Notes: generated from the sequence alone by a model not told the origin. Shown: positions 1 to 64,000, counted from the stretch's first letter. The stretch is DNA of 64,000 nt from Ignisphaera sp. (GCA_038889075.1 JAWAHS010000007.1:1-64000), one strand, 5' to 3'. Numbers and translations are program-made.

Positions 1-700
1 TTGGTGGTACTATGATGTGTGGTGCTACTGCTACATACCTTACACCCTCGGCAAGCATGCTACCTATGGATGGTGTTGGTGGCTGTATTCCCAGCCCTAT
101 GAAGTTGAGGGAAATCTCTATTGAGAGAGCCTCTGGAAAGCTGTAGATGGATAGAACAGCAGCTGTGGACATGGCCTCTCTAGCTATATAGTGGAATACT
201 ATATGCAGTGTTGACGCATCCATTGCCTTAGTTGCTCTACGGCTGTGAGGCAACCGTCATGGCTAAAGTCTTTACTATTCTGTAGAAGGCTGGGAGGAGC
301 CTAAGTGCTATAGCCACTATATGGGCTCTAAACCCAGCTGCGAGAGCCACTACAGCTGCTATAGGTATCGATGGGACTATATAGAGAAAGTTGAATAGGG
401 GGTCTAGAGACGCCGGGAGAGCTCCAGACAAGGCCAATAGAATCTCCTTAAGAGAGCCTGCAGCAGCTACAGCTATAGATGTAAGTGAGACTGCCAGCGA
501 GAGCTAAGGCCATATAGAAGTCTTGTGAGTATATCTCTACCAAGAGTATCTGTACCAGGTATATGCTGTGGAGAGGGTGGTAGAAGTCTTCTACTAAGAT
601 CCACCTCATCATATCTATATTGGGCAATCCAGTCAATAGCGGCTAGCAGCAGCCCGAGAAGCGCAGCACTGGCTATAGCTAAGGCTACCCTAAGCTTCAT
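1..700 (-). pseudogene. Frameshifted Dpp/Opp ABC permease (DppC-like), truncated by window start
   Basis: Fragments in different frames: PPSPQHIPGTDTLGRDILTRLLYG, and near position 1 EISLNFIGLGIQPPTPSIGSMLAEG. Confidence 0.75.
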
Positions 701-704
701 TGCT

Positions 705-1460
705 GAATAGCCCTCGGATCTATGATACGGTGTACAATATCTACAGCAAGGTATATACATGCCAGGACGAGCGGTACATCCTACCCCCACACAATCAAAA
801 CCGGGTAGTCTCTAGATGATAGGGCTGTATAGAAAGTGAGCTCCATGCCGGAATACACAACCATTGCCTCAGTAACGATAGCGCCAGCGACTATAAGCCA
901 GCCCTATAGAGTAGGGCAGAGAGAATCGCTGGGAGGGGGTATCAAAGGGCCTTAGAAATATATGCGTAATGCCCGTAGCCCATCATGATGTAGGTCTCTC
1001 CAAAGGGTTGCTGAAGACTGTTCTCCAGGACTGATTTAAACAGCCTATAGAGAACACTTATGCCAGTGGTAGTCAGAACTATGGGGGGCACTATACCTCC
1101 AGCAAATATAGGTTGTCTAAACTATGCAGGAGCTAGAAGGGGTATAGCGCTCCATACAGCTGTAGGCATTGAGCTAGGTATAGCTGCCACTACTTAAAGT
1201 ACCCCACTACTCAAGCTGTATACAAACTCTGTATAGAGTAGAGTGTACTGCGGATGGGAAGCACCGGTACTGTTGAGAGGAGAGCTAGCTTGAGGGAGGC
1301 TACAAAGCTTCTAGATATTATTGCGGCGACACTCTCCTCAGTACATATAGACTTGCCCCAGCTCCCAGAGAAGATATTAGGTATTCCTAGTATATGCCAG
1401 TAGCTGCATGTATAGAGGGCCATCAAGGCCAACCTGACGCTCAAGAGCTTCCTCTTAAAA
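705..1460 (-). pseudogene. Degraded Dpp/Opp ABC permease (DppB-like)
   Basis: Fragments GSWGKSI..ESVAAIISRSF and GAIVTEA..ALSSRDYPVL, interrupted by stops and frameshifts. Confidence 0.7.
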
Positions 1461-2562
1461 TATATTAAAATCGAAAGTATATAGATCTCACTGTTTTTTA
1501 GTATTCATAGCTTGCGGTTGCTCCACACCATGCTTCTCGATTCATCTAGTTGATTTAATATCGATAGTTTGACCTTCCTACATCTACATATCTTTAGCAA
1601 TACTCCTCAGCAATACTCCTCTGTATCCAAGGTCCAGCTTATAGTTGTACCTGCTAAGGATTAGCCTTTCCGAAATAGATTTTCTATAACTGTTTAGCAT
1701 CGATGTACATCTGTTTAGCATTGGTGTAATCTAGAGCAGATAGAAGCAATCAGAAAAGAGTGGAGGAGGTAGCTATGGGGCTAGCTGCTATCTTGAGCAG
1801 GTGGGTATACGCCATTTATTGGAGGATGTCGCTGGGGTTTCCCCAAAGGTGTGGTGGCTCCACAAATACATGATCCAGGCAAACAAGGGGTGATAGAGGC
1901 ATACCGAGTATAGCTAGACCATATCAATAATCAACACTGATTATGATATGCACCTTAGACTCGCTATACTGGGAGATGTTGCAGTGGGATTTTGTGGGTG
2001 TTTGGAAAAGAGTTTGAGGATTCGCTAAAGATAGGTATGCATAGAGTTGATGTTGAAGGGGAGGACGATGGTATTTGGTATAGGGGGTGTAGAGGTGGTT
2101 ATGTAGAGAAAGAAGTTTTAAAGGGGTTACCCTCAGGCTCCTTGGGGATGTAGAACCTTTCTCTGATGCTGCACAGTATATGTGTTATTGACCTCACTGG
2201 GGCTCCACCCACTTCACGGTGAAGAGGTGTAAATTTAATTGCTGCTCTCAAACCCCTTATACTAAGATTCTTTCTTGCTAACACCAACCTCTATCAACTT
2301 TAGAACTCCAAAAACATCCACGGAATTCCGGGTCTATACCAAGACTTCAAACTCTAAAACTCCATCTACGAAAGTGTGCCTCCACATATGCGTATCACCC
2401 AATCTATTCTATATATTTCTATTAGGAGGCGGTATAGTGTTATGATGAGGTGGCGATGTTGGTAGGAATTACGGGTTTGTCCTATAGGCTCTATCTTTTC
2501 GTTAACTTACATTCATGAGATCTACAGCTATAGTGATACTAATTATCTAATACTGGTTACTC

Positions 2563-3513
2563 CTATGCGACACCACTACTTTTAATTCTATTTATATCCC
2601 TTCTTATATCTTCCAACTGCTTGTTTATCCTTATTTCAACTCTTTTAAGGTATAGAGCTACCATTGCCGCTATTAATGAGTTGAACCCTGCTAGGGTTAG
2701 CATTATTGCTACCAATCCTTTCATGTAGTAGTTTATGCCTGTGAAGAAGTAGTGATAGCCTACCCAAGCCCCTAGCACTAAACCTGGCACCAAAGCAAGT
2801 GAACCTAAAATAAATACGAGAAATGCTGGGCTATACCTCCATGTAAGTCTAATCATATCTACCGCTATCTTAAATCCGTGGAAGACCTTCAATTTTTTAG
2901 CTTTAGGATCAATTCTAGATCTATACTCTACAACTTCTTCGCATACAGAACCGAGGCTGGCAAAATGAGCTACAACCTCAGATTCTACACTAAAGCCTTT
3001 CATCTCAAAATCGACCCTCCTTAGCTTATCTGATTTAGCTAAATACATACCGCTTAAGACATCCCTTAGCTTAACCCCAAATAAGAGGTTAAAAAACAAT
3101 GTAAGAACCTTGTTACCCAATTTAAAAATAAATTTCTGCGATTCCTTTCCTTGAAGCCTAACACCTATAGCTATATCACAATCATTTGATTTAGCGGTGG
3201 CGAGTAGTTTAGGGATGTATTTAGCTGGATAAGTTCCATCACCATCTATAACTAGGACATAAGGTGTTGAAGTATATTTTAAACCAGTTTTTATAGCATC
3301 AGCTTTACCCTTACCTTCTTGGGCAACCACTAGTACACCACGTGATTTAGCTATCTCTACAGTTTTATCGGTACTACCCCCGTCAACAACAACGACATTT
3401 TTGGGAGAAATACCTAGGGACAGAATTTCATCTAGTACAAAGCCTACAGCTTTCTCTTCATTACGAACGGGAACTATTACAGATAACTCCTGTAACTCCA
3501 TTTCGATATCCAT
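2563..3513 (-). CDS. GT2 glycosyltransferase, dolichol-phosphate sugar synthase / AglJ-like
   Basis: VIVPVRNEE, VDGGSTDKT, DGDGTYP (DxD), DVLSG, ESE motifs and two C-terminal TM helices. Confidence 0.9.
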   Translation of the reverse strand: MDIEMELQELSVIVPVRNEEKAVGFVLDEILSLGISPKNVVVVDGGSTDKTVEIAKSRGVLVVAQEGKGKADAIKTGLKYTSTPYVLVIDGDGTYPAKYIPKLLATAKSNDCDIAIGVRLQGKESQKFIFKLGNKVLTLFFNLLFGVKLRDVLSGMYLAKSDKLRRVDFEMKGFSVESEVVAHFASLGSVCEEVVEYRSRIDPKAKKLKVFHGFKIAVDMIRLTWRYSPAFLVFILGSLALVPGLVLGAWVGYHYFFTGINYYMKGLVAIMLTLAGFNSLIAAMVALYLKRVEIRINKQLEDIRRDINRIKSSGVA

Positions 3514-3752
3514 ATTCCGAATCCCGAGATGAACAGCTTTGGGTGCTGCTCATCTACATTGCTTTAGGTACCTAATAATCTGATACACCCTTCTCTTAAG
3601 ATATGCAGGAGGTATAAATATACGGATGTTAATCAAAATTAAATAGTTTCCGGTGCAAAATATAGGTGAAGTGCTCTACTGAGTTTAAAGGAGGAATTTT
3701 AGAAAATCGCTATCTAGGGTTTGGCAGCTATAGATTTCCATGTTTAGTTTGT

Positions 3753-4304
3753 TTACAATGTTTTCTGCAGCTCTAGGTATTTTCTATAGCTAGCAATAAT
3801 CGCTACAGCTATGGTGTAAATAGCTAACACTGTAGTAACGGGTGTTAATCTTATACCCCAGGGGGTGTAGTTTAGGGCTAAGCCTATGAGTGGCACAATA
3901 GCCAGAGATAATCCTATTGACAGTGCCAAACGTTCTAATGGCGTTAAATCCTCTTCTCTTGGGTATAATGCCTCCACAGTTACATATCCTGGAAGGAAAA
4001 GAACCGCTATAGAGCCCAACACATATCTTATGTATATGGCTCCAGGGATTAGAGAGGTTATTACAATTGCTGCAATTGTTGTTACCACTAAGGTTGCCAC
4101 AGTCCATAGCCATAGAGAGTAGGCACCTCTACCTAGGTAGTCGATGAAGTCTCTAGGTAGAGAAGGGTCTAGCAATACTATCTTCTTCGATATACTATCA
4201 CTATAGACTCTTTTAAGTACATCAAGCTGTTTCCCAGTTTTACTAAGCTCTTTAACGTATTCCTCTAAAGTCTTCAACCTTGTATCCTTCCTATCCCTAC
4301 TCAT
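3753..4304 (-). CDS. DUF1616-type membrane protein (membrane half)
   Basis: LFLPGY...LERLALSIGLSLAIVPLIGLALNYTPWGI motif. Confidence 0.8.
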   Translation of the reverse strand: MSRDRKDTRLKTLEEYVKELSKTGKQLDVLKRVYSDSISKKIVLLDPSLPRDFIDYLGRGAYSLWLWTVATLVVTTIAAIVITSLIPGAIYIRYVLGSIAVLFLPGYVTVEALYPREEDLTPLERLALSIGLSLAIVPLIGLALNYTPWGIRLTPVTTVLAIYTIAVAIIASYRKYLELQKTL

Positions 4305-4816
4305 AATACCGGCGCCTTAGATACATCTACGTAGATGTGATTCCAAATCCCTGTATACACCCATTCCCTCTCCTCTATGCTGTATATCCATAATTCGAAT
4401 ATCAGTGCCACCCTATTAGCAGATTTATTGACAGCTATTGGTACAGCAACTCTCTGAGTTATATTTTTCTTTACATCTACTAAGAACTCGAAGATCTTTA
4501 TCGTTGGCTCTGGGCTCGGTGTAGTATTGGTTGGGAGCGTTGTGCTATTACCTATCTTATACCTTACCTGTACAAGAATAGGGTAAGGCCTATGATTATA
4601 AATGAATATCCCTAACGATAAGTTTTGCCTAGGGTAAACAATTCGTGGGTAATCACCTATTACCAGGTCTTCGCTTAGCAAACCCATAGCTTGGAATGGC
4701 TCTACTATCTCGGGTCTAAGGATTTGAGCTATAGCTACAGCTGATCCAACTACGGAGATGGCTATGATTACCGCAAATACTTCTTCATCTAGGAGATTCA
4801 AGTTTTGACCACCCAT
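4301..4816 (-). CDS. DUF1616-type membrane-anchored protein (extracellular half)
   Basis: N-terminal TM, then EPF..GLL....GDYP...GIFIYNH; overlaps both neighbours. Confidence 0.7.
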   Translation of the reverse strand: MGGQNLNLLDEEVFAVIIAISVVGSAVAIAQILRPEIVEPFQAMGLLSEDLVIGDYPRIVYPRQNLSLGIFIYNHRPYPILVQVRYKIGNSTTLPTNTTPSPEPTIKIFEFLVDVKKNITQRVAVPIAVNKSANRVALIFELWIYSIEEREWVYTGIWNHIYVDVSKAPVL

Positions 4817-5214
4817 TTCCTCCTTGATTTATACCATATGTAGAGATACACCCTGGGGAGAAGTATGTAGACTAGAATGGGGATAGATATTAGTCCCAGT
4901 ATAGCGGACCCTTTCACAAGATTTTTATAGAGTACTATTCTCGAGATTTCGTGTCTAGTGTTATCGATTTCAGCTCTAATGATAGAGAGGTTAATACTTC
5001 TACCGTTGGTTAAAGCTTCATGGGCTTCCTTAAGTTTTTCAACCAGATTCGAAACATCTATACCTTGTTGAGCTAGTCTAGCCACCTCAACATAGAGGTC
5101 GAGAAATTCGCTATACAGATCATCAGCGTAAACCACAATAACACCCATAGTAAAGCAGGTTACGAGCAGTATAGATAGCAGTACATAAATTACCTTAATG
5201 TGGATGTGTTTCAC
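4798..5214 (-). CDS. Hypothetical membrane protein (signal/TM, helical bundle, TM, basic tail)
   Basis: ORF overlaps both neighbours in the operon; hydrophobic ends. Confidence 0.75.
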   Translation of the reverse strand: MKHIHIKVIYVLLSILLVTCFTMGVIVVYADDLYSEFLDLYVEVARLAQQGIDVSNLVEKLKEAHEALTNGRSINLSIIRAEIDNTRHEISRIVLYKNLVKGSAILGLISIPILVYILLPRVYLYIWYKSRRKWVVKT

Positions 5215-6878
5215 ATATGTCCACCCACTAGGATCTTTATACCTTTTTGTTCAGCAGATCTACCTATTATATATAGAGTGAGTAGAGCTATACTTATGGC
5301 TGTAAACATGTTTACGCTTACCACCAAAGCATCGAAGATATACACATTATGTGGTGTACTATCACTTACAACCCTAACGTTCCCTATTACATCTCTTGCC
5401 CTTTCAAGACGTTCCTGGAGATCAGCCTCGGTAATGGGGGTCATAATAGATAGCCTTACGTATGCTACACCCTCCGGTAAGATAAGCCTATATACTGTGT
5501 AGCTTAGTAGTAGTCTTGAGATATCCTTCGATATAATCATATGGTGTATAGTAGTATTGCTTACCTCAACCCATGACTTCTCAATACCAAAACCTTGTAG
5601 TGTTACACATACATACCATCCATGGAATTTCGTTGGTGTATCGGCTATCTCTATATAGCCCACAAACTGGGTTCCACTGTAATTAAGTGATATGCTTCTT
5701 ACATCAGGTACACTAAGTGCTTCGCTAATTTTAGGCCCAGGAATACTGTGTAGAGTTAAAACATTAGAAGAGTTGAGCGTTGCTGTAGCAGGCTTTTCAA
5801 GTAATTGAGGTAAACCTGATACGGATACCGAGAATTGTGTAAGCATGGCCATTGATATAAGTGGTGCAACAACATTATATGCTACAAGGAGGGTTACATA
5901 TATCGCTAAAGCTAGGTAGAGAGAAGGTGGAGGTTTTACAAATCTTATAGTTGTTGAAGAATCGTGTTTACCTATCTTTGGCATCGATAGCAATCTTATT
6001 GCGGTGTAGATCGCTAGAAACGTTGCTAAAGCTACATAAATAATTGGTGGTGTGTAGTTGAAGAATTTGAGTGCAGCATCATAGCCTATATGCTTAGTTA
6101 ATTCAATGGTTAAAGTTAACCTCAGTAGATTTCCAACAAAAACAGTTGCTACGGCAATAGCAATTGATGCAGCGGTATAGACTATCTTTTTTGTTTTAGG
6201 AGCTGGGGAGGTGAGAGCAAAATAAATAATTGATGGTGATATAGTTAGTATAGAGAGTACCGAGGCCACACCACCATATATTGATTCTGTCTTGAATAAG
6301 TGGTCAACACCCGCAGCATCCTTTACTAAAAGTACTAGCATCCCTTCAAATTCTATCACATGAGTAGAAGTTATGGCAGATACAATCGATGTTATTGCAC
6401 GCGTTAAAGTAGGTGATAGAAAGTCTATAGCTTGCCTAGGTATCGGCACGAAGGTAAGCAGAAGAGCAATAGATAGATATGATATGGAAACACTTTTAGG
6501 TCTAAAGAATAGAGTTAGTGATAGAAGGAATAAACAAACCAAGGAGAGAACTTTAAGTTCGAGAAAGAATTCATCTATTATATCTCCAAGTACATGGAAT
6601 AGTACTGAAAATAGAAATAAAGTTATAGAACCTACTAACCTGAGGATGTTAAGTCCTTCAATCTCGAAATAGTTTATTGCAAGCTTGTACAGAACAGCTA
6701 TGGACACAGGAATAGCTATTAAGATGTAGCTGTATACCTCCGTCCTTAGGACCACCATTATGTAGACATTAAGAAAATTTTTGTGGGTTATGTAAAGCGT
6801 TATTAGTAGTACAGCTAGTACAGCAATAGTTATTAGCACTTTATACAATCTATTGTGGTCACTCATATTACTCATCAT
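5211..6878 (-). CDS. Exosortase/archaeosortase-family membrane protein with C-terminal EpsI-like domain
   Basis: Multi-TM, VPIP motif, GNLLRL (conserved N..R), C-terminal FHGWYVCVTLQGF resembling the EpsI H...C....GW motif. Confidence 0.7.
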   Translation of the reverse strand: MMSNMSDHNRLYKVLITIAVLAVLLITLYITHKNFLNVYIMVVLRTEVYSYILIAIPVSIAVLYKLAINYFEIEGLNILRLVGSITLFLFSVLFHVLGDIIDEFFLELKVLSLVCLFLLSLTLFFRPKSVSISYLSIALLLTFVPIPRQAIDFLSPTLTRAITSIVSAITSTHVIEFEGMLVLLVKDAAGVDHLFKTESIYGGVASVLSILTISPSIIYFALTSPAPKTKKIVYTAASIAIAVATVFVGNLLRLTLTIELTKHIGYDAALKFFNYTPPIIYVALATFLAIYTAIRLLSMPKIGKHDSSTTIRFVKPPPSLYLALAIYVTLLVAYNVVAPLISMAMLTQFSVSVSGLPQLLEKPATATLNSSNVLTLHSIPGPKISEALSVPDVRSISLNYSGTQFVGYIEIADTPTKFHGWYVCVTLQGFGIEKSWVEVSNTTIHHMIISKDISRLLLSYTVYRLILPEGVAYVRLSIMTPITEADLQERLERARDVIGNVRVVSDSTPHNVYIFDALVVSVNMFTAISIALLTLYIIGRSAEQKGIKILVGGHM

Positions 6879-6882
6879 CTAG

Positions 6883-8541
6883 CTAAGTGAATTGATTTAT
6901 AAGTTCAAAGTTATTTGTATAGATGAAGCCTAACCTATGTAATACATGCTTTACCACAACATATCTGAATTCAAGAGAGTTGCTATAAATAAGTGTAAAC
7001 GGTCTTGGCGGCATAAAATCGTTACCTAATATCACCTTGACTAGCTCATCGGCAAACATTTCATTGCTTACTACAAGGATGGCAAGGGGTTTAGGCCTCT
7101 TATCATTTTTTAGTATTTCAACAATGTTATCCTCTGTTGGACTCTGTATGGAAGTGTAATTGAATAGAGTCTGTATAGGTGTTTTCGAAAAAACCCTATA
7201 CAGTTGGTGTACGATGTCCGCAGACCTACCTTTTAAGCTAATGACCATATCCCCAATAATTATTACTAGAAGTATTTTTGATCTAGGGCTTTGCTTAAAC
7301 ACCTTAAAGCATTGCTGTAGAAATACATATATTAATCTATCGAGTTCCTGAGCATTGGGAGCGTAAAGGTCTACTATAATTAACGGTTCTTCTCCTTCTC
7401 CTTCATGGTTTAAAAGAGATTCCTCTATTGATGAAGAGCCGAATTCTTTAATTACAAGTGAGCCCCTACTAGCAGATTTTTTCCAATGTATAAATCTAAG
7501 AGAATCGCCAGGGATATAAGGTCTAGACCCTATGTATTCACCGTAACGGCTTCTTTTATATCCTTCTCCTTCACCAGTTTTTCTGGCAATCTCCTCTAAG
7601 GATTCTAAGAATTTCTCAAGTAGAGCTCCAAGATATATTCCTCGCTTAACTCTGTATGTATATCCATATAACGCCCTAACATTTTCTATTTGAGTCCTTG
7701 TAGTAATAGTGGAACCTTCGCTTAACTCTGAAATAGAAATCTCTATGGCTGGGGATGAGATACCAACAGCTTCTCTAATATATTCTCCTATAACTTCAAG
7801 AGCTCTTTGTGTTAGAGGAATAACGTTGTATTCAATTTCATGTTTACCTATGAACCTACAGCTGAAATAGAAACTATCAAGAACATAAACATTTACTTCG
7901 ATTATATGCCTACCTACATGGTTTATAGGTAGCTCTATATCAAATATTGCTTTACCTTTCACAGTATAGACGTTTCTATTGCCGCCATACTCCAATACCA
8001 GGTTTATTTCCATTGATGTGTTGACATTGAGTAGCGCTGAAACCTTTTCCCCCCATGATACCGTATTGTTGATTAAGGAAATATCCGTGGATACCTTAGA
8101 GAGTTTAACATAGCTATAAATAGCATATACTATAATTGTAGACGCTGATAGCGTTATAGGTATTAAAACCCGTAGATCGACCAACATCAGCAACGATGAT
8201 ATTAGTAAATAGCGAAACATATCGAGAGCTGATGGTCCAAGAATGAATCGTTTTTGTAATTCATCTTTGATGTTACTTTGACCTATGATAAATGGTATGG
8301 TTATGGCAAGTGGTGTAGATAGATATATACCTTCATCTAAAGCCATAGATATAAAAAACATTGTTGCATATACAGAAAATGGTATAGCCTTTCTATACTT
8401 CTTAATCGAGTTTACGATTATCAGGGTTATTAATGGAATTGCAGTATAAGGGCTTTTTGTTATGTAGAGAATGTATACTAGGCTAGCTACGGCATATACA
8501 AGGGATAGCCACTTAATAATGTCCCTAATGTTTCTCGGCAT
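6883..8541 (-). CDS. DUF58 domain membrane protein
   Basis: EYIGSRPYIPGDSLRFIHWKKSA...LVIKEF signature. Confidence 0.85.
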   Translation of the reverse strand: MPRNIRDIIKWLSLVYAVASLVYILYITKSPYTAIPLITLIIVNSIKKYRKAIPFSVYATMFFISMALDEGIYLSTPLAITIPFIIGQSNIKDELQKRFILGPSALDMFRYLLISSLLMLVDLRVLIPITLSASTIIVYAIYSYVKLSKVSTDISLINNTVSWGEKVSALLNVNTSMEINLVLEYGGNRNVYTVKGKAIFDIELPINHVGRHIIEVNVYVLDSFYFSCRFIGKHEIEYNVIPLTQRALEVIGEYIREAVGISSPAIEISISELSEGSTITTRTQIENVRALYGYTYRVKRGIYLGALLEKFLESLEEIARKTGEGEGYKRSRYGEYIGSRPYIPGDSLRFIHWKKSASRGSLVIKEFGSSSIEESLLNHEGEGEEPLIIVDLYAPNAQELDRLIYVFLQQCFKVFKQSPRSKILLVIIIGDMVISLKGRSADIVHQLYRVFSKTPIQTLFNYTSIQSPTEDNIVEILKNDKRPKPLAILVVSNEMFADELVKVILGNDFMPPRPFTLIYSNSLEFRYVVVKHVLHRLGFIYTNNFELINQFT

Positions 8542-9421
8542 ATCTCATCATCACAGATGCAACTAAAATTATGAGGTAAACTAATAGAGCTATAGAAATA
8601 TTGCCCCAAGTAGTTACCCCTAGAGTAAGCTCGTTAAGCAAATACTTAGACACATCTATTGAACCCAAACCTAGGTAATCAATTACTAGATATACCTTGC
8701 TTAAACTAACTAGCCTCCCTAGAAACTCGAGGTTATCTTTTAACGAGATCAATTCATTAGTGAATATATCTAGGTCTGATATAAGCCATAGATACCCATT
8801 TCTTTTCCTCCAACCACATCCAATAATATATTCATCCATTGATTCCCCAATACTGTAATAACCGTTGTTGTCTATATCAGCGTAAGCGTATCTCGATGTT
8901 TTAGCTATGATGAAGCAGTTCTCCTCATCAATAACTATATGCGACGGTTTATATGTGACCACTTCAAACACAGTATCCCCGAATTTTATATCCGCTAAAG
9001 GGTATTCCCTGGAGCGAACTTTTGATACCTCATCCAATACTTTAACAGGATCAATTTTAGCTTTAAGTTCAAAGTATCTTATTAAATCATTTGAATAGCC
9101 ATCCTCATCTAAAATTACTACCGTTGCTTCATTTTCTAGTAGATTTTCTATTAATTGGGGTAATGAGCTATCCGGTTTACTATTTAATGGAATTATTATC
9201 AAGGCTTTTTGCTCCAAGTTTTTTAAGTCTTTAATAAATTTAGCTGTTCCTAATGTAAGTGATGTAAGTTGTGTATAACCTTTATCTCCTACATTATAAG
9301 GACTATAGGGTGAGGTAGATGGCATATTTATTAGTACTGACATAGAGGATACTAAGATTGTAAACATTAGCATTAAAATAAGGTCTCTACCTGTTCTCAA
9401 CCTCTTCAATCTGTTTAACAA
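8525..9421 (-). CDS. DUF4350-like (GATase-like fold) membrane-anchored protein
   Basis: YSPYNVGDKGY and LISDLDIFTNELI motifs; MoxR/DUF58 context. Confidence 0.7.
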   Translation of the reverse strand: MLNRLKRLRTGRDLILMLMFTILVSSMSVLINMPSTSPYSPYNVGDKGYTQLTSLTLGTAKFIKDLKNLEQKALIIIPLNSKPDSSLPQLIENLLENEATVVILDEDGYSNDLIRYFELKAKIDPVKVLDEVSKVRSREYPLADIKFGDTVFEVVTYKPSHIVIDEENCFIIAKTSRYAYADIDNNGYYSIGESMDEYIIGCGWRKRNGYLWLISDLDIFTNELISLKDNLEFLGRLVSLSKVYLVIDYLGLGSIDVSKYLLNELTLGVTTWGNISIALLVYLIILVASVMMRYAEKH

Positions 9422-11258
9422 TATTCATCGCCTCAACGACGTCTATGTAATGGCTTGAATAGAGATCTTTTTCATAGAGTTCAAGGAAGGTTTTTACCAA
9501 CGGCAGTATATAGCTATTGCTAAAAGCTTTACTGAATCTGCAATAGAATTCCCTTAAAGTTTCAGAAGGCCTTGGAGGTTCTATGTACTTAGACACTACA
9601 GCTGTAATCTTCTTGTACAAGTTGAGAAGACGAGATTTCCTAAAAACATATCTAATAACAGTAGTATGTAATATAGATGTGTTTTTAGTTCTAGAGATGA
9701 GGCTCTTCACGGTACTGCCTCCCAGTATTAGCGCTGTAGCGATGTAACCCATTTTAGAAGGTGATGTAGTGATTACTGCTATAAGTATTAGTGCTATAGC
9801 TAGTGTAGCTACATTTAGTACATAAATAGAGTTTTCAACTATTACAGGAGAATAGCTTGGATTATTAGGTTGAATCTCTACCAATACTCTGTACTTCCAA
9901 AAGAAAAATGTTGGTGGTAAACTAAACTCTGCTGCAATTTTTGAATTAAATATCGATTCATACTTTATAGCAATAGTGTCACCTACATATATAGTTGCAT
10001 TGTAGTTTATAGGGGGGTCTACATAGATTTCAAGCCCAGGTTTCATGAATGGTATGATTACAAAGGGCTTCGTATTAATAAATGAAACTGTTTTCTCTAG
10101 CATAATAATTAAATTATGGCTAAATCTGTAGGCTAAGTACTTTCCTCGAGGTTCTGAAAGAAATATGAGCTTGTTATATCCGGCAGGTAGACCTCTAGAT
10201 GAAAGGGCTAGTACTCTTTCACCAGGTGAAAGAGTTAGATTTGCTAAAAGGCTGGCATTCGACACAGTATTTAAGTATATCAATAGATTCAAAGGATAGT
10301 CCAAGTCCGCAGATATATTTACTTCGATCTCTTCGCCTGGACGTATATAACTAGGAACAGAGATCCTAATAGATGGATATATATAAACTAATTGAAAATT
10401 AGATGTTTGGTAGCCAAGCACTTTTCCATCTACTGCTTTAGCTATAACAAATAACTTTGCATTAATTTTAGGTGCCGGTTCTAATCCCATAGCAATAATG
10501 TCCTCAACACTAGGAGTTGTGATATCTATTTTAGCATTTTCGCCCACCGGAATAGCATATTGATACATCTGTGATAGCATATCTCCATAAATTAAAACCA
10601 AGGTCAAATTAACGTAATTGATATCTAGATCCGTTATCGATAAGATATCAATACCTAGGGTTCCACCTCCATAAACCACCGGTTGATGGTGTAATTCAAT
10701 GTAAATTTCTTTACCATAGGTACCAAGATATAGCTGCATAAGTTTTGTTAATGTGGCTTCCAATTTTGCATCGAGATTTAGAATGTAATTAGTTAAACTC
10801 CCTACAATTATGCGCCTCATAGTAGAATCCTTGAAGAATGGTAAAAGTTTACTAACATAGCTATCTATAGTTTCCATTAACTTAAGTTTAGCTATATGGA
10901 GCTCATTTAGTAATACATATAGCTTTGAACTATCCCCTATACCTGAGGTTATTACATCGTCTGCTTGTATCAACAGATTTACAACTTGTTCTATATTTCT
11001 GTACAGTTTACTGTGTGTATAAGTAATGTCTTTGGGTAGAGAGATGGCTAAAGCTTTTTCACATAGAAGTAAAGCTTCACTATAGTTTCCGCTTACTATA
11101 GCTTCTACAACATCTTGTAATATTTTGGCTAGAGGTGCAGGATCTACATTGTCTAATTGTGCATGGACAGATGCGCATGGCATCCACATTGGGTCTAGAA
11201 TTAGCATTAATAATAGTGATACCGAGAGTATTTTCATATAATAATCTAGGATCTTCAT
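9387..11258 (-). CDS. Large exported protein with TM anchor and C-terminal DUF4129-like domain
   Basis: Signal peptide, late TM, then PPRPSETLREF...LYEKDLYS. Confidence 0.7.
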   Translation of the reverse strand: MKILDYYMKILSVSLLLMLILDPMWMPCASVHAQLDNVDPAPLAKILQDVVEAIVSGNYSEALLLCEKALAISLPKDITYTHSKLYRNIEQVVNLLIQADDVITSGIGDSSKLYVLLNELHIAKLKLMETIDSYVSKLLPFFKDSTMRRIIVGSLTNYILNLDAKLEATLTKLMQLYLGTYGKEIYIELHHQPVVYGGGTLGIDILSITDLDINYVNLTLVLIYGDMLSQMYQYAIPVGENAKIDITTPSVEDIIAMGLEPAPKINAKLFVIAKAVDGKVLGYQTSNFQLVYIYPSIRISVPSYIRPGEEIEVNISADLDYPLNLLIYLNTVSNASLLANLTLSPGERVLALSSRGLPAGYNKLIFLSEPRGKYLAYRFSHNLIIMLEKTVSFINTKPFVIIPFMKPGLEIYVDPPINYNATIYVGDTIAIKYESIFNSKIAAEFSLPPTFFFWKYRVLVEIQPNNPSYSPVIVENSIYVLNVATLAIALILIAVITTSPSKMGYIATALILGGSTVKSLISRTKNTSILHTTVIRYVFRKSRLLNLYKKITAVVSKYIEPPRPSETLREFYCRFSKAFSNSYILPLVKTFLELYEKDLYSSHYIDVVEAMNIVKQIEEVENR

Positions 11259-11525
11259 CTATACCACCCCTAGTATGTCAAGAACTCTGACCATAACTAT
11301 AAATATGAATACTATTATTAAGCCTATATCTAGGGGTCGCATATTTGCATACCTCCTTATTCCTGGGTCCATAGCCGTGTAAACAAAATATAGAAGGATA
11401 GAAACTGAAATATAGGCATCAGGCCTAGATTCACCCACAATTACTAGAAAAACCGTGAATATCACAATTATTATCGTTAATATAGTGAGACCTGTATCAA
11501 TTTTAGCCATATTTGGTACCTTCAA
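11259..11525 (-). CDS. Small three-TM membrane protein
   Basis: Hydrophobic 88 aa ORF abutting or overlapping both neighbours. Confidence 0.7.
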   Translation of the reverse strand: MKVPNMAKIDTGLTILTIIIVIFTVFLVIVGESRPDAYISVSILLYFVYTAMDPGIRRYANMRPLDIGLIIVFIFIVMVRVLDILGVV

Positions 11526-12192
11526 GTCTTAATGTAACTTTGTAACTCTCTTGCGATACTATTTCAGTAACTATTTCTACATTTTGCTCAAAGTGATGCG
11601 CTATAACAGCTAAAACATATAGCCTCAATGGATTTACAGGCATTTTTATATAGTTGAAACCTATATTTGTTAAATCTATAAACTCTATAGAGATTAAACT
11701 ATCTTCTCTAGTTACACTAATACCTCTACACACCATAGCCGTTTCTATAAAGATATTTCTGAGCTTGTCTATTAAATCGCCTACCCCAACGCTATGCATT
11801 ACAAATTTCAGTATATTTTCAGCAGATATTCCTACATATGGAATGTTTTTCGCAGTGCCTATCCCTACAACGATGTTATTGCATTCAATATCCTTTGAGG
11901 AGAAGTAGAATGTTTTCTTTTCATAGCAAAGTTTTAGTTTATGCTTACTAGGAATACCCATATCCTCTATGAGCCTTACTAAAACTGCATCTAGGTCTTC
12001 AATATAGTGTTTAAGCATATCTTCAGTTGGTTCACTGTAGCCAAATCCAGCAATTATAAATACAATGCCAATTACACTAACCGATAATGCTGTACCAACA
12101 ATTCTATCACTTGCAACTACAATACCATACACCATGAATGTGACAGCCAAAGCTATGACAACTAGTCCTACTAATACATACCTTCTCTCCAT
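11503..12192 (-). CDS. Hypothetical membrane protein (two N-terminal TMs)
   Basis: Intact ORF in the operon, preceded by SD-like GTGA. Confidence 0.8.
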   Translation of the reverse strand: MERRYVLVGLVVIALAVTFMVYGIVVASDRIVGTALSVSVIGIVFIIAGFGYSEPTEDMLKHYIEDLDAVLVRLIEDMGIPSKHKLKLCYEKKTFYFSSKDIECNNIVVGIGTAKNIPYVGISAENILKFVMHSVGVGDLIDKLRNIFIETAMVCRGISVTREDSLISIEFIDLTNIGFNYIKMPVNPLRLYVLAVIAHHFEQNVEIVTEIVSQESYKVTLRLEGTKYG

Positions 12193-12225
12193 CTAAAATC
12201 ACTTTTTACTGGAGCTATTTCCTAG

Positions 12226-13188
12226 CTATTCCTTTGGAACCTTAACTTTACTTAAAGCCTCTTTAACAATGTCCTCGGGCTTCAAGCCCTCAGCTATAGC
12301 TTCATCTGTTAAAATAATTCTATGGCTGAGTGTCTCTATAGCTATTTCTTTAATATCGTCTGGAATTACATAGTCTCTCTTATTCATTAAAGCTACAGCT
12401 TTAGCTATTCTGTACATAAATATCGATCCTCTATGGCTCATACCAACTTTAACATTTCTGTTACTCCTTATGTAATTCACTAATTCAGCTATATAATGTA
12501 CTATTCTATCATCAACATAAATGCCTTGGGATAAAAATTCCTGTAGCCTTAGATAATCATCTAATTCAATAGATTTCTCAATGGCAGATACATCAACGGT
12601 ATAAAGTCTATCGGCTATCCTAATAATCTCTATTTCCTCTTCCATAGGGTTGTATTCGGAAAAACATCTTACCCAAAATCTATCTCGAAGAGTAAGAGTT
12701 AGTGGATATACACCTATTTCTTGCTCTATAGGGATCTCTGTAGCAATTACATGAAAAGGTCTTGGAAGATCGTGGTCAACACCTTCGATAGAAACCCTGT
12801 ACTCCGCCATTGCTTGCAGAAGTGCTGATTGTACACGCGGCGGAGTTCTGTTCAATTCATCAAACATTAGGATATTAGAGAATACAGGTCCTTTTACAAA
12901 TCTCCTAGACCCATCTAATCCATATATATAGTACCCTGTAAGATCTGTAGGAAGAATATCAGGATTACCTTGAACACGAGCAAAACTACCACCAATAACT
13001 CTAGCTATAGACTTAGCAATCAATGTCTTAGCAGTTCCAGGCGGACCCTCTAAGAGAACATGACCTCCTCCAATAAAAGTAGCTAAGATAATATGTAATA
13101 AACGCGTTTTCCCTATAATACCTTTAGATACAGATCTTACAATCCCATCAATAACCTCGTAAGCTTTATCAAAATCCATAGCTAGCAC
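12226..13188 (-). CDS. moxR: MoxR-family AAA+ ATPase
   Basis: HVLLEGPPGTAKT, DILPTDLTG, FDELNRTPPRVQSALLQAM, RDYVIPDDIK. Confidence 0.93.
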   Translation of the reverse strand: MLAMDFDKAYEVIDGIVRSVSKGIIGKTRLLHIILATFIGGGHVLLEGPPGTAKTLIAKSIARVIGGSFARVQGNPDILPTDLTGYYIYGLDGSRRFVKGPVFSNILMFDELNRTPPRVQSALLQAMAEYRVSIEGVDHDLPRPFHVIATEIPIEQEIGVYPLTLTLRDRFWVRCFSEYNPMEEEIEIIRIADRLYTVDVSAIEKSIELDDYLRLQEFLSQGIYVDDRIVHYIAELVNYIRSNRNVKVGMSHRGSIFMYRIAKAVALMNKRDYVIPDDIKEIAIETLSHRIILTDEAIAEGLKPEDIVKEALSKVKVPKE

Positions 13189-13272
13189 CGTAAATCTCTC
13201 TACTTTTAATAAAATCCTAAGCTAAATAAGCTTAGCTAACCTGATTAAATTTAAATAGCTAGTTAAACGCGC

Positions 13273-13302
13273 GACCTCCTCCCATCCTAAAGGGTGGGGA
13301 TA
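13273..13302 (-). mobile_element. Orphan IS200/IS605 (TnpB) right-end hairpin
   Basis: Minus strand reads TATCCCCACCCTTTAGGATGGGAGGAGGTC, matching the archaeal CCCCGCCCTTTAGGGCGGGGAGGAGGTCA end type. Confidence 0.65.
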
Positions 13303-13799
13303 CTGTTGTAGCTTAAACAATACATCATCTATTTCAATACAATAATAGCTAAATCCACATTAGCTATCTCAGGACTACTTTCTCAAACAGGACATACAAT
13401 AATTTCACTATAATAAAGCATATCATATGCGGGTAAGTACTTTAGAAACATATGAAGTGAGCAAAACAATTACAATAATTATCAATCTATTGCTACCCTA
13501 GTAGCTGTAGAGTTCATAGTAAAAACATCGTTATAGACTATGCTAGGTTAGAGAAGCTGAAAAATATTATTGCATTTATTTACCGAAATGAACCTTCTTA
13601 TAAGCACTATATTACTCCTTAATTTAATGCTCGATTTTTACAAAGTTTAATGTTTATAGCGATGGAAGAAGCCTCCTATATTTGCTTACAGTGTTAATGC
13701 TATCCCTAAGTTAAATACCAATTATTATTCTTAGTGGATAATTCAGATAAAGCCTTTTCTTTAATCAATATACTGCTTAATTTTCTATTCTCTCTACTT

Positions 13800-14462
13800 T
13801 TAAATCATATTTAATACTCCATCCTTTAAGATGTATTCCTCATCATTATCGTAGTATGTATGAAGATCTACCGTGGTTATTATTGTTGCAATATTGCTTT
13901 TCTTAACAATCTTCTTCACGTAATTATGAATTATTTCTGTAGTTTTATCGTCTAGGTTTGAGTAGGGTTCATCGGCTATGAGTAGTTTTGGTTTCTTAGC
14001 TAGTGCTCGGGCTATAGCGACTCTTTGCCTTTGTCCTCCTGATAGCTGATCGGGGTAGTGATCTTCTAAGCCATTTATCTCGAAAGTTTCAATGAGTTCA
14101 ACGATTATCTTTCTTCTTTCTTCTTTATCTACACCTAGTATTTTTAGTGGTAATTCTATGTTTTCCCAAACAGTAAGCTCTGGGAGTAGAGTATAGCTTT
14201 GGTCAATGTATCCTATTTCCTTGAGTTTTATTGATGCCCTACGCGATTCGCTTAATCTCCAAACATCATTGTCTCTATAGATTACTGAACCCATGTTTGG
14301 TTTCATAAGTAGACACGCTATTTTTGCTAACGTTGATTTTCCTACACCACTTCTACCACGAATAAGAACAACCTTACCTTCGCTAACCTCTAAATGGATA
14401 CCTTTAAGAATATATTCACCGCTGTATTTTTTCCATATATTCACGAGCTTAAGCAAGGACAT
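13800..14462 (-). CDS. ABC ATP-binding protein, LolD/MacB-like
   Basis: GRSGVGKST, LSGGQRQRVAIARAL, IADEP. Confidence 0.92.
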   Translation of the reverse strand: MSLLKLVNIWKKYSGEYILKGIHLEVSEGKVVLIRGRSGVGKSTLAKIACLLMKPNMGSVIYRDNDVWRLSESRRASIKLKEIGYIDQSYTLLPELTVWENIELPLKILGVDKEERRKIIVELIETFEINGLEDHYPDQLSGGQRQRVAIARALAKKPKLLIADEPYSNLDDKTTEIIHNYVKKIVKKSNIATIITTVDLHTYYDNDEEYILKDGVLNMI

Positions 14463-15927
14463 ACAAATACCCTACATTGAATACTACACTTCTATCCTTA
14501 AACAAATCACAGGAAAACTTATATAAATCAACTGAAGTTATAGGTATTCCATAGACTAAGTTATCCATAGATAAAACAAGAAAATCTGGCAGTTTACAGA
14601 ATCCTTTGACTACAGCGATAGGCATACCCACAATCTTTGGGATCATATAGCTGTACTTAGGATCCCCATAGATATTAGCACTTAAAGTATGTGCCTCGAT
14701 AAAGTTTTTAAAAACGCTATCGTATTCCCCATACCTCCAGTAAAAAGTGTAAGGGTTGTGGTTAAGAGTCGATGCTAAACTGCATATAATCGTTGTTAAT
14801 ACCAGTGTTAGAAAGATTGCAGCGCCTACTTTTCTACCGTTTCTAGCTATATCAATAGCCATGGGTATGAAGGCGTACATAAGGTAGTTAACTATCCTAT
14901 GGATTATACCTAGGGCTTCCACCATGTATGTAGATATGTATAGGAATAGAACTGCTATAGGCAATAATACTGCCACTCTAATTCTACCTAGAGACCTCTC
15001 TCTAACCCTATAGGCTATAGAGATTACCGGTGGAATTACGTAGAATAACGATAACGGGTTGTCTATAGGTGCAGTAATGGTATAGATGATCGATATTGAT
15101 GCTAGAAGTGAAGCTATTGCTATAAGAGGTGCTGAGGCTACCCCACCTAGGAATAGATAAGCTAAGTAGACAGCTATAGCATAGATGCCAAGAATAGCCA
15201 AATCCATTAGAGAGAAATGTATTAGAGGTTCAGCAATATATGTTGTATATAGCGTGTAAGCTATTGCTAGAGATAAAATCGCAGCAATATGTTGAGATCT
15301 CACCTTGAACTTCTCCCTACCTCTAAGAGAGTCTACGAGGTTTACATAGAGATAACTACATAGTATTGCTATACACATAGCGCTCGCTAAAGGATGACTT
15401 AATACAAGGGCTATCGAAAAGAGTATGGGCAATATAGGTAGTCTTGATCTAGATTCGTGAATAGCTAGGTAAAGCAATATAGGTGTTAGTACATAACCAT
15501 AGAATTCTTTTAGATATGCAGATGTAAATAGGGTAAACGAAGGTAGAAGAGATACTGCAAGTGGGGCAATTAAGCAACACCTGTATTTATAGCTATACCT
15601 TCTTGCTAGTAGATATACAGATAGAGACACGGCTATTGAAAGTATTGTTACACCAGCGAACTTAAAGAAGTAGTCTGAAGACATACCAGTTACATGGATA
15701 TACATAATGCTCTCTACTGAAGAGAGTGGCCAGAACACGTGATGCCCGTAGATTTCAGATAGAGAATATATATCCACTCTTGGATTCTTGAGCACATACT
15801 CTGTTAAACGCTTAAGTGGCCAAACATCGTTAGAAAATAGATTGTTTGTATATAAACTGGGCATTAATCTAATTAAAACAGTAAACAGTAAAACTACCAC
15901 AAATAACACTAGATTGTTAACCTTCAT
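14449..15927 (-). CDS. Polytopic membrane protein, possible GT-C-fold glycosyltransferase
   Basis: About 12 TMs, acidic motif (SNDVW) after TM1, small soluble C-terminal domain; function inferred. Confidence 0.7.
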   Translation of the reverse strand: MKVNNLVLFVVVLLFTVLIRLMPSLYTNNLFSNDVWPLKRLTEYVLKNPRVDIYSLSEIYGHHVFWPLSSVESIMYIHVTGMSSDYFFKFAGVTILSIAVSLSVYLLARRYSYKYRCCLIAPLAVSLLPSFTLFTSAYLKEFYGYVLTPILLYLAIHESRSRLPILPILFSIALVLSHPLASAMCIAILCSYLYVNLVDSLRGREKFKVRSQHIAAILSLAIAYTLYTTYIAEPLIHFSLMDLAILGIYAIAVYLAYLFLGGVASAPLIAIASLLASISIIYTITAPIDNPLSLFYVIPPVISIAYRVRERSLGRIRVAVLLPIAVLFLYISTYMVEALGIIHRIVNYLMYAFIPMAIDIARNGRKVGAAIFLTLVLTTIICSLASTLNHNPYTFYWRYGEYDSVFKNFIEAHTLSANIYGDPKYSYMIPKIVGMPIAVVKGFCKLPDFLVLSMDNLVYGIPITSVDLYKFSCDLFKDRSVVFNVGYLYVLA

Positions 15928-17017
15928 AATTCTTCAACTCATTAACAATTCCAGCTATACATAGAGTGAATTGTGCAGAGCCTATATAGATCACATCACT
16001 GCTATCTATGTTTAAAGGTATTCTGTAACCTAGAAGACTAGTCAAAGGTTTAATGTCTAGGTGTACAACAGCTATCATCGATGCTATGCTGGATAGAGCT
16101 ATTGATATGCTGAGAAGAACTATGAAAGTCGCCAAAAGCGATTTTCTAGTTATCCCAAGGGATAAAAATATTTCTAAATCTCTACGAAGATACCTAACTG
16201 TTCCCATACCCAGAAGAGGTAGACCTATTAGTGCGGTTAAAGCTATTGAGTAAGCTAGATACACTATGTAATCTCTATATATACCAAATTTAGCTAAATA
16301 TACCTCAGTAGGGTTTTGAAACTCCCTAAATTCTATAATTTTATCTCCTCTAATTGCAACAAGCATGACCCTTCTAACTAACTTCTCTACAGCTGATTCA
16401 TCTACTCTTAACGCTAAAGCTTCGTAAACCTTGCTAAGAGTATCCATATCGTCTACTTCAACTATCACAAAGCTATAGTAATTGGATGGAACACCTCTGA
16501 TCCTAGCAATAGTGTTATGATCTACACCAATACCTGGTTTCTCACCAACACCGCATATTCTAAGGAATAGAGTTTCTTGGGTAAATACAGACTGGACGGG
16601 TATGAAACCATTCCATAAAACTTCTGTTCTCTTCAACAATTCTTGATCAGGGTAGGCACATGTATCCTTAACATCTTTTATTTCATATATCACTACAGGT
16701 TCTACACCTACGAATCCTATGGTTACAAATACAGATTGCAGATAGACATTCTCAAATCCCTTCAGTTTCTCCTCTATGTACTTTAAATCTACGATAGATG
16801 TAAACGGCGATACAGCATCACTAGATATGATGATTTTAAACCTACTACTGCTATTTATTGGGTAGAAAGCATCGTATACCCCGTACAACGATTTTATAGA
16901 CCCTATAGCTGATAAAGCTAGTATAGATAAAGCTGTAGAGCTCAAGGCTATGAATAGTACTACCCCTATTTTCTTACTAAGTATATGCATTAAAACAACT
17001 ACTGTATATCTAGCCAT
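15917..17017 (-). CDS. FtsX/MacB-like ABC permease
   Basis: TM1, extracellular domain, three C-terminal TMs with RRDLEIFLSLG. Confidence 0.75.
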   Translation of the reverse strand: MARYTVVVLMHILSKKIGVVLFIALSSTALSILALSAIGSIKSLYGVYDAFYPINSSSRFKIIISSDAVSPFTSIVDLKYIEEKLKGFENVYLQSVFVTIGFVGVEPVVIYEIKDVKDTCAYPDQELLKRTEVLWNGFIPVQSVFTQETLFLRICGVGEKPGIGVDHNTIARIRGVPSNYYSFVIVEVDDMDTLSKVYEALALRVDESAVEKLVRRVMLVAIRGDKIIEFREFQNPTEVYLAKFGIYRDYIVYLAYSIALTALIGLPLLGMGTVRYLRRDLEIFLSLGITRKSLLATFIVLLSISIALSSIASMIAVVHLDIKPLTSLLGYRIPLNIDSSDVIYIGSAQFTLCIAGIVNELKNYEG

Positions 17018-17933
17018 ACTCTATCCTCCTCAATCCGAGAGCCAAAGAGATAGCTATAGTTAGACATAGAACTATCAAGGCTATAGGTAAGATTAGTAGT
17101 CGCGGAGACGGTTGTAGAGAAAACCAGTATAAGTTAGCAACCTTGTGTAGAGTATTGAGTGCTACTATGGATATCGATATAAGAAACATTAAAATTATAG
17201 AAGATATGCTAGTTATGGCTATTGCAACCCCTAAGATAATCTTCCTTCTATCTATGCCAAGATATAGGAACACCTCAATTTCATCTTCAAGTGCGGTAAA
17301 TACCCTCGACAAAGCTATATACATAAGAGGTGCATGGGCTATTAACAATGCTGTTATCCAGGCCAAAGAAGCCTCAACTACACCTTTCTCCAAGAACTTA
17401 AAGGCATACCTCAATACCTCCAACGAATTTATCCTACACAGCTTAACCCTACTATCAATAGAATTGTTAACCAACACTATAACGGCGTAGAAACCTGTAT
17501 GAGTATGGGAAACGCATCTCTTGACATCATCTATAGCTATGCCGCCATCTAAGTACCTCCTGTAAATATCCATTGGGACTGATACGAACCCACAATCTTT
17601 TGCTACCTCCTTAAAATTTACGATGTTCTTAAGCAAAATATCTACAGAAGCAATAATCAGAGGTAGCTCAAATTCATTTAATCGAACTACCCCAGCTACT
17701 TCTACAGAAGAACACAGGTCGGATGTAACATGAGCATCCTGAGCTACAAACAAATTCACGGTGTTAATGACGGTGCCCTGCAGCATGGTATCTGCAAACC
17801 TGGATATATTTGGTATTGATAGGAGAATAGTAGCTAATACAATAGGCGCTGCAAAGGATACTATCAACGATCTATAGGCCCTTTTTCTGAGAATAGATAA
17901 AATTATAGCTTTTATGATCTCTATAAAAACCAT
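17010..17933 (-). CDS. FtsX/MacB-like ABC permease
   Basis: Same topology, with EDEIEVFLYLGIDRRKI. Confidence 0.75.
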   Translation of the reverse strand: MVFIEIIKAIILSILRKRAYRSLIVSFAAPIVLATILLSIPNISRFADTMLQGTVINTVNLFVAQDAHVTSDLCSSVEVAGVVRLNEFELPLIIASVDILLKNIVNFKEVAKDCGFVSVPMDIYRRYLDGGIAIDDVKRCVSHTHTGFYAVIVLVNNSIDSRVKLCRINSLEVLRYAFKFLEKGVVEASLAWITALLIAHAPLMYIALSRVFTALEDEIEVFLYLGIDRRKIILGVAIAITSISSIILMFLISISIVALNTLHKVANLYWFSLQPSPRLLILPIALIVLCLTIAISLALGLRRIEYG

Positions 17934-18462
17934 AGCTCTTCATCTACATGTTTTACAATTTGTAGGCGTTCTCCAAGGATAGTACTACATATTATAAAAA
18001 GATTTTTACTGCTATATATTCTTTTCAAAGTCAATCAGACCTTCTGTAATAAGTATAGGGTTGAAAGCCGTGTACCAACGTATAGCTGTAGCTAGTAAAG
18101 CTTAAGCCCAATATTCCCAGGGGGTATGCTAAGCTTATAGTGCATACCCGACATATGCACCATTTTTACCAAAGGCTAAAGGCCTTAGATGAAGCTATAA
18201 CGCTTGCTGTATCCTATGATAGTCTTCAGTCTAGAGATTTCTCGTACAATCCTTACCTTCTAACTATATTCTTCAGTAAAGAAAGAGTAAAGATTCTAAT
18301 ACAACTAATCCCATCCCTCTAGCCCCTAAACAGTTTATCCTCTAAAGTCTCATCATAGATCCTCCTAGTGGTATGGTGCACAATGGTGTCTGCAAAAAGT
18401 TGAGGTATATCTATGAGGTGTTGTGTACGGCTTTGGATGTAGAGAAGAATATGGCTATAGAC

Positions 18463-18702
18463 TTAATTTCTGGTGATGGCTCTAGCAGATGTAGATTGAT
18501 ATCCCTTTTCTTTTGCATAGTTCTCTACTTCTCTACCTATCCATACTCCCGCTAGAATCCCTATAACCTCTTTCTCTGGATAGCATCTCTTCACTATATC
18601 GAGTTTACTCAAGAGATTACCTACATCTCCATGCCTAGGCTTAACATTAACTTCAACAAAATATACAGATCTATCGCTCTCTATAAGAAGCTCTATAGGC
18701 AA
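18463..18702 (-). pseudogene. C-terminal fragment of a PD-(D/E)XK / DUF3782-like protein
   Basis: IELLIESDRSVYFVEV..KP...IGREVENYAKEKG aligns with the C-terminus of 45921-46724. Confidence 0.75.
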
Positions 18703-19040
18703 CTACCGCCATTGGTTCAATCCATGCTGTGGCTTAGGAAGCTTCAGAGTCTCCCTAAACCTAATACATATGCTACACATATCTAGCTCCAGCTCACTGG
18801 CAATATCATTTGCAAATTCATCTATCACTCTACTCATCTCGTCACTCCTCAGTATCCTCTTAAGCCTATCCATTTTTCTTCTCCCTTGTATAATAATATA
18901 GTTTAACAGTGGTTGCGGTATTCTAGTACTCAATTTAAACACCAATAACAGTATTATATAACGGAGAATATAGATTCTATTAAGATGAGCGAAACCGTAA
19001 GATAGCAATCAAATTCTCTCGAACGTCGCTATAGCTAAGC
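18703..19040 (-). pseudogene. Deleted duplicate of the iscU...HTH operon (iscU promoter and 5' end fused to the HTH 3' half)
   Basis: Protein identity to 28607-28945 (PQPLLNY...LDMCSIC.RFRE.L.LPKPQ) and DNA similarity of 18915-19040 to about 31182-31311. Confidence 0.85.
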
Positions 19041-19231
19041 TAGTCTATGTAGATATATGGGAGCTTTACTAGTATAGAAAGCATCTAGAGCTCCATACAA
19101 TCACTCCAATCTTAGAAAATACATTGAATAGCATCCCATCCACTCTAAATCCATCGATTGTCTACAGGATAAAAAATTTAAAACTGTTCCTAACGTACAA
19201 AATAACACATCTACCCACCGCCTATTTGGGA

Positions 19232-19468
19232 ATGGACATGCCTTTAGAACTAAAAAATGTTATTCCAACTGCTGTATATAGATGCGAAGTTTGTGGTAAA
19301 ACTACATCTACTCCAATTCTCTATAAGACTTGCTGTATGAATAAACCTGTTGCCTTATGTAGTCGTGAATGTCTGAATAGGTGGATCAGTGAATGGATTA
19401 AAAACCAAGAACAGATTCTAAGGAATAGAGAGGGTGCTAGAAAACCCCTTAGAAAACTCTATGCATAG
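19232..19468 (+). CDS. Small Cys-rich TRASH/YHS-like metal-binding protein
   Basis: CEVCG...KTCC.....LCSREC; start moved to ATG 19232/19238 downstream of an AT-rich promoter-like tract. Confidence 0.75.
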   Translation: MDMPLELKNVIPTAVYRCEVCGKTTSTPILYKTCCMNKPVALCSRECLNRWISEWIKNQEQILRNREGARKPLRKLYA

Positions 19469-19499
19469 CCCAATTCTATGCTATTCACGATACTTCTAT

Positions 19500-19600
19500 A
19501 GATACTTAGTGGACAATCGCTACACCTTTTATAATTGCCTTTCCATTACCAAAAACATAATCGTAGTATCATCTATACTGACTGGGATCAAGACTCTTGG
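19500..19600 (-). pseudogene. Remnant resembling the C-terminal domain of the ThiF protein
   Basis: VFGNGKAIIKGV versus LFRDGRALIKGI in 23530-24579. Confidence 0.45.
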
Positions 19601-20089
19601 TTTAAACTACTCCTCATTTCGAGTATCTTTATCCCAACTCGGCTACTCTTTTACCAATTTTCCCACACTATCTGATAGATTCTCCAGCTGTATTCATCGA
19701 ACTATTCAAACCCTTTTTTAATCGAAATAATGCATGACAAGATATTTAAACTCTTCATCCTCTCTCAATGAGGTGGCCCTGGCCAGGTATCCCAATGCTG
19801 GTGTGGAGAGGCCCTCAGACTCCCTACCCATTACAATGGGTAGGGTTTTCTATGCTGTTGGTGAGTGCTGCACACCTGCTCTAGTGGTTCTGTGAACCGG
19901 TCTAGCCACAACTTCTTATATCAAGGGTTAGCCCACTAGGTTGCAGGAAAGCTGGAAACAACAAAATCTCATAGACTATTCTGATCTGAGGAATGATAGA
20001 TACAGGGTTGAAAGATGGTCACATTATTGCTGATGGTCCCGGAGCTATCGGTAGTGTGTTAGTGTATGACGCAGCAATAGAATACACAA

Positions 20090-20383
20090 TCATAGTACCT
20101 CATCTAAACATTTAACTATCATGAAATCGCTATAGATATTCTTTGGTCTATCCTCCACTATTGTGAGTGAGTTTATTTCATAAATTTTATTTAGAGAGAT
20201 CTTTTCTTTAAACTTCTCTATACAAGCATCGTCACCTTCGGCATAGATCTCTACACATGGAACGCCAATTAAGTTCTCTACATAACCTTTTAGATCGAGT
20301 GCCTTTGCAATTCTCCATACAAATCTTCTGTATCCAACGCCTTTAACATCACCACATGCAGTAATTTTAACAGCCCTAACCAT
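20090..20383 (-). CDS. Acylphosphatase-family protein
   Basis: GDVKGVGYRR, LKGYVENL, VEIYAEG. Confidence 0.88.
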   Translation of the reverse strand: MVRAVKITACGDVKGVGYRRFVWRIAKALDLKGYVENLIGVPCVEIYAEGDDACIEKFKEKISLNKIYEINSLTIVEDRPKNIYSDFMIVKCLDEVL

Positions 20384-20397
20384 CCTATCGTCGCCTC

Positions 20398-21816
20398 CTA
20401 GACAAGCTTAAATTCCATTAAAATTCTGTGATCAGCAATGTATTTCTTAAGTTTAGCTGGAGCAATAACCTCCGAATCTCCCTTACCGATAACTTCACCA
20501 ATTATTGATGCATTTAATCCTTTGGCTTTAAGATCCTTTACAACATCGTGTGCTATGGCATCGGGAGCCACTATTATAAATGGTCCATTTGTACCGCTTG
20601 TCGCATTAGGTATTATATAGAGTTTGGTGGCTAGCTCTGATATTTGTGGAAATAGCAGTGGTACGTCATAGAGCTTTATGGTGGTATTGCTACGTTCAGC
20701 AAGCTCCTTAACCACTAGAACTCCAGGTCCAGTAACATCCGTAGTTATCGATATATGTTCATCAGGTTTGAATTCTTCTCTGTAATACGGTAGATACTTG
20801 TATATTACTTGTGCAGCCTCTATATTTGGTGTTGATATTCTTTCAACAGCCTCATCCTTAGCCTTCTCCACCTCTCTAAGCTGTATCCCTAGCTCCTCGA
20901 TATCCTTAACTATACTCTCATCTACTATACAGGATAGGAAGAGGTTTATAGGGGCCAGCTCTCCCATGGGCCTTGTTATCACTAGCTTTGATCCAATCTC
21001 GACCCTATCTTCAAATAGTGGTGGAGCTCTGTCGCTATAGCCTATGGTTGTTGCCCCCATTAGGAGCCTCCCTCTCTCTAGCTGTGAGCTCCTCTCAAAG
21101 CCAACATCGTACTTCTTTGAGTAAATCTCTATGTTGCTCCAGAGCCTCTCAATAAGCTCCTCAGATGGTGCATTAATTACCGGGTATACCCTAAGGTTTC
21201 TGTGTACACCTAAAACAAAGATATCGTTTAAAGCATTACTTAGTGCACCACTAACCTGTCTAAAGTCGCCAGGTTCTTGTGTAGGGTCTACGATATGTAT
21301 AGTGTCGTTATTTACAGCTGTGAATCCCTCACCTATAGACTCTGGCAAAAAATCAAATAGTATAAATTCATCTTCTGCAAAAGGTGTTATTATTGAGTGC
21401 CCCTTACCGAGATATATTGGTAAATTCAGCTCTGCTAACTTTAAGTAAACGGGGGCTATCTTATCTAGAAATGCTTCTGGTGTATCTGCATACCTTTGAT
21501 AGATCTGTACAACAGTTACTGCATACAGCTTTCTACCCCTTGAAACCGTCCTTATATCAGTTAGATCTATTTTAGCTTGAGAGTTCAAGTGATAGACTCT
21601 CCTATGAACCTCACTAGCATCGCCACTAATAATAAGGGCATCCTCCCTTGGAGCTATAGCAAACCTCGATCTATTCAGCTTTTCCTTTAAATTTCTTATA
21701 GCCGGATATACAACTCTAAGGAGGTCAACCTTAACGGCACATCCAGTTGCAAGTGCTAGCGGATTTAATCCAAGCTTTTTATAGTATTGAATTCTCTCGA
21801 TAAGCTCTTCAAACAC
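20398..21816 (-). CDS. SelD-like (PurM/AIRS fold) putative sulfur-metabolism protein
   Basis: GCAVKV (Cys-x-x-Lys), ALNDIF, TDVTGPG, TSGTNG; crenarchaeal SelD-like type. Confidence 0.88.
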   Translation of the reverse strand: MFEELIERIQYYKKLGLNPLALATGCAVKVDLLRVVYPAIRNLKEKLNRSRFAIAPREDALIISGDASEVHRRVYHLNSQAKIDLTDIRTVSRGRKLYAVTVVQIYQRYADTPEAFLDKIAPVYLKLAELNLPIYLGKGHSIITPFAEDEFILFDFLPESIGEGFTAVNNDTIHIVDPTQEPGDFRQVSGALSNALNDIFVLGVHRNLRVYPVINAPSEELIERLWSNIEIYSKKYDVGFERSSQLERGRLLMGATTIGYSDRAPPLFEDRVEIGSKLVITRPMGELAPINLFLSCIVDESIVKDIEELGIQLREVEKAKDEAVERISTPNIEAAQVIYKYLPYYREEFKPDEHISITTDVTGPGVLVVKELAERSNTTIKLYDVPLLFPQISELATKLYIIPNATSGTNGPFIIVAPDAIAHDVVKDLKAKGLNASIIGEVIGKGDSEVIAPAKLKKYIADHRILMEFKLV

Positions 21817-21818
21817 CT

Positions 21819-22076
21819 CTACCTACCCCTCTTAACTACAACTATCCTCCACACACCACGTCCAACGTTATCCACGGAGAGAACGTCATGGCCATCATCA
21901 CGCATGGCTCTAGGAACATTTTCACATGATGGTGGATTGTCTGTTACAATCTCCAGTACATCGCCTTCCCCAATCTGTGATAGAGCCTTTCTAGCATATA
22001 TAACGGGGTAGGGACATACATACCCTCTTACATCCAAGAGATACCTCCTCTTATCAATTCTACTAAACTCAACCAT
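21819..22076 (-). CDS. TusA/SirA/YeeD-family sulfur carrier
   Basis: LDVRGYVCPYP, LEIVTDNPPSCENVP. Confidence 0.92.
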   Translation of the reverse strand: MVEFSRIDKRRYLLDVRGYVCPYPVIYARKALSQIGEGDVLEIVTDNPPSCENVPRAMRDDGHDVLSVDNVGRGVWRIVVVKRGR

Positions 22077-22129
22077 TTAAGACCACTATAGTATAGTGTG
22101 TGCAACCAGCTATTTAAAATTCTTTCGCA

Positions 22130-22144
22130 AATAACAGTGTTATT
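22130..22144. promoter_or_regulatory. Palindromic operator AATAACAGTGTTATT
   Basis: Perfect 7-1-7 palindrome in the tusA/yeeE divergent promoter region. Confidence 0.75.
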
Positions 22145-22178
22145 AAAATCGAGGAAAATGTTTATGCGGCAACTCTTA

Positions 22179-22195
22179 AAATAACAATGTTATTT
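22179..22195. promoter_or_regulatory. Palindromic operator AAATAACAATGTTATTT
   Basis: Perfect 8-1-8 palindrome about 20 bp upstream of yeeE. Confidence 0.75.
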
Positions 22196-22214
22196 GATTA
22201 AGAATATAGGGTAG

Positions 22215-23429
22215 ATGCACATGCCTACATCCATGGGCTATATAGGCTATATAAGAGATAGGTTTAGGACAGCAGTATTTAGTAATAGTGGATGGTCTCC
22301 GGTTATTGCAGGGGTTTTGATAGGTTTGATACAGATTATATCATATGTGTGGGTAAATAAGCCATTTACAGTGTACGCAGGTTTTCTAAATTGGGGGCAG
22401 CATATCTATAGCAGTTTAGGGATTAAAATATTCGGAGTTCCAAAACAGTTGCCACTATTTGAGCCTACTTCGACAGGTGACATAGGGGTTATTATAGGAG
22501 CTTCACTAGCTGCAGCACTATCAGGCGAACTAGCATTAAGAAGAGTTGGTAGAGCTATCGATGTTATTGAGGCAGTTGTAGGCGGTATTTTAATGGCGTT
22601 AGGTGTATCGCTGGCCTTCGGCTGCAACTGGGGCGGTTTCATTTCAGCAATAACGTCATGGAGTCTGCATGGCTTTGCCTTCCTTATAGGTGCTGTTATT
22701 GGTGGACTGCTAGGTCTACGCTATACTATTTATAGAATAGAGAGTGAATGGAGAAAGAGCCTATCTATGGTCTATGAAAAACGGGCGCTACTTAATAGTG
22801 ACAGTAGTAGCAGAGATGCAAGTTACATGCTACTGATACCATTAATAGCGCTAGGTATCCTAGTGGCTTACTATGCTATAGTGGGTAGCTATATGGTTGG
22901 GGGAATGCTCATGGGCACTATTGTTGGTATTGTTTTGCAGAGGTCGAGGTTATGCTTTGCAACAGCATTTAGAGATCTATTCAATGGACCTGAAAATAGA
23001 AGAGCTCTAGATATCCATAAGGGCATAGCGGTAGCTATTCTAGTGGGGTCTGTGGGAGTCTTTGCACTAAAGTATATGGGGATCAGAGACCCAATGATAT
23101 CGGTATCGCCAGTTCATGTTACAAATGTTTTAGGGGGGCTGATCTTCACTTTTGGTTCAATAGTGGCTGGAGGATGTGCCTCAGGAGTACTATGGAGGGC
23201 TGGGGAAGGCCATATGAAGTCCTGGATTGCCATATTATCAACTGTATTAGCATACCCTATATTCGCATCACTACTACGACCGCTAACCTCATCTTTTCCA
23301 AGAGTATTTTTACCAGCTGTGGTAGGATGGATAGGAAGCTTTGTAGCGATGCTGATCTTTATCGCAGCATACACTACAGTGATATACTACCTAGAATATA
23401 GATACGTAGGTAAACAACGTTTGCATTAG
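22215..23429 (+). CDS. YeeE/YedE (TsuA) sulfur-compound/thiosulfate transporter
   Basis: Three conserved Cys motifs FGCNWG, QRSRLCFA, AGGCASG; multi-TM. Confidence 0.9.
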   Translation: MHMPTSMGYIGYIRDRFRTAVFSNSGWSPVIAGVLIGLIQIISYVWVNKPFTVYAGFLNWGQHIYSSLGIKIFGVPKQLPLFEPTSTGDIGVIIGASLAAALSGELALRRVGRAIDVIEAVVGGILMALGVSLAFGCNWGGFISAITSWSLHGFAFLIGAVIGGLLGLRYTIYRIESEWRKSLSMVYEKRALLNSDSSSRDASYMLLIPLIALGILVAYYAIVGSYMVGGMLMGTIVGIVLQRSRLCFATAFRDLFNGPENRRALDIHKGIAVAILVGSVGVFALKYMGIRDPMISVSPVHVTNVLGGLIFTFGSIVAGGCASGVLWRAGEGHMKSWIAILSTVLAYPIFASLLRPLTSSFPRVFLPAVVGWIGSFVAMLIFIAAYTTVIYYLEYRYVGKQRLH

Positions 23430-23503
23430 GTCGTTAAATGGCTCCTAGGTCTTTAGGTAAAGCCATTTTTTAGGTTATGTAGGGTAAGACTTTTAAGTGT
23501 ATT

Positions 23504-23520
23504 AAATAACATTGTTATTT
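23504..23520. promoter_or_regulatory. Palindromic operator AAATAACATTGTTATTT
   Basis: Perfect 8-1-8 palindrome between the TATA-like TTTTAAG (23491) and the thiF ATG (23530). Confidence 0.75.
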
Positions 23521-23529
23521 GTGATCTAA

Positions 23530-24579
23530 ATGAAAGTTTATCCAGAGGCTTTTGCGGATTATATTGAGAGGTATTCAAGGCAGATAATGGTTTTAGGTGT
23601 TCAGAATCAGTTGAAACTCTCAAAGGCTAGAGTAGCAATAATCGGCTGTGGGGCCACCGGAAGCAGTGTCGCAGAGGTTCTGGCTAGAGCTGGTGTGGGC
23701 TTTATAAGAATTGTTGATATGGATTTTACTGAGATTAGCAATCTCCATAGAGTTCACCTCTATACAGAGGCGGATGCAAGAAACAGTATTTTGAAGGCTT
23801 TTGCATGTAGGAGGCACCTAGTTGAGATTAACAGCTCTATTGAGGTTGAATCAATTGCAACTGCTGTGGATTCGTCAAATATAGAGGAGCTTGTAGGAGA
23901 TGTAGATCTTGTTATAGATGGTACTGATAATATCGAGATCAGACTTCTAATAAATGAGGCATGTGTGAAGCTCAGTAAGCCATGGATCATGATTGGTGTT
24001 GAGGGGTGGTATGGGATGGTGAAATTTATAGACGCAGCAAAAACTGCGTGCCTCAGATGCTTTATTACAAGTACACCTAGGAGGAGACAGAATGCATGTA
24101 ATATTATAGGTGTTGTCAATACGGCTGTATTTATTACAACAGCAATAGCATCTACGCTAGCATTAAAGCACCTTCTTGGATGTGATGTAGATGAAGAGCT
24201 GTTTATAATCGATAGCTATAGCCTACACATAAAGAGGGTCAAGGTGCTCAAGAATTCGAGATGCCCCGTCTGTGGATTAAATATATTTGAACACCTATCA
24301 AAGTCCGATGAATCTAATATAAGGATATGCGGAGGCAACTCCGTAGAAATACGGCCGCAGAGAAAAGTTGAGATAATGCTAGAGAAGCTAAAGAAGGAGA
24401 TGTTTAGACGTGAAAATATTATCATTGAGGATCACATAGCCTACATACATAGAGATGGTGTACAGATGGCACTCTTTAGAGATGGAAGAGCACTCATCAA
24501 GGGGATTACAGATGTTGAGGAGGCTAAAAAGCTTTACCACAGTATATTGGATGAATTGAGGAAATACGTCGCAGATTAA
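23530..24579 (+). CDS. ThiF/MoeB/E1-like adenylyltransferase
   Basis: GCGATG, SNLHR, DGTDN, CLRC and CPVC zinc motifs, NAC catalytic-type Cys. Confidence 0.92.
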   Translation: MKVYPEAFADYIERYSRQIMVLGVQNQLKLSKARVAIIGCGATGSSVAEVLARAGVGFIRIVDMDFTEISNLHRVHLYTEADARNSILKAFACRRHLVEINSSIEVESIATAVDSSNIEELVGDVDLVIDGTDNIEIRLLINEACVKLSKPWIMIGVEGWYGMVKFIDAAKTACLRCFITSTPRRRQNACNIIGVVNTAVFITTAIASTLALKHLLGCDVDEELFIIDSYSLHIKRVKVLKNSRCPVCGLNIFEHLSKSDESNIRICGGNSVEIRPQRKVEIMLEKLKKEMFRRENIIIEDHIAYIHRDGVQMALFRDGRALIKGITDVEEAKKLYHSILDELRKYVAD

Positions 24580-24829
24580 TAGCTAAATAAAGTTTTCCCT
24601 TAACGTCCCCCTGAAGTTCAATATACCAGGGATTCGGATACTGTTTTCCAATAATATAAAGGAAAATAGAAGATTATTTGTAAGGGGGATTCTGTTATAG
24701 ACTGGCAAATAGCAATATTTAACGTGCTTCTCATTATCTCTTTACGAATTCTAAAGCTCCCGACTTTTCTTCAATGGGCATAACGCCAACATCTACTAAA
24801 GTCCTCTATGCATACATTAACTCTACACC

Positions 24830-25200
24830 TAAGATGGTTCAAGTCCTTCAGAACTATTACCGCACCGTATCTATACACTCTCTGCTATCCTGCCACTTAG
24901 CTTATGTGCATAGTCCCACAAGACATTTTTAATTCTTTCACAATATCTCTCAATATCTCTCCTAGCTCCCTTGACGAATCTCCGCGACTTGGGATGGCGC
25001 TTCTGATCCTCTCAATCTATATTCTGTGGGTTAGGAGTCCTCCTGTAGGTGTCTTGAACCTTTCTAATCCAAGTAGTGTGCTACTGATATCAACAAACCG
25101 CTAGAGTTACGTTGTTGAAGTTCACATCCACAGTTATGACAGCTCTGCGTTGTTTCCTTAACTTAGCAGCTTCCTGAAGTATGTGGAAATACATCTAATT
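24830..25200 (-). mobile_element. tnpB: TnpB (IS200/IS605 OrfB) pseudogene
   Basis: Frameshifted fragments AVITVDVNFNNVTLAV (RuvC-I), RFKTP..LLTHRI, ERIKNVLWDYAHK, AVIVLKDL (RuvC-II with E to K). Confidence 0.8.
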
Positions 25201-25265
25201 GCAAGTCAAAGATATGATTGGATATGCTCTATATGAGTGGAGAGCTTATGGTAAGTCTCCTATTC

Positions 25266-25400
25266 CTATATATTGTTGAGCTCTTCTAGGTTTATGTGTA
25301 GTGAGGGTACTGTGTAACCGTAGTAGGAGTGTCTGGTTGTTTTTGGTGGAAATACGTTCTTCTCTATGAGTACTTTCCTTAGTATTGCAATCTGATGGGT
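25266..25400 (-). pseudogene. C-terminal remnant of a SerK-like (ParB/Srx family) serine kinase
   Basis: VFPPKTTRH...VPSLHINLEEL, typical of the SerK-like C-terminus; no upstream domain. Confidence 0.55.
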
Positions 25401-25609
25401 TAAGGTTCGAGATATCGAGATTCCCGATTCTACTATGCCACGAGATTTGGTTGGGTAATGTACGGCTTTTCCAGCGCAGTTCAATATGTAATAGTATGTA
25501 GAGTATTGTAGCATTTATAGATGTTTTTACCATACTTATATGAATAAATATTTAAAAAGATTAAACTATGAAATAGTGGTAGCTACCTGTATCCAGGTGC
25601 TGATGAGCA

Positions 25610-27511
25610 ATGCATGGTGCTAGATCTGCTAATGATATGGAGAATCTGGTGCTGTATTTAGATAGGGTCCTCTCACCTAAAATGTACGAAAGGCTTATGA
25701 GGATTAGGGATCCTTCGCTACACAGATGGATAGCAAGAATAATTAGCATAGCTAGACCCTCATCGGTATATATACTCACTAGTGATGAAGATGATGCTGT
25801 ATATGTAAGGAGAGCTGCTATTGAGAGAAGAGAAGAGTTGCCCACCAAATACCCTATGCATACCGTACACTTTGATGGTATTAACGATCTTGCTAGAGAT
25901 AGGAAGAACACCAGAATACTGCTTCCTCACAATAGAAGCATTCCCTTCTTAAACACATACGATAGGGAGATGGGTATTGCAGAGATCTTTAGGCTAGCTG
26001 AAGGCATTATGGAGGGTAAGGAGATGTTTGTAGCTTTTTACTGTTTCGGTCCCAGAAATTCGGATTTCACTATGTACGCTGTGCAGGTAACCGATTCAGC
26101 ATATGTCATCCACTCTGAAAATATTCTATATAGACCCTGCTACGATGTTTTTGTCGAGAAGGCACCGCATATAGAGTATGTAAAGTTCTTCCACTCAGCT
26201 GGGGAGCTAGATGAAAATAATTGGTCTAAGAATGTAAATATGAGAAGGATATACATAGATGTTGTCGATAGTGCTGCCTACAGCATAAATACCCAGTATG
26301 CTGGAAATAGCGTTGGTCTTAAGAAACTCATGCTTAGAATGTGTATCTATAGAGGATGTAGAGAGGGATGGTTATGCGAACACATGTTTATTGTTGGAGT
26401 TAGAGGGAATGGTGATAGGATAACGTATTTCACAGGTGCTTTTCCCGCTGGATGTGGTAAAACTTCAACTGTTTTTGCAGCTGATACAATTGTTGGAGAC
26501 GATATAGCTATAATCAAAGCTATAGATGGTGTAGCTAGAGCAGTAAATCCTGAGGTAGGGATGTTTGGTATCATAGATGATATCAACCCGGCAGATGATC
26601 CTGCACTCTACCAGCTACTAACATCACCAGAGACGGAGGTTATATTTACAAACGTACTTCTAATGGATGATGGAGAGGTATGGTGGAGAGGAAAGCCAGA
26701 GCCACCTAAACCAGGCATCAACTATGCTGGAAGGTGCTGGCCTGGAAAAGGTGATGGAGGGGATAACGAAGTTCCGCTTTCCCATCCAAATGCTAGATTC
26801 ACTATGTCCATAAGGTATCTAAATAATCTAGATCCAAGGATAGACGACCCCAATGGCGTTCCCATACAAGGTATGATCTTCGGTGGAAGAGACTACCACA
26901 CACTACCATCAGTTGTAGAAGCCTTTAACTGGATCCACGGCATAATTACCATGGGCGGTGCTCTAGAGTCAGAGAAAACAGCTGCTATACTCGATGGAAC
27001 CAGTGAAATGGAATTTAATCCGTTTGCCGTACTAGACTTCCTACCAATATCTATTGGAAGGTTTCTAGAGCTTCACCTAGATTTTAGTAGAAAGCTTTCT
27101 TCCAAACCCAGGATATTCAATGTCAACTACTTTTTAAAAGATGAAAATGGTAGATTCATAGCAGGTAAAAGTGATAAGAGGGTCTGGCTTAAATGGATGG
27201 AGCTTAGGGTACACGGAGACATAGATGCGGTAGAGACCCCCATAGGATACATACCTATCTACAGCGATCTCGCCAAACTATTTGACCGATACCTTGGCAA
27301 AGAGTACAGTGAGGCTAGATACGAGAAGGAATTCACAATCATGATAGCCAGTCTAATCAGTAAGATAGAGAGGCTGTGGAACATATACTCTGCAATACCC
27401 GATACACCACCGATACTCTTTGAGACGCTAAGAATCCAGAAGAAAAAGTTAGAAGAAGCAAGGTCTAGCTACGGGGATAAGGTAAAGCCATTCAAATTCA
27501 GCAAGATTTAA
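25610..27511 (+). CDS. pckG: Phosphoenolpyruvate carboxykinase (GTP)
   Basis: YAGNSVGLKK, LCEHM, AFPAGCGKT, VGDDIA, HPNARF, IFGGR, VNYF. Confidence 0.95.
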   Translation: MHGARSANDMENLVLYLDRVLSPKMYERLMRIRDPSLHRWIARIISIARPSSVYILTSDEDDAVYVRRAAIERREELPTKYPMHTVHFDGINDLARDRKNTRILLPHNRSIPFLNTYDREMGIAEIFRLAEGIMEGKEMFVAFYCFGPRNSDFTMYAVQVTDSAYVIHSENILYRPCYDVFVEKAPHIEYVKFFHSAGELDENNWSKNVNMRRIYIDVVDSAAYSINTQYAGNSVGLKKLMLRMCIYRGCREGWLCEHMFIVGVRGNGDRITYFTGAFPAGCGKTSTVFAADTIVGDDIAIIKAIDGVARAVNPEVGMFGIIDDINPADDPALYQLLTSPETEVIFTNVLLMDDGEVWWRGKPEPPKPGINYAGRCWPGKGDGGDNEVPLSHPNARFTMSIRYLNNLDPRIDDPNGVPIQGMIFGGRDYHTLPSVVEAFNWIHGIITMGGALESEKTAAILDGTSEMEFNPFAVLDFLPISIGRFLELHLDFSRKLSSKPRIFNVNYFLKDENGRFIAGKSDKRVWLKWMELRVHGDIDAVETPIGYIPIYSDLAKLFDRYLGKEYSEARYEKEFTIMIASLISKIERLWNIYSAIPDTPPILFETLRIQKKKLEEARSSYGDKVKPFKFSKI

Positions 27512-28034
27512 TGTAAAAGTTGCCACCACAATGCTCTTCTACAAGGATTTTACTAATGTACTCTATTAAATCCTTCAATCTATGTAGAAGAAGTCGAATA
27601 AAGAAAATACGGTGATCCTGTAGCTAAAATCATTTTGATAGAGAGATAACGGGCTTCGATTAAATCTGTAGTTTAACAGCACCTCTAATGCAATGTTAAT
27701 ACCTTTGGAACCCATTTCCCTTGAAGAGAAAAGGGTGTTTTTCTAGTCTACCCAGAATTGCTAAGGAAACGATAGAATTGCTAAGCACGGATTCCGCTAT
27801 GGATGGTGCAAGCAATTCGATATGGGAATGGTATTCGGTATGCAACCTAGACTCAGAAAATCATTTAATATACATATAGCAGAGCTGATATTTGTTTAAA
27901 ACAGTAATTGGTTTTCCTCTGATCATACAATTCCAAACATATCAAGGAAAGTATCTATGCTAGCGATTCGTAATAGTAGAGAGGTATACATAGGTTCTGG
28001 TACACCTAAAATAGATCCTATAGTTGAAAATGTA

Positions 28035-28568
28035 CTATTTCTTTATGTACTTCTGCACAATATTTTTAATAGTATCATCTATACCAAGTTCTTTAGATGC
28101 TCTTTCAATTTCCTTCTCCACACCATCAATGATGTCAGCTACATCGAATCCTAGAGACTTGTATTCCAAACCCTTAACATATGTTGCTATATAGTTACAT
28201 AGTTTTGCCACTTTGGACTCCACATCATCTTGATTAGTGTAGCTAATGTAGAGTTTTTTGATGGTATCACTATCTATGCCTTCCTCTACAAGCCGAAGCT
28301 CGATAACCTTCTTACGATCACCTACTTCAGAGCTGAATACCTTAACGATATCACCGGTAAAAGCCTCGCCAATATCATGAACAATTGTATAGAGAATAAG
28401 TTTTCCAAGATCAACGCCAATTCTACTTCCAATATCCAAGCATATGTATGAGGATAGGAAACTGTGCTCAGCTATGCTTTCTGCTAAATATCTCGGTACA
28501 CCTCTTAGCATCCAGCCACTTCTAGCTGTAGAGATTAGAGACTTTGCAATACTTACGGTATTCTTCAT
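28035..28568 (-). CDS. HD-domain phosphohydrolase (YfbR-like)
   Basis: RSGW, ESIAEHS, VHDIGEAFTGD. Confidence 0.85.
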   Translation of the reverse strand: MKNTVSIAKSLISTARSGWMLRGVPRYLAESIAEHSFLSSYICLDIGSRIGVDLGKLILYTIVHDIGEAFTGDIVKVFSSEVGDRKKVIELRLVEEGIDSDTIKKLYISYTNQDDVESKVAKLCNYIATYVKGLEYKSLGFDVADIIDGVEKEIERASKELGIDDTIKNIVQKYIKK

Positions 28569-28606
28569 ATATTCCTACCTCGATGTTCTGTAGGTAGCTA
28601 TTGCCA

Positions 28607-28945
28607 CTATTTTAATCTGTACTGTGGTTTGGGAAGATCTAGATGTTCTCTAAATCTAGTGCATATACTGCACATATCTAGCTCTAGTCCACTGGCAATC
28701 TCATCTGTAAGCTCATCGACTATTCTACTTACTCTACCATCTCCTAATACCCTTTCTAGATTGTGTAATCTTCTCCTCCCCTTTATAACATAGTTTAGTA
28801 GTGGTTGTGGTAGACCAACAGCTTTTGCAGCCTGTAGTTGGGAAAAGCTATACCTCTCTATAAGATTCAATGCTATAGCTACCCTTATAGGCGTTGAATA
28901 GATTTTTATAAATAGTTCACAAAACGATTTCCTAATCATATCCAC
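28607..28945 (-). CDS. XRE-like HTH transcriptional regulator with C-terminal CxxC
   Basis: SQLQAAKAVGLPQPLLNYVIKGRR HTH; MCSIC; N-terminal FCE. Confidence 0.85.
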   Translation of the reverse strand: MDMIRKSFCELFIKIYSTPIRVAIALNLIERYSFSQLQAAKAVGLPQPLLNYVIKGRRRLHNLERVLGDGRVSRIVDELTDEIASGLELDMCSICTRFREHLDLPKPQYRLK

Positions 28946-28957
28946 AACCCTAAAAAT

Positions 28958-29176
28958 CTACATTCTAACAATATGTATCTCGAAATACCCACCTCTAACA
29001 ATAACCTCTATACTACCTATACTAAAAGCTTTTACCGTCTCCACAATCACATCTACACACATCTTCGATGATGTTAACACAACTAGTTTGGTGTTCTTAT
29101 CCATCTTAGATAGCTCTCTAACAGTTTTTACCAAAGGCCCTGGACATTCCTCGCCTCTAAAATCCAGCAGATGCAT
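28958..29176 (-). CDS. TusA-family sulfur carrier
   Basis: LDFRGEECPGPL. Confidence 0.88.
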   Translation of the reverse strand: MHLLDFRGEECPGPLVKTVRELSKMDKNTKLVVLTSSKMCVDVIVETVKAFSIGSIEVIVRGGYFEIHIVRM

Positions 29177-29189
29177 GTAGATTCCTCTA

Positions 29190-30428
29190 TCAACTTGGTT
29201 TCAAAGAACTTATACTCCTAAGTCTTTCAACAGCCTTTGGCGTAACATCTAGTGTATAGTCTATATCCTCTTCTCTATGGTAGTGCGATAATTTGAATAG
29301 TATACTTCCATGGGCCTCCTCATGCTTCCTGCCAATAGCTAGCAGTACATGGCTTGGCTCTAAAACTCTACTAGTACACGCACTACCGCTGGAAACATAT
29401 ATTCCATTGAGACTAAGCTCTACTGTTACAGCTTCCCCCTCGATATACAGAAAGCTTAGATTTGCATTATTCGCTACCCTGTACCTCACATGCTCATCCC
29501 AGGGCCCATTTACAATAACTGAGGGGATCTTCTCAACTAGTCCGTTGATGAGCTTATCCCTAAGTCTTTCAACATAGCTGACCCTATAGTCAAAGTCTCT
29601 GAAAGTTATTTCCACAGCTTTTTTAAAACCCGCTATGAGGGGGGTGTTTTCAACCCCTGGCCAAATTTTTTCAACACTTAACTGCCCTCTTATAGGGGGC
29701 TCCAGCTCCACATCCCTTTTAACATAGAGGACCCCTACACCCCTAGGGCCGTGAATCTTATGGCTACTTATAGTCATCATGTCGACGCCAAGCCTTCTAA
29801 CATCTATGGGTATCCATCCATAGCCATCAGCGGCATCAGTATGAAATACAGCATCCGGATTCATATCCTTAACAACATCTATAAGCTCCTTTAATCTCTG
29901 TATAGTGCCAATCTCATGGTTTACAGCCTGGATGCTTACTAGAACAGTATCCTTATCAATATACATTTTGAGTAGCTCTGGATCCACAAGACCATTTCTA
30001 TCAACAGGGATGAGCTGCACCTTAAATCCAAGTAGCTCTGAAGCAAATTGCGCTGGAAATATAGTGCTCAGATGCTCTATGGCTGATAGAACAACCCTAC
30101 CTCCCCTACCTCTATTCTTTAGAAGATAGCCAAGTATAGCAAGATTGTTTGCCTCTGTACCACTGTGTGTAAACACAATCTCTTCAGGATCTACACCCCC
30201 TATAGTTTTTGCAACCAGCTCTTTTGTTTCATAGATAACCTCTAGGGCTTCCCAACCAACTCTATGTGTTATGGATGGATGTCCATAGCCCACCCTATTA
30301 AAGTAGGGTATCATAGCCTCAACAACTTCCTGGGGGACAAAACCACTGTTCTCTAAATCGTAGTAAACCTCTCTAGAGGGCTTTCCATGCACCTCTAGAA
30401 ACTCCCTTATCTTCCCAGACATGGACAT
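29190..30428 (-). CDS. iscS: IscS/NifS-like cysteine desulfurase (divergent)
   Basis: SGTEANN, IEH, VNHEIG, SSHKIHGP (PLP Lys), SSGSACTS (persulfide Cys). Confidence 0.88.
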   Translation of the reverse strand: MSMSGKIREFLEVHGKPSREVYYDLENSGFVPQEVVEAMIPYFNRVGYGHPSITHRVGWEALEVIYETKELVAKTIGGVDPEEIVFTHSGTEANNLAILGYLLKNRGRGGRVVLSAIEHLSTIFPAQFASELLGFKVQLIPVDRNGLVDPELLKMYIDKDTVLVSIQAVNHEIGTIQRLKELIDVVKDMNPDAVFHTDAADGYGWIPIDVRRLGVDMMTISSHKIHGPRGVGVLYVKRDVELEPPIRGQLSVEKIWPGVENTPLIAGFKKAVEITFRDFDYRVSYVERLRDKLINGLVEKIPSVIVNGPWDEHVRYRVANNANLSFLYIEGEAVTVELSLNGIYVSSGSACTSRVLEPSHVLLAIGRKHEEAHGSILFKLSHYHREEDIDYTLDVTPKAVERLRSISSLKPS

Positions 30429-30430
30429 GT

Positions 30431-30682
30431 CTATTCAGTACCTCTTCTAGCTATAATAAAAACCGACTTACCATCTATATTCTTCAACTCTTTAATATAG
30501 TAGTTGTATCTAGACAGGAAGAACTCCATGGCGTTTATAGGTATATCATCTAAGTTAATGTATATCCTAATCTCATCAACATTCCTTCTACTAATCTCTG
30601 ATAATTTGTTGGATAGTACAACAACTGGGTGTGATGTACATGTACTTGGAATATTTCTGAGATCCATTTCCTCGACTTTCAA
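30431..30682 (-). CDS. Divergent TusA-like protein
   Basis: MDLR....CTSHP; size and alpha/beta pattern of TusA. Confidence 0.6.
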   Translation of the reverse strand: MKVEEMDLRNIPSTCTSHPVVVLSNKLSEISRRNVDEIRIYINLDDIPINAMEFFLSRYNYYIKELKNIDGKSVFIIARRGTE

Positions 30683-31212
30683 CGGCTTTCACCCGAGGTT
30701 AGAGCCTTTAAAGATCTATAGTATCTCTCCACCATCTCCTCCTCTTCAAAAACCTGCTTCTCCTCAACAGTAAGATCTTTTGGAAGCCACGAAGGGCTCT
30801 CACCAACCCTCCTATAGTAGGCCCTTATACCTCTCTTCAAAGCACCTACAGCCAAAATGCTGCAGTGGTACTTAATTGGTGGGAGGCCCCCCAGCACATC
30901 GGATATCTCCCTCCACGTTATTTTCCACGCATCTTCAAGCTTTCTACCAGTTATCATCTCAGTTATAATACTTGCAGCAGCGATATTAGCTGCACATCCA
31001 TAACTTTCAAAACCAGCCCTTTCCACATAATCACCATCACCCCTCCTGCTAATCTTAAGATAGAGTTTTATCATATCGCCACATGCAGGGCTACCGGCAC
31101 TTTCAACAACAGTCGCATCGCTTAAAGGCCCTAGATTCCTAGGGTTTCTAAATAGCTCTAGAATTTTTGGGCTATAGGGTAGCGGTATTCTCATACTCAA
31201 TCCAACCACCAA
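30679..31212 (-). CDS. iscU: IscU/NifU-type Fe-S scaffold (true start may be ATG 31194)
   Basis: F.NPRN.G, PACGD, GCA, LPPIKYHC. Confidence 0.92.
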   Translation of the reverse strand: MVVGLSMRIPLPYSPKILELFRNPRNLGPLSDATVVESAGSPACGDMIKLYLKISRRGDGDYVERAGFESYGCAANIAAASIITEMITGRKLEDAWKITWREISDVLGGLPPIKYHCSILAVGALKRGIRAYYRRVGESPSWLPKDLTVEEKQVFEEEEMVERYYRSLKALTSGESR

Positions 31213-31224
31213 TAACAGTATTAT
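31211..31224. promoter_or_regulatory. Operator variant AATAACAGTATTAT
   Basis: One mismatch to the palindrome, immediately upstream of iscU; the same word recurs at 18944-18957. Confidence 0.6.
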
Positions 31225-31847
31225 ATATGTATCAATATATTAAACTTTACCGATATGAATAGAACCATAGTGTGGTAATCAAATTCTTCTGGGCACCACT
31301 ATATAGCTAAGTATTTAAAGCGGGCTTCCCCCACACCACTGCTCTATCTAGCATATAATTCAGTACCTATTCGAGGTTTAGGTATGCCTCTGAGTTTCTA
31401 GATACTCTGTTTTATTTGGCCTGACTTCTCTAAATGCTTTTCTTCTTAGCTTTCACATGTATCACCATGTTTCTCAAGCCCCTTGTAGCAACTCCATGTT
31501 TCATACACTAAACCGCCTTACTGTATCACGCTAATAGCTACAGCTATACCTCTGAAGACCTGTAGCCAGGCATTAAGAATGATACAGCTCCGCCAATTAA
31601 CGCTATAATAGCTGTATCGACTAATATAAGTATAATGCCGATAGAATTTAACACGGATGCTGTAGTAGTTTTCCGCCGTACTTCAACCCCACCTCCATTA
31701 TCTACTTAGAGTATCTAAGTTTATTTATGGTATAAGGGTTGAATGGTTGGTTTTTTGTATTGTTTAAAGTAGATTGGTTACAGCTTAAGAGCTTAAATAA
31801 AGTTTAAATTATTAAGCTGTTTAAGATGATCGTAGTTAGCTGGAGAA

Positions 31848-32645
31848 TTGGTTGTAGGCATTGTTCAAGCTTATTTCAACAAATCACCCACGGATAATCT
31901 AGCTAAAGCTAGCTCTATTATTATGAAGAGGTTTAGAGAAGCTGATATCGTTATTCTACCTGAGTACAGCATGGTAAACCCTTTTATTTTTCTGGATTCA
32001 GCTGAAGTCTACGGGTTATCCGAGGATATATCCTCTAGCAGGTATTTAATATATTTAGAGAAAATAGCCTCGAAACTCAACACCATAATAGTTGCACACT
32101 TTATAGAGAGAACAAATATCCCACCTCTAACTAAAAATACATCAGTTCTTGTATCGGCAAACAAAAATATACCTGTTTACAGTAAAATGCATCTTTTTGA
32201 TGTGTACAGCTACAGAGAATCCGATTTCTTCAAATCAAGTGCTGCTCCGGGAGACAGTTACTATAAAAATTTTAAACTTAGTTTCACAATATGCTATGAT
32301 CTTCGTTTCCCAGAGCTGTTTCGGTTCTACGCAGCTAAAGGAACTGATACAGTAATTGTTCAAGCAGGATGGGTTAAAGGGCCCCTTAAAGAGGAAATAC
32401 TAGATGTACTAGCTTCAGCTAGAGCACATGAAAGCACGGTATGCATTGTTTTAGCGAATCAAACCGGGGATATGTTTACCGGTAGAAGCGGGGTATTTAA
32501 CCCCTGGGGTTATAAGGAGTTGGATATGGATTTTGATGAGAGGTACGCTGAGTATACGCTAAACATAGAAGAAGTTGAGAAAGCAAGATCGGCTCTCCCT
32601 GTAGTGCATCAAGCGGTTGAAAGGTGGGAGGTGAAAATAAGATAG
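31848..32645 (+). CDS. Carbon-nitrogen hydrolase (nitrilase superfamily, Nit-like amidase)
   Basis: E-K-C triad: LPEYS, YSKMHLFD, ICYDLRFPE. Confidence 0.9.
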   Translation: MVVGIVQAYFNKSPTDNLAKASSIIMKRFREADIVILPEYSMVNPFIFLDSAEVYGLSEDISSSRYLIYLEKIASKLNTIIVAHFIERTNIPPLTKNTSVLVSANKNIPVYSKMHLFDVYSYRESDFFKSSAAPGDSYYKNFKLSFTICYDLRFPELFRFYAAKGTDTVIVQAGWVKGPLKEEILDVLASARAHESTVCIVLANQTGDMFTGRSGVFNPWGYKELDMDFDERYAEYTLNIEEVEKARSALPVVHQAVERWEVKIR

Positions 32646-32929
32646 CTTAAACCTTCAAAAGGTAAATATGATTGCTCAACTATCTCACCAATACAAAGAC
32701 TACCTCTTCTGAAGGCTTACACCTGTAAATACCTTTAAATCTCAGGAATTTTTGTAGAGCGATTACTAGTGTAAGTATAGATGCTAATGCCTCCCCAATA
32801 ACACCCAACACGAACTGTTCTGGGTTTCATATCTGTTTGTAGTGGCTGTTAGAGGTGGAGATGCTCATAGGCGCCCCTATGTGTTGGTGTGTGGAGGCTA
32901 TCCGGTGTGGGAGTGGGACCCTGTAGAGT

Positions 32930-33046
32930 GTGCTCCCCCGAGGTGCCCCTAAACACCCCCAAGGGCGATGCAGATCCAAGACCGATGCAGAGGAAAAGAG
33001 ATGAGGCGATGAAAACATCCCACATAAACCAGCATAGGAGCCGAAT
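32930..33046 (+). mobile_element. TnpB 3' end / omega-RNA relic
   Basis: Reads VPLNTPKGDADPRPMQRKRDEAMKTSHINQH, like the C-terminal tail of crenarchaeal TnpBs that overlaps the right end. Confidence 0.6.
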
Positions 33047-33398
33047 CCCCAACTCACTTCTCTAGCCACCCCCACCTATGTGCAGTAGCCCCAGTGGGGT
33101 AGGAGTAGAGGCATCTGTTTACATGTAGATTGGTTTCCGCTACAATTCTTCTAGGGAACCCAAACACCCTAATACCCGATCCTCATCTACAGTACCCTCT
33201 AAACAGAAAGGGCCTACCACTCCTAGAGGTAGACTCCTCCTACAGCGAGTTTAACCCATACTCTAGGATTTTAGGTAGAGGACTCCCCTACTACAAAGTG
33301 GTGTATTCCCGACGACAGCGGGGATAGACTCTAAATCTAGTTCAGCGGCAGTATTTGGCGGTAGTCTCTGCAGCCCGTCAACCTTCTGGGGTATGGGT

Positions 33399-34580
33399 CT
33401 ATGTATTGGCTAAATACTTCTGTAGCTGCTCAATGTACTTATATCCATGGTCGGGGAACACCAGTATATAGTCACCTTCATCAAGTTCGCCACTCTCCAC
33501 AAGCTTTCTATAGCCTGTATAGACAGCACCGCTACTCAGTCCCACAAATATACCCTCTCTTCTAACCATATATAGAACAGACTGTAGCGCTTCCTCAGGT
33601 GAGGCCTCCACTATACCATCTATATCAGCGTAGTGTAGCCACTTCATACCAGACTCAATACGCCTTATACCCTGTATAGCAGTTCCTTCCTTAGGTACCA
33701 CACCATAGATTCTGACACCCCTGAACCTACTCTTAAAGTATATCGCTATAGCCGATAGGTGGCCGGAAGTCCCTAGACCACCCACTATAGCTTTAGGGAA
33801 TATGCCAGCTTCTCTAATTTGCAGCTCTAGTTCTTTTGCTGTATACCTAAGGTGTACGGCAAAGTTGGCATCGTTGTAGAACTGATTGAGGTGTACAGCA
33901 CCCTCTCTTTTAGCAACATCTTCAACATCATCTATAAGCTCTATCGTAAGTGGCTTAGAGGACCTTACAACCTCAACACCAAATATCTTCAGTAGATGTT
34001 CTCCCGATTGTGAAACTGTAGATGGTATATATGCCCTAAGCCTTGAGTTGTACATGTTTGCCATGGCAGCTATCGCCAACCCTGTGTTTGTTGAAGTTGA
34101 TTCAACTAGGAATCCGAGCTCCCTCCTACCATAGGTTTCAATAGCCCTTCTATACATATACCACCCAATTCTATCCTTAACACTCATACTCCATGGATTA
34201 AACCCCTCCAGTTTAGCCCAAACAATTCTATTCCTTATAGAAGCCCTACTAAGCCTCACTAGCGGTGTTGGCCAATTCCTATACAGAAGCTCCTCAGTAT
34301 CCCTAAAGACTCTATATGTGCTTGGCTGTATATCTTCAAAGAAGCCTAGAACCTCTAGAGGTACAAATATTTTCTCCACATCGAGAGACACCGGAACCCT
34401 CCTAACACCAAGTCTTTTAAGTACCTGAAGAAGCTTACAGCCCTCAACAACCCTACCCCCACTAACAGCTACGGTCCTATCCACACCCCCTTTACCTAAA
34501 ACCTCCTTAGCTAAGCTAATGAATTCTGAAGTACTAACCTCCTCCTCACAGTACAGATTCTCGATATCCTGAAGATGCAG
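33399..34580 (-). CDS. Cysteine synthase (CysK/CysM/O-phosphoserine sulfhydrylase) with degenerate N-terminal ParB/Srx-like domain; probable CTG start at 34580
   Basis: PTPLVRL, AKLEGFNPWSMSVKDR, STSTNTG, GLGTSG, FPDHGYKY; the frame is open upstream of the track start 34484. Confidence 0.85.
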   Translation of the reverse strand: MHLQDIENLYCEEEVSTSEFISLAKEVLGKGGVDRTVAVSGGRVVEGCKLLQVLKRLGVRRVPVSLDVEKIFVPLEVLGFFEDIQPSTYRVFRDTEELLYRNWPTPLVRLSRASIRNRIVWAKLEGFNPWSMSVKDRIGWYMYRRAIETYGRRELGFLVESTSTNTGLAIAAMANMYNSRLRAYIPSTVSQSGEHLLKIFGVEVVRSSKPLTIELIDDVEDVAKREGAVHLNQFYNDANFAVHLRYTAKELELQIREAGIFPKAIVGGLGTSGHLSAIAIYFKSRFRGVRIYGVVPKEGTAIQGIRRIESGMKWLHYADIDGIVEASPEEALQSVLYMVRREGIFVGLSSGAVYTGYRKLVESGELDEGDYILVFPDHGYKYIEQLQKYLANT

Positions 34581-34689
34581 ATAACGACCACCTTCGCTAG
34601 CTAGCTGCAGACAGCATTTAAGTTTTTATCTTATAACCCACAATATGCAGAGCGGTACTGTCTGTATTGAGAGGCATAGATATTAGGTA

Positions 34690-34809
34690 AAAGTATGGGT
34701 TTACCGTTTCCCGTCCTAGGTCTCCGTAGTTTTCCTGGGGTGGGCCATCACGGTTTCCCTGAGCCCCCTCCCCACGGTCTGCCGTGGGTCTCGGAAACCC
34801 AGGGTCACC
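34690..34809 (-). other. GC-rich structured non-coding element (candidate ncRNA or iteron array)
   Basis: Hairpin CCCACGG-CAGA-CCGTGGG inside GGTTTCC..GGAAACC; TATA TTATAAA at 34840-34834; T-run at the end. Confidence 0.45.
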
Positions 34810-35199
34810 AAGATGTTTATTGAGCTTCAGATGTTTATAAGCCTTGCCCACACCTAATCGCATTAAAAGCTTTGAAAACCCTAGAGAAACCTACCGAAAC
34901 CTATAGACAAGAAACAGCTTCCTAATCCTTACATCTCCAGCCTATAGAGTGATGCATACATAATTGCAATAGGGGTGTTGATAACCTATAGAAGCCAGGT
35001 TTCTATAGGCTATCTAGGGGTGGTGAATTTAGAGATAGCCCCATATCGCCAGAGGTGTATCTTTATCCATCCGAGCAAATAGTTTCAATCATATCGCCAA
35101 ATTACAGCTATACACAATTTTACCGCCAGACCTGCGATATATGACTCATCCACCGACCTATCCATATCCTCTCAATTTTGGTGCCATACTATCGCTACA

Positions 35200-35485
35200 G
35201 GCTTTGCACTGATCAGTCCTCTTACCCCTTATACAGGTATTGCCTGCAGCGGTATGCAGGCTACAGCAAAAAGCGCCCAGTAGGGCTATCTTAATCGCTC
35301 TATCTATAGCTGTTCAGGATGTGCCGGAGGGTTTGGCTGTTGCGCTACCTGTATACATGGTGAGTAGAAGTGGTGTAAAGGGCTTTTCAATAGGTGTTGT
35401 AAGTGCAGCTGTAGAGTACATATCATCATTCATAGCGCTAATAGGGGTTGTAGAGGTGCTATCTTCAGCTAGACTAGATCTGTAA
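35200..35485 (+). pseudogene. ZIP (ZupT/GufA) metal transporter fragment
   Basis: IALSIAVQDVPEGLAVALP...SAAVE; truncated at both ends. Confidence 0.75.
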
Positions 35486-35960
35486 ACCGCTGGATACCAG
35501 CCAATACGTGGTGTAACAAGATATGGTATAGTCTAGACTTTCTGGATGTGTAGCCAAAAAGAGTTCACCAAGCAGCCAGCCATAGATAGGTATAAAAGAA
35601 GATAAAGTTTACAGCTAAATTTTCTTACTTACAATTAGTACCACAACAAGAAAAATACTAACCTTAACAACTAGCGTAGAGACTGCAATATAGCCCGGTA
35701 AAACACTATGGATTCCTAGACCAGCAAAACATGACGCAGTAAGGAAAAGAGGCTGCAGTCTATCAAGTAAAAAGCCCTCTGATACCAATCCCCAACTCCA
35801 CCAATCTCCAAGGAACTCCCTCATCAAAAAACATTCACTACCCTCTACACAAGGATAACCCTGATTCACAGCTCTACCCGGTCTATCTACATAGAGAATT
35901 CTACGCCTTGATTTATCTACATTCATAATGGTTTAGTATGCATGGTTGTCTTTCCCCTAT

Positions 35961-37622
35961 TCATCTATGTATGTAGTAGGCATATACTCTTGTAGCTTCA
36001 TGATTTCCAACATTATCTATTGCCAGTATATAGAACTCGATCTTTCTAGATTCTTCAGATACTTTGATTCTTATATTGTATGGAAGTGGTGTTTCTCCAA
36101 AGCCGTAACCCCCTATGGGCTCCATAACATATCTTATCGAAATATACATGGGTTGGTAACTCCAGTTTAGTCCATTAAAACTATAGACGAGGTAGACTCC
36201 ACGGAGACCACTTTCTCTATCGTAAACTGATGCATTTATTAAAAGTTCTCCATCATCTAATCCAGCATTTACACTATATATAACAGGCTTGCTAAGGTCT
36301 ATGAATTTGTATAGTGTGGTTGGATCTACAACATATATCTCGCCATAGGCTGCACTAACTCTAGGTATCCAAATCTCTTCTTCAAGTTTGAATTCATAAA
36401 GCTTAAAGAGTCCTCTCCATAAGAAGTACAATTTACTGTACTTATTGGGGTATAGAACTGGCAGAATCACAACATCATTTGATGTTAGGGGTCTTCCACC
36501 ATATTCGTTATCTTCTATAGTGAAGTTCCCTAAAATATTTCCATTGAGATCAAGTTTAAAGAGATTTAGCGGTTTCTCTCCTAAACCTCTAACAGCGTAT
36601 ATGTATTGATCATCAACTGCGGCATATGGGTTGGTATTAATGTCTCCCGATACCCCCAGGAATCTTCTCCACAACAATGTTCCATTCCAAGAGATGGCCA
36701 AAATACTACCTATAGAGTCGGAGAGTACAACCCTATCCTTCTTATATATAGGGGTGCCCAGGGTGCTGCTGTGTTCAAAAATCCATAGAATTTCTCCTGT
36801 TTTTGGATTTAGAGCATAAAGTTTTGTTGATGGTTCTGAAGTTACATAGAGAACATCATGTCCATAGGTTAAACCTCTAACATTTGCCCCAACTTTACTA
36901 CGCCACTGAAGAACACCATCTTCTGTTATACAGAAAACATATCCCTCATCTCTAACGCTTCCAACAAAAATTCTTCCTCCAACAACTATAAGATTTGATG
37001 TTACTGAAACTTTAGATGATGCATTGATTTCAGATTCAAGCTTAATTTTCCAAACAACTTCACCACTATCTTTATTGAAGGCAATGAGATAGGCATCATC
37101 TTCAGGTGTTGAAGAGGTTCCAACATAGAGGTACTTCCCTATTCCATAAGCTTCAACAAATCTCCATAGGCCCAAGGCTCTCCATCTAGATACTGGTTGA
37201 GGATATGATACAGCTCTTCCTTCAATGCTATCAGAGTAGATCTCAACACCCCATACCAAGCTTCCATCTTCCCTATTAAGGGCATAAACACCCTGATGAT
37301 CTGCTAAGAAGATTTTGTCTCTTTCCACAAGAGCCTCAGCCAATACCCCACCAATATTGGCTGAAATACTGATCTTGAAGGCCAGTTCTGGAACCCTAGG
37401 CAAACTAGAAGCATAATACATGTCGGCCTCCTCGTCGCCTTTCTCCATAACCCATGGAAGTTTTTGTGGATAGAATTCCGCTGGAACCTTTTCAGGTTCC
37501 TTAGATGGAGCTATTTCCTCTAAACTTACTCTTTTCATAAAATGGGTAGCATACATGGCAAAAACTGATAAAGAAATTATGAAAAAAGCTATTAAAACAA
37601 AAACTATTTTCTGTTTAACGAT
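35961..37622 (-). CDS. Exported PQQ-like beta-propeller repeat protein (start uncertain; first ATG is 37556)
   Basis: Repeated YAL...G...W blades; in-frame hydrophobic signal segment upstream of the ATG. Confidence 0.8.
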   Translation of the reverse strand: MVKQKIVFVLIAFFIISLSVFAMYATHFMKRVSLEEIAPSKEPEKVPAEFYPQKLPWVMEKGDEEADMYYASSLPRVPELAFKISISANIGGVLAEALVERDKIFLADHQGVYALNREDGSLVWGVEIYSDSIEGRAVSYPQPVSRWRALGLWRFVEAYGIGKYLYVGTSSTPEDDAYLIAFNKDSGEVVWKIKLESEINASSKVSVTSNLIVVGGRIFVGSVRDEGYVFCITEDGVLQWRSKVGANVRGLTYGHDVLYVTSEPSTKLYALNPKTGEILWIFEHSSTLGTPIYKKDRVVLSDSIGSILAISWNGTLLWRRFLGVSGDINTNPYAAVDDQYIYAVRGLGEKPLNLFKLDLNGNILGNFTIEDNEYGGRPLTSNDVVILPVLYPNKYSKLYFLWRGLFKLYEFKLEEEIWIPRVSAAYGEIYVVDPTTLYKFIDLSKPVIYSVNAGLDDGELLINASVYDRESGLRGVYLVYSFNGLNWSYQPMYISIRYVMEPIGGYGFGETPLPYNIRIKVSEESRKIEFYILAIDNVGNHEATRVYAYYIHR

Positions 37623-37632
37623 CCACCACCAT

Positions 37633-38820
37633 TTAAGCTCCTTGGTATAATACCTCTATTTCTGTATAGGTTTTTGCTGAGATTGTTAGCTGAAGTGTTG
37701 CCCCTTCTTTAATGCAGAAGAAGGTTTTTCCTTCTTCTACGGACTGCTCCATCATAATTTGCCAATTATTTGATGTTAGATAGTTTATATACCACGACGC
37801 TACACTGTCTACACTATCGTAAGTTCCATAGGTTATTGTTATCGTTTTCACTCCGCTAATCACCATCGAGGAATACTTAAGCATTATAGAACCGGGATAT
37901 CTCTCAATCGGTTCTATTCCAGACACAAGATCTTTAGAAGGAAGCCTATATGAACCATAGTGGATAGATATTAAGGTGTATCTTCTTTCGCTTGTAGGAG
38001 CATTAATTATAACTCCAACTTCATCTTGAGCTTTTAAGAGATGTAGACTTATTTTTTCTGAAGTTTTTCTCTCCTCCTTGATTGTCCATCCTCTGAGTTG
38101 AAGCTCGTTTTTATACCATTCTGCTACCGTATCAATATCAGCTGCTGTTCCATATTCTATCAATATAATTGTTGGAAATCCTTCATCTCTACGGTATGAA
38201 AGCATTACAGAACCTGGGTACCTCTGAATAGGTTCTTCTCCACTAACCTGATCTGAATATGGTAATCCTTCAGAAGTTGGAGTAGTTGTGGTTTTCTCGC
38301 TAATTAATTTCTCGATATCACCTACGACTACACAATAGACTGCACCTTGTTTACCATCAACTTTTGTTGGAGTTCCACTCAAAGCCCAAATCCCAATCCC
38401 ATCCCCATCTTTTTTAAATACTATTGCTCCCCACTCGATAGAACCTTCAGGTGTTGATATAGTGGTGATTCCGTATTCTGCAACGACTTTATAACCAACT
38501 AGATTACTTTTATACCAATCCAGAATCTCTTTTGCAGTAACATCTCCAACGAAATAAACTTTAGTGACAACTCCTTCACTCGGTATATGCAATGCTTGAT
38601 AGTAATAGTTAGCTAGGAAATGTTCTCTAGATCCGCTATAAACTAGAACACCCGCCATCGGAGTACTTGTTGGTGTAGTTATAGCTGTTGGTGTAGTTGT
38701 AACTAGAGTGGTAGTTGTAGGACTTGGGGAATATCTAGGGGATCCAGCAATGAACAAAACTGCAGCAGCAACAATACAGGCTATAACTATCGTTATATAT
38801 AGGTATTTTCGTGAAAACAT
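37633..38820 (-). CDS. Exported protein with Thr-rich linkers and three repeated alpha/beta domains
   Basis: Signal anchor; repeats SG.EPI.RYPGS.ML...YGT....D.VA.WY...L....W. Confidence 0.85.
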   Translation of the reverse strand: MFSRKYLYITIVIACIVAAAVLFIAGSPRYSPSPTTTTLVTTTPTAITTPTSTPMAGVLVYSGSREHFLANYYYQALHIPSEGVVTKVYFVGDVTAKEILDWYKSNLVGYKVVAEYGITTISTPEGSIEWGAIVFKKDGDGIGIWALSGTPTKVDGKQGAVYCVVVGDIEKLISEKTTTTPTSEGLPYSDQVSGEEPIQRYPGSVMLSYRRDEGFPTIILIEYGTAADIDTVAEWYKNELQLRGWTIKEERKTSEKISLHLLKAQDEVGVIINAPTSERRYTLISIHYGSYRLPSKDLVSGIEPIERYPGSIMLKYSSMVISGVKTITITYGTYDSVDSVASWYINYLTSNNWQIMMEQSVEEGKTFFCIKEGATLQLTISAKTYTEIEVLYQGA

Positions 38821-39630
38821 GTATCACCATCTAGTAATTTGAGTTGGATATATTAAAATTGCTCTAAGAGATTTATAAATTTTTTGAGATCTGCATGAAG
38901 AATATGAATATGAATCGTTTATCTATCAATATAGTCAGGAACGTATTAATCTACTTAATACTTTTAGTATATTGCAAGACTGGTACTGGAAGCAGCTCTA
39001 GTAGCTGCTGGATATATCTCTAAAAGATATTTACCAAATCTAATACAGAACTTTGGAGTTGTTTGATAGTGTTTAATAGACCTATTAGGATTTGGACCCT
39101 TGACCTGCTCTTTTTCAGTTTCTCTAAACTAGTAGTAAACAATTATCTTTAGAACTTTATTCAGTAAAAATAACTATCAACTCTTTACCTAAAGCTTTAC
39201 CTAAACCTAAAGTACTTACTTTCTTTAGCTTAATCAACTATAGGCGCTTTCCTTTAGATGATCCTAATATTACTCTAGAGTGGCATAGGTGAGCTAGTTG
39301 GAATAGTCTTGGGGAGTCTGGCCATGGGGTATAGATTTACTATAGAGAGAATTGGGGATCCCGCAGAGAAAGGGTGGAGGGAAGACCAGCATGATTGGTG
39401 GTGGATCCCAGGAAGTTTGCTTCATTAACCAGCTTACAGCTGGTTTAAGTTAGAATTGTTGCAGTAGGGTCTGGGAGACCATCTCTATATCCTTATGCAG
39501 TTGGCCAGCCCGGGCTACACTAGATTACTGAAAGGTGTGAGGGAGTATGTAGGAGAACCTATTTTAGGTTAGGATATCTGGGTCCAGCTATACAGGGGGT
39601 ATGGTGGTATCTCCGAATCGCTGTACAGCT

Positions 39631-40527
39631 CTATGGGTATAGGAGGTGGTCTATTCTAATAAATTTCTTTGGTATTTCAGCCCTTACACCTTTTACAGGG
39701 TCTACAACCTGATTTACTCTGATATCAACTATTAAGCTTGAGAGCATGTATGCCTCCTCAAAGCCTGTGTTAAGAGCTCTTGAAAGTATAGAGACAGCTT
39801 CTTCAGAAGCTCTATAGACTGCCTCATCTAGATCTACCCCAAATGTAATTACAGCATATCTATCTGGGGTTTCAATTACTGGGTACCGGGGCCTTCTCCC
39901 CTTTATCAAATCGAGCTTCACCTGAACCTCCCCAGAGACTTCAGCTGCAGCTACACAGAGTTCCCCATCAGCCTGAACCGCATGTAGGTCTCCTATAGCT
40001 AGAAGAGCACCTTCAACAAAGACCGGTAGGTAGACTCTGGCCCCAGCGGACAACAGCTTTACATCCATATTACCCCCATGGTATCCAGAGGTACCCGTAG
40101 GGATATCGCCATCCTCAGGTGCTACACCAATCACACCCACCATAGGCCTTACACCAATCTCCACACCGTTAAAGAGAAGCACACCATTTCTAATCTCTAC
40201 AATTTTAGCCCTAGATCTAAAGCTCTTATCATAGAGAGCACCAAAGCCGGGCACCACCAATATAACCCCACGGTCTGAGACCTCTATAGACTCAATTTCA
40301 ACAACAAGTGTATCACCTGGTTCAGCACCCTCTACGTATAGGGGGCCTGTAGCTGGATTGACCCTACTCCAGTCTATAGACTCCAGAGACACACCCTCAT
40401 CAATAATCTGACCACCTAAAGCATCAAGAGTTTCAAAGACTATACGATCACCAGGTCTAGCCCTATATCTAGCAGTATACCTTCTAGAGAAGCTGTATAT
40501 AATATAGTCCCTCGGAATTCTAATCAT
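39631..40527 (-). CDS. Acetamidase/formamidase-family protein
   Basis: NPATGPLYVEGAEPGD, HGGNMD, GDLHAVQADGE; start moved to MIRIPRD. Confidence 0.9.
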   Translation of the reverse strand: MIRIPRDYIIYSFSRRYTARYRARPGDRIVFETLDALGGQIIDEGVSLESIDWSRVNPATGPLYVEGAEPGDTLVVEIESIEVSDRGVILVVPGFGALYDKSFRSRAKIVEIRNGVLLFNGVEIGVRPMVGVIGVAPEDGDIPTGTSGYHGGNMDVKLLSAGARVYLPVFVEGALLAIGDLHAVQADGELCVAAAEVSGEVQVKLDLIKGRRPRYPVIETPDRYAVITFGVDLDEAVYRASEEAVSILSRALNTGFEEAYMLSSLIVDIRVNQVVDPVKGVRAEIPKKFIRIDHLLYP

Positions 40528-41095
40528 TTCCACCAGCCTCAAAATAATGCTATAGAGAGCTGCACTTAAAAACCAATCAGGGGGAAGCCGCTTAGCGTAG
40601 TAGGCCTTACACAGCCCCAATACACCTTCCGAACAAATTGGAGAGGCTAGAGCTAGCCCACGAGGGCTCTGGATATAGAGATACACCTAGGTGCAATAGT
40701 GTGCAGCCCGACCCCTCTACTAGAACTCTATTGTGATACTGTTTAGCCCACAGTAGATAGAGGAGCTGAAAATACTGTCCATCTATAATGCTCTAGTGGA
40801 GGGAAATCAATTCTAAAGAGGCTAACAGCTAGAGTGTACATATATCGCTATAGAACTAGAATTCCATGGGGTCAGGGTCTAGCTACAGCCATTGATAAGC
40901 TATTGATATAGGTAGTTAGGACGGGCTTTTACACTATTTAGCCTATGGAATTTCATAGCACTGCGGATTCTCCAGCAGTACTGAATTTAAATACTATGTA
41001 TAATTGGTTAGAAAAACAAAATATTCTATGAAGAGTTTTATTCATATGAGTAAAATTTATAAACCGGTTCTTATAGAGTATCTACTGGTGGTTGT

Positions 41096-41791
41096 ATGCC
41101 TGGGCAAATCCCTCTAATAGGTGAGAAGTTCCCTGAAATGACTGTAGTTACAACACATGGTCTTAAGAAGCTACCTGACGACTATGCTGGTAAGTGGCTT
41201 GTGTTATTCAGCCATCCAGCCGACTTTACACCTGTGTGCACCACTGAGTTTGTAGCATTTGCAAAGAGGTATGAGGACTTTAGAAAGCTTAATGTAGAGC
41301 TGCTGGGGCATAGTGTTGACAGCAGCTTTAGCCACATTAAGTGGCTTGAGTGGATTGAAAAGAATCTAGGGGTAAAGATACCATTTCCAGTTATTGCCGA
41401 CCCTGGTGCTGAGGTGGCAAAGAAGCTTGGCTTTCTCCACGCTCAGAGTGCAACCCATACTGTTAGAGCAGTATTTATAGTGGATCCAAATGGCGTTATA
41501 AGGGTAGTGCTGTACTATCCACAGGAGCTTGGAAGAAATATCGATGAGATTTTAAGGATTATAGTAGGGCTTCAGGTTAGTGAAAAACTAGCTGCAGCTA
41601 TACCAGCCAACTGGCCAAATAATGAACTGGTGGGGGATAGAGTGATAGTACCTCCAGCAAGAACAGTTGATGAAGCAGCAGAGAGAGTTAAGAAGTATAC
41701 ATGCTATGACTGGTGGCTGTGCCACAAGGAGGGTATAGCGGAATGTGCTGAGATGGCTAGAGCTTTCCTAAAGAGGATAGCTGGAGTCTAG
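41096..41791 (+). CDS. Peroxiredoxin (archaeal Prx6/AhpC type)
   Basis: [30 protein letters not shown]. Confidence 0.95.
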
Positions 41792-41915
41792 TCCAGATAG
41801 CCAAAGGCCTCTCCACCAAAAACAGCTTTTTTAACAACCTAGTATGGCTGTCTCTACTCTGCTTACTGTTCCTGACATCCATGCTGGTTGATCGGCTCTA
41901 TGGTGTGTTTAGTCT

Positions 41916-42902
41916 CTATAGTTTGGCTGGTTTGTACTCCCTAAGATGCACTATATCTCCAGCTACTACCCTCTTCACCTCTCCACTTCCAACTCTTATG
42001 AGAAGTGCCCCATCTTCATCCAGACCCACTGCTACACCCTCTATCTCCTCATCGGGTGTCAATGCCCTTACCCTCCTACCTATTGTTGAACTGTATAGAG
42101 TCCACTCACCCAATATATCCGCTAGACTACCCTCTGTGATCCTCCTATATGCAGAGTCTATCTCTCTAATTATACTCTTTAGTAGTGGTGCCCTTGGTAC
42201 CTCCACCCCTACAACACTCTTTAGTGCTATAGCGCTATCCTGTAGCTCTGGTGGAAGACTGTTATTTACATTAACCCCAATGCCGAGCATTATATGGTGT
42301 ACCCTATCTGCCTCAGCTCTAGCCTCTATCAGAATTCCACACACCTTCTTTTCACCAATCAGGACATCGTTTGGCCACTTAACCCTTGCATCTATATTGA
42401 GGAGACCTCTAATTGATTTAGCGACGGCGACGCCACTTGCTAGTGAGAATAGCTGAAGTGATTTTATGGAGGGGGGTCTGAGTAGAACTGTAAGCCATAG
42501 ACCGCCCTCATCTGCTTCCCATCTCCTCCCAAGCCTGCCCCTGCCCCTGGAGAGCCTCTCACACACAACAGTAGTGCCCTCTGGTGCTCCCTCTCTAGCC
42601 AGTGCATCCACCACATCCTGGGTCGAACTACACTCCCTCATATACTCAACCCTGTAGGTGGTAAACCCCCTATATATCTCCCTACCACCAACCCTCTCCA
42701 AGTCGTTGTGGACAACAATTCTATAGCCTAGCCTTGGGTGGCTCTCTACAACAAACCCCATATCCTCGAGTTCCCTAATCAACCTATTTACAGTAGCCCT
42801 AGAGACACCGAGTAGCTGAGCTATCTTTGAACCACTAACAAAACCCTCAGACGACATCAGTATCCTAACCAGCTCTACTCTAAATCCACCAGCCATACAC
42901 AT
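41916..42902 (-). CDS. birA: Biotin-protein ligase with N-terminal HTH
   Basis: VSGSKIA HTH, GRGRLGRRW, KWPND, KVCGIL. Confidence 0.93.
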   Translation of the reverse strand: MCMAGGFRVELVRILMSSEGFVSGSKIAQLLGVSRATVNRLIRELEDMGFVVESHPRLGYRIVVHNDLERVGGREIYRGFTTYRVEYMRECSSTQDVVDALAREGAPEGTTVVCERLSRGRGRLGRRWEADEGGLWLTVLLRPPSIKSLQLFSLASGVAVAKSIRGLLNIDARVKWPNDVLIGEKKVCGILIEARAEADRVHHIMLGIGVNVNNSLPPELQDSAIALKSVVGVEVPRAPLLKSIIREIDSAYRRITEGSLADILGEWTLYSSTIGRRVRALTPDEEIEGVAVGLDEDGALLIRVGSGEVKRVVAGDIVHLREYKPAKL

Positions 42903-43037
42903 CCAATATAGTGTAGCCTAATCTACACCTAAATACTTTGAGGTCTACAGATATGTTGAAGGTGGTACCTCTTCTCCAGCAACACCTATACCATCTATAG
43001 AAATATTTATTAAATTCTGTGGACAGCAGCTATCTGG

Positions 43038-43943
43038 GTGCCCCCTGTGGCAAAGATAAGATTTGGGTTAAATCTTAGTTGGGCTGTTAAGAGGTGGCCT
43101 ATGCCTGAAGACTGGAGTGAAATCGTGGCAAGACTTGATGTAAAGTATGTGCAGTTTTCATTTGATCTCCTCGACCCTAGAGCCCTAAGCCATGTAGTCG
43201 AGCATATGGCTGGGCTTCTAGTTGATGCCGTAAGAAAGTATGGAATAACAGTACACTCGACCTTTACAGGCCTAGGGGCATACTCATTTAACATGCTTTC
43301 ACATCCAGATCCCCTAATGAGGCAGGACGCCCTCGACTGGTATATGCATGCAGTAGACTTTACATCTAAGATAGGGGTAAGAGCAACAGGTGGACATATA
43401 GCAGCTAAGAGTGTGAGAGACTTTACCAATCCCCAGAGGAGAGAGTATCTAGATGCTGTGCTTATAGACTATATAAGGGCTCTGAGGAGGTATGCACAGT
43501 ATAAAGGGCTTGAGATGATTCTATGGGAGCCCATGCCGGTTGCGAGAGAGCCTCCGTGGACAATGGACGAGACTAAGGCAGTCCTCTCAAAGGCAAACGT
43601 TGGTGGAGGTGCTCAAGTAAAACTCAATATAGACGTGGGTCACCAGTGTACATTGAAGGGAACCGATGCAGATCCCTATGAGTGGCTAAGGAGATTCGCA
43701 CCCGAGTCTCCCTCTATACATATCCAGCAGACGGATGGTAAGGGCGATAGACACTGGCCATTTACAGAAGAATACAATAGGATAGGGATAATACAGCCTG
43801 AAAAGCTTATTGAAGCAATAGATGCCTCCGGTGCTAGAGAAGTATATCTTCTACTAGAGTACATACCTCCATTTGAGGCACCGGATGATGAGGTACTAAG
43901 AAATCTAGAGGTATCAGTAAGATATCTACAGCAGTACTTTTAA
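43038..43943 (+). CDS. TIM-barrel sugar(-phosphate) isomerase/epimerase (EryC-like)
   Basis: WAVKRWP, WEPM, DVGH, HIQQTDG..DRHWPF, LLEY. Confidence 0.8.
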   Translation: MPPVAKIRFGLNLSWAVKRWPMPEDWSEIVARLDVKYVQFSFDLLDPRALSHVVEHMAGLLVDAVRKYGITVHSTFTGLGAYSFNMLSHPDPLMRQDALDWYMHAVDFTSKIGVRATGGHIAAKSVRDFTNPQRREYLDAVLIDYIRALRRYAQYKGLEMILWEPMPVAREPPWTMDETKAVLSKANVGGGAQVKLNIDVGHQCTLKGTDADPYEWLRRFAPESPSIHIQQTDGKGDRHWPFTEEYNRIGIIQPEKLIEAIDASGAREVYLLLEYIPPFEAPDDEVLRNLEVSVRYLQQYF

Positions 43944-44012
43944 ATAAAAATAAAAATAGCTGGAAAGACCCAACCTTTTACTTTTTAACATAATATTTTG
44001 TGTAGGCTATGT

Positions 44013-45524
44013 TTAGCTGAAGTGTTTCGCCATTTCCTCATTTCCAGGCATCTTCAGTATAGCATCTATAGTATCCTCAACCTGTTTGGTGCTCTTTGTT
44101 CTAACATCGACAATTAGCCAGTTGAATAGCGTATCCCTACCACCCTTTAGGTTCGCCTCCAGTGCCCATTCCATCCTCATCAATCTTGGAAGGATGGCGT
44201 ATCTATATACCTTGCTAGGTAGGCTACCCACCTGTTTTGCATGGATACCCTTTCCATCAACTCTAGCTGGGATTTCAACCACTACATTGTTTGGTATCTC
44301 CGGTATCGCTCCACTGTTCACTATATTGATGTATATTGGTGCGTACAAGGGTTTTGGTCCTGGAACTGGAAGTGGATATCTATCGGTAGGTTTATCGTTA
44401 TATATAGAGTCTATGAGTGTTGCAATCACTTCACCACTGGGTTTTGGAGGTATTGAGCTTGTAATAGGCTTTGATGTATCGTAGACTATTCTAGCCATCT
44501 CATCAACATTTCTTCTAACAATCAGCACTCTGAATGCATATCCGATCTCCGAATCCGGTCCTCCATATGGACCGTACCAGTACTGTTTTGTTTTTAGATC
44601 CCAGTGGTACTTCCATGTACCACCCCTAACGCTATCGCCAATCGGTAGGTATCCGTATGTCTTATACATATCTATAGCGGCTGGACACAGATCCAGGTCC
44701 CATGGGTTTACGGTACTCTCTCTCCAGATCCTCCAATACTCCTCCGCATCCTCCTTAATCCACTCATCTAGGTATCTATAGGCGTTCTCCCCCCTGTACC
44801 TAAACTTGGTTAGCCATATAACGTGGTTAAGACCTGCCATCTCGAATTCCAGCTCATTGAAATCGATAAGCTTTATTATGCTTTCTATGCATTCATATTG
44901 ATGTGCTGCACATGCAGGTGTTATGCTCTTTTTGAGAACCTCCTTTGCAAGCCTCATAGCTAGAATCTCGATGGCTGCTCTAAATCCTAGAAATCCATGG
45001 CATATACCAGCAACCTTTACCTTAGTCTCCCGGCTGATCATTGTGGATAGTTCTAGCACTGGATTGGAGACTATAAAGAACCATGCATTTGGTGCAAGCT
45101 CCTCAATATCTCTTGCAATACTTAGGTGTTCCTTGAACTGGTAGTAGCCCCATATTGTGTGGTAATCTCCAACATAATTCCATTCAACACTATTGATACC
45201 ATATCTATAGCCGTGCTCCTCAGAAATGCTCCTCATAGTTTCATAGTATGTGTATCCCTTTACAAGAACTGTTGAGATGATAAAGTCAGCATCCCTTATA
45301 GCCTCCCTTCTATCCTTAGTTGCATAGACTTTTGTTGGAAGCTTAAGCTCCTCGACATACCTCTTAGCAAAGGTTGCAATAATGTCGAGTCTACGGTCGT
45401 CAATATCCATAAGCCATATTTCAGAGTTCTGAAGATCCTTATTAGTAAATATATCAATCAATATCCTACTTGTCCATCTAGCACTACCCGCACCTATGAA
45501 AGATACTTTCGGTCCTCTAGCCAT
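44013..45524 (-). CDS. GH4 NAD+-dependent alpha-glucosidase/alpha-galactosidase
   Basis: IGAGSA, SNP, GICHG, AGLNHVIW. Confidence 0.92.
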   Translation of the reverse strand: MARGPKVSFIGAGSARWTSRILIDIFTNKDLQNSEIWLMDIDDRRLDIIATFAKRYVEELKLPTKVYATKDRREAIRDADFIISTVLVKGYTYYETMRSISEEHGYRYGINSVEWNYVGDYHTIWGYYQFKEHLSIARDIEELAPNAWFFIVSNPVLELSTMISRETKVKVAGICHGFLGFRAAIEILAMRLAKEVLKKSITPACAAHQYECIESIIKLIDFNELEFEMAGLNHVIWLTKFRYRGENAYRYLDEWIKEDAEEYWRIWRESTVNPWDLDLCPAAIDMYKTYGYLPIGDSVRGGTWKYHWDLKTKQYWYGPYGGPDSEIGYAFRVLIVRRNVDEMARIVYDTSKPITSSIPPKPSGEVIATLIDSIYNDKPTDRYPLPVPGPKPLYAPIYINIVNSGAIPEIPNNVVVEIPARVDGKGIHAKQVGSLPSKVYRYAILPRLMRMEWALEANLKGGRDTLFNWLIVDVRTKSTKQVEDTIDAILKMPGNEEMAKHFS

Positions 45525-45920
45525 GCATCCAGCACCGATAAGCTTTCGAGTGAGCTACCTATATAAATCCTTATCTGTACACATGATTTAGGTATCCCCT
45601 ATGATTTATCAGGAATACTAAACAGTTGCATGTTATGCTAACGGGCTTCTTACCTACATAGGATTCGCTGGAAATTTAATTAATTAACTAGAGCTAGGCA
45701 GCTAGATGCTATGAATTTCCCAGACGTTTTCTAAAGGTAAAGGTGTATTATTTACAGAAGCATTGCATATCCAATGAGATATCCATATTAGCAGGACTTT
45801 TTCCAGTGTAATACAATGAAATAGCATTCATATCAATTGGCCAACTCTATATATCTGCAATACGGTGTTCAGAGAAAAATGCCTATCTCTACATCCCACT
45901 ATAGCATCTATATTTCAAGT

Positions 45921-46667
45921 TTAGTACCTGTATATCGCTACTCCCTTGCTTTTTGCATAGGATTCCACCTCTCTACCTATCATCACCCCAGTTACGATTG
46001 GCACCACTGGTTTTCCCACCCTCTGCTGGACTATGTCAGCTTTTACTAAGACCACACCGATATCCTCTATTGAGGGTTTTGTCTTTACTTCAATAACGTA
46101 AGCAGCTCTATCTGTTTCTATGAATAGATCTACCTCTACACCATCGAAATCGGCATTCCTCTGCTTAGATACTATTTTCTCACCTCTAACCGAAATCTCC
46201 TCCCTGAGGTCTTCCAAAACATACCTACTATAAACTGTTTCTGAAAGAGCTCCCAACTCCATCTCTATACGGGAAAACCTTCTATTAGCCTCATCCCACC
46301 TCTTCTCTTCAAGTTTAACAAATTCTAGAAAGTCTTCTCTAAGTTTCTTCAACTCAAGCTCTATAGCCTCAAACCTCTTATAAGCCTCCTCCCATCTTCT
46401 ATTGTTTTCTTCCCATCTCTTGTTGTTCTCCTCCCATCTTTTGAAGTTCTCCTCCCACTTTCTATCATTCTCCTCCCATCTTCTATTGTTTTCTTCCCAA
46501 CGCTTCTCCTGTTCTTTGATATATAGTAGGAAATCGCTTCTAAGATTCCTCAGTTCAGAAATTACTGTATCTAGGCCTAGAAGTCCGGCAACAGCATATC
46601 TAAACTCGGCATCCTCCTCCAAAGCTTTCAAAAACCTAACCTTCTCATCGCTACTAAGAGTAGCCAT
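45921..46667 (-). CDS. Coiled-coil protein with C-terminal PD-(D/E)XK (DUF3782-like) domain
   Basis: FLKALEEDAEFRYAVAGLLG N-terminus, RWEENN heptads, EVDLFIE...IEVK; start moved to MATLSS. Confidence 0.85.
   Translation of the reverse strand: MATLSSDEKVRFLKALEEDAEFRYAVAGLLGLDTVISELRNLRSDFLLYIKEQEKRWEENNRRWEENDRKWEENFKRWEENNKRWEENNRRWEEAYKRFEAIELELKKLREDFLEFVKLEEKRWDEANRRFSRIEMELGALSETVYSRYVLEDLREEISVRGEKIVSKQRNADFDGVEVDLFIETDRAAYVIEVKTKPSIEDIGVVLVKADIVQQRVGKPVVPIVTGVMIGREVESYAKSKGVAIYRY
46380..46505 (-). repeat. Six 21-bp coding tandem repeats ([KR][RK]WEE[NA]x)
   Basis: KRWEENN RRWEEND RKWEENF KRWEENN KRWEENN RRWEEAY. Confidence 0.85.
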
Positions 46668-47599
46668 AGATATAGACCGTGAGAGTTTAGTGAAGAGAAG
46701 CTTATAAGCATTAAGTCTGTGCATACTTTTAGTGTACAGTATATTGAAGAAATTATTCTGTGTTTAGACCTCCTTCCAATTTTGAAGGTAGCGTTCCTTC
46801 CAAGAGTTCGCTAGTCCGGAGCTATATACCCCTGTCTCTGCCGGTTTTTAGACCTGTTTTCAATCCTAGACATATTTTTACTACTTCATGTAGTATGGAG
46901 CTCGAGGACCGGGTTTCGCATCTGCTATTGCATGTTCCTACTAGGTCTATACTAAATACTTTGTTTTGACTGTGGAATTTAGGAATACTCTGTATTTTTT
47001 CCTATGGCTACATATTTTGATGTCTTTCCCTACCTCTATACTCAAAACAGCTATACTATATCCCTCCACAACCTCTCTAATTTCCTATTTAGCAGCTATC
47101 CGTATGTCCACATTCGAATAACCTTGAAATTAATAGAGTTTTCTCTATTCTGTAAAATGTACTTTAGGCAACCTACAACTACCTTCGAAACACTAAGCAT
47201 GTGAAGATTGACGGTATAGACCTCAATGAAATGGAGCCTTGAAGTTTGTGAGGCTAAGGGTGTAAGAGCAGTTTGATACCGATGGATAAATAACTGCAAC
47301 GAAATCCAAATTCCTACTTTTTGCAATTTTAAGGTATATATACTTCCTTTTGTATCCAGTGAATGTAAACTCCTACACAAATGTAGTATACAAAGATAGA
47401 ATAGGTGGTGGCTCTCACTACAGTGCTACTTCTTCTATAAGTAATAGTGTTGGTAGAGTTTTGTTTTGCTATATCATGCTTCGGTTTGCTGATGTATAAA
47501 GGAAATCACGGGAAGGTGATGAAGGGGTTTGCCAAAAAATATTTGGTTTTCTCCACCCTGTATATTCCATGGATTGATATCCAAGTTCGTGTCTCTACT

Positions 47600-49681
47600 C
47601 TATTTAACTGAAAGTATCTTTACATCGTGTGCTCTTAGTGGTAGCTCTATTTTACCTGGTTCTATCTTTTTATCCGTTAGTAGATCGGTAACCTCAGTTA
47701 TATTTTTTAATTCGAATTTCGCCTTTCTATCCGTAGCTCCGTGGTTGATTATGAATATCAGTTTCCCTGTACCCATAACTCTAGCGTAGTACTCTATACT
47801 AGGATCGTAATCATCTTCATGGATTATAGGGGCTATGTTTTTGAATACTAGTATCTCTTTTACAAGGTTTGTGAGGACGTCCTGTGGTAGAACCGTGCCT
47901 ATTGCTATCGTTTCACCTTTACCATATGTATTTAGTGTTACTATGGGTTCGTCCGATAGCCAGCTCCATTTTGTATAGGCAATGGGGTTTGCCGTTACTA
48001 GTTCGTATACCTCTAGCCATGAGCTTCCACGTACTGTCATACCATGCATTATTGGGCTCCACTCTGTGAATTTAACTAGTGCCTCTGAATCTGCTGGTAG
48101 ACGTGTGTACTCTTTGATTTTTACCCCAGTGAGCTCCTGGATTTTAGTATCATCTATCCTAACCCTATTGTATTCGTCTTTTGTAAAAGCTCTTGGGGTA
48201 AGAAGTAGTACTCCACCTCTGTATACAAACTCCCTCAACCTATCTACGAGACCTCCATCTGCTAGGTATAGGAATGGTGCTACTATTACACCGTAGCTTT
48301 CAAATGTTGAATTGGGTGGTATAACATCTACTTCAACTCTATTTAGCCAGAGTGCTTTGTATGCCTTGATTAGTTCGCCTACATAACTGTGGCTATAGTA
48401 GCCCCTTTCAATAACATCTGCAGCCCAGAGTGAGTCATAGGATAGCAGTACTGCTGTCTTAGCCTCTACGGATGTTCCATCCACTGCTTTGCCAATCCTA
48501 TACAGCTCGCTAAAGACCTTCTCTACCTCGTTGAATCTTCTACGCGGTATACCATCGTGATCTAGAATACCGTGCCAGAATTGCTCCTTCCCTATACAGT
48601 TTGTACGCCAATTCCAAAACAGAACCCCCTCTGCTCCATGTGCTACTGCTTGATATACCCATTTCCTAATCTCCCCTGGTTCTGGGGATACCCCAAGTTT
48701 AAATACACCTATACCTTCAGGTGATACATATCCGTAGCCATCTGTTGCACCTGCTTGAAGCTCCATAACTATAAACCTTCTATTTCTAGACATATTTCGC
48801 GTAGCATCATAGATTAGAGCAATGAATGCAGGATCGTAGGTATCTGCTCCAAACTTTGGATATACATCCGTTGAACATACATCCAAATCTCTGCAGAGTT
48901 CATAGTAGTCTATCTCTGGATAAAGCCCCATTAGATTGGTTGTAACGAATTTATCTGGAGCTACCTCCTTTAGAATACTAGCTTGAAACCTTACATACTC
49001 CACCCAAGATAGCGATCTAAATCGAAGCCACTCAATTGTTAGAGATCTATTGTATAGATCGAATGGAGGTTTCGGAGGGGTAATTTCATCAAAATCGGTA
49101 AACCTATGACTCCATACAAGTGTACCCATAGCCTTATTCAGAGTATCTATATCTCCATATCTAGCCCTGAGATACTCCCTAAACCTAGCTATACAATAGG
49201 GACAGTAGCAGTATCTCCATGAACTCGCCTCACCCCAGTGAACCTCATTATCAATCTGGAAACCTATCACATTTCCATCGTCTCTAAATTCACTAGCAAG
49301 TCTACGTACAATCCTCTCCGTCAAAGTTCTATAGACAGGATTATTCGGACAGTACTCCCTCCTCACACCATACCGTGCAGGAACACCATTAAAATCAACC
49401 GGCAGTACATCAGGATACTTCTTAACAAGCCACGGAGGTGGGGTAGCCGTAGGAGTACCCAATACAACCCTAATACCGTTTCTACCATAGGAATCCACAA
49501 GCTCATGAAGCCACACAAAATCGTATCTACCCTCTATAGGTTCAAGTAAAGACCACGTAAATTCTGCAACTCTCACAACATTTAATCCGATCCTCTTCAT
49601 CAACTCCAGATCCTTAGCAAACACCTCAGAAGTCCACAGCTCAGGATAATGGGCAGCCCCAAGTAACAACACTCCCCTCAC
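47600..49681 (-). CDS. GH42 beta-galactosidase
   Basis: YPELW, AEFTWS, GTPTATPPPW, IDNE (acid/base), MELQ (nucleophile), EQFWHG. Confidence 0.93.
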   Translation of the reverse strand: MRGVLLLGAAHYPELWTSEVFAKDLELMKRIGLNVVRVAEFTWSLLEPIEGRYDFVWLHELVDSYGRNGIRVVLGTPTATPPPWLVKKYPDVLPVDFNGVPARYGVRREYCPNNPVYRTLTERIVRRLASEFRDDGNVIGFQIDNEVHWGEASSWRYCYCPYCIARFREYLRARYGDIDTLNKAMGTLVWSHRFTDFDEITPPKPPFDLYNRSLTIEWLRFRSLSWVEYVRFQASILKEVAPDKFVTTNLMGLYPEIDYYELCRDLDVCSTDVYPKFGADTYDPAFIALIYDATRNMSRNRRFIVMELQAGATDGYGYVSPEGIGVFKLGVSPEPGEIRKWVYQAVAHGAEGVLFWNWRTNCIGKEQFWHGILDHDGIPRRRFNEVEKVFSELYRIGKAVDGTSVEAKTAVLLSYDSLWAADVIERGYYSHSYVGELIKAYKALWLNRVEVDVIPPNSTFESYGVIVAPFLYLADGGLVDRLREFVYRGGVLLLTPRAFTKDEYNRVRIDDTKIQELTGVKIKEYTRLPADSEALVKFTEWSPIMHGMTVRGSSWLEVYELVTANPIAYTKWSWLSDEPIVTLNTYGKGETIAIGTVLPQDVLTNLVKEILVFKNIAPIIHEDDYDPSIEYYARVMGTGKLIFIINHGATDRKAKFELKNITEVTDLLTDKKIEPGKIELPLRAHDVKILSVK

Positions 49682-49924
49682 CTATACATTGCTATACCAT
49701 AAGACTCGGATCTTAAAAATTTTTACATAAATACAGAATTAGCAGATCCTGGGCAATTGAAATACAGGCTATATTGAGATTGAAAAATGAAACTTATATG
49801 GCATCGTTAGTTAAACTCTTTATATACTGCCATTCTCTCTCATTTTAGGAGTTTAACTGGTATCTTTAAATTGTGTGGATCAATGGTAAGTAATGTATTA
49901 GAGGTCTGATTATTAGGTGAGATA

Positions 49925-50956
49925 GTGAATTCCTCGTTATTAAGGAACCCATTTTTGATATTTGCATTGAAAAGAGCAAGTGTAATGGCACTAACGTTCT
50001 TTATTGTGCTGTTTCTAATATTTCTCTTGCCGAGAATGATACCCGGCAATCCCCTCTGGGTAATAATTGGTAATCTAATGCAGCAAGCTGTAACGGATCC
50101 AGAACAGCTTAAGGGTGTGGAGAAGATGCTTCTAGAATCGTTTGGATTTCACAAACCTCTTTACATCCAATTTATCGAATTTTTAGGCAATGTGTTTAAA
50201 GGTGATTTAGGAATGTCCGTACTATTCTACCCAACAAGAGTAACCACACTCATTGCGACATACCTTCCATGGACAATCGCGCTTGTGACCCCTGCTGTAG
50301 CACTAGCATGGTTTGTTGGAAACAACATTGGTGTTATGGCTGCTATGAATAGAAATAGGTTTATCGATAAGGTTCTGCTAACAGTACTTGTAGTACTCCA
50401 AGGTACACCCTCGTATATCTTTGGAATGTATCTAATTATGCTACTTGCTGTATACCTTCCAGTATTCCCAACTGGTGGTAGCTACCCACCTGGGATGGTA
50501 CCAAGACTCTCACCAGATTTTATACTAGCATATTTGAGGCACTATATACTACCCTTTATAGCAATATTCCTAACATCGCTTGGAGGATGGGGATTGAGTA
50601 TGAGAAGTATAGCTGTACAAGAGCTATCCTCAGACTACATGGATTATCTGAGAGTAATAGGGGTATCCCAGAGAAGGGTATCGAGATACCTATTTAAGTG
50701 CTCAGCACTTCCGCAGATAGTGGGGCTAGCTATAGTTCTTGGATGGAGTGTTGCAGGCTCTGTCATAACTGAGATAGTTTTTAGCTACCAAGGTATAGGC
50801 CTAATCCTCTGGAGAGGGGTACAGTCACTAGACTATCCATTAATTCAGGGGATATTTATAATAATCATTGGCACATTGCTACTAGCCAACTACATATCTG
50901 AACTTCTCTTTGCATACATAGATCCGAGAATCAGATATGCGTATGTTGGTAGATAG
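49925..50956 (+). CDS. Opp/Dpp-type ABC permease (DppB-like)
   Basis: PGNP, GDLGMS, TEIVFSYQG, DYPLIQG, DPRIR. Confidence 0.92.
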   Translation: MNSSLLRNPFLIFALKRASVMALTFFIVLFLIFLLPRMIPGNPLWVIIGNLMQQAVTDPEQLKGVEKMLLESFGFHKPLYIQFIEFLGNVFKGDLGMSVLFYPTRVTTLIATYLPWTIALVTPAVALAWFVGNNIGVMAAMNRNRFIDKVLLTVLVVLQGTPSYIFGMYLIMLLAVYLPVFPTGGSYPPGMVPRLSPDFILAYLRHYILPFIAIFLTSLGGWGLSMRSIAVQELSSDYMDYLRVIGVSQRRVSRYLFKCSALPQIVGLAIVLGWSVAGSVITEIVFSYQGIGLILWRGVQSLDYPLIQGIFIIIIGTLLLANYISELLFAYIDPRIRYAYVGR

Positions 50957-50959
50957 CAC

Positions 50960-51790
50960 ATGGTAGAATCCTTAATACTTAGAATTTTCAGAATTAAGAA
51001 AATGGCTATCGGGCTAGCCATATTTCTGGCAATAGTTATCATAGGAATTGTAGGGCCGTTAATCTACAACGTACCTCCTACAAAAACCATAGGGAGAAGA
51101 TATACACCCCCTGGGGATGCGCATCCCTTTGGAACCGATGCACTTGGAAGGGATGTACTGGCACAGATTCTATGGGGTATCAGAGGCTCACTTTACATTG
51201 GGGTAATAGCAGCTGGTATAGCACTATCCTTAGCGTTATTCCTAGGAACGATGGCTGCGGTTTTCGGTGGTCTAGTAGATAGAATAATCATGACCGCTTC
51301 CGAAATAATGCTCCTCATACCGTCTATATTATTAATGATGCTATTAGCAGCCTATCTTCCTGAGAGAAGTCTATGGATTGTAGGAGTAGTTATAGGCGTT
51401 ACTTCCTGGGCTGGATGGTGCCGAGGATTTAGATCACGTACACTAAGCATCCTTTCCTCAGACTTTATCAGTATGGCTACGCTATCCGGGGCCTCTAAGG
51501 TAAGTATAATACTGAGAGATATTGTACCCATTATAATACCCTATATATTAGCGGCATTTGCAATGCTTTTCTCTAACAGTATTATGGCTGAGGTAGGTTT
51601 AACACTAATAGGTGTTGGTATGACAAAGGATGTAACACTGGGTCTAATGCTATACATTGCACAACTCTATGCCAATATTAGCCAAGGTATTTGGTGGACC
51701 GTGATACCGCCCGCCATAATAATAACAATGATATTTCTATCACTCTATTCAATAGCAACTTCTATAGATGAGTTAGTGAGATCCTGGTGA
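50960..51790 (+). CDS. Opp/Dpp-type ABC permease (DppC-like)
   Basis: HPFGTDALGRDV, WW..IPP. Confidence 0.92.
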   Translation: MVESLILRIFRIKKMAIGLAIFLAIVIIGIVGPLIYNVPPTKTIGRRYTPPGDAHPFGTDALGRDVLAQILWGIRGSLYIGVIAAGIALSLALFLGTMAAVFGGLVDRIIMTASEIMLLIPSILLMMLLAAYLPERSLWIVGVVIGVTSWAGWCRGFRSRTLSILSSDFISMATLSGASKVSIILRDIVPIIIPYILAAFAMLFSNSIMAEVGLTLIGVGMTKDVTLGLMLYIAQLYANISQGIWWTVIPPAIIITMIFLSLYSIATSIDELVRSW

Positions 51791-52776
51791 TACAAATGGA
51801 TATTCTTGAGGTTAAGAACCTTAGAGCGTACTACTTTACAAGAGGAGGAATAGTAAAAGCTGTTGATGGAGTTGATCTATATATCGATAGAAAGGTGATT
51901 ATTGGTATTGTTGGTGAGAGTGGCTGTGGCAAGTCAACACTTGCAAGGGTGCTGTCTATGGATATAGAACCGCCACTGAAATTAGTAAGCGGTGATATAG
52001 CTATTGAAGGTATTAAAGTAAGCGATATGTCCCTTAGCGAAATTAAAAGGAAAATCGCTGGAATTAAAATAGCATTAGTGCCGCAATCAGCTATGAACGC
52101 CTTGGTTCCCACGGTTAGAATAAAGGATTTTATAAGGGATGTAGTGAAGGAGAAGCTAAACTATTCTGTAAAGGAGATTCTAAAATTAGCTAAAGAGAGG
52201 TTTGAAGAACTCAATCTCCCTCTGACAGCCCTAGACATGTATCCATTCGAACTCTCTGGCGGTATGAGACAGAGAGCATTGATTGCGATAGCCACACTAC
52301 TCAATCCAACAATATTGATAGCAGACGAACCCACCTCGGCACTTGATGTCTCGACACAGAAGATGGTTCTAGAAACTCTATTTAACATCTATAAGAGAAA
52401 CCTCGTAAAATCAATCCTATTCATCTCACATGATATTGCTACAGTCAGACAGATAGCTGAGATGATCACTGTCATGTACGCTGGAAAAATTGTTGAAATA
52501 GGTTCGACTGGACAATTAATAAATGAACCCCTCCATCCATACTCGAGGGGGTTACTATTCTCAATATTAACCCCTGAACCACAGATAAGGGAACGTGTTG
52601 AAAAAGTTGAAACATTTATACTTAAAGGAGAACCGCCAAGTTTGATTAGTCCCCCTTCTGGCTGCAGATTCCATCCAAGATGCCCCTATGCAATGGATAT
52701 CTGCAGGAGGAAGGAGCCGCCCTTAATAGAGGTTGAAAAACATCGTTTTGTTTCATGCTGGCTATATATGCAATAG
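51787..52776 (+). CDS. ABC ATP-binding protein (DppD-like)
   Basis: GESGCGKS, ELSGGMRQR, GCRFHPRCP. Confidence 0.93.
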   Translation: MIQMDILEVKNLRAYYFTRGGIVKAVDGVDLYIDRKVIIGIVGESGCGKSTLARVLSMDIEPPLKLVSGDIAIEGIKVSDMSLSEIKRKIAGIKIALVPQSAMNALVPTVRIKDFIRDVVKEKLNYSVKEILKLAKERFEELNLPLTALDMYPFELSGGMRQRALIAIATLLNPTILIADEPTSALDVSTQKMVLETLFNIYKRNLVKSILFISHDIATVRQIAEMITVMYAGKIVEIGSTGQLINEPLHPYSRGLLFSILTPEPQIRERVEKVETFILKGEPPSLISPPSGCRFHPRCPYAMDICRRKEPPLIEVEKHRFVSCWLYMQ

Positions 52777-52791
52777 AGAGGTTGATAATGG

Positions 52792-53601
52792 GTGTCTGAA
52801 AACATTCTCGAAATTAAAAATCTCACGAAAATCTATAGAATAGGTTTAATCCGTCAAAAAGAAATTTTAGCAGTAGATAAAGTTAGTTTTAATCTTAAAA
52901 AAGGTGAGATAATTTCACTTGTTGGAGAAAGTGGTTCTGGAAAAACAACCGTAGCTAAAATGATCCTGAGACTTTTAAAACCCTCATCAGGATCCATAAT
53001 ATTTCAGGGAAAAGATATATGGAAAGATTTTAGAAATAAAGATGATTTGAGATGGTATTGGAGAAATGTTAATGGCATTTTTCAGGATCCATATTCATCA
53101 ATTAATCCCACCCATACCATTAGATATATGATGGTAAGAACATTTAAACTCTTTGATGAGCAACTTGACTATGATTCTAAGATAGAGAGAGTTAAAGAAG
53201 CTCTTAAGACGGTTGGGCTTATCCCTGAGGAAATTCTTGATAGAAGACCATTCGAACTCTCTGGCGGTATGAGACAGAGGATACTGATAGCTAGGATATT
53301 TCTAATAAAACCTCAGCTTATAGTGGCTGATGAACCTACAAGCATGGTCGATGCTACACTAAGATTGGGACTACTTAAGCTGTTCTCCAAATTGAGGGAT
53401 GAATTGCATACCTCAATAATATTTATAACCCATGACCTTGGTCTGGCTACATATATAAGCGATAGAATACTGATTATGTATAGGGGTACTATTGTTGAAG
53501 AGGGAACCCCTGGAGAGATATTAAATAATCCAATGCACTCCTATACAAAGAGATTGTTAGAGTCTGTACCTAAACTATATTCTACATGGTTTTCTGGATA
53601 A
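52792..53601 (+). CDS. ABC ATP-binding protein (DppF-like)
   Basis: GESGSGKT, FQDP, ELSGGMRQR. Confidence 0.93.
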   Translation: MSENILEIKNLTKIYRIGLIRQKEILAVDKVSFNLKKGEIISLVGESGSGKTTVAKMILRLLKPSSGSIIFQGKDIWKDFRNKDDLRWYWRNVNGIFQDPYSSINPTHTIRYMMVRTFKLFDEQLDYDSKIERVKEALKTVGLIPEEILDRRPFELSGGMRQRILIARIFLIKPQLIVADEPTSMVDATLRLGLLKLFSKLRDELHTSIIFITHDLGLATYISDRILIMYRGTIVEEGTPGEILNNPMHSYTKRLLESVPKLYSTWFSG

Positions 53602-53716
53602 TTGGGTACTATTTTTATATAAAAATAATACCCAATCTAATATAATTCCAAAAAGATAATTATCATAAGGTTTAAAAATCAGCCATTTACTATTCTATAA
53701 ATTAGGTATAAGTGGG

Positions 53717-55924
53717 GTGTATGTAATGGTGGATATATACCCAAGGAATGCAAAGAAATTCACGACCCCACTAGTACTTCTGTTAGTAAGTGCGATGGTT
53801 GTTAGTTTCATACCAATACCAGTTGTATGGACACAAGTCCCAGAGCTTCCAAGGGAACAAACAGCCATAATTTCTCAATCGTGGGCTGTACCAAAGGGTT
53901 TCAATCCATTTCCAGCTGTGATCGCCTGGGGAGCGACATTCATGCAATATCCATACCTATTTGTATACAGTGTATATACAGATGACTATGTTCCATACCT
54001 TGCTAATTCATTTAGGTGGGTTGATCCCTATACTATTGAAATAAAGCTTAAGCCCGATGCATATTGGTGGGATAAAAAGCCTATAACAGCTGATGATGTG
54101 AAATTTACATTTGAGATACATAAAAACTGTACCACCACCTTAAGTTACCTCTGGATGTATTTAGAGCGTGTAGAAGCAGCTGATCCTATTACTGTTATTA
54201 TACATCTTAATAAAACGTCTCTCAACTACTATAGAGCTATAGAGGTTCTACAATTTATGGTTGTACCGAGACATAGATGGGAGCCCCTAATTAAGCAAAT
54301 GGGTTGTAAGGCTATTACTGAGTTCGAGGATAGGGAACCTAAGGAAATAATAGGTGGAGGTCCATATAGAGCGCTATTCCTAGCCGGAGATACATGGGCA
54401 TATGAAAGAGTTGATGATTGGTGGGGTGTAAAATACTTTGGGCTTCCAGAGCCAAAATATGTTATGCATATAGTTCCGAAGAGCGATGAACAGGTGAGAA
54501 TGGAGTGGTTAGCAGGTAATAGAGACCATATGTCACACTTTGTAGACAGGTTATGGGAGATAATAAAGGCCGACCCTAGGTTTGGCACCTTTGATAATGT
54601 AAACTGTCCCCCATGCTACTTCCGACATCAAGTTGCATTCTTCGTAATGAATATGAAGAGGAAACCCTTTGATGACATAAGGGTTAGAAAAGCAATATAC
54701 TATGCTCTACTAGCAGACAATATGAAGGCAATAAAAATGGGTTCTGAGATGGGATTCTCAGGATATCTACTGGGTCCTGTACTATATCCCGTACCTATAG
54801 TACCGGGTCACATAAGATCTGAGAAATATCTTGCAAGAGACCTTATGGACGCCTTTATGAAGGGGGCTACCATCGAAAATGCGAGAAGGTTGCTAGATGA
54901 AGCAGGTATTATTGATAGGAATGGCGATGGCATTAGAGAGCTTCCGGATGGTAGACCGTTCAAGTTCTCGATACTATGTGTAACTGGATGGGTACCAACC
55001 ATAGGCTCTGCCCAGATATGGGCAGACTACCTCAGGGAGACCTTAGGCATAGATGTTACAGTTGTAACAAAGGACTATACTGTTGTGTTTAATGATGTAG
55101 TCGAAGGTAATTTTGATGCAGTTTGGTGGTTTATGAATAGTGCAATAACACCTGCATCACCATGGATAAACTTCGCCTCAACCATGGATCCAAGACTTCC
55201 ACCAACCGTTGTTAGCGCAGCACGGGCACGCTATAATAATACTGCCGTAATTCCGATTCTAGAAGAAATTGCAAAAACATGGGAAGAATCGAGAAGAGTT
55301 GAACTATATAGAAAACTCCAGGAGATATGGTATCAAGATCTACCAATGCTAGCTCTGGGACAGGGTATTCACTGGTATGAGTATCAGGAGATTTACTGGG
55401 TTGGATGGCCAAATAAAGAAAGAATCGAAAAATATGGAGCGTTCTATGCAACAAACTGGGAACCAGGGTTTGTATTTGTATTATTCCAGATTAAACCAGC
55501 TACAAAAGCCAAACCTGATACAGATACCGTCCCAGAATTTCTAAAACCACACAACAGAATCCCTGCAATGAAATTCTTTGAAGATCTAGAAAAAATTGCA
55601 TTAAAGCCTACACCTACACCGTCTCCAACACCAACACCATCTCCTACTCCAAGGCCAACCCCGACACCTACTCCATCTCCTACACCTACCCCGACTCCAA
55701 CACCCACTCCTACACCTACTCCTGTGCCTGGTGCTGTAACAGTTACAGTTGTTAAGACAGAAACAGCAACAGTAACATCAACAGCAGTAGTAACATCTAC
55801 AGCAGTATCAACAACAACAGCAACAAAAACAGAGACAGTAACAGAATGGACAACAACAACAGCACTAGCAATAGCACTACTAATAATAGGAATAGCAATA
55901 GGATGGTTTATAAAAAGAAAATAG
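53717..55924 (+). CDS. Family-5 ABC substrate-binding protein (probably oligosaccharide) with PT linker and C-terminal membrane anchor
   Basis: PITADDVKFT, GPY, LLDEAG..DRNGDG.R; Pro/Thr linker, Thr-rich stalk, TM, KRK. Confidence 0.9.
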   Translation: MYVMVDIYPRNAKKFTTPLVLLLVSAMVVSFIPIPVVWTQVPELPREQTAIISQSWAVPKGFNPFPAVIAWGATFMQYPYLFVYSVYTDDYVPYLANSFRWVDPYTIEIKLKPDAYWWDKKPITADDVKFTFEIHKNCTTTLSYLWMYLERVEAADPITVIIHLNKTSLNYYRAIEVLQFMVVPRHRWEPLIKQMGCKAITEFEDREPKEIIGGGPYRALFLAGDTWAYERVDDWWGVKYFGLPEPKYVMHIVPKSDEQVRMEWLAGNRDHMSHFVDRLWEIIKADPRFGTFDNVNCPPCYFRHQVAFFVMNMKRKPFDDIRVRKAIYYALLADNMKAIKMGSEMGFSGYLLGPVLYPVPIVPGHIRSEKYLARDLMDAFMKGATIENARRLLDEAGIIDRNGDGIRELPDGRPFKFSILCVTGWVPTIGSAQIWADYLRETLGIDVTVVTKDYTVVFNDVVEGNFDAVWWFMNSAITPASPWINFASTMDPRLPPTVVSAARARYNNTAVIPILEEIAKTWEESRRVELYRKLQEIWYQDLPMLALGQGIHWYEYQEIYWVGWPNKERIEKYGAFYATNWEPGFVFVLFQIKPATKAKPDTDTVPEFLKPHNRIPAMKFFEDLEKIALKPTPTPSPTPTPSPTPRPTPTPTPSPTPTPTPTPTPTPTPVPGAVTVTVVKTETATVTSTAVVTSTAVSTTTATKTETVTEWTTTTALAIALLIIGIAIGWFIKRK
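55606..55725 (+). repeat. Pro-Thr/Ser low-complexity linker
   Basis: PTPTPSPTPT... run encoded with mixed codons. Confidence 0.85.
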
Positions 55925-56355
55925 AATAAAAAGAAATACACAACCATCAATAAATACAACAAACCATTTTTATTTTTTAAATGATTCTATTTGAATTATA
56001 ATCTTCGGTATATCTCTTCCCCATACATTCATTCTACATCTTCCTATAACATAGTACTGTTCCATCTCTTGGAGCTATATACCATTGTAAATCGCTGTCG
56101 GTATTAGATATGCTATGTAGAGGATAGGGATGGGTTAGGTATTGGGATGCTTTAGAACTCCTAGATTAGATATACCTCCTCTAGATATATTGCTATGGAA
56201 GGTTCCGACATTTTCCTAGACTCACCATCGCTATACAGGTCCCTATTGGTTTAAGGTTTATGGTGGTGTTGAACCTATGATGCCTCCTATCCTAGAGCTC
56301 TACATGTAACACCAATCAATTATATGGTTTGTAAAAAGTAGAGTTTTACTCTACA

Positions 56356-58635
56356 TTAGTGCGTTTCGATATTTGTAAAGTACAGTCTTTTTTCATTAAC
56401 AATGGCTGTTTCTCCAACTACTTTAAATCTCCCCTCGAGTAGTATTTCCTCTGAGTTTCTCCCTACCATAACTCTGTACTCCCCAGGCTCTATGACTAGC
56501 CTCATGTATCTATCGTAGAATGCTAGTGTTTCTATGGGTAGTGTAAATACTATTCTTTTTCTCTCTCCAGGTTTAAGGTATACTTTTTTGAATCCTTTCA
56601 ACTCTTTTACTGGTCTCGTTACAGATGAATATTCTTTTGATATGTATAGCTGTACTGTTTCTTCGCCATCTACCTTGCCGATATTCTCCACATCTACACC
56701 TATCCTTACATATCCAAACTGTTTTACCTCCACTGGCTCTACTGTTAAGTTGCTGTATCTATACTCCGTATAGCTCAATCCGTATCCAAATGGGTACAGC
56801 GGCTTGGCAGAGTACTCAACATATTCTCTAAAGGACGATGGTTTTCTGGAGTAGTATACCGGTATCTGCCCAACATCGTATGGTATTGAAACCGGTAGTC
56901 TTCCACTGGGGTTGTAGTCACCGAAGATTATATCGGCTATCGCATTTCCACCCTCCTCACCTGGGAACCACGCTTCTAGGACGGCATTGACATATGGTAG
57001 AATAGATGCTATGGAGAGGGGCCTACCATTTATAAGTACAAGGATTATTGGCTTACCAGTTCTGTGCAGCTCTCTGATAAGCTCTTCCTGAACCCCGGGT
57101 AGTCTAAGTGATATTCTATCGACACCTTCACCAGAGGTGTACTGCGTTTCTTCAAATGTTTTTCCAAAGAATCTCGGACTTAAACCAGATTTTTCACCCA
57201 TAACAGCTATAACGACATCCGCCTCTCTTGCAATCCTTAGAGCTTCGTCAAAGCCGCTCCTATCCTGGGAAGCGATATCACAACCCTTTGCGTAGACTAC
57301 CTCTGTCTCTCTAGATACTCTACTCTTTATACCCTCTAAAACAGTCACCACCTTTACTGTAACTACATCTCCATCTCTGATTATATGTGCATCGTAGTGG
57401 TAGTCTCCAAGCATATTCCTAGGGCTATCTGCATTAGGACCTACAACCGCTATTCTCCTCACATTCTTTGGTAGAGGCAGTATGCCGTCGTTTTTAAGAA
57501 GCACTATTGATTTTCTAGCAGCCTCTAGGGCAAGCTTTCTATAGCTTTCGTTATCTAGAGTCTCCGGAACCCTAGACTCATCAGTAAATGGATTGTCGAA
57601 GAGCCCAAGCATGTACTTTAGCTTTAGAACTCTCTCAACAGCTCTATCGATTAGGGATTCCGAAACAGTGCCTTCCTTAACAGCCTCAACCAACTCGTTA
57701 AAGCATATTACATCAGGGAAGTTCACATCAACACCAGCCTCTAGAGCAATTCTAAATGCCTCTATACAGTCTCTAGCAACTCTATGGATTGTACTGAGCT
57801 GCATAATTGCTCCATAGTCAGATACCACAATTCCTCTAAACCCCCATGTCTGTCTCAGAATATCGGTTAGAAGTTCTCTATTTGCATGACAGGGAACCCC
57901 ATCGATTTCATGGTATGCAGGCATGACGGAGAGGGCGCCGCCAACCCTTATAGCAACTTCGAATGGATAGAGATGCTGCTCCCTAAACTCTCTAGCACCT
58001 AAATGAACCTGTGCAATATTTCTCCCTCCCTCTGAGAATCCGTGTCCAGCAAAGTGCTTTGTTGTAGCTACAACACCTCTTGAAATATCGCTTCCCTGAA
58101 GACCTGCAACATAGGCTAGCCCTATGGATGAGACGAGGTACTGATCCTCACCATATGTCTCCTCACATCTACCCCACCTAGGATCTCTGCAGAGGTCTAG
58201 AACTGGAGAGAGACAGTGCCTCGATCCTATAGATAGAACCTGCTCCCTAATAGCTAGAGCAACCCTGTAAACCAAATCAGGGTCCCATGTAGATGCCAGT
58301 GCTATCGCCTGTGGAAAAGCTGTAGCTGTTGGAGCCATTAGGCCAGCTAGACACTCCTCATGAACTATAGCCGGTATACCAAGCCTAGTCTTCTCAACAA
58401 GAAACCTCTGAATTCTATTTATAGTCCTGGCAGCATCCCTAGGCCTAAGACCAACCCTAGAGCCACCAACCCTAGTAATCTCACCTATACCATACCTCAG
58501 CAGATCCCTGGCCTTCTCCTCTGAAAACTCCTTTCCATCTAAAAGCCTATCCACCGGAATAGACTGTAGCTGTGCGATCTTCTCCTCGATACTCATTCTC
58601 CTCAGCAGCTCCCTCACCTTTAACTCAACAACCAA
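56356..58635 (-). CDS. GH3 beta-xylosidase/beta-glucosidase
   Basis: RDPRWGRCEETYGED, KHFAGH, VSDY (nucleophile Asp), FGYGLSY; probable TTG start 58635. Confidence 0.93.
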   Translation of the reverse strand: MVVELKVRELLRRMSIEEKIAQLQSIPVDRLLDGKEFSEEKARDLLRYGIGEITRVGGSRVGLRPRDAARTINRIQRFLVEKTRLGIPAIVHEECLAGLMAPTATAFPQAIALASTWDPDLVYRVALAIREQVLSIGSRHCLSPVLDLCRDPRWGRCEETYGEDQYLVSSIGLAYVAGLQGSDISRGVVATTKHFAGHGFSEGGRNIAQVHLGAREFREQHLYPFEVAIRVGGALSVMPAYHEIDGVPCHANRELLTDILRQTWGFRGIVVSDYGAIMQLSTIHRVARDCIEAFRIALEAGVDVNFPDVICFNELVEAVKEGTVSESLIDRAVERVLKLKYMLGLFDNPFTDESRVPETLDNESYRKLALEAARKSIVLLKNDGILPLPKNVRRIAVVGPNADSPRNMLGDYHYDAHIIRDGDVVTVKVVTVLEGIKSRVSRETEVVYAKGCDIASQDRSGFDEALRIAREADVVIAVMGEKSGLSPRFFGKTFEETQYTSGEGVDRISLRLPGVQEELIRELHRTGKPIILVLINGRPLSIASILPYVNAVLEAWFPGEEGGNAIADIIFGDYNPSGRLPVSIPYDVGQIPVYYSRKPSSFREYVEYSAKPLYPFGYGLSYTEYRYSNLTVEPVEVKQFGYVRIGVDVENIGKVDGEETVQLYISKEYSSVTRPVKELKGFKKVYLKPGERKRIVFTLPIETLAFYDRYMRLVIEPGEYRVMVGRNSEEILLEGRFKVVGETAIVNEKRLYFTNIETH

Positions 58636-59056
58636 CGGAGATCCCCATCTATACCAGGCTAAACCAAAAAATATAAGCATACATCAATTATCCACATAGA
58701 AATCTCTTCCCAACCGCTAAAACACCTTTCATCAGCAGCATATAGTAGAGCAGGCCCAGCCTAAAAAGTAAGCTTCAGAGAACCCACCACGACTAGAGGC
58801 TCTAGAAAACAGATACAGCATCTCGCTACAGCACTAGATCTCCCGCCCCACTACATATATATGCACCGAATTTCCAACCAACATAGTATTGGAGTAGCTA
58901 GAGAGATTTTAAAGTCCACTAAAAAGCCGTGTGTCTGGAGCCTGACACGCCACCTACAAGTAAAGCTAAACTCGCTAAAATAATAGAAAATCCATCCATA
59001 ATCAGACTTCTTCTGTAGAGATGAAGTTTAGTTACACCTAGTCAGAGCCCCATAAT

Positions 59057-59630
59057 ATGATGGGGCATAGAACATTCGACGTTGGCTATAGGTGCTGGTG
59101 GTATCACACAATGGGTACACACACCCTCATTGAAGCTATTACATATAGAGTTAGCATAGGAGTCCTGTTTCGAGTAGTATTGAAAAGGGCTAAAGAAGTG
59201 GCATGTAGATGCAGTGTTCCAGAGGCTGTTGATAACTAGAAGACATTAATTTTAGGAGGGATGTAGATGCAGTTGTTATTGCTATACCCAACTATATCCA
59301 TAAGGTGATAGCTGTCAAAGCAATTAAGGCTGGTAAACACGCATTTCTTGAAATGCCTATTTGCGCTAGGTACAGAAGATGGCCTAGAAATAGTTAGGAC
59401 TGAGGATAGCAATGTGAAGCTCATGGTTAGACGCTACCCTTAGATTTTGACCTGGGTATAAAGCAGTTGGAGATGCTATTATTTCTAATGCTATTGAAGA
59501 GCCGAGGATTGCCAGAGCCTATAAGCTTATACTCTTTTCAAAGCTAGGTACATCGGTATGGATTTAAAGAGCTTATCGGTAGTACTGTGATGGATCTTGT
59601 GATTCACGATCGTGATTTTCTTAGATGGAC
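59057..59630 (+). pseudogene. Gfo/Idh/MocA oxidoreductase pseudogene
   Basis: Fragments AIGAGG, DVDAVVIAIPNYIH...GKHAFLEMP, MDLVIHD.DFLRW in shifting frames. Confidence 0.8.
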
Positions 59631-59770
59631 TTTTAAAGAAGTTGAGGTGGGTAGCTGAAAGAGCTAGAGGTGAGGGTATTGAGTATATCTATATAGGTAA
59701 TGTGGGTGATCCACAGCTTGAATCAACAAAATGCCCAAGATACAACTACAGCATACTAATAAAAGGAAGA
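59631..59770 (+). pseudogene. C-terminal fragment of an AmmeMemoRadiSAM-type radical SAM enzyme
   Basis: AERARGEGIEYIYIGNVGDPQLESTKCP. Confidence 0.6.
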
Positions 59771-60138
59771 TATATACCGTGGAAAAATATGTTCAGAAGA
59801 TCTGCATATGCTCTACTAGAAGTGATAGATGTCTAGCGAGAGGATAGGAATAGCCGTAGATGATATTAAGAATATCATTTATGTGAGAACAGTCTAGCAC
59901 TGTATAATCATTAACGACATCACTATAAAGATATTAAAGCACTTTGCCACAGATGTTCTATACATTATGTATACAGATTCTTATAGTACAATTTTTCACT
60001 GATATGCTCAAACTGAAAACAGGAGGCTTAGCAGGTACCTTTTCCAGAATACCCCATTTGGCGAAGTCTTAAATTCTATATATAAATTCCTGAATTAGGT
60101 AGTCGATAAAAAAATAGAAATCAATAAACTTTATTAAG

Positions 60139-61164
60139 TTGTATAATGTTAAAGCTATGTATGGGTCAAGTATGCACTGGATAGCTAAGAAAATACTTTT
60201 TGCTACTATTACATGGTTTCTGGCCATATCTATATCAATTATAGTTATTGTGTTAAGCCCTGGCGATCCTGCTAAAATGCTGCTTGCCTCCTTTCTACAA
60301 CAGGGAATGCCATATGAACAGGCTGTGAGAATGGTTCAAGCCTACCTAGGTTTTTCACCGGAAGAGCCTTGGTGGAGTAAGTGGCTGCGTTACTTTCAAG
60401 GAGTGGTTACAGGGAATCTGGGGACATCGATTTCATACAGATTTTCTGTTACTCATGTAATAGCCAATGCTATACCTTGGTCTGCGTTTTTTGTGAGCTA
60501 CTCTTTGAGCATTACCTTAATACTGGGCGTTCTAATGGGTCTCACAATGACTTACTACAGGGAGAGGGTCTTGTTTGTACGAAGTATATCCTCAATTTTA
60601 ACTATACTTAATAGTGTACCGAATTGGATCTTGGCTGCAGTATTTTTTGTATATCTTGGTGTGAGATGGAGGCTATTTCCATATAGTGGACCTTATTCTC
60701 CAGATATTCAGCCAGAACCTTCTCTACAATTTATACTAAGCGTATTACATCACTATACACTTCCAGTAATGGTAATGGTTCTAGCGTCTTTACCTGGCTG
60801 GGCTTTTGCCTTAAGTGCTATGGCTTCAGCTGTCATTAAAGAAGACTATGTAATAGCTGCCAAGGCACGTGGATTGAAAAGTGGAAGAATAATTACAGCA
60901 TATATTGCTAAGAACTCTATACTTCCAATATATGCAAACATAGCTCTCACATTTGCATGGTTATTGGTCGGTACTGTATGGATTGAAACACAATTTAATT
61001 TACCAGGTTTAGGTTCCCTACTATCTGTCACTACGGGAGCGAGAGACTATCCTGTAATGATAGGTGTATACGTAATCATTATAACGGTTATAGTACTTGG
61101 AAATCTACTTACGGATATAACATATGGACTAATAGATCCTCGTGCTAGGGTGGGAGAAGCATGA
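60139..61164 (+). CDS. Opp/Dpp-type ABC permease (DppB-like; probable start 60172)
   Basis: PGDPA, GNLGTS, AAKARG, RDYP, DPR. Confidence 0.92.
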   Translation: MYNVKAMYGSSMHWIAKKILFATITWFLAISISIIVIVLSPGDPAKMLLASFLQQGMPYEQAVRMVQAYLGFSPEEPWWSKWLRYFQGVVTGNLGTSISYRFSVTHVIANAIPWSAFFVSYSLSITLILGVLMGLTMTYYRERVLFVRSISSILTILNSVPNWILAAVFFVYLGVRWRLFPYSGPYSPDIQPEPSLQFILSVLHHYTLPVMVMVLASLPGWAFALSAMASAVIKEDYVIAAKARGLKSGRIITAYIAKNSILPIYANIALTFAWLLVGTVWIETQFNLPGLGSLLSVTTGARDYPVMIGVYVIIITVIVLGNLLTDITYGLIDPRARVGEA

Positions 61165-62078
61165 GCTTAAGCACTACCCTATCAATGCTTAGGCTGGTTT
61201 CTAGAATCTACACTAAGAGTCCATCTACGATATTCAGCTTAATAGTGATAACTCTATATACCGTGGGAGCTTTAGCGACCGTTTTAGGTCTTGTTCCCCC
61301 ACTTCCTCCTGCCAAAGGAGGATGGGAATATATATACCAGCCTCCCTCCGCACGAGACTTCCCTTGGTACATATTAGGAACAGACTTTACTGGCAGGCCA
61401 TTACTACTAGCAATAGTAAGAGGCATATCTACTACATTAGCAGTAGCGTTTCTATCTGCAGTAATAACAGTTACAATTGGTGTAGCACTTGGCCTAATAT
61501 CTGGATACCTAGGCGGAATAGTTGATGAAATATTTTCGATAATAATAAATGTTGCTTTAACTATACCAACATATCTTCTAGCATTAATACTTGTCGCAAC
61601 ACTTCCAGCAGAGCTAAAAACTAACATACTTGTTTTAGCAGGAATACTTAGTATAACAGCTTGGGCTAGCCTTGCAAGAGCTGTAAGGGCACAAACGTTA
61701 TCACTTAGAAAACGGGAGTTTATTGATGTTGCAAAAACTCTTGGATTTAGTGCATGGAAAATAATGTTTGACGAGATTTTAAGATTCATGGCACCATTCA
61801 TAGCAATGAGTCTAACCCTCGCAATGTGTAATGCTGTCTATGGCTACACTGGGTTGGCATTTCTAGGATTAATGCCTATAAGTTCCGAAAACTGGGGTAT
61901 CCAAATATATATGGCTATTAGGGCAGGAGGAGCCCTTTACTCAGATAGAGCGATACTTGCCTTATGGTCTCCAATAATAACAATAGTACTACTACAATAT
62001 GCTCTTATAAATATAGCTAAAACCATGGAGGCCATCTTTAATCCTGCACTTAGGGTTAGCTACATCAAAGGTGAATAG
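61161..62078 (+). CDS. Opp/Dpp-type ABC permease (DppC-like)
   Basis: LGTDFTGR, LARAVRAQ, FLGL...NWG. Confidence 0.92.
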   Translation: MSLSTTLSMLRLVSRIYTKSPSTIFSLIVITLYTVGALATVLGLVPPLPPAKGGWEYIYQPPSARDFPWYILGTDFTGRPLLLAIVRGISTTLAVAFLSAVITVTIGVALGLISGYLGGIVDEIFSIIINVALTIPTYLLALILVATLPAELKTNILVLAGILSITAWASLARAVRAQTLSLRKREFIDVAKTLGFSAWKIMFDEILRFMAPFIAMSLTLAMCNAVYGYTGLAFLGLMPISSENWGIQIYMAIRAGGALYSDRAILALWSPIITIVLLQYALINIAKTMEAIFNPALRVSYIKGE

Positions 62079-62081
62079 GGA

Positions 62082-63062
62082 GTGAATACAATAAAACCAT
62101 TGATAGAGGTTAGGAACCTCGGTGTCTCATATCTGAACATTAAAGTAATTTCAAATATAGATTTTACAGTATTTAAAGGTGAAGTTTTTGCACTTGTGGG
62201 TGAAAGTGGATGCGGAAAATCAACTGCGGCAAATGCAATTCTAAGAATATTACCTGAGATAGCCTCAATAGATCCTACATCCATTATTACTTATCACAAA
62301 GATGATCTGAATTCTTTAAATTTACTTGCAATGGACGAACAAGTATTTTCAAGAGAAATTAGATGGAGAGAAATATCCATGGTTTTCCAAGGAGCCTTAA
62401 ACTCGCTAAACCCGGTAATTAAGATTAGAGATCATTTTACTGAAACTGCAAGAGCTCATGGTATTAAGGATAGGAAATGGATTTTAGATAGAGCTAGAGA
62501 ACTACTTGAAGCGGTTAAACTAGATCCTGATAGGGTATTGAATCTGTATCCCATTGAGATGAGCGGAGGTATGAAGCAGAGAACTTTAATTGCATTAGCT
62601 CTTCTTTTGAATCCAAAATTCGTTATTTTAGATGAACCGACAACAGCCCTTGATGTACTTATACAGCGTGAAATTATATCTCTTTTAAAAGATCTCAAAA
62701 ATAAATTCAATTTAACATATATGCTAATAACACACGATATTGCACTAGTAGCTGATATAGCTGATCGTATTGCTATAATGTATGCAGGTAGGATTGTTGA
62801 AGAGGCAGATATTTATGACATATTCTACAAGCCCCTACACCCATATACACAAGGATTGTTAATGTCTGTACCAAAATTAGGTGAATTCAAAGAAGAAATA
62901 GTGACTATACCTGGAATGCCACCAGACTACAGAAATCTACCTTCTGGATGCAAGTTTCATCCTAGATGCCCTTATGCTATGGATATATGTAGAAAAGAAG
63001 AACCACCAATAATAAAATTAGATAGAGAACGTAGAATTGCATGCTGGATTCATCTACGCTAA
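62082..63062 (+). CDS. ABC ATP-binding protein (DppD-like)
   Basis: GESGCGKS, EMSGGMKQR, GCKFHPRCP. Confidence 0.93.
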   Translation: MNTIKPLIEVRNLGVSYLNIKVISNIDFTVFKGEVFALVGESGCGKSTAANAILRILPEIASIDPTSIITYHKDDLNSLNLLAMDEQVFSREIRWREISMVFQGALNSLNPVIKIRDHFTETARAHGIKDRKWILDRARELLEAVKLDPDRVLNLYPIEMSGGMKQRTLIALALLLNPKFVILDEPTTALDVLIQREIISLLKDLKNKFNLTYMLITHDIALVADIADRIAIMYAGRIVEEADIYDIFYKPLHPYTQGLLMSVPKLGEFKEEIVTIPGMPPDYRNLPSGCKFHPRCPYAMDICRKEEPPIIKLDRERRIACWIHLR

Positions 63063-63078
63063 TAGTGAGGTGAAGATA

Positions 63079-64000
63079 GTGGATAATAATGTTATAGAAG
63101 CTAAAAATATTAAAGTTGTGTTTAGTGTTAGAAAAGGATTGTTAAAAAGGATAAAATTTGCAGCAGTAGATAAGGTCAGTGTGTATGTGCCAAGAGGTTC
63201 TGTTGTAGGTTTAATAGGTGAAAGTGGCTCTGGAAAAACAACATTAGGCAAAGTAACATTAGCGCTCATAAAGCCCACTAATGGAGAGGTGCTATTCCAA
63301 GGAAAGAATATTTTTAAGATGAGTGAAAAAGAATTTAGATATTATAGATTAAATGCTCAATATATTCCACAAGATCCCTACGCGAGTATACATCCTTTTA
63401 AGAAAATCGGAGATATATTAATTGATGTATTGAAATATCATAGGCTTGCAAACAGTTATAAAGAAGCCCTAGAAATAGTAAAAGATGTTATGGGTAAAGC
63501 TGGACTAAATCCTCCTGAGAAATACTTAGATAAATATCCTTTCCAATTAAGTGGTGGTGAAAGACAGAGAGCCTCTATAGCAAGAGCCTTAATACTTAGA
63601 CCAGCATATATAGTTGCAGACGAGCCTGTAACGATGTTAGATGCCTCTCTAAAAAGTAGTATTATAAAGACATTAAGAGATATGCTTTATGAAATACATT
63701 CGTCCCTTCTATTCATAACACACGAAATATCGCTTCTTCAATTTTTTGGACGAAATACTCTCATCAATGTAATGTACCTAGGAAAGATTGTTGAATCTGG
63801 ATGTATTAATGATATATTATCAGAGCCCTTGCATCCATATACTAAAGCATTGATAGCAGCTATTCCAATAGCAGATCCAAAAAGTAGAGAAACAAGGAAA
63901 CTTATTCTAAAAGGTATTGCTCCTTCTCCATTAAATAGACCAGGTGGATGTGTGCTAAGCGATAGATGTCCTTATGCTATGGATATATGTAGAAAAGAAG
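63079..64000 (+). CDS. ABC ATP-binding protein (DppF-like), runs off the window end; absent from the ORF track
   Basis: SD GAGGTGA then GTG; GESGSGKT, PQDPY, QLSGGERQR, ADEP. Confidence 0.9.
   Translation, partial: MDNNVIEAKNIKVVFSVRKGLLKRIKFAAVDKVSVYVPRGSVVGLIGESGSGKTTLGKVTLALIKPTNGEVLFQGKNIFKMSEKEFRYYRLNAQYIPQDPYASIHPFKKIGDILIDVLKYHRLANSYKEALEIVKDVMGKAGLNPPEKYLDKYPFQLSGGERQRASIARALILRPAYIVADEPVTMLDASLKSSIIKTLRDMLYEIHSSLLFITHEISLLQFFGRNTLINVMYLGKIVESGCINDILSEPLHPYTKALIAAIPIADPKSRETRKLILKGIAPSPLNRPGGCVLSDRCPYAMDICRKE

Follow-up and report, generated by a model that had tools for sequence, protein, structure and literature searches.

A probable palindromic operator shared by sulfur-mobilising genes of Ignisphaera sp. 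and its candidate helix-turn-helix regulator

The palindrome ATAACA-N-TGTTAT (ATAACANTGTTAT), extended to AATAACA-N-TGTTATT in the 64,000-nt stretch of Ignisphaera sp. DNA analysed here (the window), would be the operator of a factor that co-ordinates the sulfur-mobilising genes of the cell. The operator and its sulfur-trafficking regulon are well supported by comparison of promoters within and between genomes. With moderate confidence we favour a fuller reading, in which the most likely binder is a 110-aa Cro/XRE-like helix-turn-helix (HTH) protein, binding represses, the protein regulates its own synthesis, and a cysteine-coupled signal acts on it. The regulator would be a small Cys-bearing protein, previously uncharacterised, encoded in the same hot-spring archaeal gene cluster. 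The controlled functions would include sulfur or thiosulfate import (yeeE), activation of sulfur-carrier proteins (a thiF/moeB-type E1), the products of a tusA, SelD-related enzyme and acylphosphatase operon, and those of an operon of iscU, an 83-aa ORF, iscS, tusA, the regulator and an HD hydrolase. The genes of the window are as follows.

20090..22076, minus strand: tusA-SelD-related-acylphosphatase operon (Pfam, NCBIfam), with synteny kept in L001-L005
21819-22076, minus strand: tusA (Pfam TusA, 77.8 bits)
20398-21816, minus strand: SelD-related sulfur protein (Pfam AIRS_C; NCBIfam NF038049 SelD_rel_HyperS, 573.1 bits against a cut-off of 250, model positions 2-464 of 465)
20090-20383, minus strand: acylphosphatase (Pfam Acylphosphatase)
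22215..23429, plus strand: yeeE-type sulfur (thiosulfate) transporter gene (Pfam Sulf_transp, E 3e-42)
23530..24579, plus strand: thiF/moeB-type E1-like adenylyltransferase gene (Pfam ThiF, E 4e-61; matches to the NCBIfam MoeB/ThiF models stay under the curated cut-offs)
28035..31194, minus strand: isc operon (Pfam NifU_N, Aminotran_5, TusA, HD_3)
30679-31194, minus strand: iscU, first gene of the isc operon
30431-30682, minus strand: 83-aa ORF (p83), between iscU and iscS
29190-30428, minus strand: iscS
28958-29176, minus strand: tusA2
28607..28939, minus strand: candidate regulator, 110-aa Cro/XRE-like HTH protein, fifth gene of the isc operon
28035-28568, minus strand: HD hydrolase
18703..18873, minus strand: truncated regulator paralogue, C-terminal half that retains CSIC, 56 aa counted from the first ATG beyond a duplicated promoter

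L001, L002 and L058 preserve the order iscU, p83, iscS, tusA2, HTH. The initial annotation had read a tusA between iscU and iscS, an assignment that sequence searches do not support: the 83-aa ORF of the window has no Pfam match, none to TusA (PF01206) even at E<=1 for either the window or the L001 protein, BLASTP of the ORF against tusA2 found nothing, and its L060 homologue scored 19.3 bits for TusA against a gathering cut-off of 28.6.

Scanning the window located the exact 15-mer AATAACANTGTTATT at 22130-22144, 22180-22194 and 23505-23519, copies with two mismatches at 18944-18958 and 31211-31225, and one with a single mismatch at 51721-51735. All three exact sites described earlier are confirmed, the second and third with coordinates corrected by 1-2 nt, and the copies at 18944 and 31211, first described as having one mismatch, have one in the 13-nt core and two in the 15-mer. 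The near-match at 51721 falls within an oligopeptide ABC permease gene and is probably due to chance. These six matches at up to two mismatches compare with a mean of 0.76, and a largest value of 4, in 100 dinucleotide shuffles of the window. Across the genome (1,951,966 nt) the 15-mer has only three exact copies, against 0.044 expected from composition; all three fall inside 1.4 kb at the window locus. Among the 184 distinct 7-N-7 palindromes seen in the genome it is the second most over-represented. The first-ranked is part of a repeated coding sequence. The 13-nt core has four exact genome copies against 0.48 expected, and all four lie outside ORFs of at least 120 aa, in a genome of which ORFs of at least 100 aa make up 83%. 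Genome G000 has four exact cores against two for a reversed control, and over 121 genomes of the order exact-core counts range from 0 to 6, modestly above that control. Raw counts are therefore not strongly enriched, and the case for the core depends on position and orthology.

The sites at the locus, none assigned to a strand, are these.

22130..22144: O1 (AATAACAGTGTTATT), exact match on the tusA side of the divergent tusA/yeeE spacer
22180..22194: O2 (AATAACAATGTTATT), exact match on the yeeE side of that spacer
23505..23519: O3 (AATAACATTGTTATT), exact match in the thiF promoter
31211..31225: O4 (AATAACAGTATTATA), core with one mismatch in the iscU operon promoter
18944..18958: O5, operator copy within a duplicated iscU promoter fragment

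O1 is placed 54 nt upstream of the tusA ATG (22076), and its right half overlaps a minus-strand TATA-like sequence, TTTTAATAA (22140-22148). At yeeE the TATA-like TTAAAATAA (22176-22184) runs into O2, which stops 21 nt short of the ATG (22215); at thiF the TATA-like ATTAAATAA (23501-23509) runs into O3, which stops 11 nt short of the ATG (23530). O4 is 17 nt upstream of the iscU ATG (31194, minus strand). In most orthologous promoters the distance from a TATA-like box to the first nucleotide of the core is 0-9 nt, and 3-33 nt separate the end of the core from the start codon. With sites that touch or overlap this box and occupy the region between it and the start codon, a protein bound to them would obstruct TBP/TFB or RNA polymerase and so repress. 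Archaeal regulators with position-dependent dual activity are known, including SurR, and the HTH protein might instead use the element as an activator or dual site, activating from upstream of TATA and repressing from downstream, with the sulfur genes switched on. A second TATA-like box at the tusA promoter, the minus-strand GAATTTTAAATAG at 22110-22122, is a good one and lies 8 nt downstream of O1, which would give O1 an activator-type position if that box is used. We consider such an activator or dual role decidedly improbable, given that at yeeE, thiF, iscU and most orthologous promoters the core coincides with the TATA-like box or follows it closely, and that O1 itself overlaps the alternative box TTTTAATAA.

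The initial annotation listed the copy at 18944 as a further occurrence. Positions 18911-18960 are 88% identical to 31178-31227, the iscU promoter, and O5 is for this reason no independent occurrence; judged from the alignment, it is a duplicated isc promoter, a rearranged paralogue, fused to a shortened copy of the regulator gene. The DNA repeat D1 (18687-18834 against 28582-28729) joins the truncated paralogue to the regulator gene, and the encoded fragment is 53% identical to residues 29-112 of the HTH protein and has a profile match at E 1e-18 (positions 41-104). Apart from this copy, the site-bearing promoters share little beyond the motif and its immediate flanks, which belong to the repeat families D2, I1, I8 and I12, of 20-30 nt each.

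The proposal of one palindromic operator common to several units is supported by related genomes. The core is found upstream of tusA, yeeE, thiF and iscU orthologues, with diverged flanks, in 11 further genomes, represented by L001-L005, L008, L009, L020/L037/L046, L058, L061 and L062, as the initial annotation would predict. It is kept before these sulfur genes although YeeE is only 44-59% identical between genomes. Promoters of tusA orthologues carry it in L001-L005, L008 and L009, those of yeeE orthologues in L001-L005, and thiF orthologues have an exact core directly upstream in G006, G007, G010, G001, G117 and G087. The iscU site, imperfect in the window, is a perfect core in L001 (at 15405), L002 (6996), L058 (17270) and L061 (546), in the same position as O4, after 'cacc'. 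The same-genus locus L058 has five exact cores within 14 kb, which mark thiF, a divergent CGS-like/PALP pair, a PP-loop ATPase, a TrxR-like/FTR1 pair and the iscU operon. Among relatives, one site also adjoins ThiM-ThiE, so that the regulon touches thiamine genes.

In five related genomes, selected for loci in which the motif or the HTH gene had been seen beforehand, 14 of 16 exact cores precede a recurring set of genes, mostly sulfur or redox genes: thiF (four), tusA (three), yeeE and iscU (one each), a DUF4064 gene beside an HTH homologue (two), a ParB_N gene (one), a Pyr_redox_2 gene (one) and the space between FTR1 and another Pyr_redox_2 gene (one); two are inside ORFs. This distribution bears on an alternative in which AT-rich archaeal promoter composition (TATA/BRE-like) and duplication of paralogous promoters would together account for the matches. 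The motif is indeed AT-rich and overlaps TATA-like boxes, the 18944 copy is demonstrably a duplication, and core counts in the genome are only about twice those of the reversed control. Against this stand the 14 of 16 cores before recurring genes, the uniqueness of the exact 15-mer to the locus, the small extent of promoter similarity outside the 18944 copy, and the retention of C5, G9 and dyad symmetry across genomes where the flanking promoter sequence diverged, in sites that were themselves chosen by match to the core. Taken together they make a compositional origin highly improbable.

The four transcription units first proposed are supported as members of the regulon, which appears wider than that. 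The fourth exact core of the genome lies on contig C8, 54 nt upstream of a gene for a Cys_Met_Meta_PP (Cys/Met-family PLP) enzyme. A weight-matrix scan of the genome, partly circular as the matrix derives in part from the same window sites, gave eight matches reaching 17 bits against 0-1 in five shuffles. Eight of its ten best matches are intergenic and two are within ORFs; the intergenic ones are the five window sites and the promoters of the C8 PLP enzyme and of the following two units.

C1:441721: site in the promoter of a PALP (cysteine-synthase-type) enzyme (weight-matrix scan)
C3:89500: site in the MoaD-MoaE/VTT promoter (weight-matrix scan)

The Cys/Met-family enzyme, encoded elsewhere in the genome, would be a further controlled gene, and the PALP enzyme and the MoaD-MoaE fusion probably belong to the regulon as well.

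The palindrome is probably bound by the HTH protein encoded at 28607-28939, a CxxC-bearing protein that the initial annotation had named as the best local candidate; gene arrangement now strengthens that choice, with the gene beside or behind the palindrome in three ways. In the window, L001, L002 and L058 it is inside the site-controlled isc operon. In L060 it is encoded separately, presumably under its own promoter, has an exact core 26 nt upstream of its start, and is flanked by site-bearing PALP and cysteine-desulfurase genes. In L008, L009 and L020 it is divergent from a DUF4064 gene, an exact core lies in the common spacer, and a degenerate copy is at the TATA of the HTH gene itself. A dimer would be the binding form. 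As the regulator is the fifth gene of an operator-controlled operon, a negative autoregulatory loop would follow. A second, near-identical full-length gene copy is on contig C5, where no core match at up to one mismatch was found anywhere on the contig.

The Cro/C1 (XRE) assignment is supported for the family and not for the window protein by itself, which gave no Pfam match at E<=0.01 and no NCBIfam match; several of 27 family representatives exceed the 23-bit cut-off of Pfam HTH_3 (PF01381) over residues ~25-58 (P0017, 31.9; P0023, 27.8; P0056, 40.8 bits). Against the PDB, the family profile matched the HTH of 2a6c at E 1e-4 and, more weakly, Cro and HipB (E 0.005-0.02), all over profile positions 27-58. 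An AF2 model of the protein (pLDDT 84.5) has seven helices, against five in the lambda-repressor-like fold, and structure searches gave a best Foldseek E of 0.33 and a best VIA-align Z of 5.0, to unrelated helical proteins. The family comprises 855 representative clusters at E<=1e-3, the nearest Atlas clusters being 90-100% archaeal, and more distant members adjoin cysteine desulfurase or thioredoxin-fold genes.

It is also conceivable, and in our view unlikely, that the palindrome is a true sulfur-regulon operator whose binding factor is another protein with its gene elsewhere, and that the HTH-Cys protein has some other role, for example in regulating only its own operon via another site or as a metallochaperone-like adaptor. 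Recognition-helix residues vary between lineages with the same core (PQPLLNYV against TQAAVSYY), Pyrodictiaceae genomes have HTH homologues and yeeE-tusA loci without the motif, and the window protein matches no Pfam or NCBIfam family of its own. The three independent gene arrangements speak for the HTH protein, and no other DNA-binding domain was noted among the annotated site-adjacent genes of the examined loci.

The least supported step of the favoured reading is the signal, for which persulfide, Fe-S or redox state had been proposed in the initial annotation. The HTH protein has Cys7-Glu8 and Cys90-x-x-Cys93 (numbered from the ATG at 28939); in family alignments the Glu is invariant and the three Cys are near-invariant. 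Residues of this Cys-Glu...CxxC set probably bind a metal or an Fe-S cluster, or else undergo modification by sulfane sulfur, whereby DNA binding would be coupled to sulfur or Fe-S status. The set may be structural rather than sensory, because it is kept in P0125, a distant ThiN-fused relative (E 4.6e-12) and the only one of the 27 family representatives with ThiN. A more ambitious proposal, which we regard as possible and rather doubtful, is that the HTH protein founds an archaeal family of sulfur/Fe-S sensors with cluster- or persulfide-dependent binding to ATAACA-N-TGTTAT, one autoregulated protein setting the supply side of all sulfur trafficking. If so, across Thermoproteota and some Nitrososphaeria-labelled lineages one small protein would govern import, cysteine desulfuration and E1-activated carriers, with control extending to the branches for thiamine, molybdopterin and tRNA thiolation. 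Having arisen independently on a Cro-like scaffold, it would be the counterpart of IscR, CysB and the persulfide sensors, with that scaffold being re-used as the DNA-binding module of ThiN-fused regulators, and the truncated C-terminal paralogue, under the same operator, could be an anti-repressor acting via mixed dimers.

Several known systems invite comparison. IscR of Escherichia coli is a small Rrf2-family [2Fe-2S] repressor with a 3-Cys-plus-one ligand set, encoded in the iscRSUA operon that it represses, and makes transcription of the genes for cysteine desulfurase and scaffold respond to the demand for Fe-S and sulfur. The candidate regulator is likewise small, encoded in an isc operon and provided with three Cys and a Glu, for which cluster binding is only predicted. 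It differs in having no Rrf2 domain, none being detected in the window protein (Pfam, NCBIfam), among 27 relatives, several of which match HTH_3, or in the PDB profile search. Its gene follows iscS-tusA rather than standing first, the operator sequence is different, and the regulon extends to E1-like carrier activation and to a sulfur importer of the YeeE type, which in bacteria takes up thiosulfate.

SurR of Pyrococcus/Thermococcus has a CxxC redox switch responding to elemental sulfur, and is a larger two-domain winged-helix protein that recognises GTT-N3-AAC at hydrogenase versus sulfur-reduction genes. Both are archaeal, with a CxxC, sulfur-related genes and a short palindrome near the core promoter, whereas the present candidate is a 110-aa Cro-like HTH protein with ATAACA-N-TGTTAT as its motif and sulfur trafficking and biosynthesis as targets. 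The HTH and ThiN fusion of P0125 is presumably the architecture of ThiR. This fusion and the site next to ThiM-ThiE in relatives recall ThiR; unlike it, the 110-aa window protein has no Pfam match to a ThiN effector domain, and its targets are sulfur-mobilisation genes. PMC10746257 names SurR and cites ThiR as an archaeal thiamine regulator.

Sulfane-sulfur repressors of the SoxR/sHdrR kind are described in PMC10451225, PMC12423496 and PMC11582611. Like the candidate as proposed here, CstR, SqrR/BigR and sHdrR/SoxR are Cys-pair repressors over YeeE-like importers, TusA and sulfur-transfer genes, derepressed via cysteine modification. They differ in being bacterial, of the ArsR or CsoR families, and in that they serve dissimilatory oxidation or detoxification, where the candidate would serve an assimilatory and Fe-S network; Pfam and PDB profile searches detected no homology of the window protein to them. 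E. coli YeeE/YeeD is regulated by CysB. As PMC11073785 reports, YeeE/YeeD (TsuA/TsuB) is a bacterial thiosulfate uptake system, and the pairing of a YeeE-type transporter with a TusA-family protein is common to both, whereas the pair described here is divergent, has two operators in common and is linked to a SelD-related enzyme (NF038049).

The palindrome AATAACA-N-TGTTATT (15 nt; inner 13 nt, ATAACA-N-TGTTAT, here called the core) is confined to a small number of places in the genome of this Ignisphaera sp., most of which adjoin genes of sulfur trafficking. The initial annotation had placed it between tusA and yeeE and before thiF, and three exact copies were confirmed at these promoters. The copies reported at 18944 and 31211 are also present; they differ from the 15-mer by two mismatches and not by one as claimed. 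The matches found by scanning the window are as follows.

22130-22144, exact, tusA side of the tusA/yeeE spacer
22180-22194, exact, yeeE side of the same spacer
23505-23519, exact, thiF promoter
31211-31225, two mismatches, iscU promoter
18944-18958, two mismatches, duplicate of the iscU promoter
51721-51735, one mismatch, inside an ABC permease gene

Shuffling the window 100 times gave, on average, 0.76 matches at up to two mismatches, where the window itself has these six. In the whole genome (1,951,966 nt in 25 contigs, 99.6% complete) the exact 15-mer is found only as the three copies in the window, against 0.044 predicted from composition. By over-representation it is second among the 184 7-N-7 palindromes that were seen in this genome. 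The first, CTGTAAC-N-GTTACAG (window 55735; same contig, 66375; contig C2, 82741; contig C14, 21127), was rejected as an operator, being embedded in a stretch of about 60 nt that is repeated in the four places and is apparently paralogous coding sequence. The exact core occurs four times in the genome against 0.48 expected, each time outside ORFs, where ORFs of at least 100 aa cover 83% of the genome. Because 19 of the 31 matches to the core with one mismatch fall within ORFs, degenerate copies are mostly noise; the one-mismatch sites at 51721 and before the gene of ribosomal protein S26e (contig C2, 26737) were judged to be chance occurrences and not regulon members. A reading of the palindrome as an RNA structure was dropped, since arms of 6+1+6 leave a one-nucleotide loop and no stable hairpin is possible. 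Scanning of 17000-34000 for Rfam families and tRNAs found none. Two repeated stretches, likewise without an Rfam family or tRNA, lie at 32937-33000 (87-96% identity to six other places on five contigs) and at 24902-25182 (68-70% identity to two places).

The genes at these sites were assigned by Pfam and NCBIfam, which upheld the initial gene calls except for the ORF between iscU and iscS, whose identity as TusA was unconfirmed.

20090-20383, minus strand, acylphosphatase (acyP)
20398-21816, minus strand, SelD-related sulfur metabolism protein (NF038049, 573 bits)
21819-22076, minus strand, tusA
22215-23429, plus strand, YeeE-type transporter
23530-24579, plus strand, ThiF/MoeB-type E1
isc operon, minus strand: iscU (ATG at 31194), an 83-aa ORF to which neither database assigned a family, iscS, a second tusA (tusA2), a helix-turn-helix (HTH) protein (28607-28939) and an HD hydrolase

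The gene that follows the HTH gene in the isc operon is variable, being an HD hydrolase in the window and a ThiI-type PP-loop sulfurtransferase in two related loci (L001, 12007-12756; L058, 14236-14631). A small Cys-rich ORF without a Pfam family (19124-19468, plus strand; CxxC...CC...CxxxC) has conserved counterparts close to the locus in L001 (5553-5787) and, in L005, between tusA and thi4; it may encode a metal-binding accessory protein. No RNA run is listed for 20000-24600; the sequencing runs that are listed are recorded as DNA, and 16 of them, hot-spring metagenomes included, contain the stretch or part of it.

The placement of the sites would suit an operator. In the window, a TATA-like box (TTAAAATAACA or ATTAAATAACA, or TTTTAATAACA on the minus strand) overlaps the left half of every perfect site. 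In related genomes the core begins 0-9 nt past a TTAAATA-type box, with 3-33 nt between its end and the start codon, and a GGTG-like ribosome-binding sequence often comes next. Archaeal repressors bound at such positions exclude TBP/TFB or RNA polymerase. The tusA promoter of the window is ambiguous, with a second TATA-like box (22110-22122) downstream of the site at 22130-22144. This box is separated from the start codon of tusA by a stretch in which relatives have the ATAACA core; here the stretch holds a different perfect 7-N-7 palindrome, CACTATA-G-TATAGTG (22084-22098), which is unique in the genome and may be the site of another factor.

Sites on other contigs of the same genome extend the list of genes. 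The fourth exact core (contig C8, 9686) is 54 nt upstream of a Cys/Met-metabolism PLP enzyme. A weight matrix gave 8 matches of at least 17 bits against 0-1 in five shuffles, in a scan that is partly circular, as the matrix was made from sites in several genomes with those of the window included. The ten best matches are the five window sites, the C8 site, a site 60 nt upstream of a PALP enzyme (contig C1, 441721), one lying between the genes of a MoaD-MoaE fusion and a VTT-domain protein (contig C3, 89500), and two sites within ORFs, one being 50 nt before cdvA. Two sites of 17-19 bits, that before cdvA and one inside an 821-aa ORF, were judged to be chance and not regulon members.

The initial annotation had made conservation upstream of orthologues a test of its proposal; in relatives the core was found before tusA, yeeE, iscU and thiF. 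A search with YeeE gave 12 loci from MAGs titled Ignisphaera, Desulfurococcaceae, Thermoproteota, Nitrososphaeria, Pyrodictiaceae and Acidilobaceae, of which seven carry the exact core and five (L006, L007, L010-L012) lack it. The Ignisphaera-type loci L001-L005, with YeeE 56-59% identical, keep the layout of tusA, SelD-related gene and acyP beside yeeE, with an exact or one-mismatch core upstream of both tusA and yeeE. In L001 and L002 the iscU orthologues have a perfect core where the counterpart in the window has one mismatch. In the Nitrososphaeria-titled L008 and L009 (SelD-related protein 41-43% identical) tusA, the SelD-related gene and yeeE form a single operon, in which the core follows a TTAAATA box and precedes the ATG. 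No alternative shared palindrome was evident in the yeeE/tusA or HTH promoters of the Pyrodictiaceae/Acidilobaceae-type loci (L007, L010-L012, L021-L023).

A whole-genome pattern search in five relatives, which were picked because the motif or the HTH gene had already turned up in their loci and so carry a selection bias, found 16 exact cores against 6 for a reversed-pattern control. Four of the 16 are before thiF, three before tusA, one before yeeE and one before iscU; one is between FTR1 and a Pyr_redox_2 gene, one before another Pyr_redox_2 gene, two at a DUF4064 gene adjoining an HTH homologue, one before a ParB_N gene and two inside ORFs. At the level of the order, the core is present in 50 of 121 genomes (the present one counted in) and in 9 of the 12 other genomes of the genus. 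Raw counts across the order are only modestly above control, and the signal of the core is therefore positional. Clusters were picked from the order-level scan. L058, from the same genus, has exact cores within 14 kb at thiF, a divergent CGS-like/PALP pair, a PP-loop ATPase, a TrxR-like/FTR1 pair and the iscU operon; its CGS-like and PALP genes are orthologues of two site-bearing genes on other contigs of the present genome. L062 has the same pattern plus ThiM-ThiE. In L061, iscU and a heavy-metal (HMA) P-type ATPase gene (587-2983, genome G073) each have a site; that of the ATPase gene is an exact core 13 nt upstream, and may reflect a regulon reaching metal export in some lineages, or a chance site. 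Both sites of L059 adjoin unannotated genes.

The candidate regulator is the 110-aa Cro/XRE-like HTH protein of the isc operon, which itself has no match in Pfam or NCBIfam. A profile of the protein and seven relatives retrieved 855 representative clusters at E ≤ 1e-3, of which 175 reach E ≤ 1e-10, and the Atlas clusters nearest to it are 90-100% archaeal. Many members match Pfam HTH_3 over residues ~25-58, and the family profile finds the HTH of 2a6c (E 1e-4) and, at weaker E-values, those of Cro and HipB. In an alignment of 71 sequences Glu8 is invariant and Cys7, Cys90, Cys93, Gln45 and Arg56 are near-invariant; additional cysteines occur in some members, as a fourth C-terminal Cys or as a second cluster, and P0125, a representative fused to ThiN, keeps the Cys set. 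The Cys set may be structural. AlphaFold gave a confident model of seven helices (pLDDT 84.5), for which neither Foldseek against the PDB (best E 0.33) nor a wide VIA-align search (best Z 5.0, to BAX/BCL-2-type helical proteins) returned a usable match. Prediction of the homodimer (2 copies, alignment A3) gave a median of 0.39 against a mark of 0.42, with controls at 0.00, which weighs neither for nor against a dimer.

Three gene arrangements link this family to the palindrome. In the window, L001, L002 and L058 the HTH gene is fifth in the site-controlled isc operon. In L060 it stands alone with an exact core 26 nt upstream of its start, flanked by a site-bearing PALP gene and by a cysteine desulfurase gene with a one-mismatch site. 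In L008, L009 and L020 the HTH gene and a DUF4064 gene are transcribed divergently; the spacer between them holds an exact core, and a degenerate copy (AAAAC-N-CTGTTAA type) falls on the TATA-like box of the HTH gene. More distant homologues adjoin cysteine desulfurase (L021, L029, L030) or thioredoxin-fold genes (L022, L023). Paralogues that carry a further Cys/His cluster at the C-terminus repeatedly adjoin the gene of a DUF438-hemerythrin-PAS protein (L025, L033 and L058, 7211-8922), and may form with it a second redox- or oxygen-responsive pair on the same scaffold. Caveats also apply to the assignment: the recognition helix varies between lineages with the same core, and homologues occur where the yeeE locus is without the motif.

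The site at 18944 belongs to a paralogous derivative of the iscU promoter, as 18911-18960 is 88% identical to that promoter and the first iscU codons (31178-31227). In addition, the 3' half of the HTH gene has a match at 18687-18834, and the product of an ORF at 18703-19008 shares 53% identity with the HTH protein over residues 29-112 of the latter. Judged from these alignments, 18687-19008 (minus strand) is a paralogue of the isc operon that arose by deletion: the iscU promoter, operator and iscU start (ATG lost) are joined to the part of the HTH gene that encodes the C-terminal half of the protein. From its first ATG it would encode a 56-aa peptide (18703-18873) that retains the CSIC motif behind the same operator, and which could be an anti-repressor or a pseudogene. 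A further, full-length copy of the HTH gene is present on contig C5 (34840-35713; locus L051), with 99% protein identity. There, a block of ~500 nt from the end of tusA2 through the whole HTH gene is ~99% identical to the window; the flanks (iscS, tusA2 and HD remnants) are ~70% identical, decayed and no longer coding. This pattern points to an old duplication combined with recent gene conversion or selection that affected the regulator alone. No core was found on the whole of contig C5 at up to one mismatch.

Overall, comparison of these genomes gives strong support to a cis-element that very probably governs a conserved sulfur-trafficking regulon. That the HTH-Cys protein is an autoregulated repressor acting at the palindrome is probable, with less certainty. 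The outcome is a defined candidate operator of 13-15 nt, a list of target promoters in several genomes and one small candidate protein. The SelD-related enzyme, the ThiF-type E1 and the acylphosphatase are placed in one putatively co-regulated sulfur pathway, and this predicted co-regulation narrows the hypotheses on their functions. A profile search of the PDB found no solved structure for the HTH family; as the family is widespread in archaea, one characterised member would annotate many genes.

To our knowledge, the regulation of sulfur assimilation and Fe-S cluster assembly in archaea is little characterised. Text searches of the literature gave no relevant account of an archaeal regulator of YeeE/TusA genes, of the motif, or of SelD/TusA/YeeE in archaea. 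The proposed system is IscR-like in logic, with a putative autoregulated repressor encoded within the isc operon and a three-Cys site. It is also SurR-like, SurR being an archaeal CxxC switch and the candidate likewise bearing a CxxC, and bacterial persulfide-sensing repressors similarly control YeeE-like and TusA genes. By sequence, however, the HTH protein lies outside all these families, and among characterised proteins the closest to it appears to be the DNA-binding module of ThiN-fused regulators, an architecture (as in P0125) which we take to be that of ThiR. The proposed system is directly testable.
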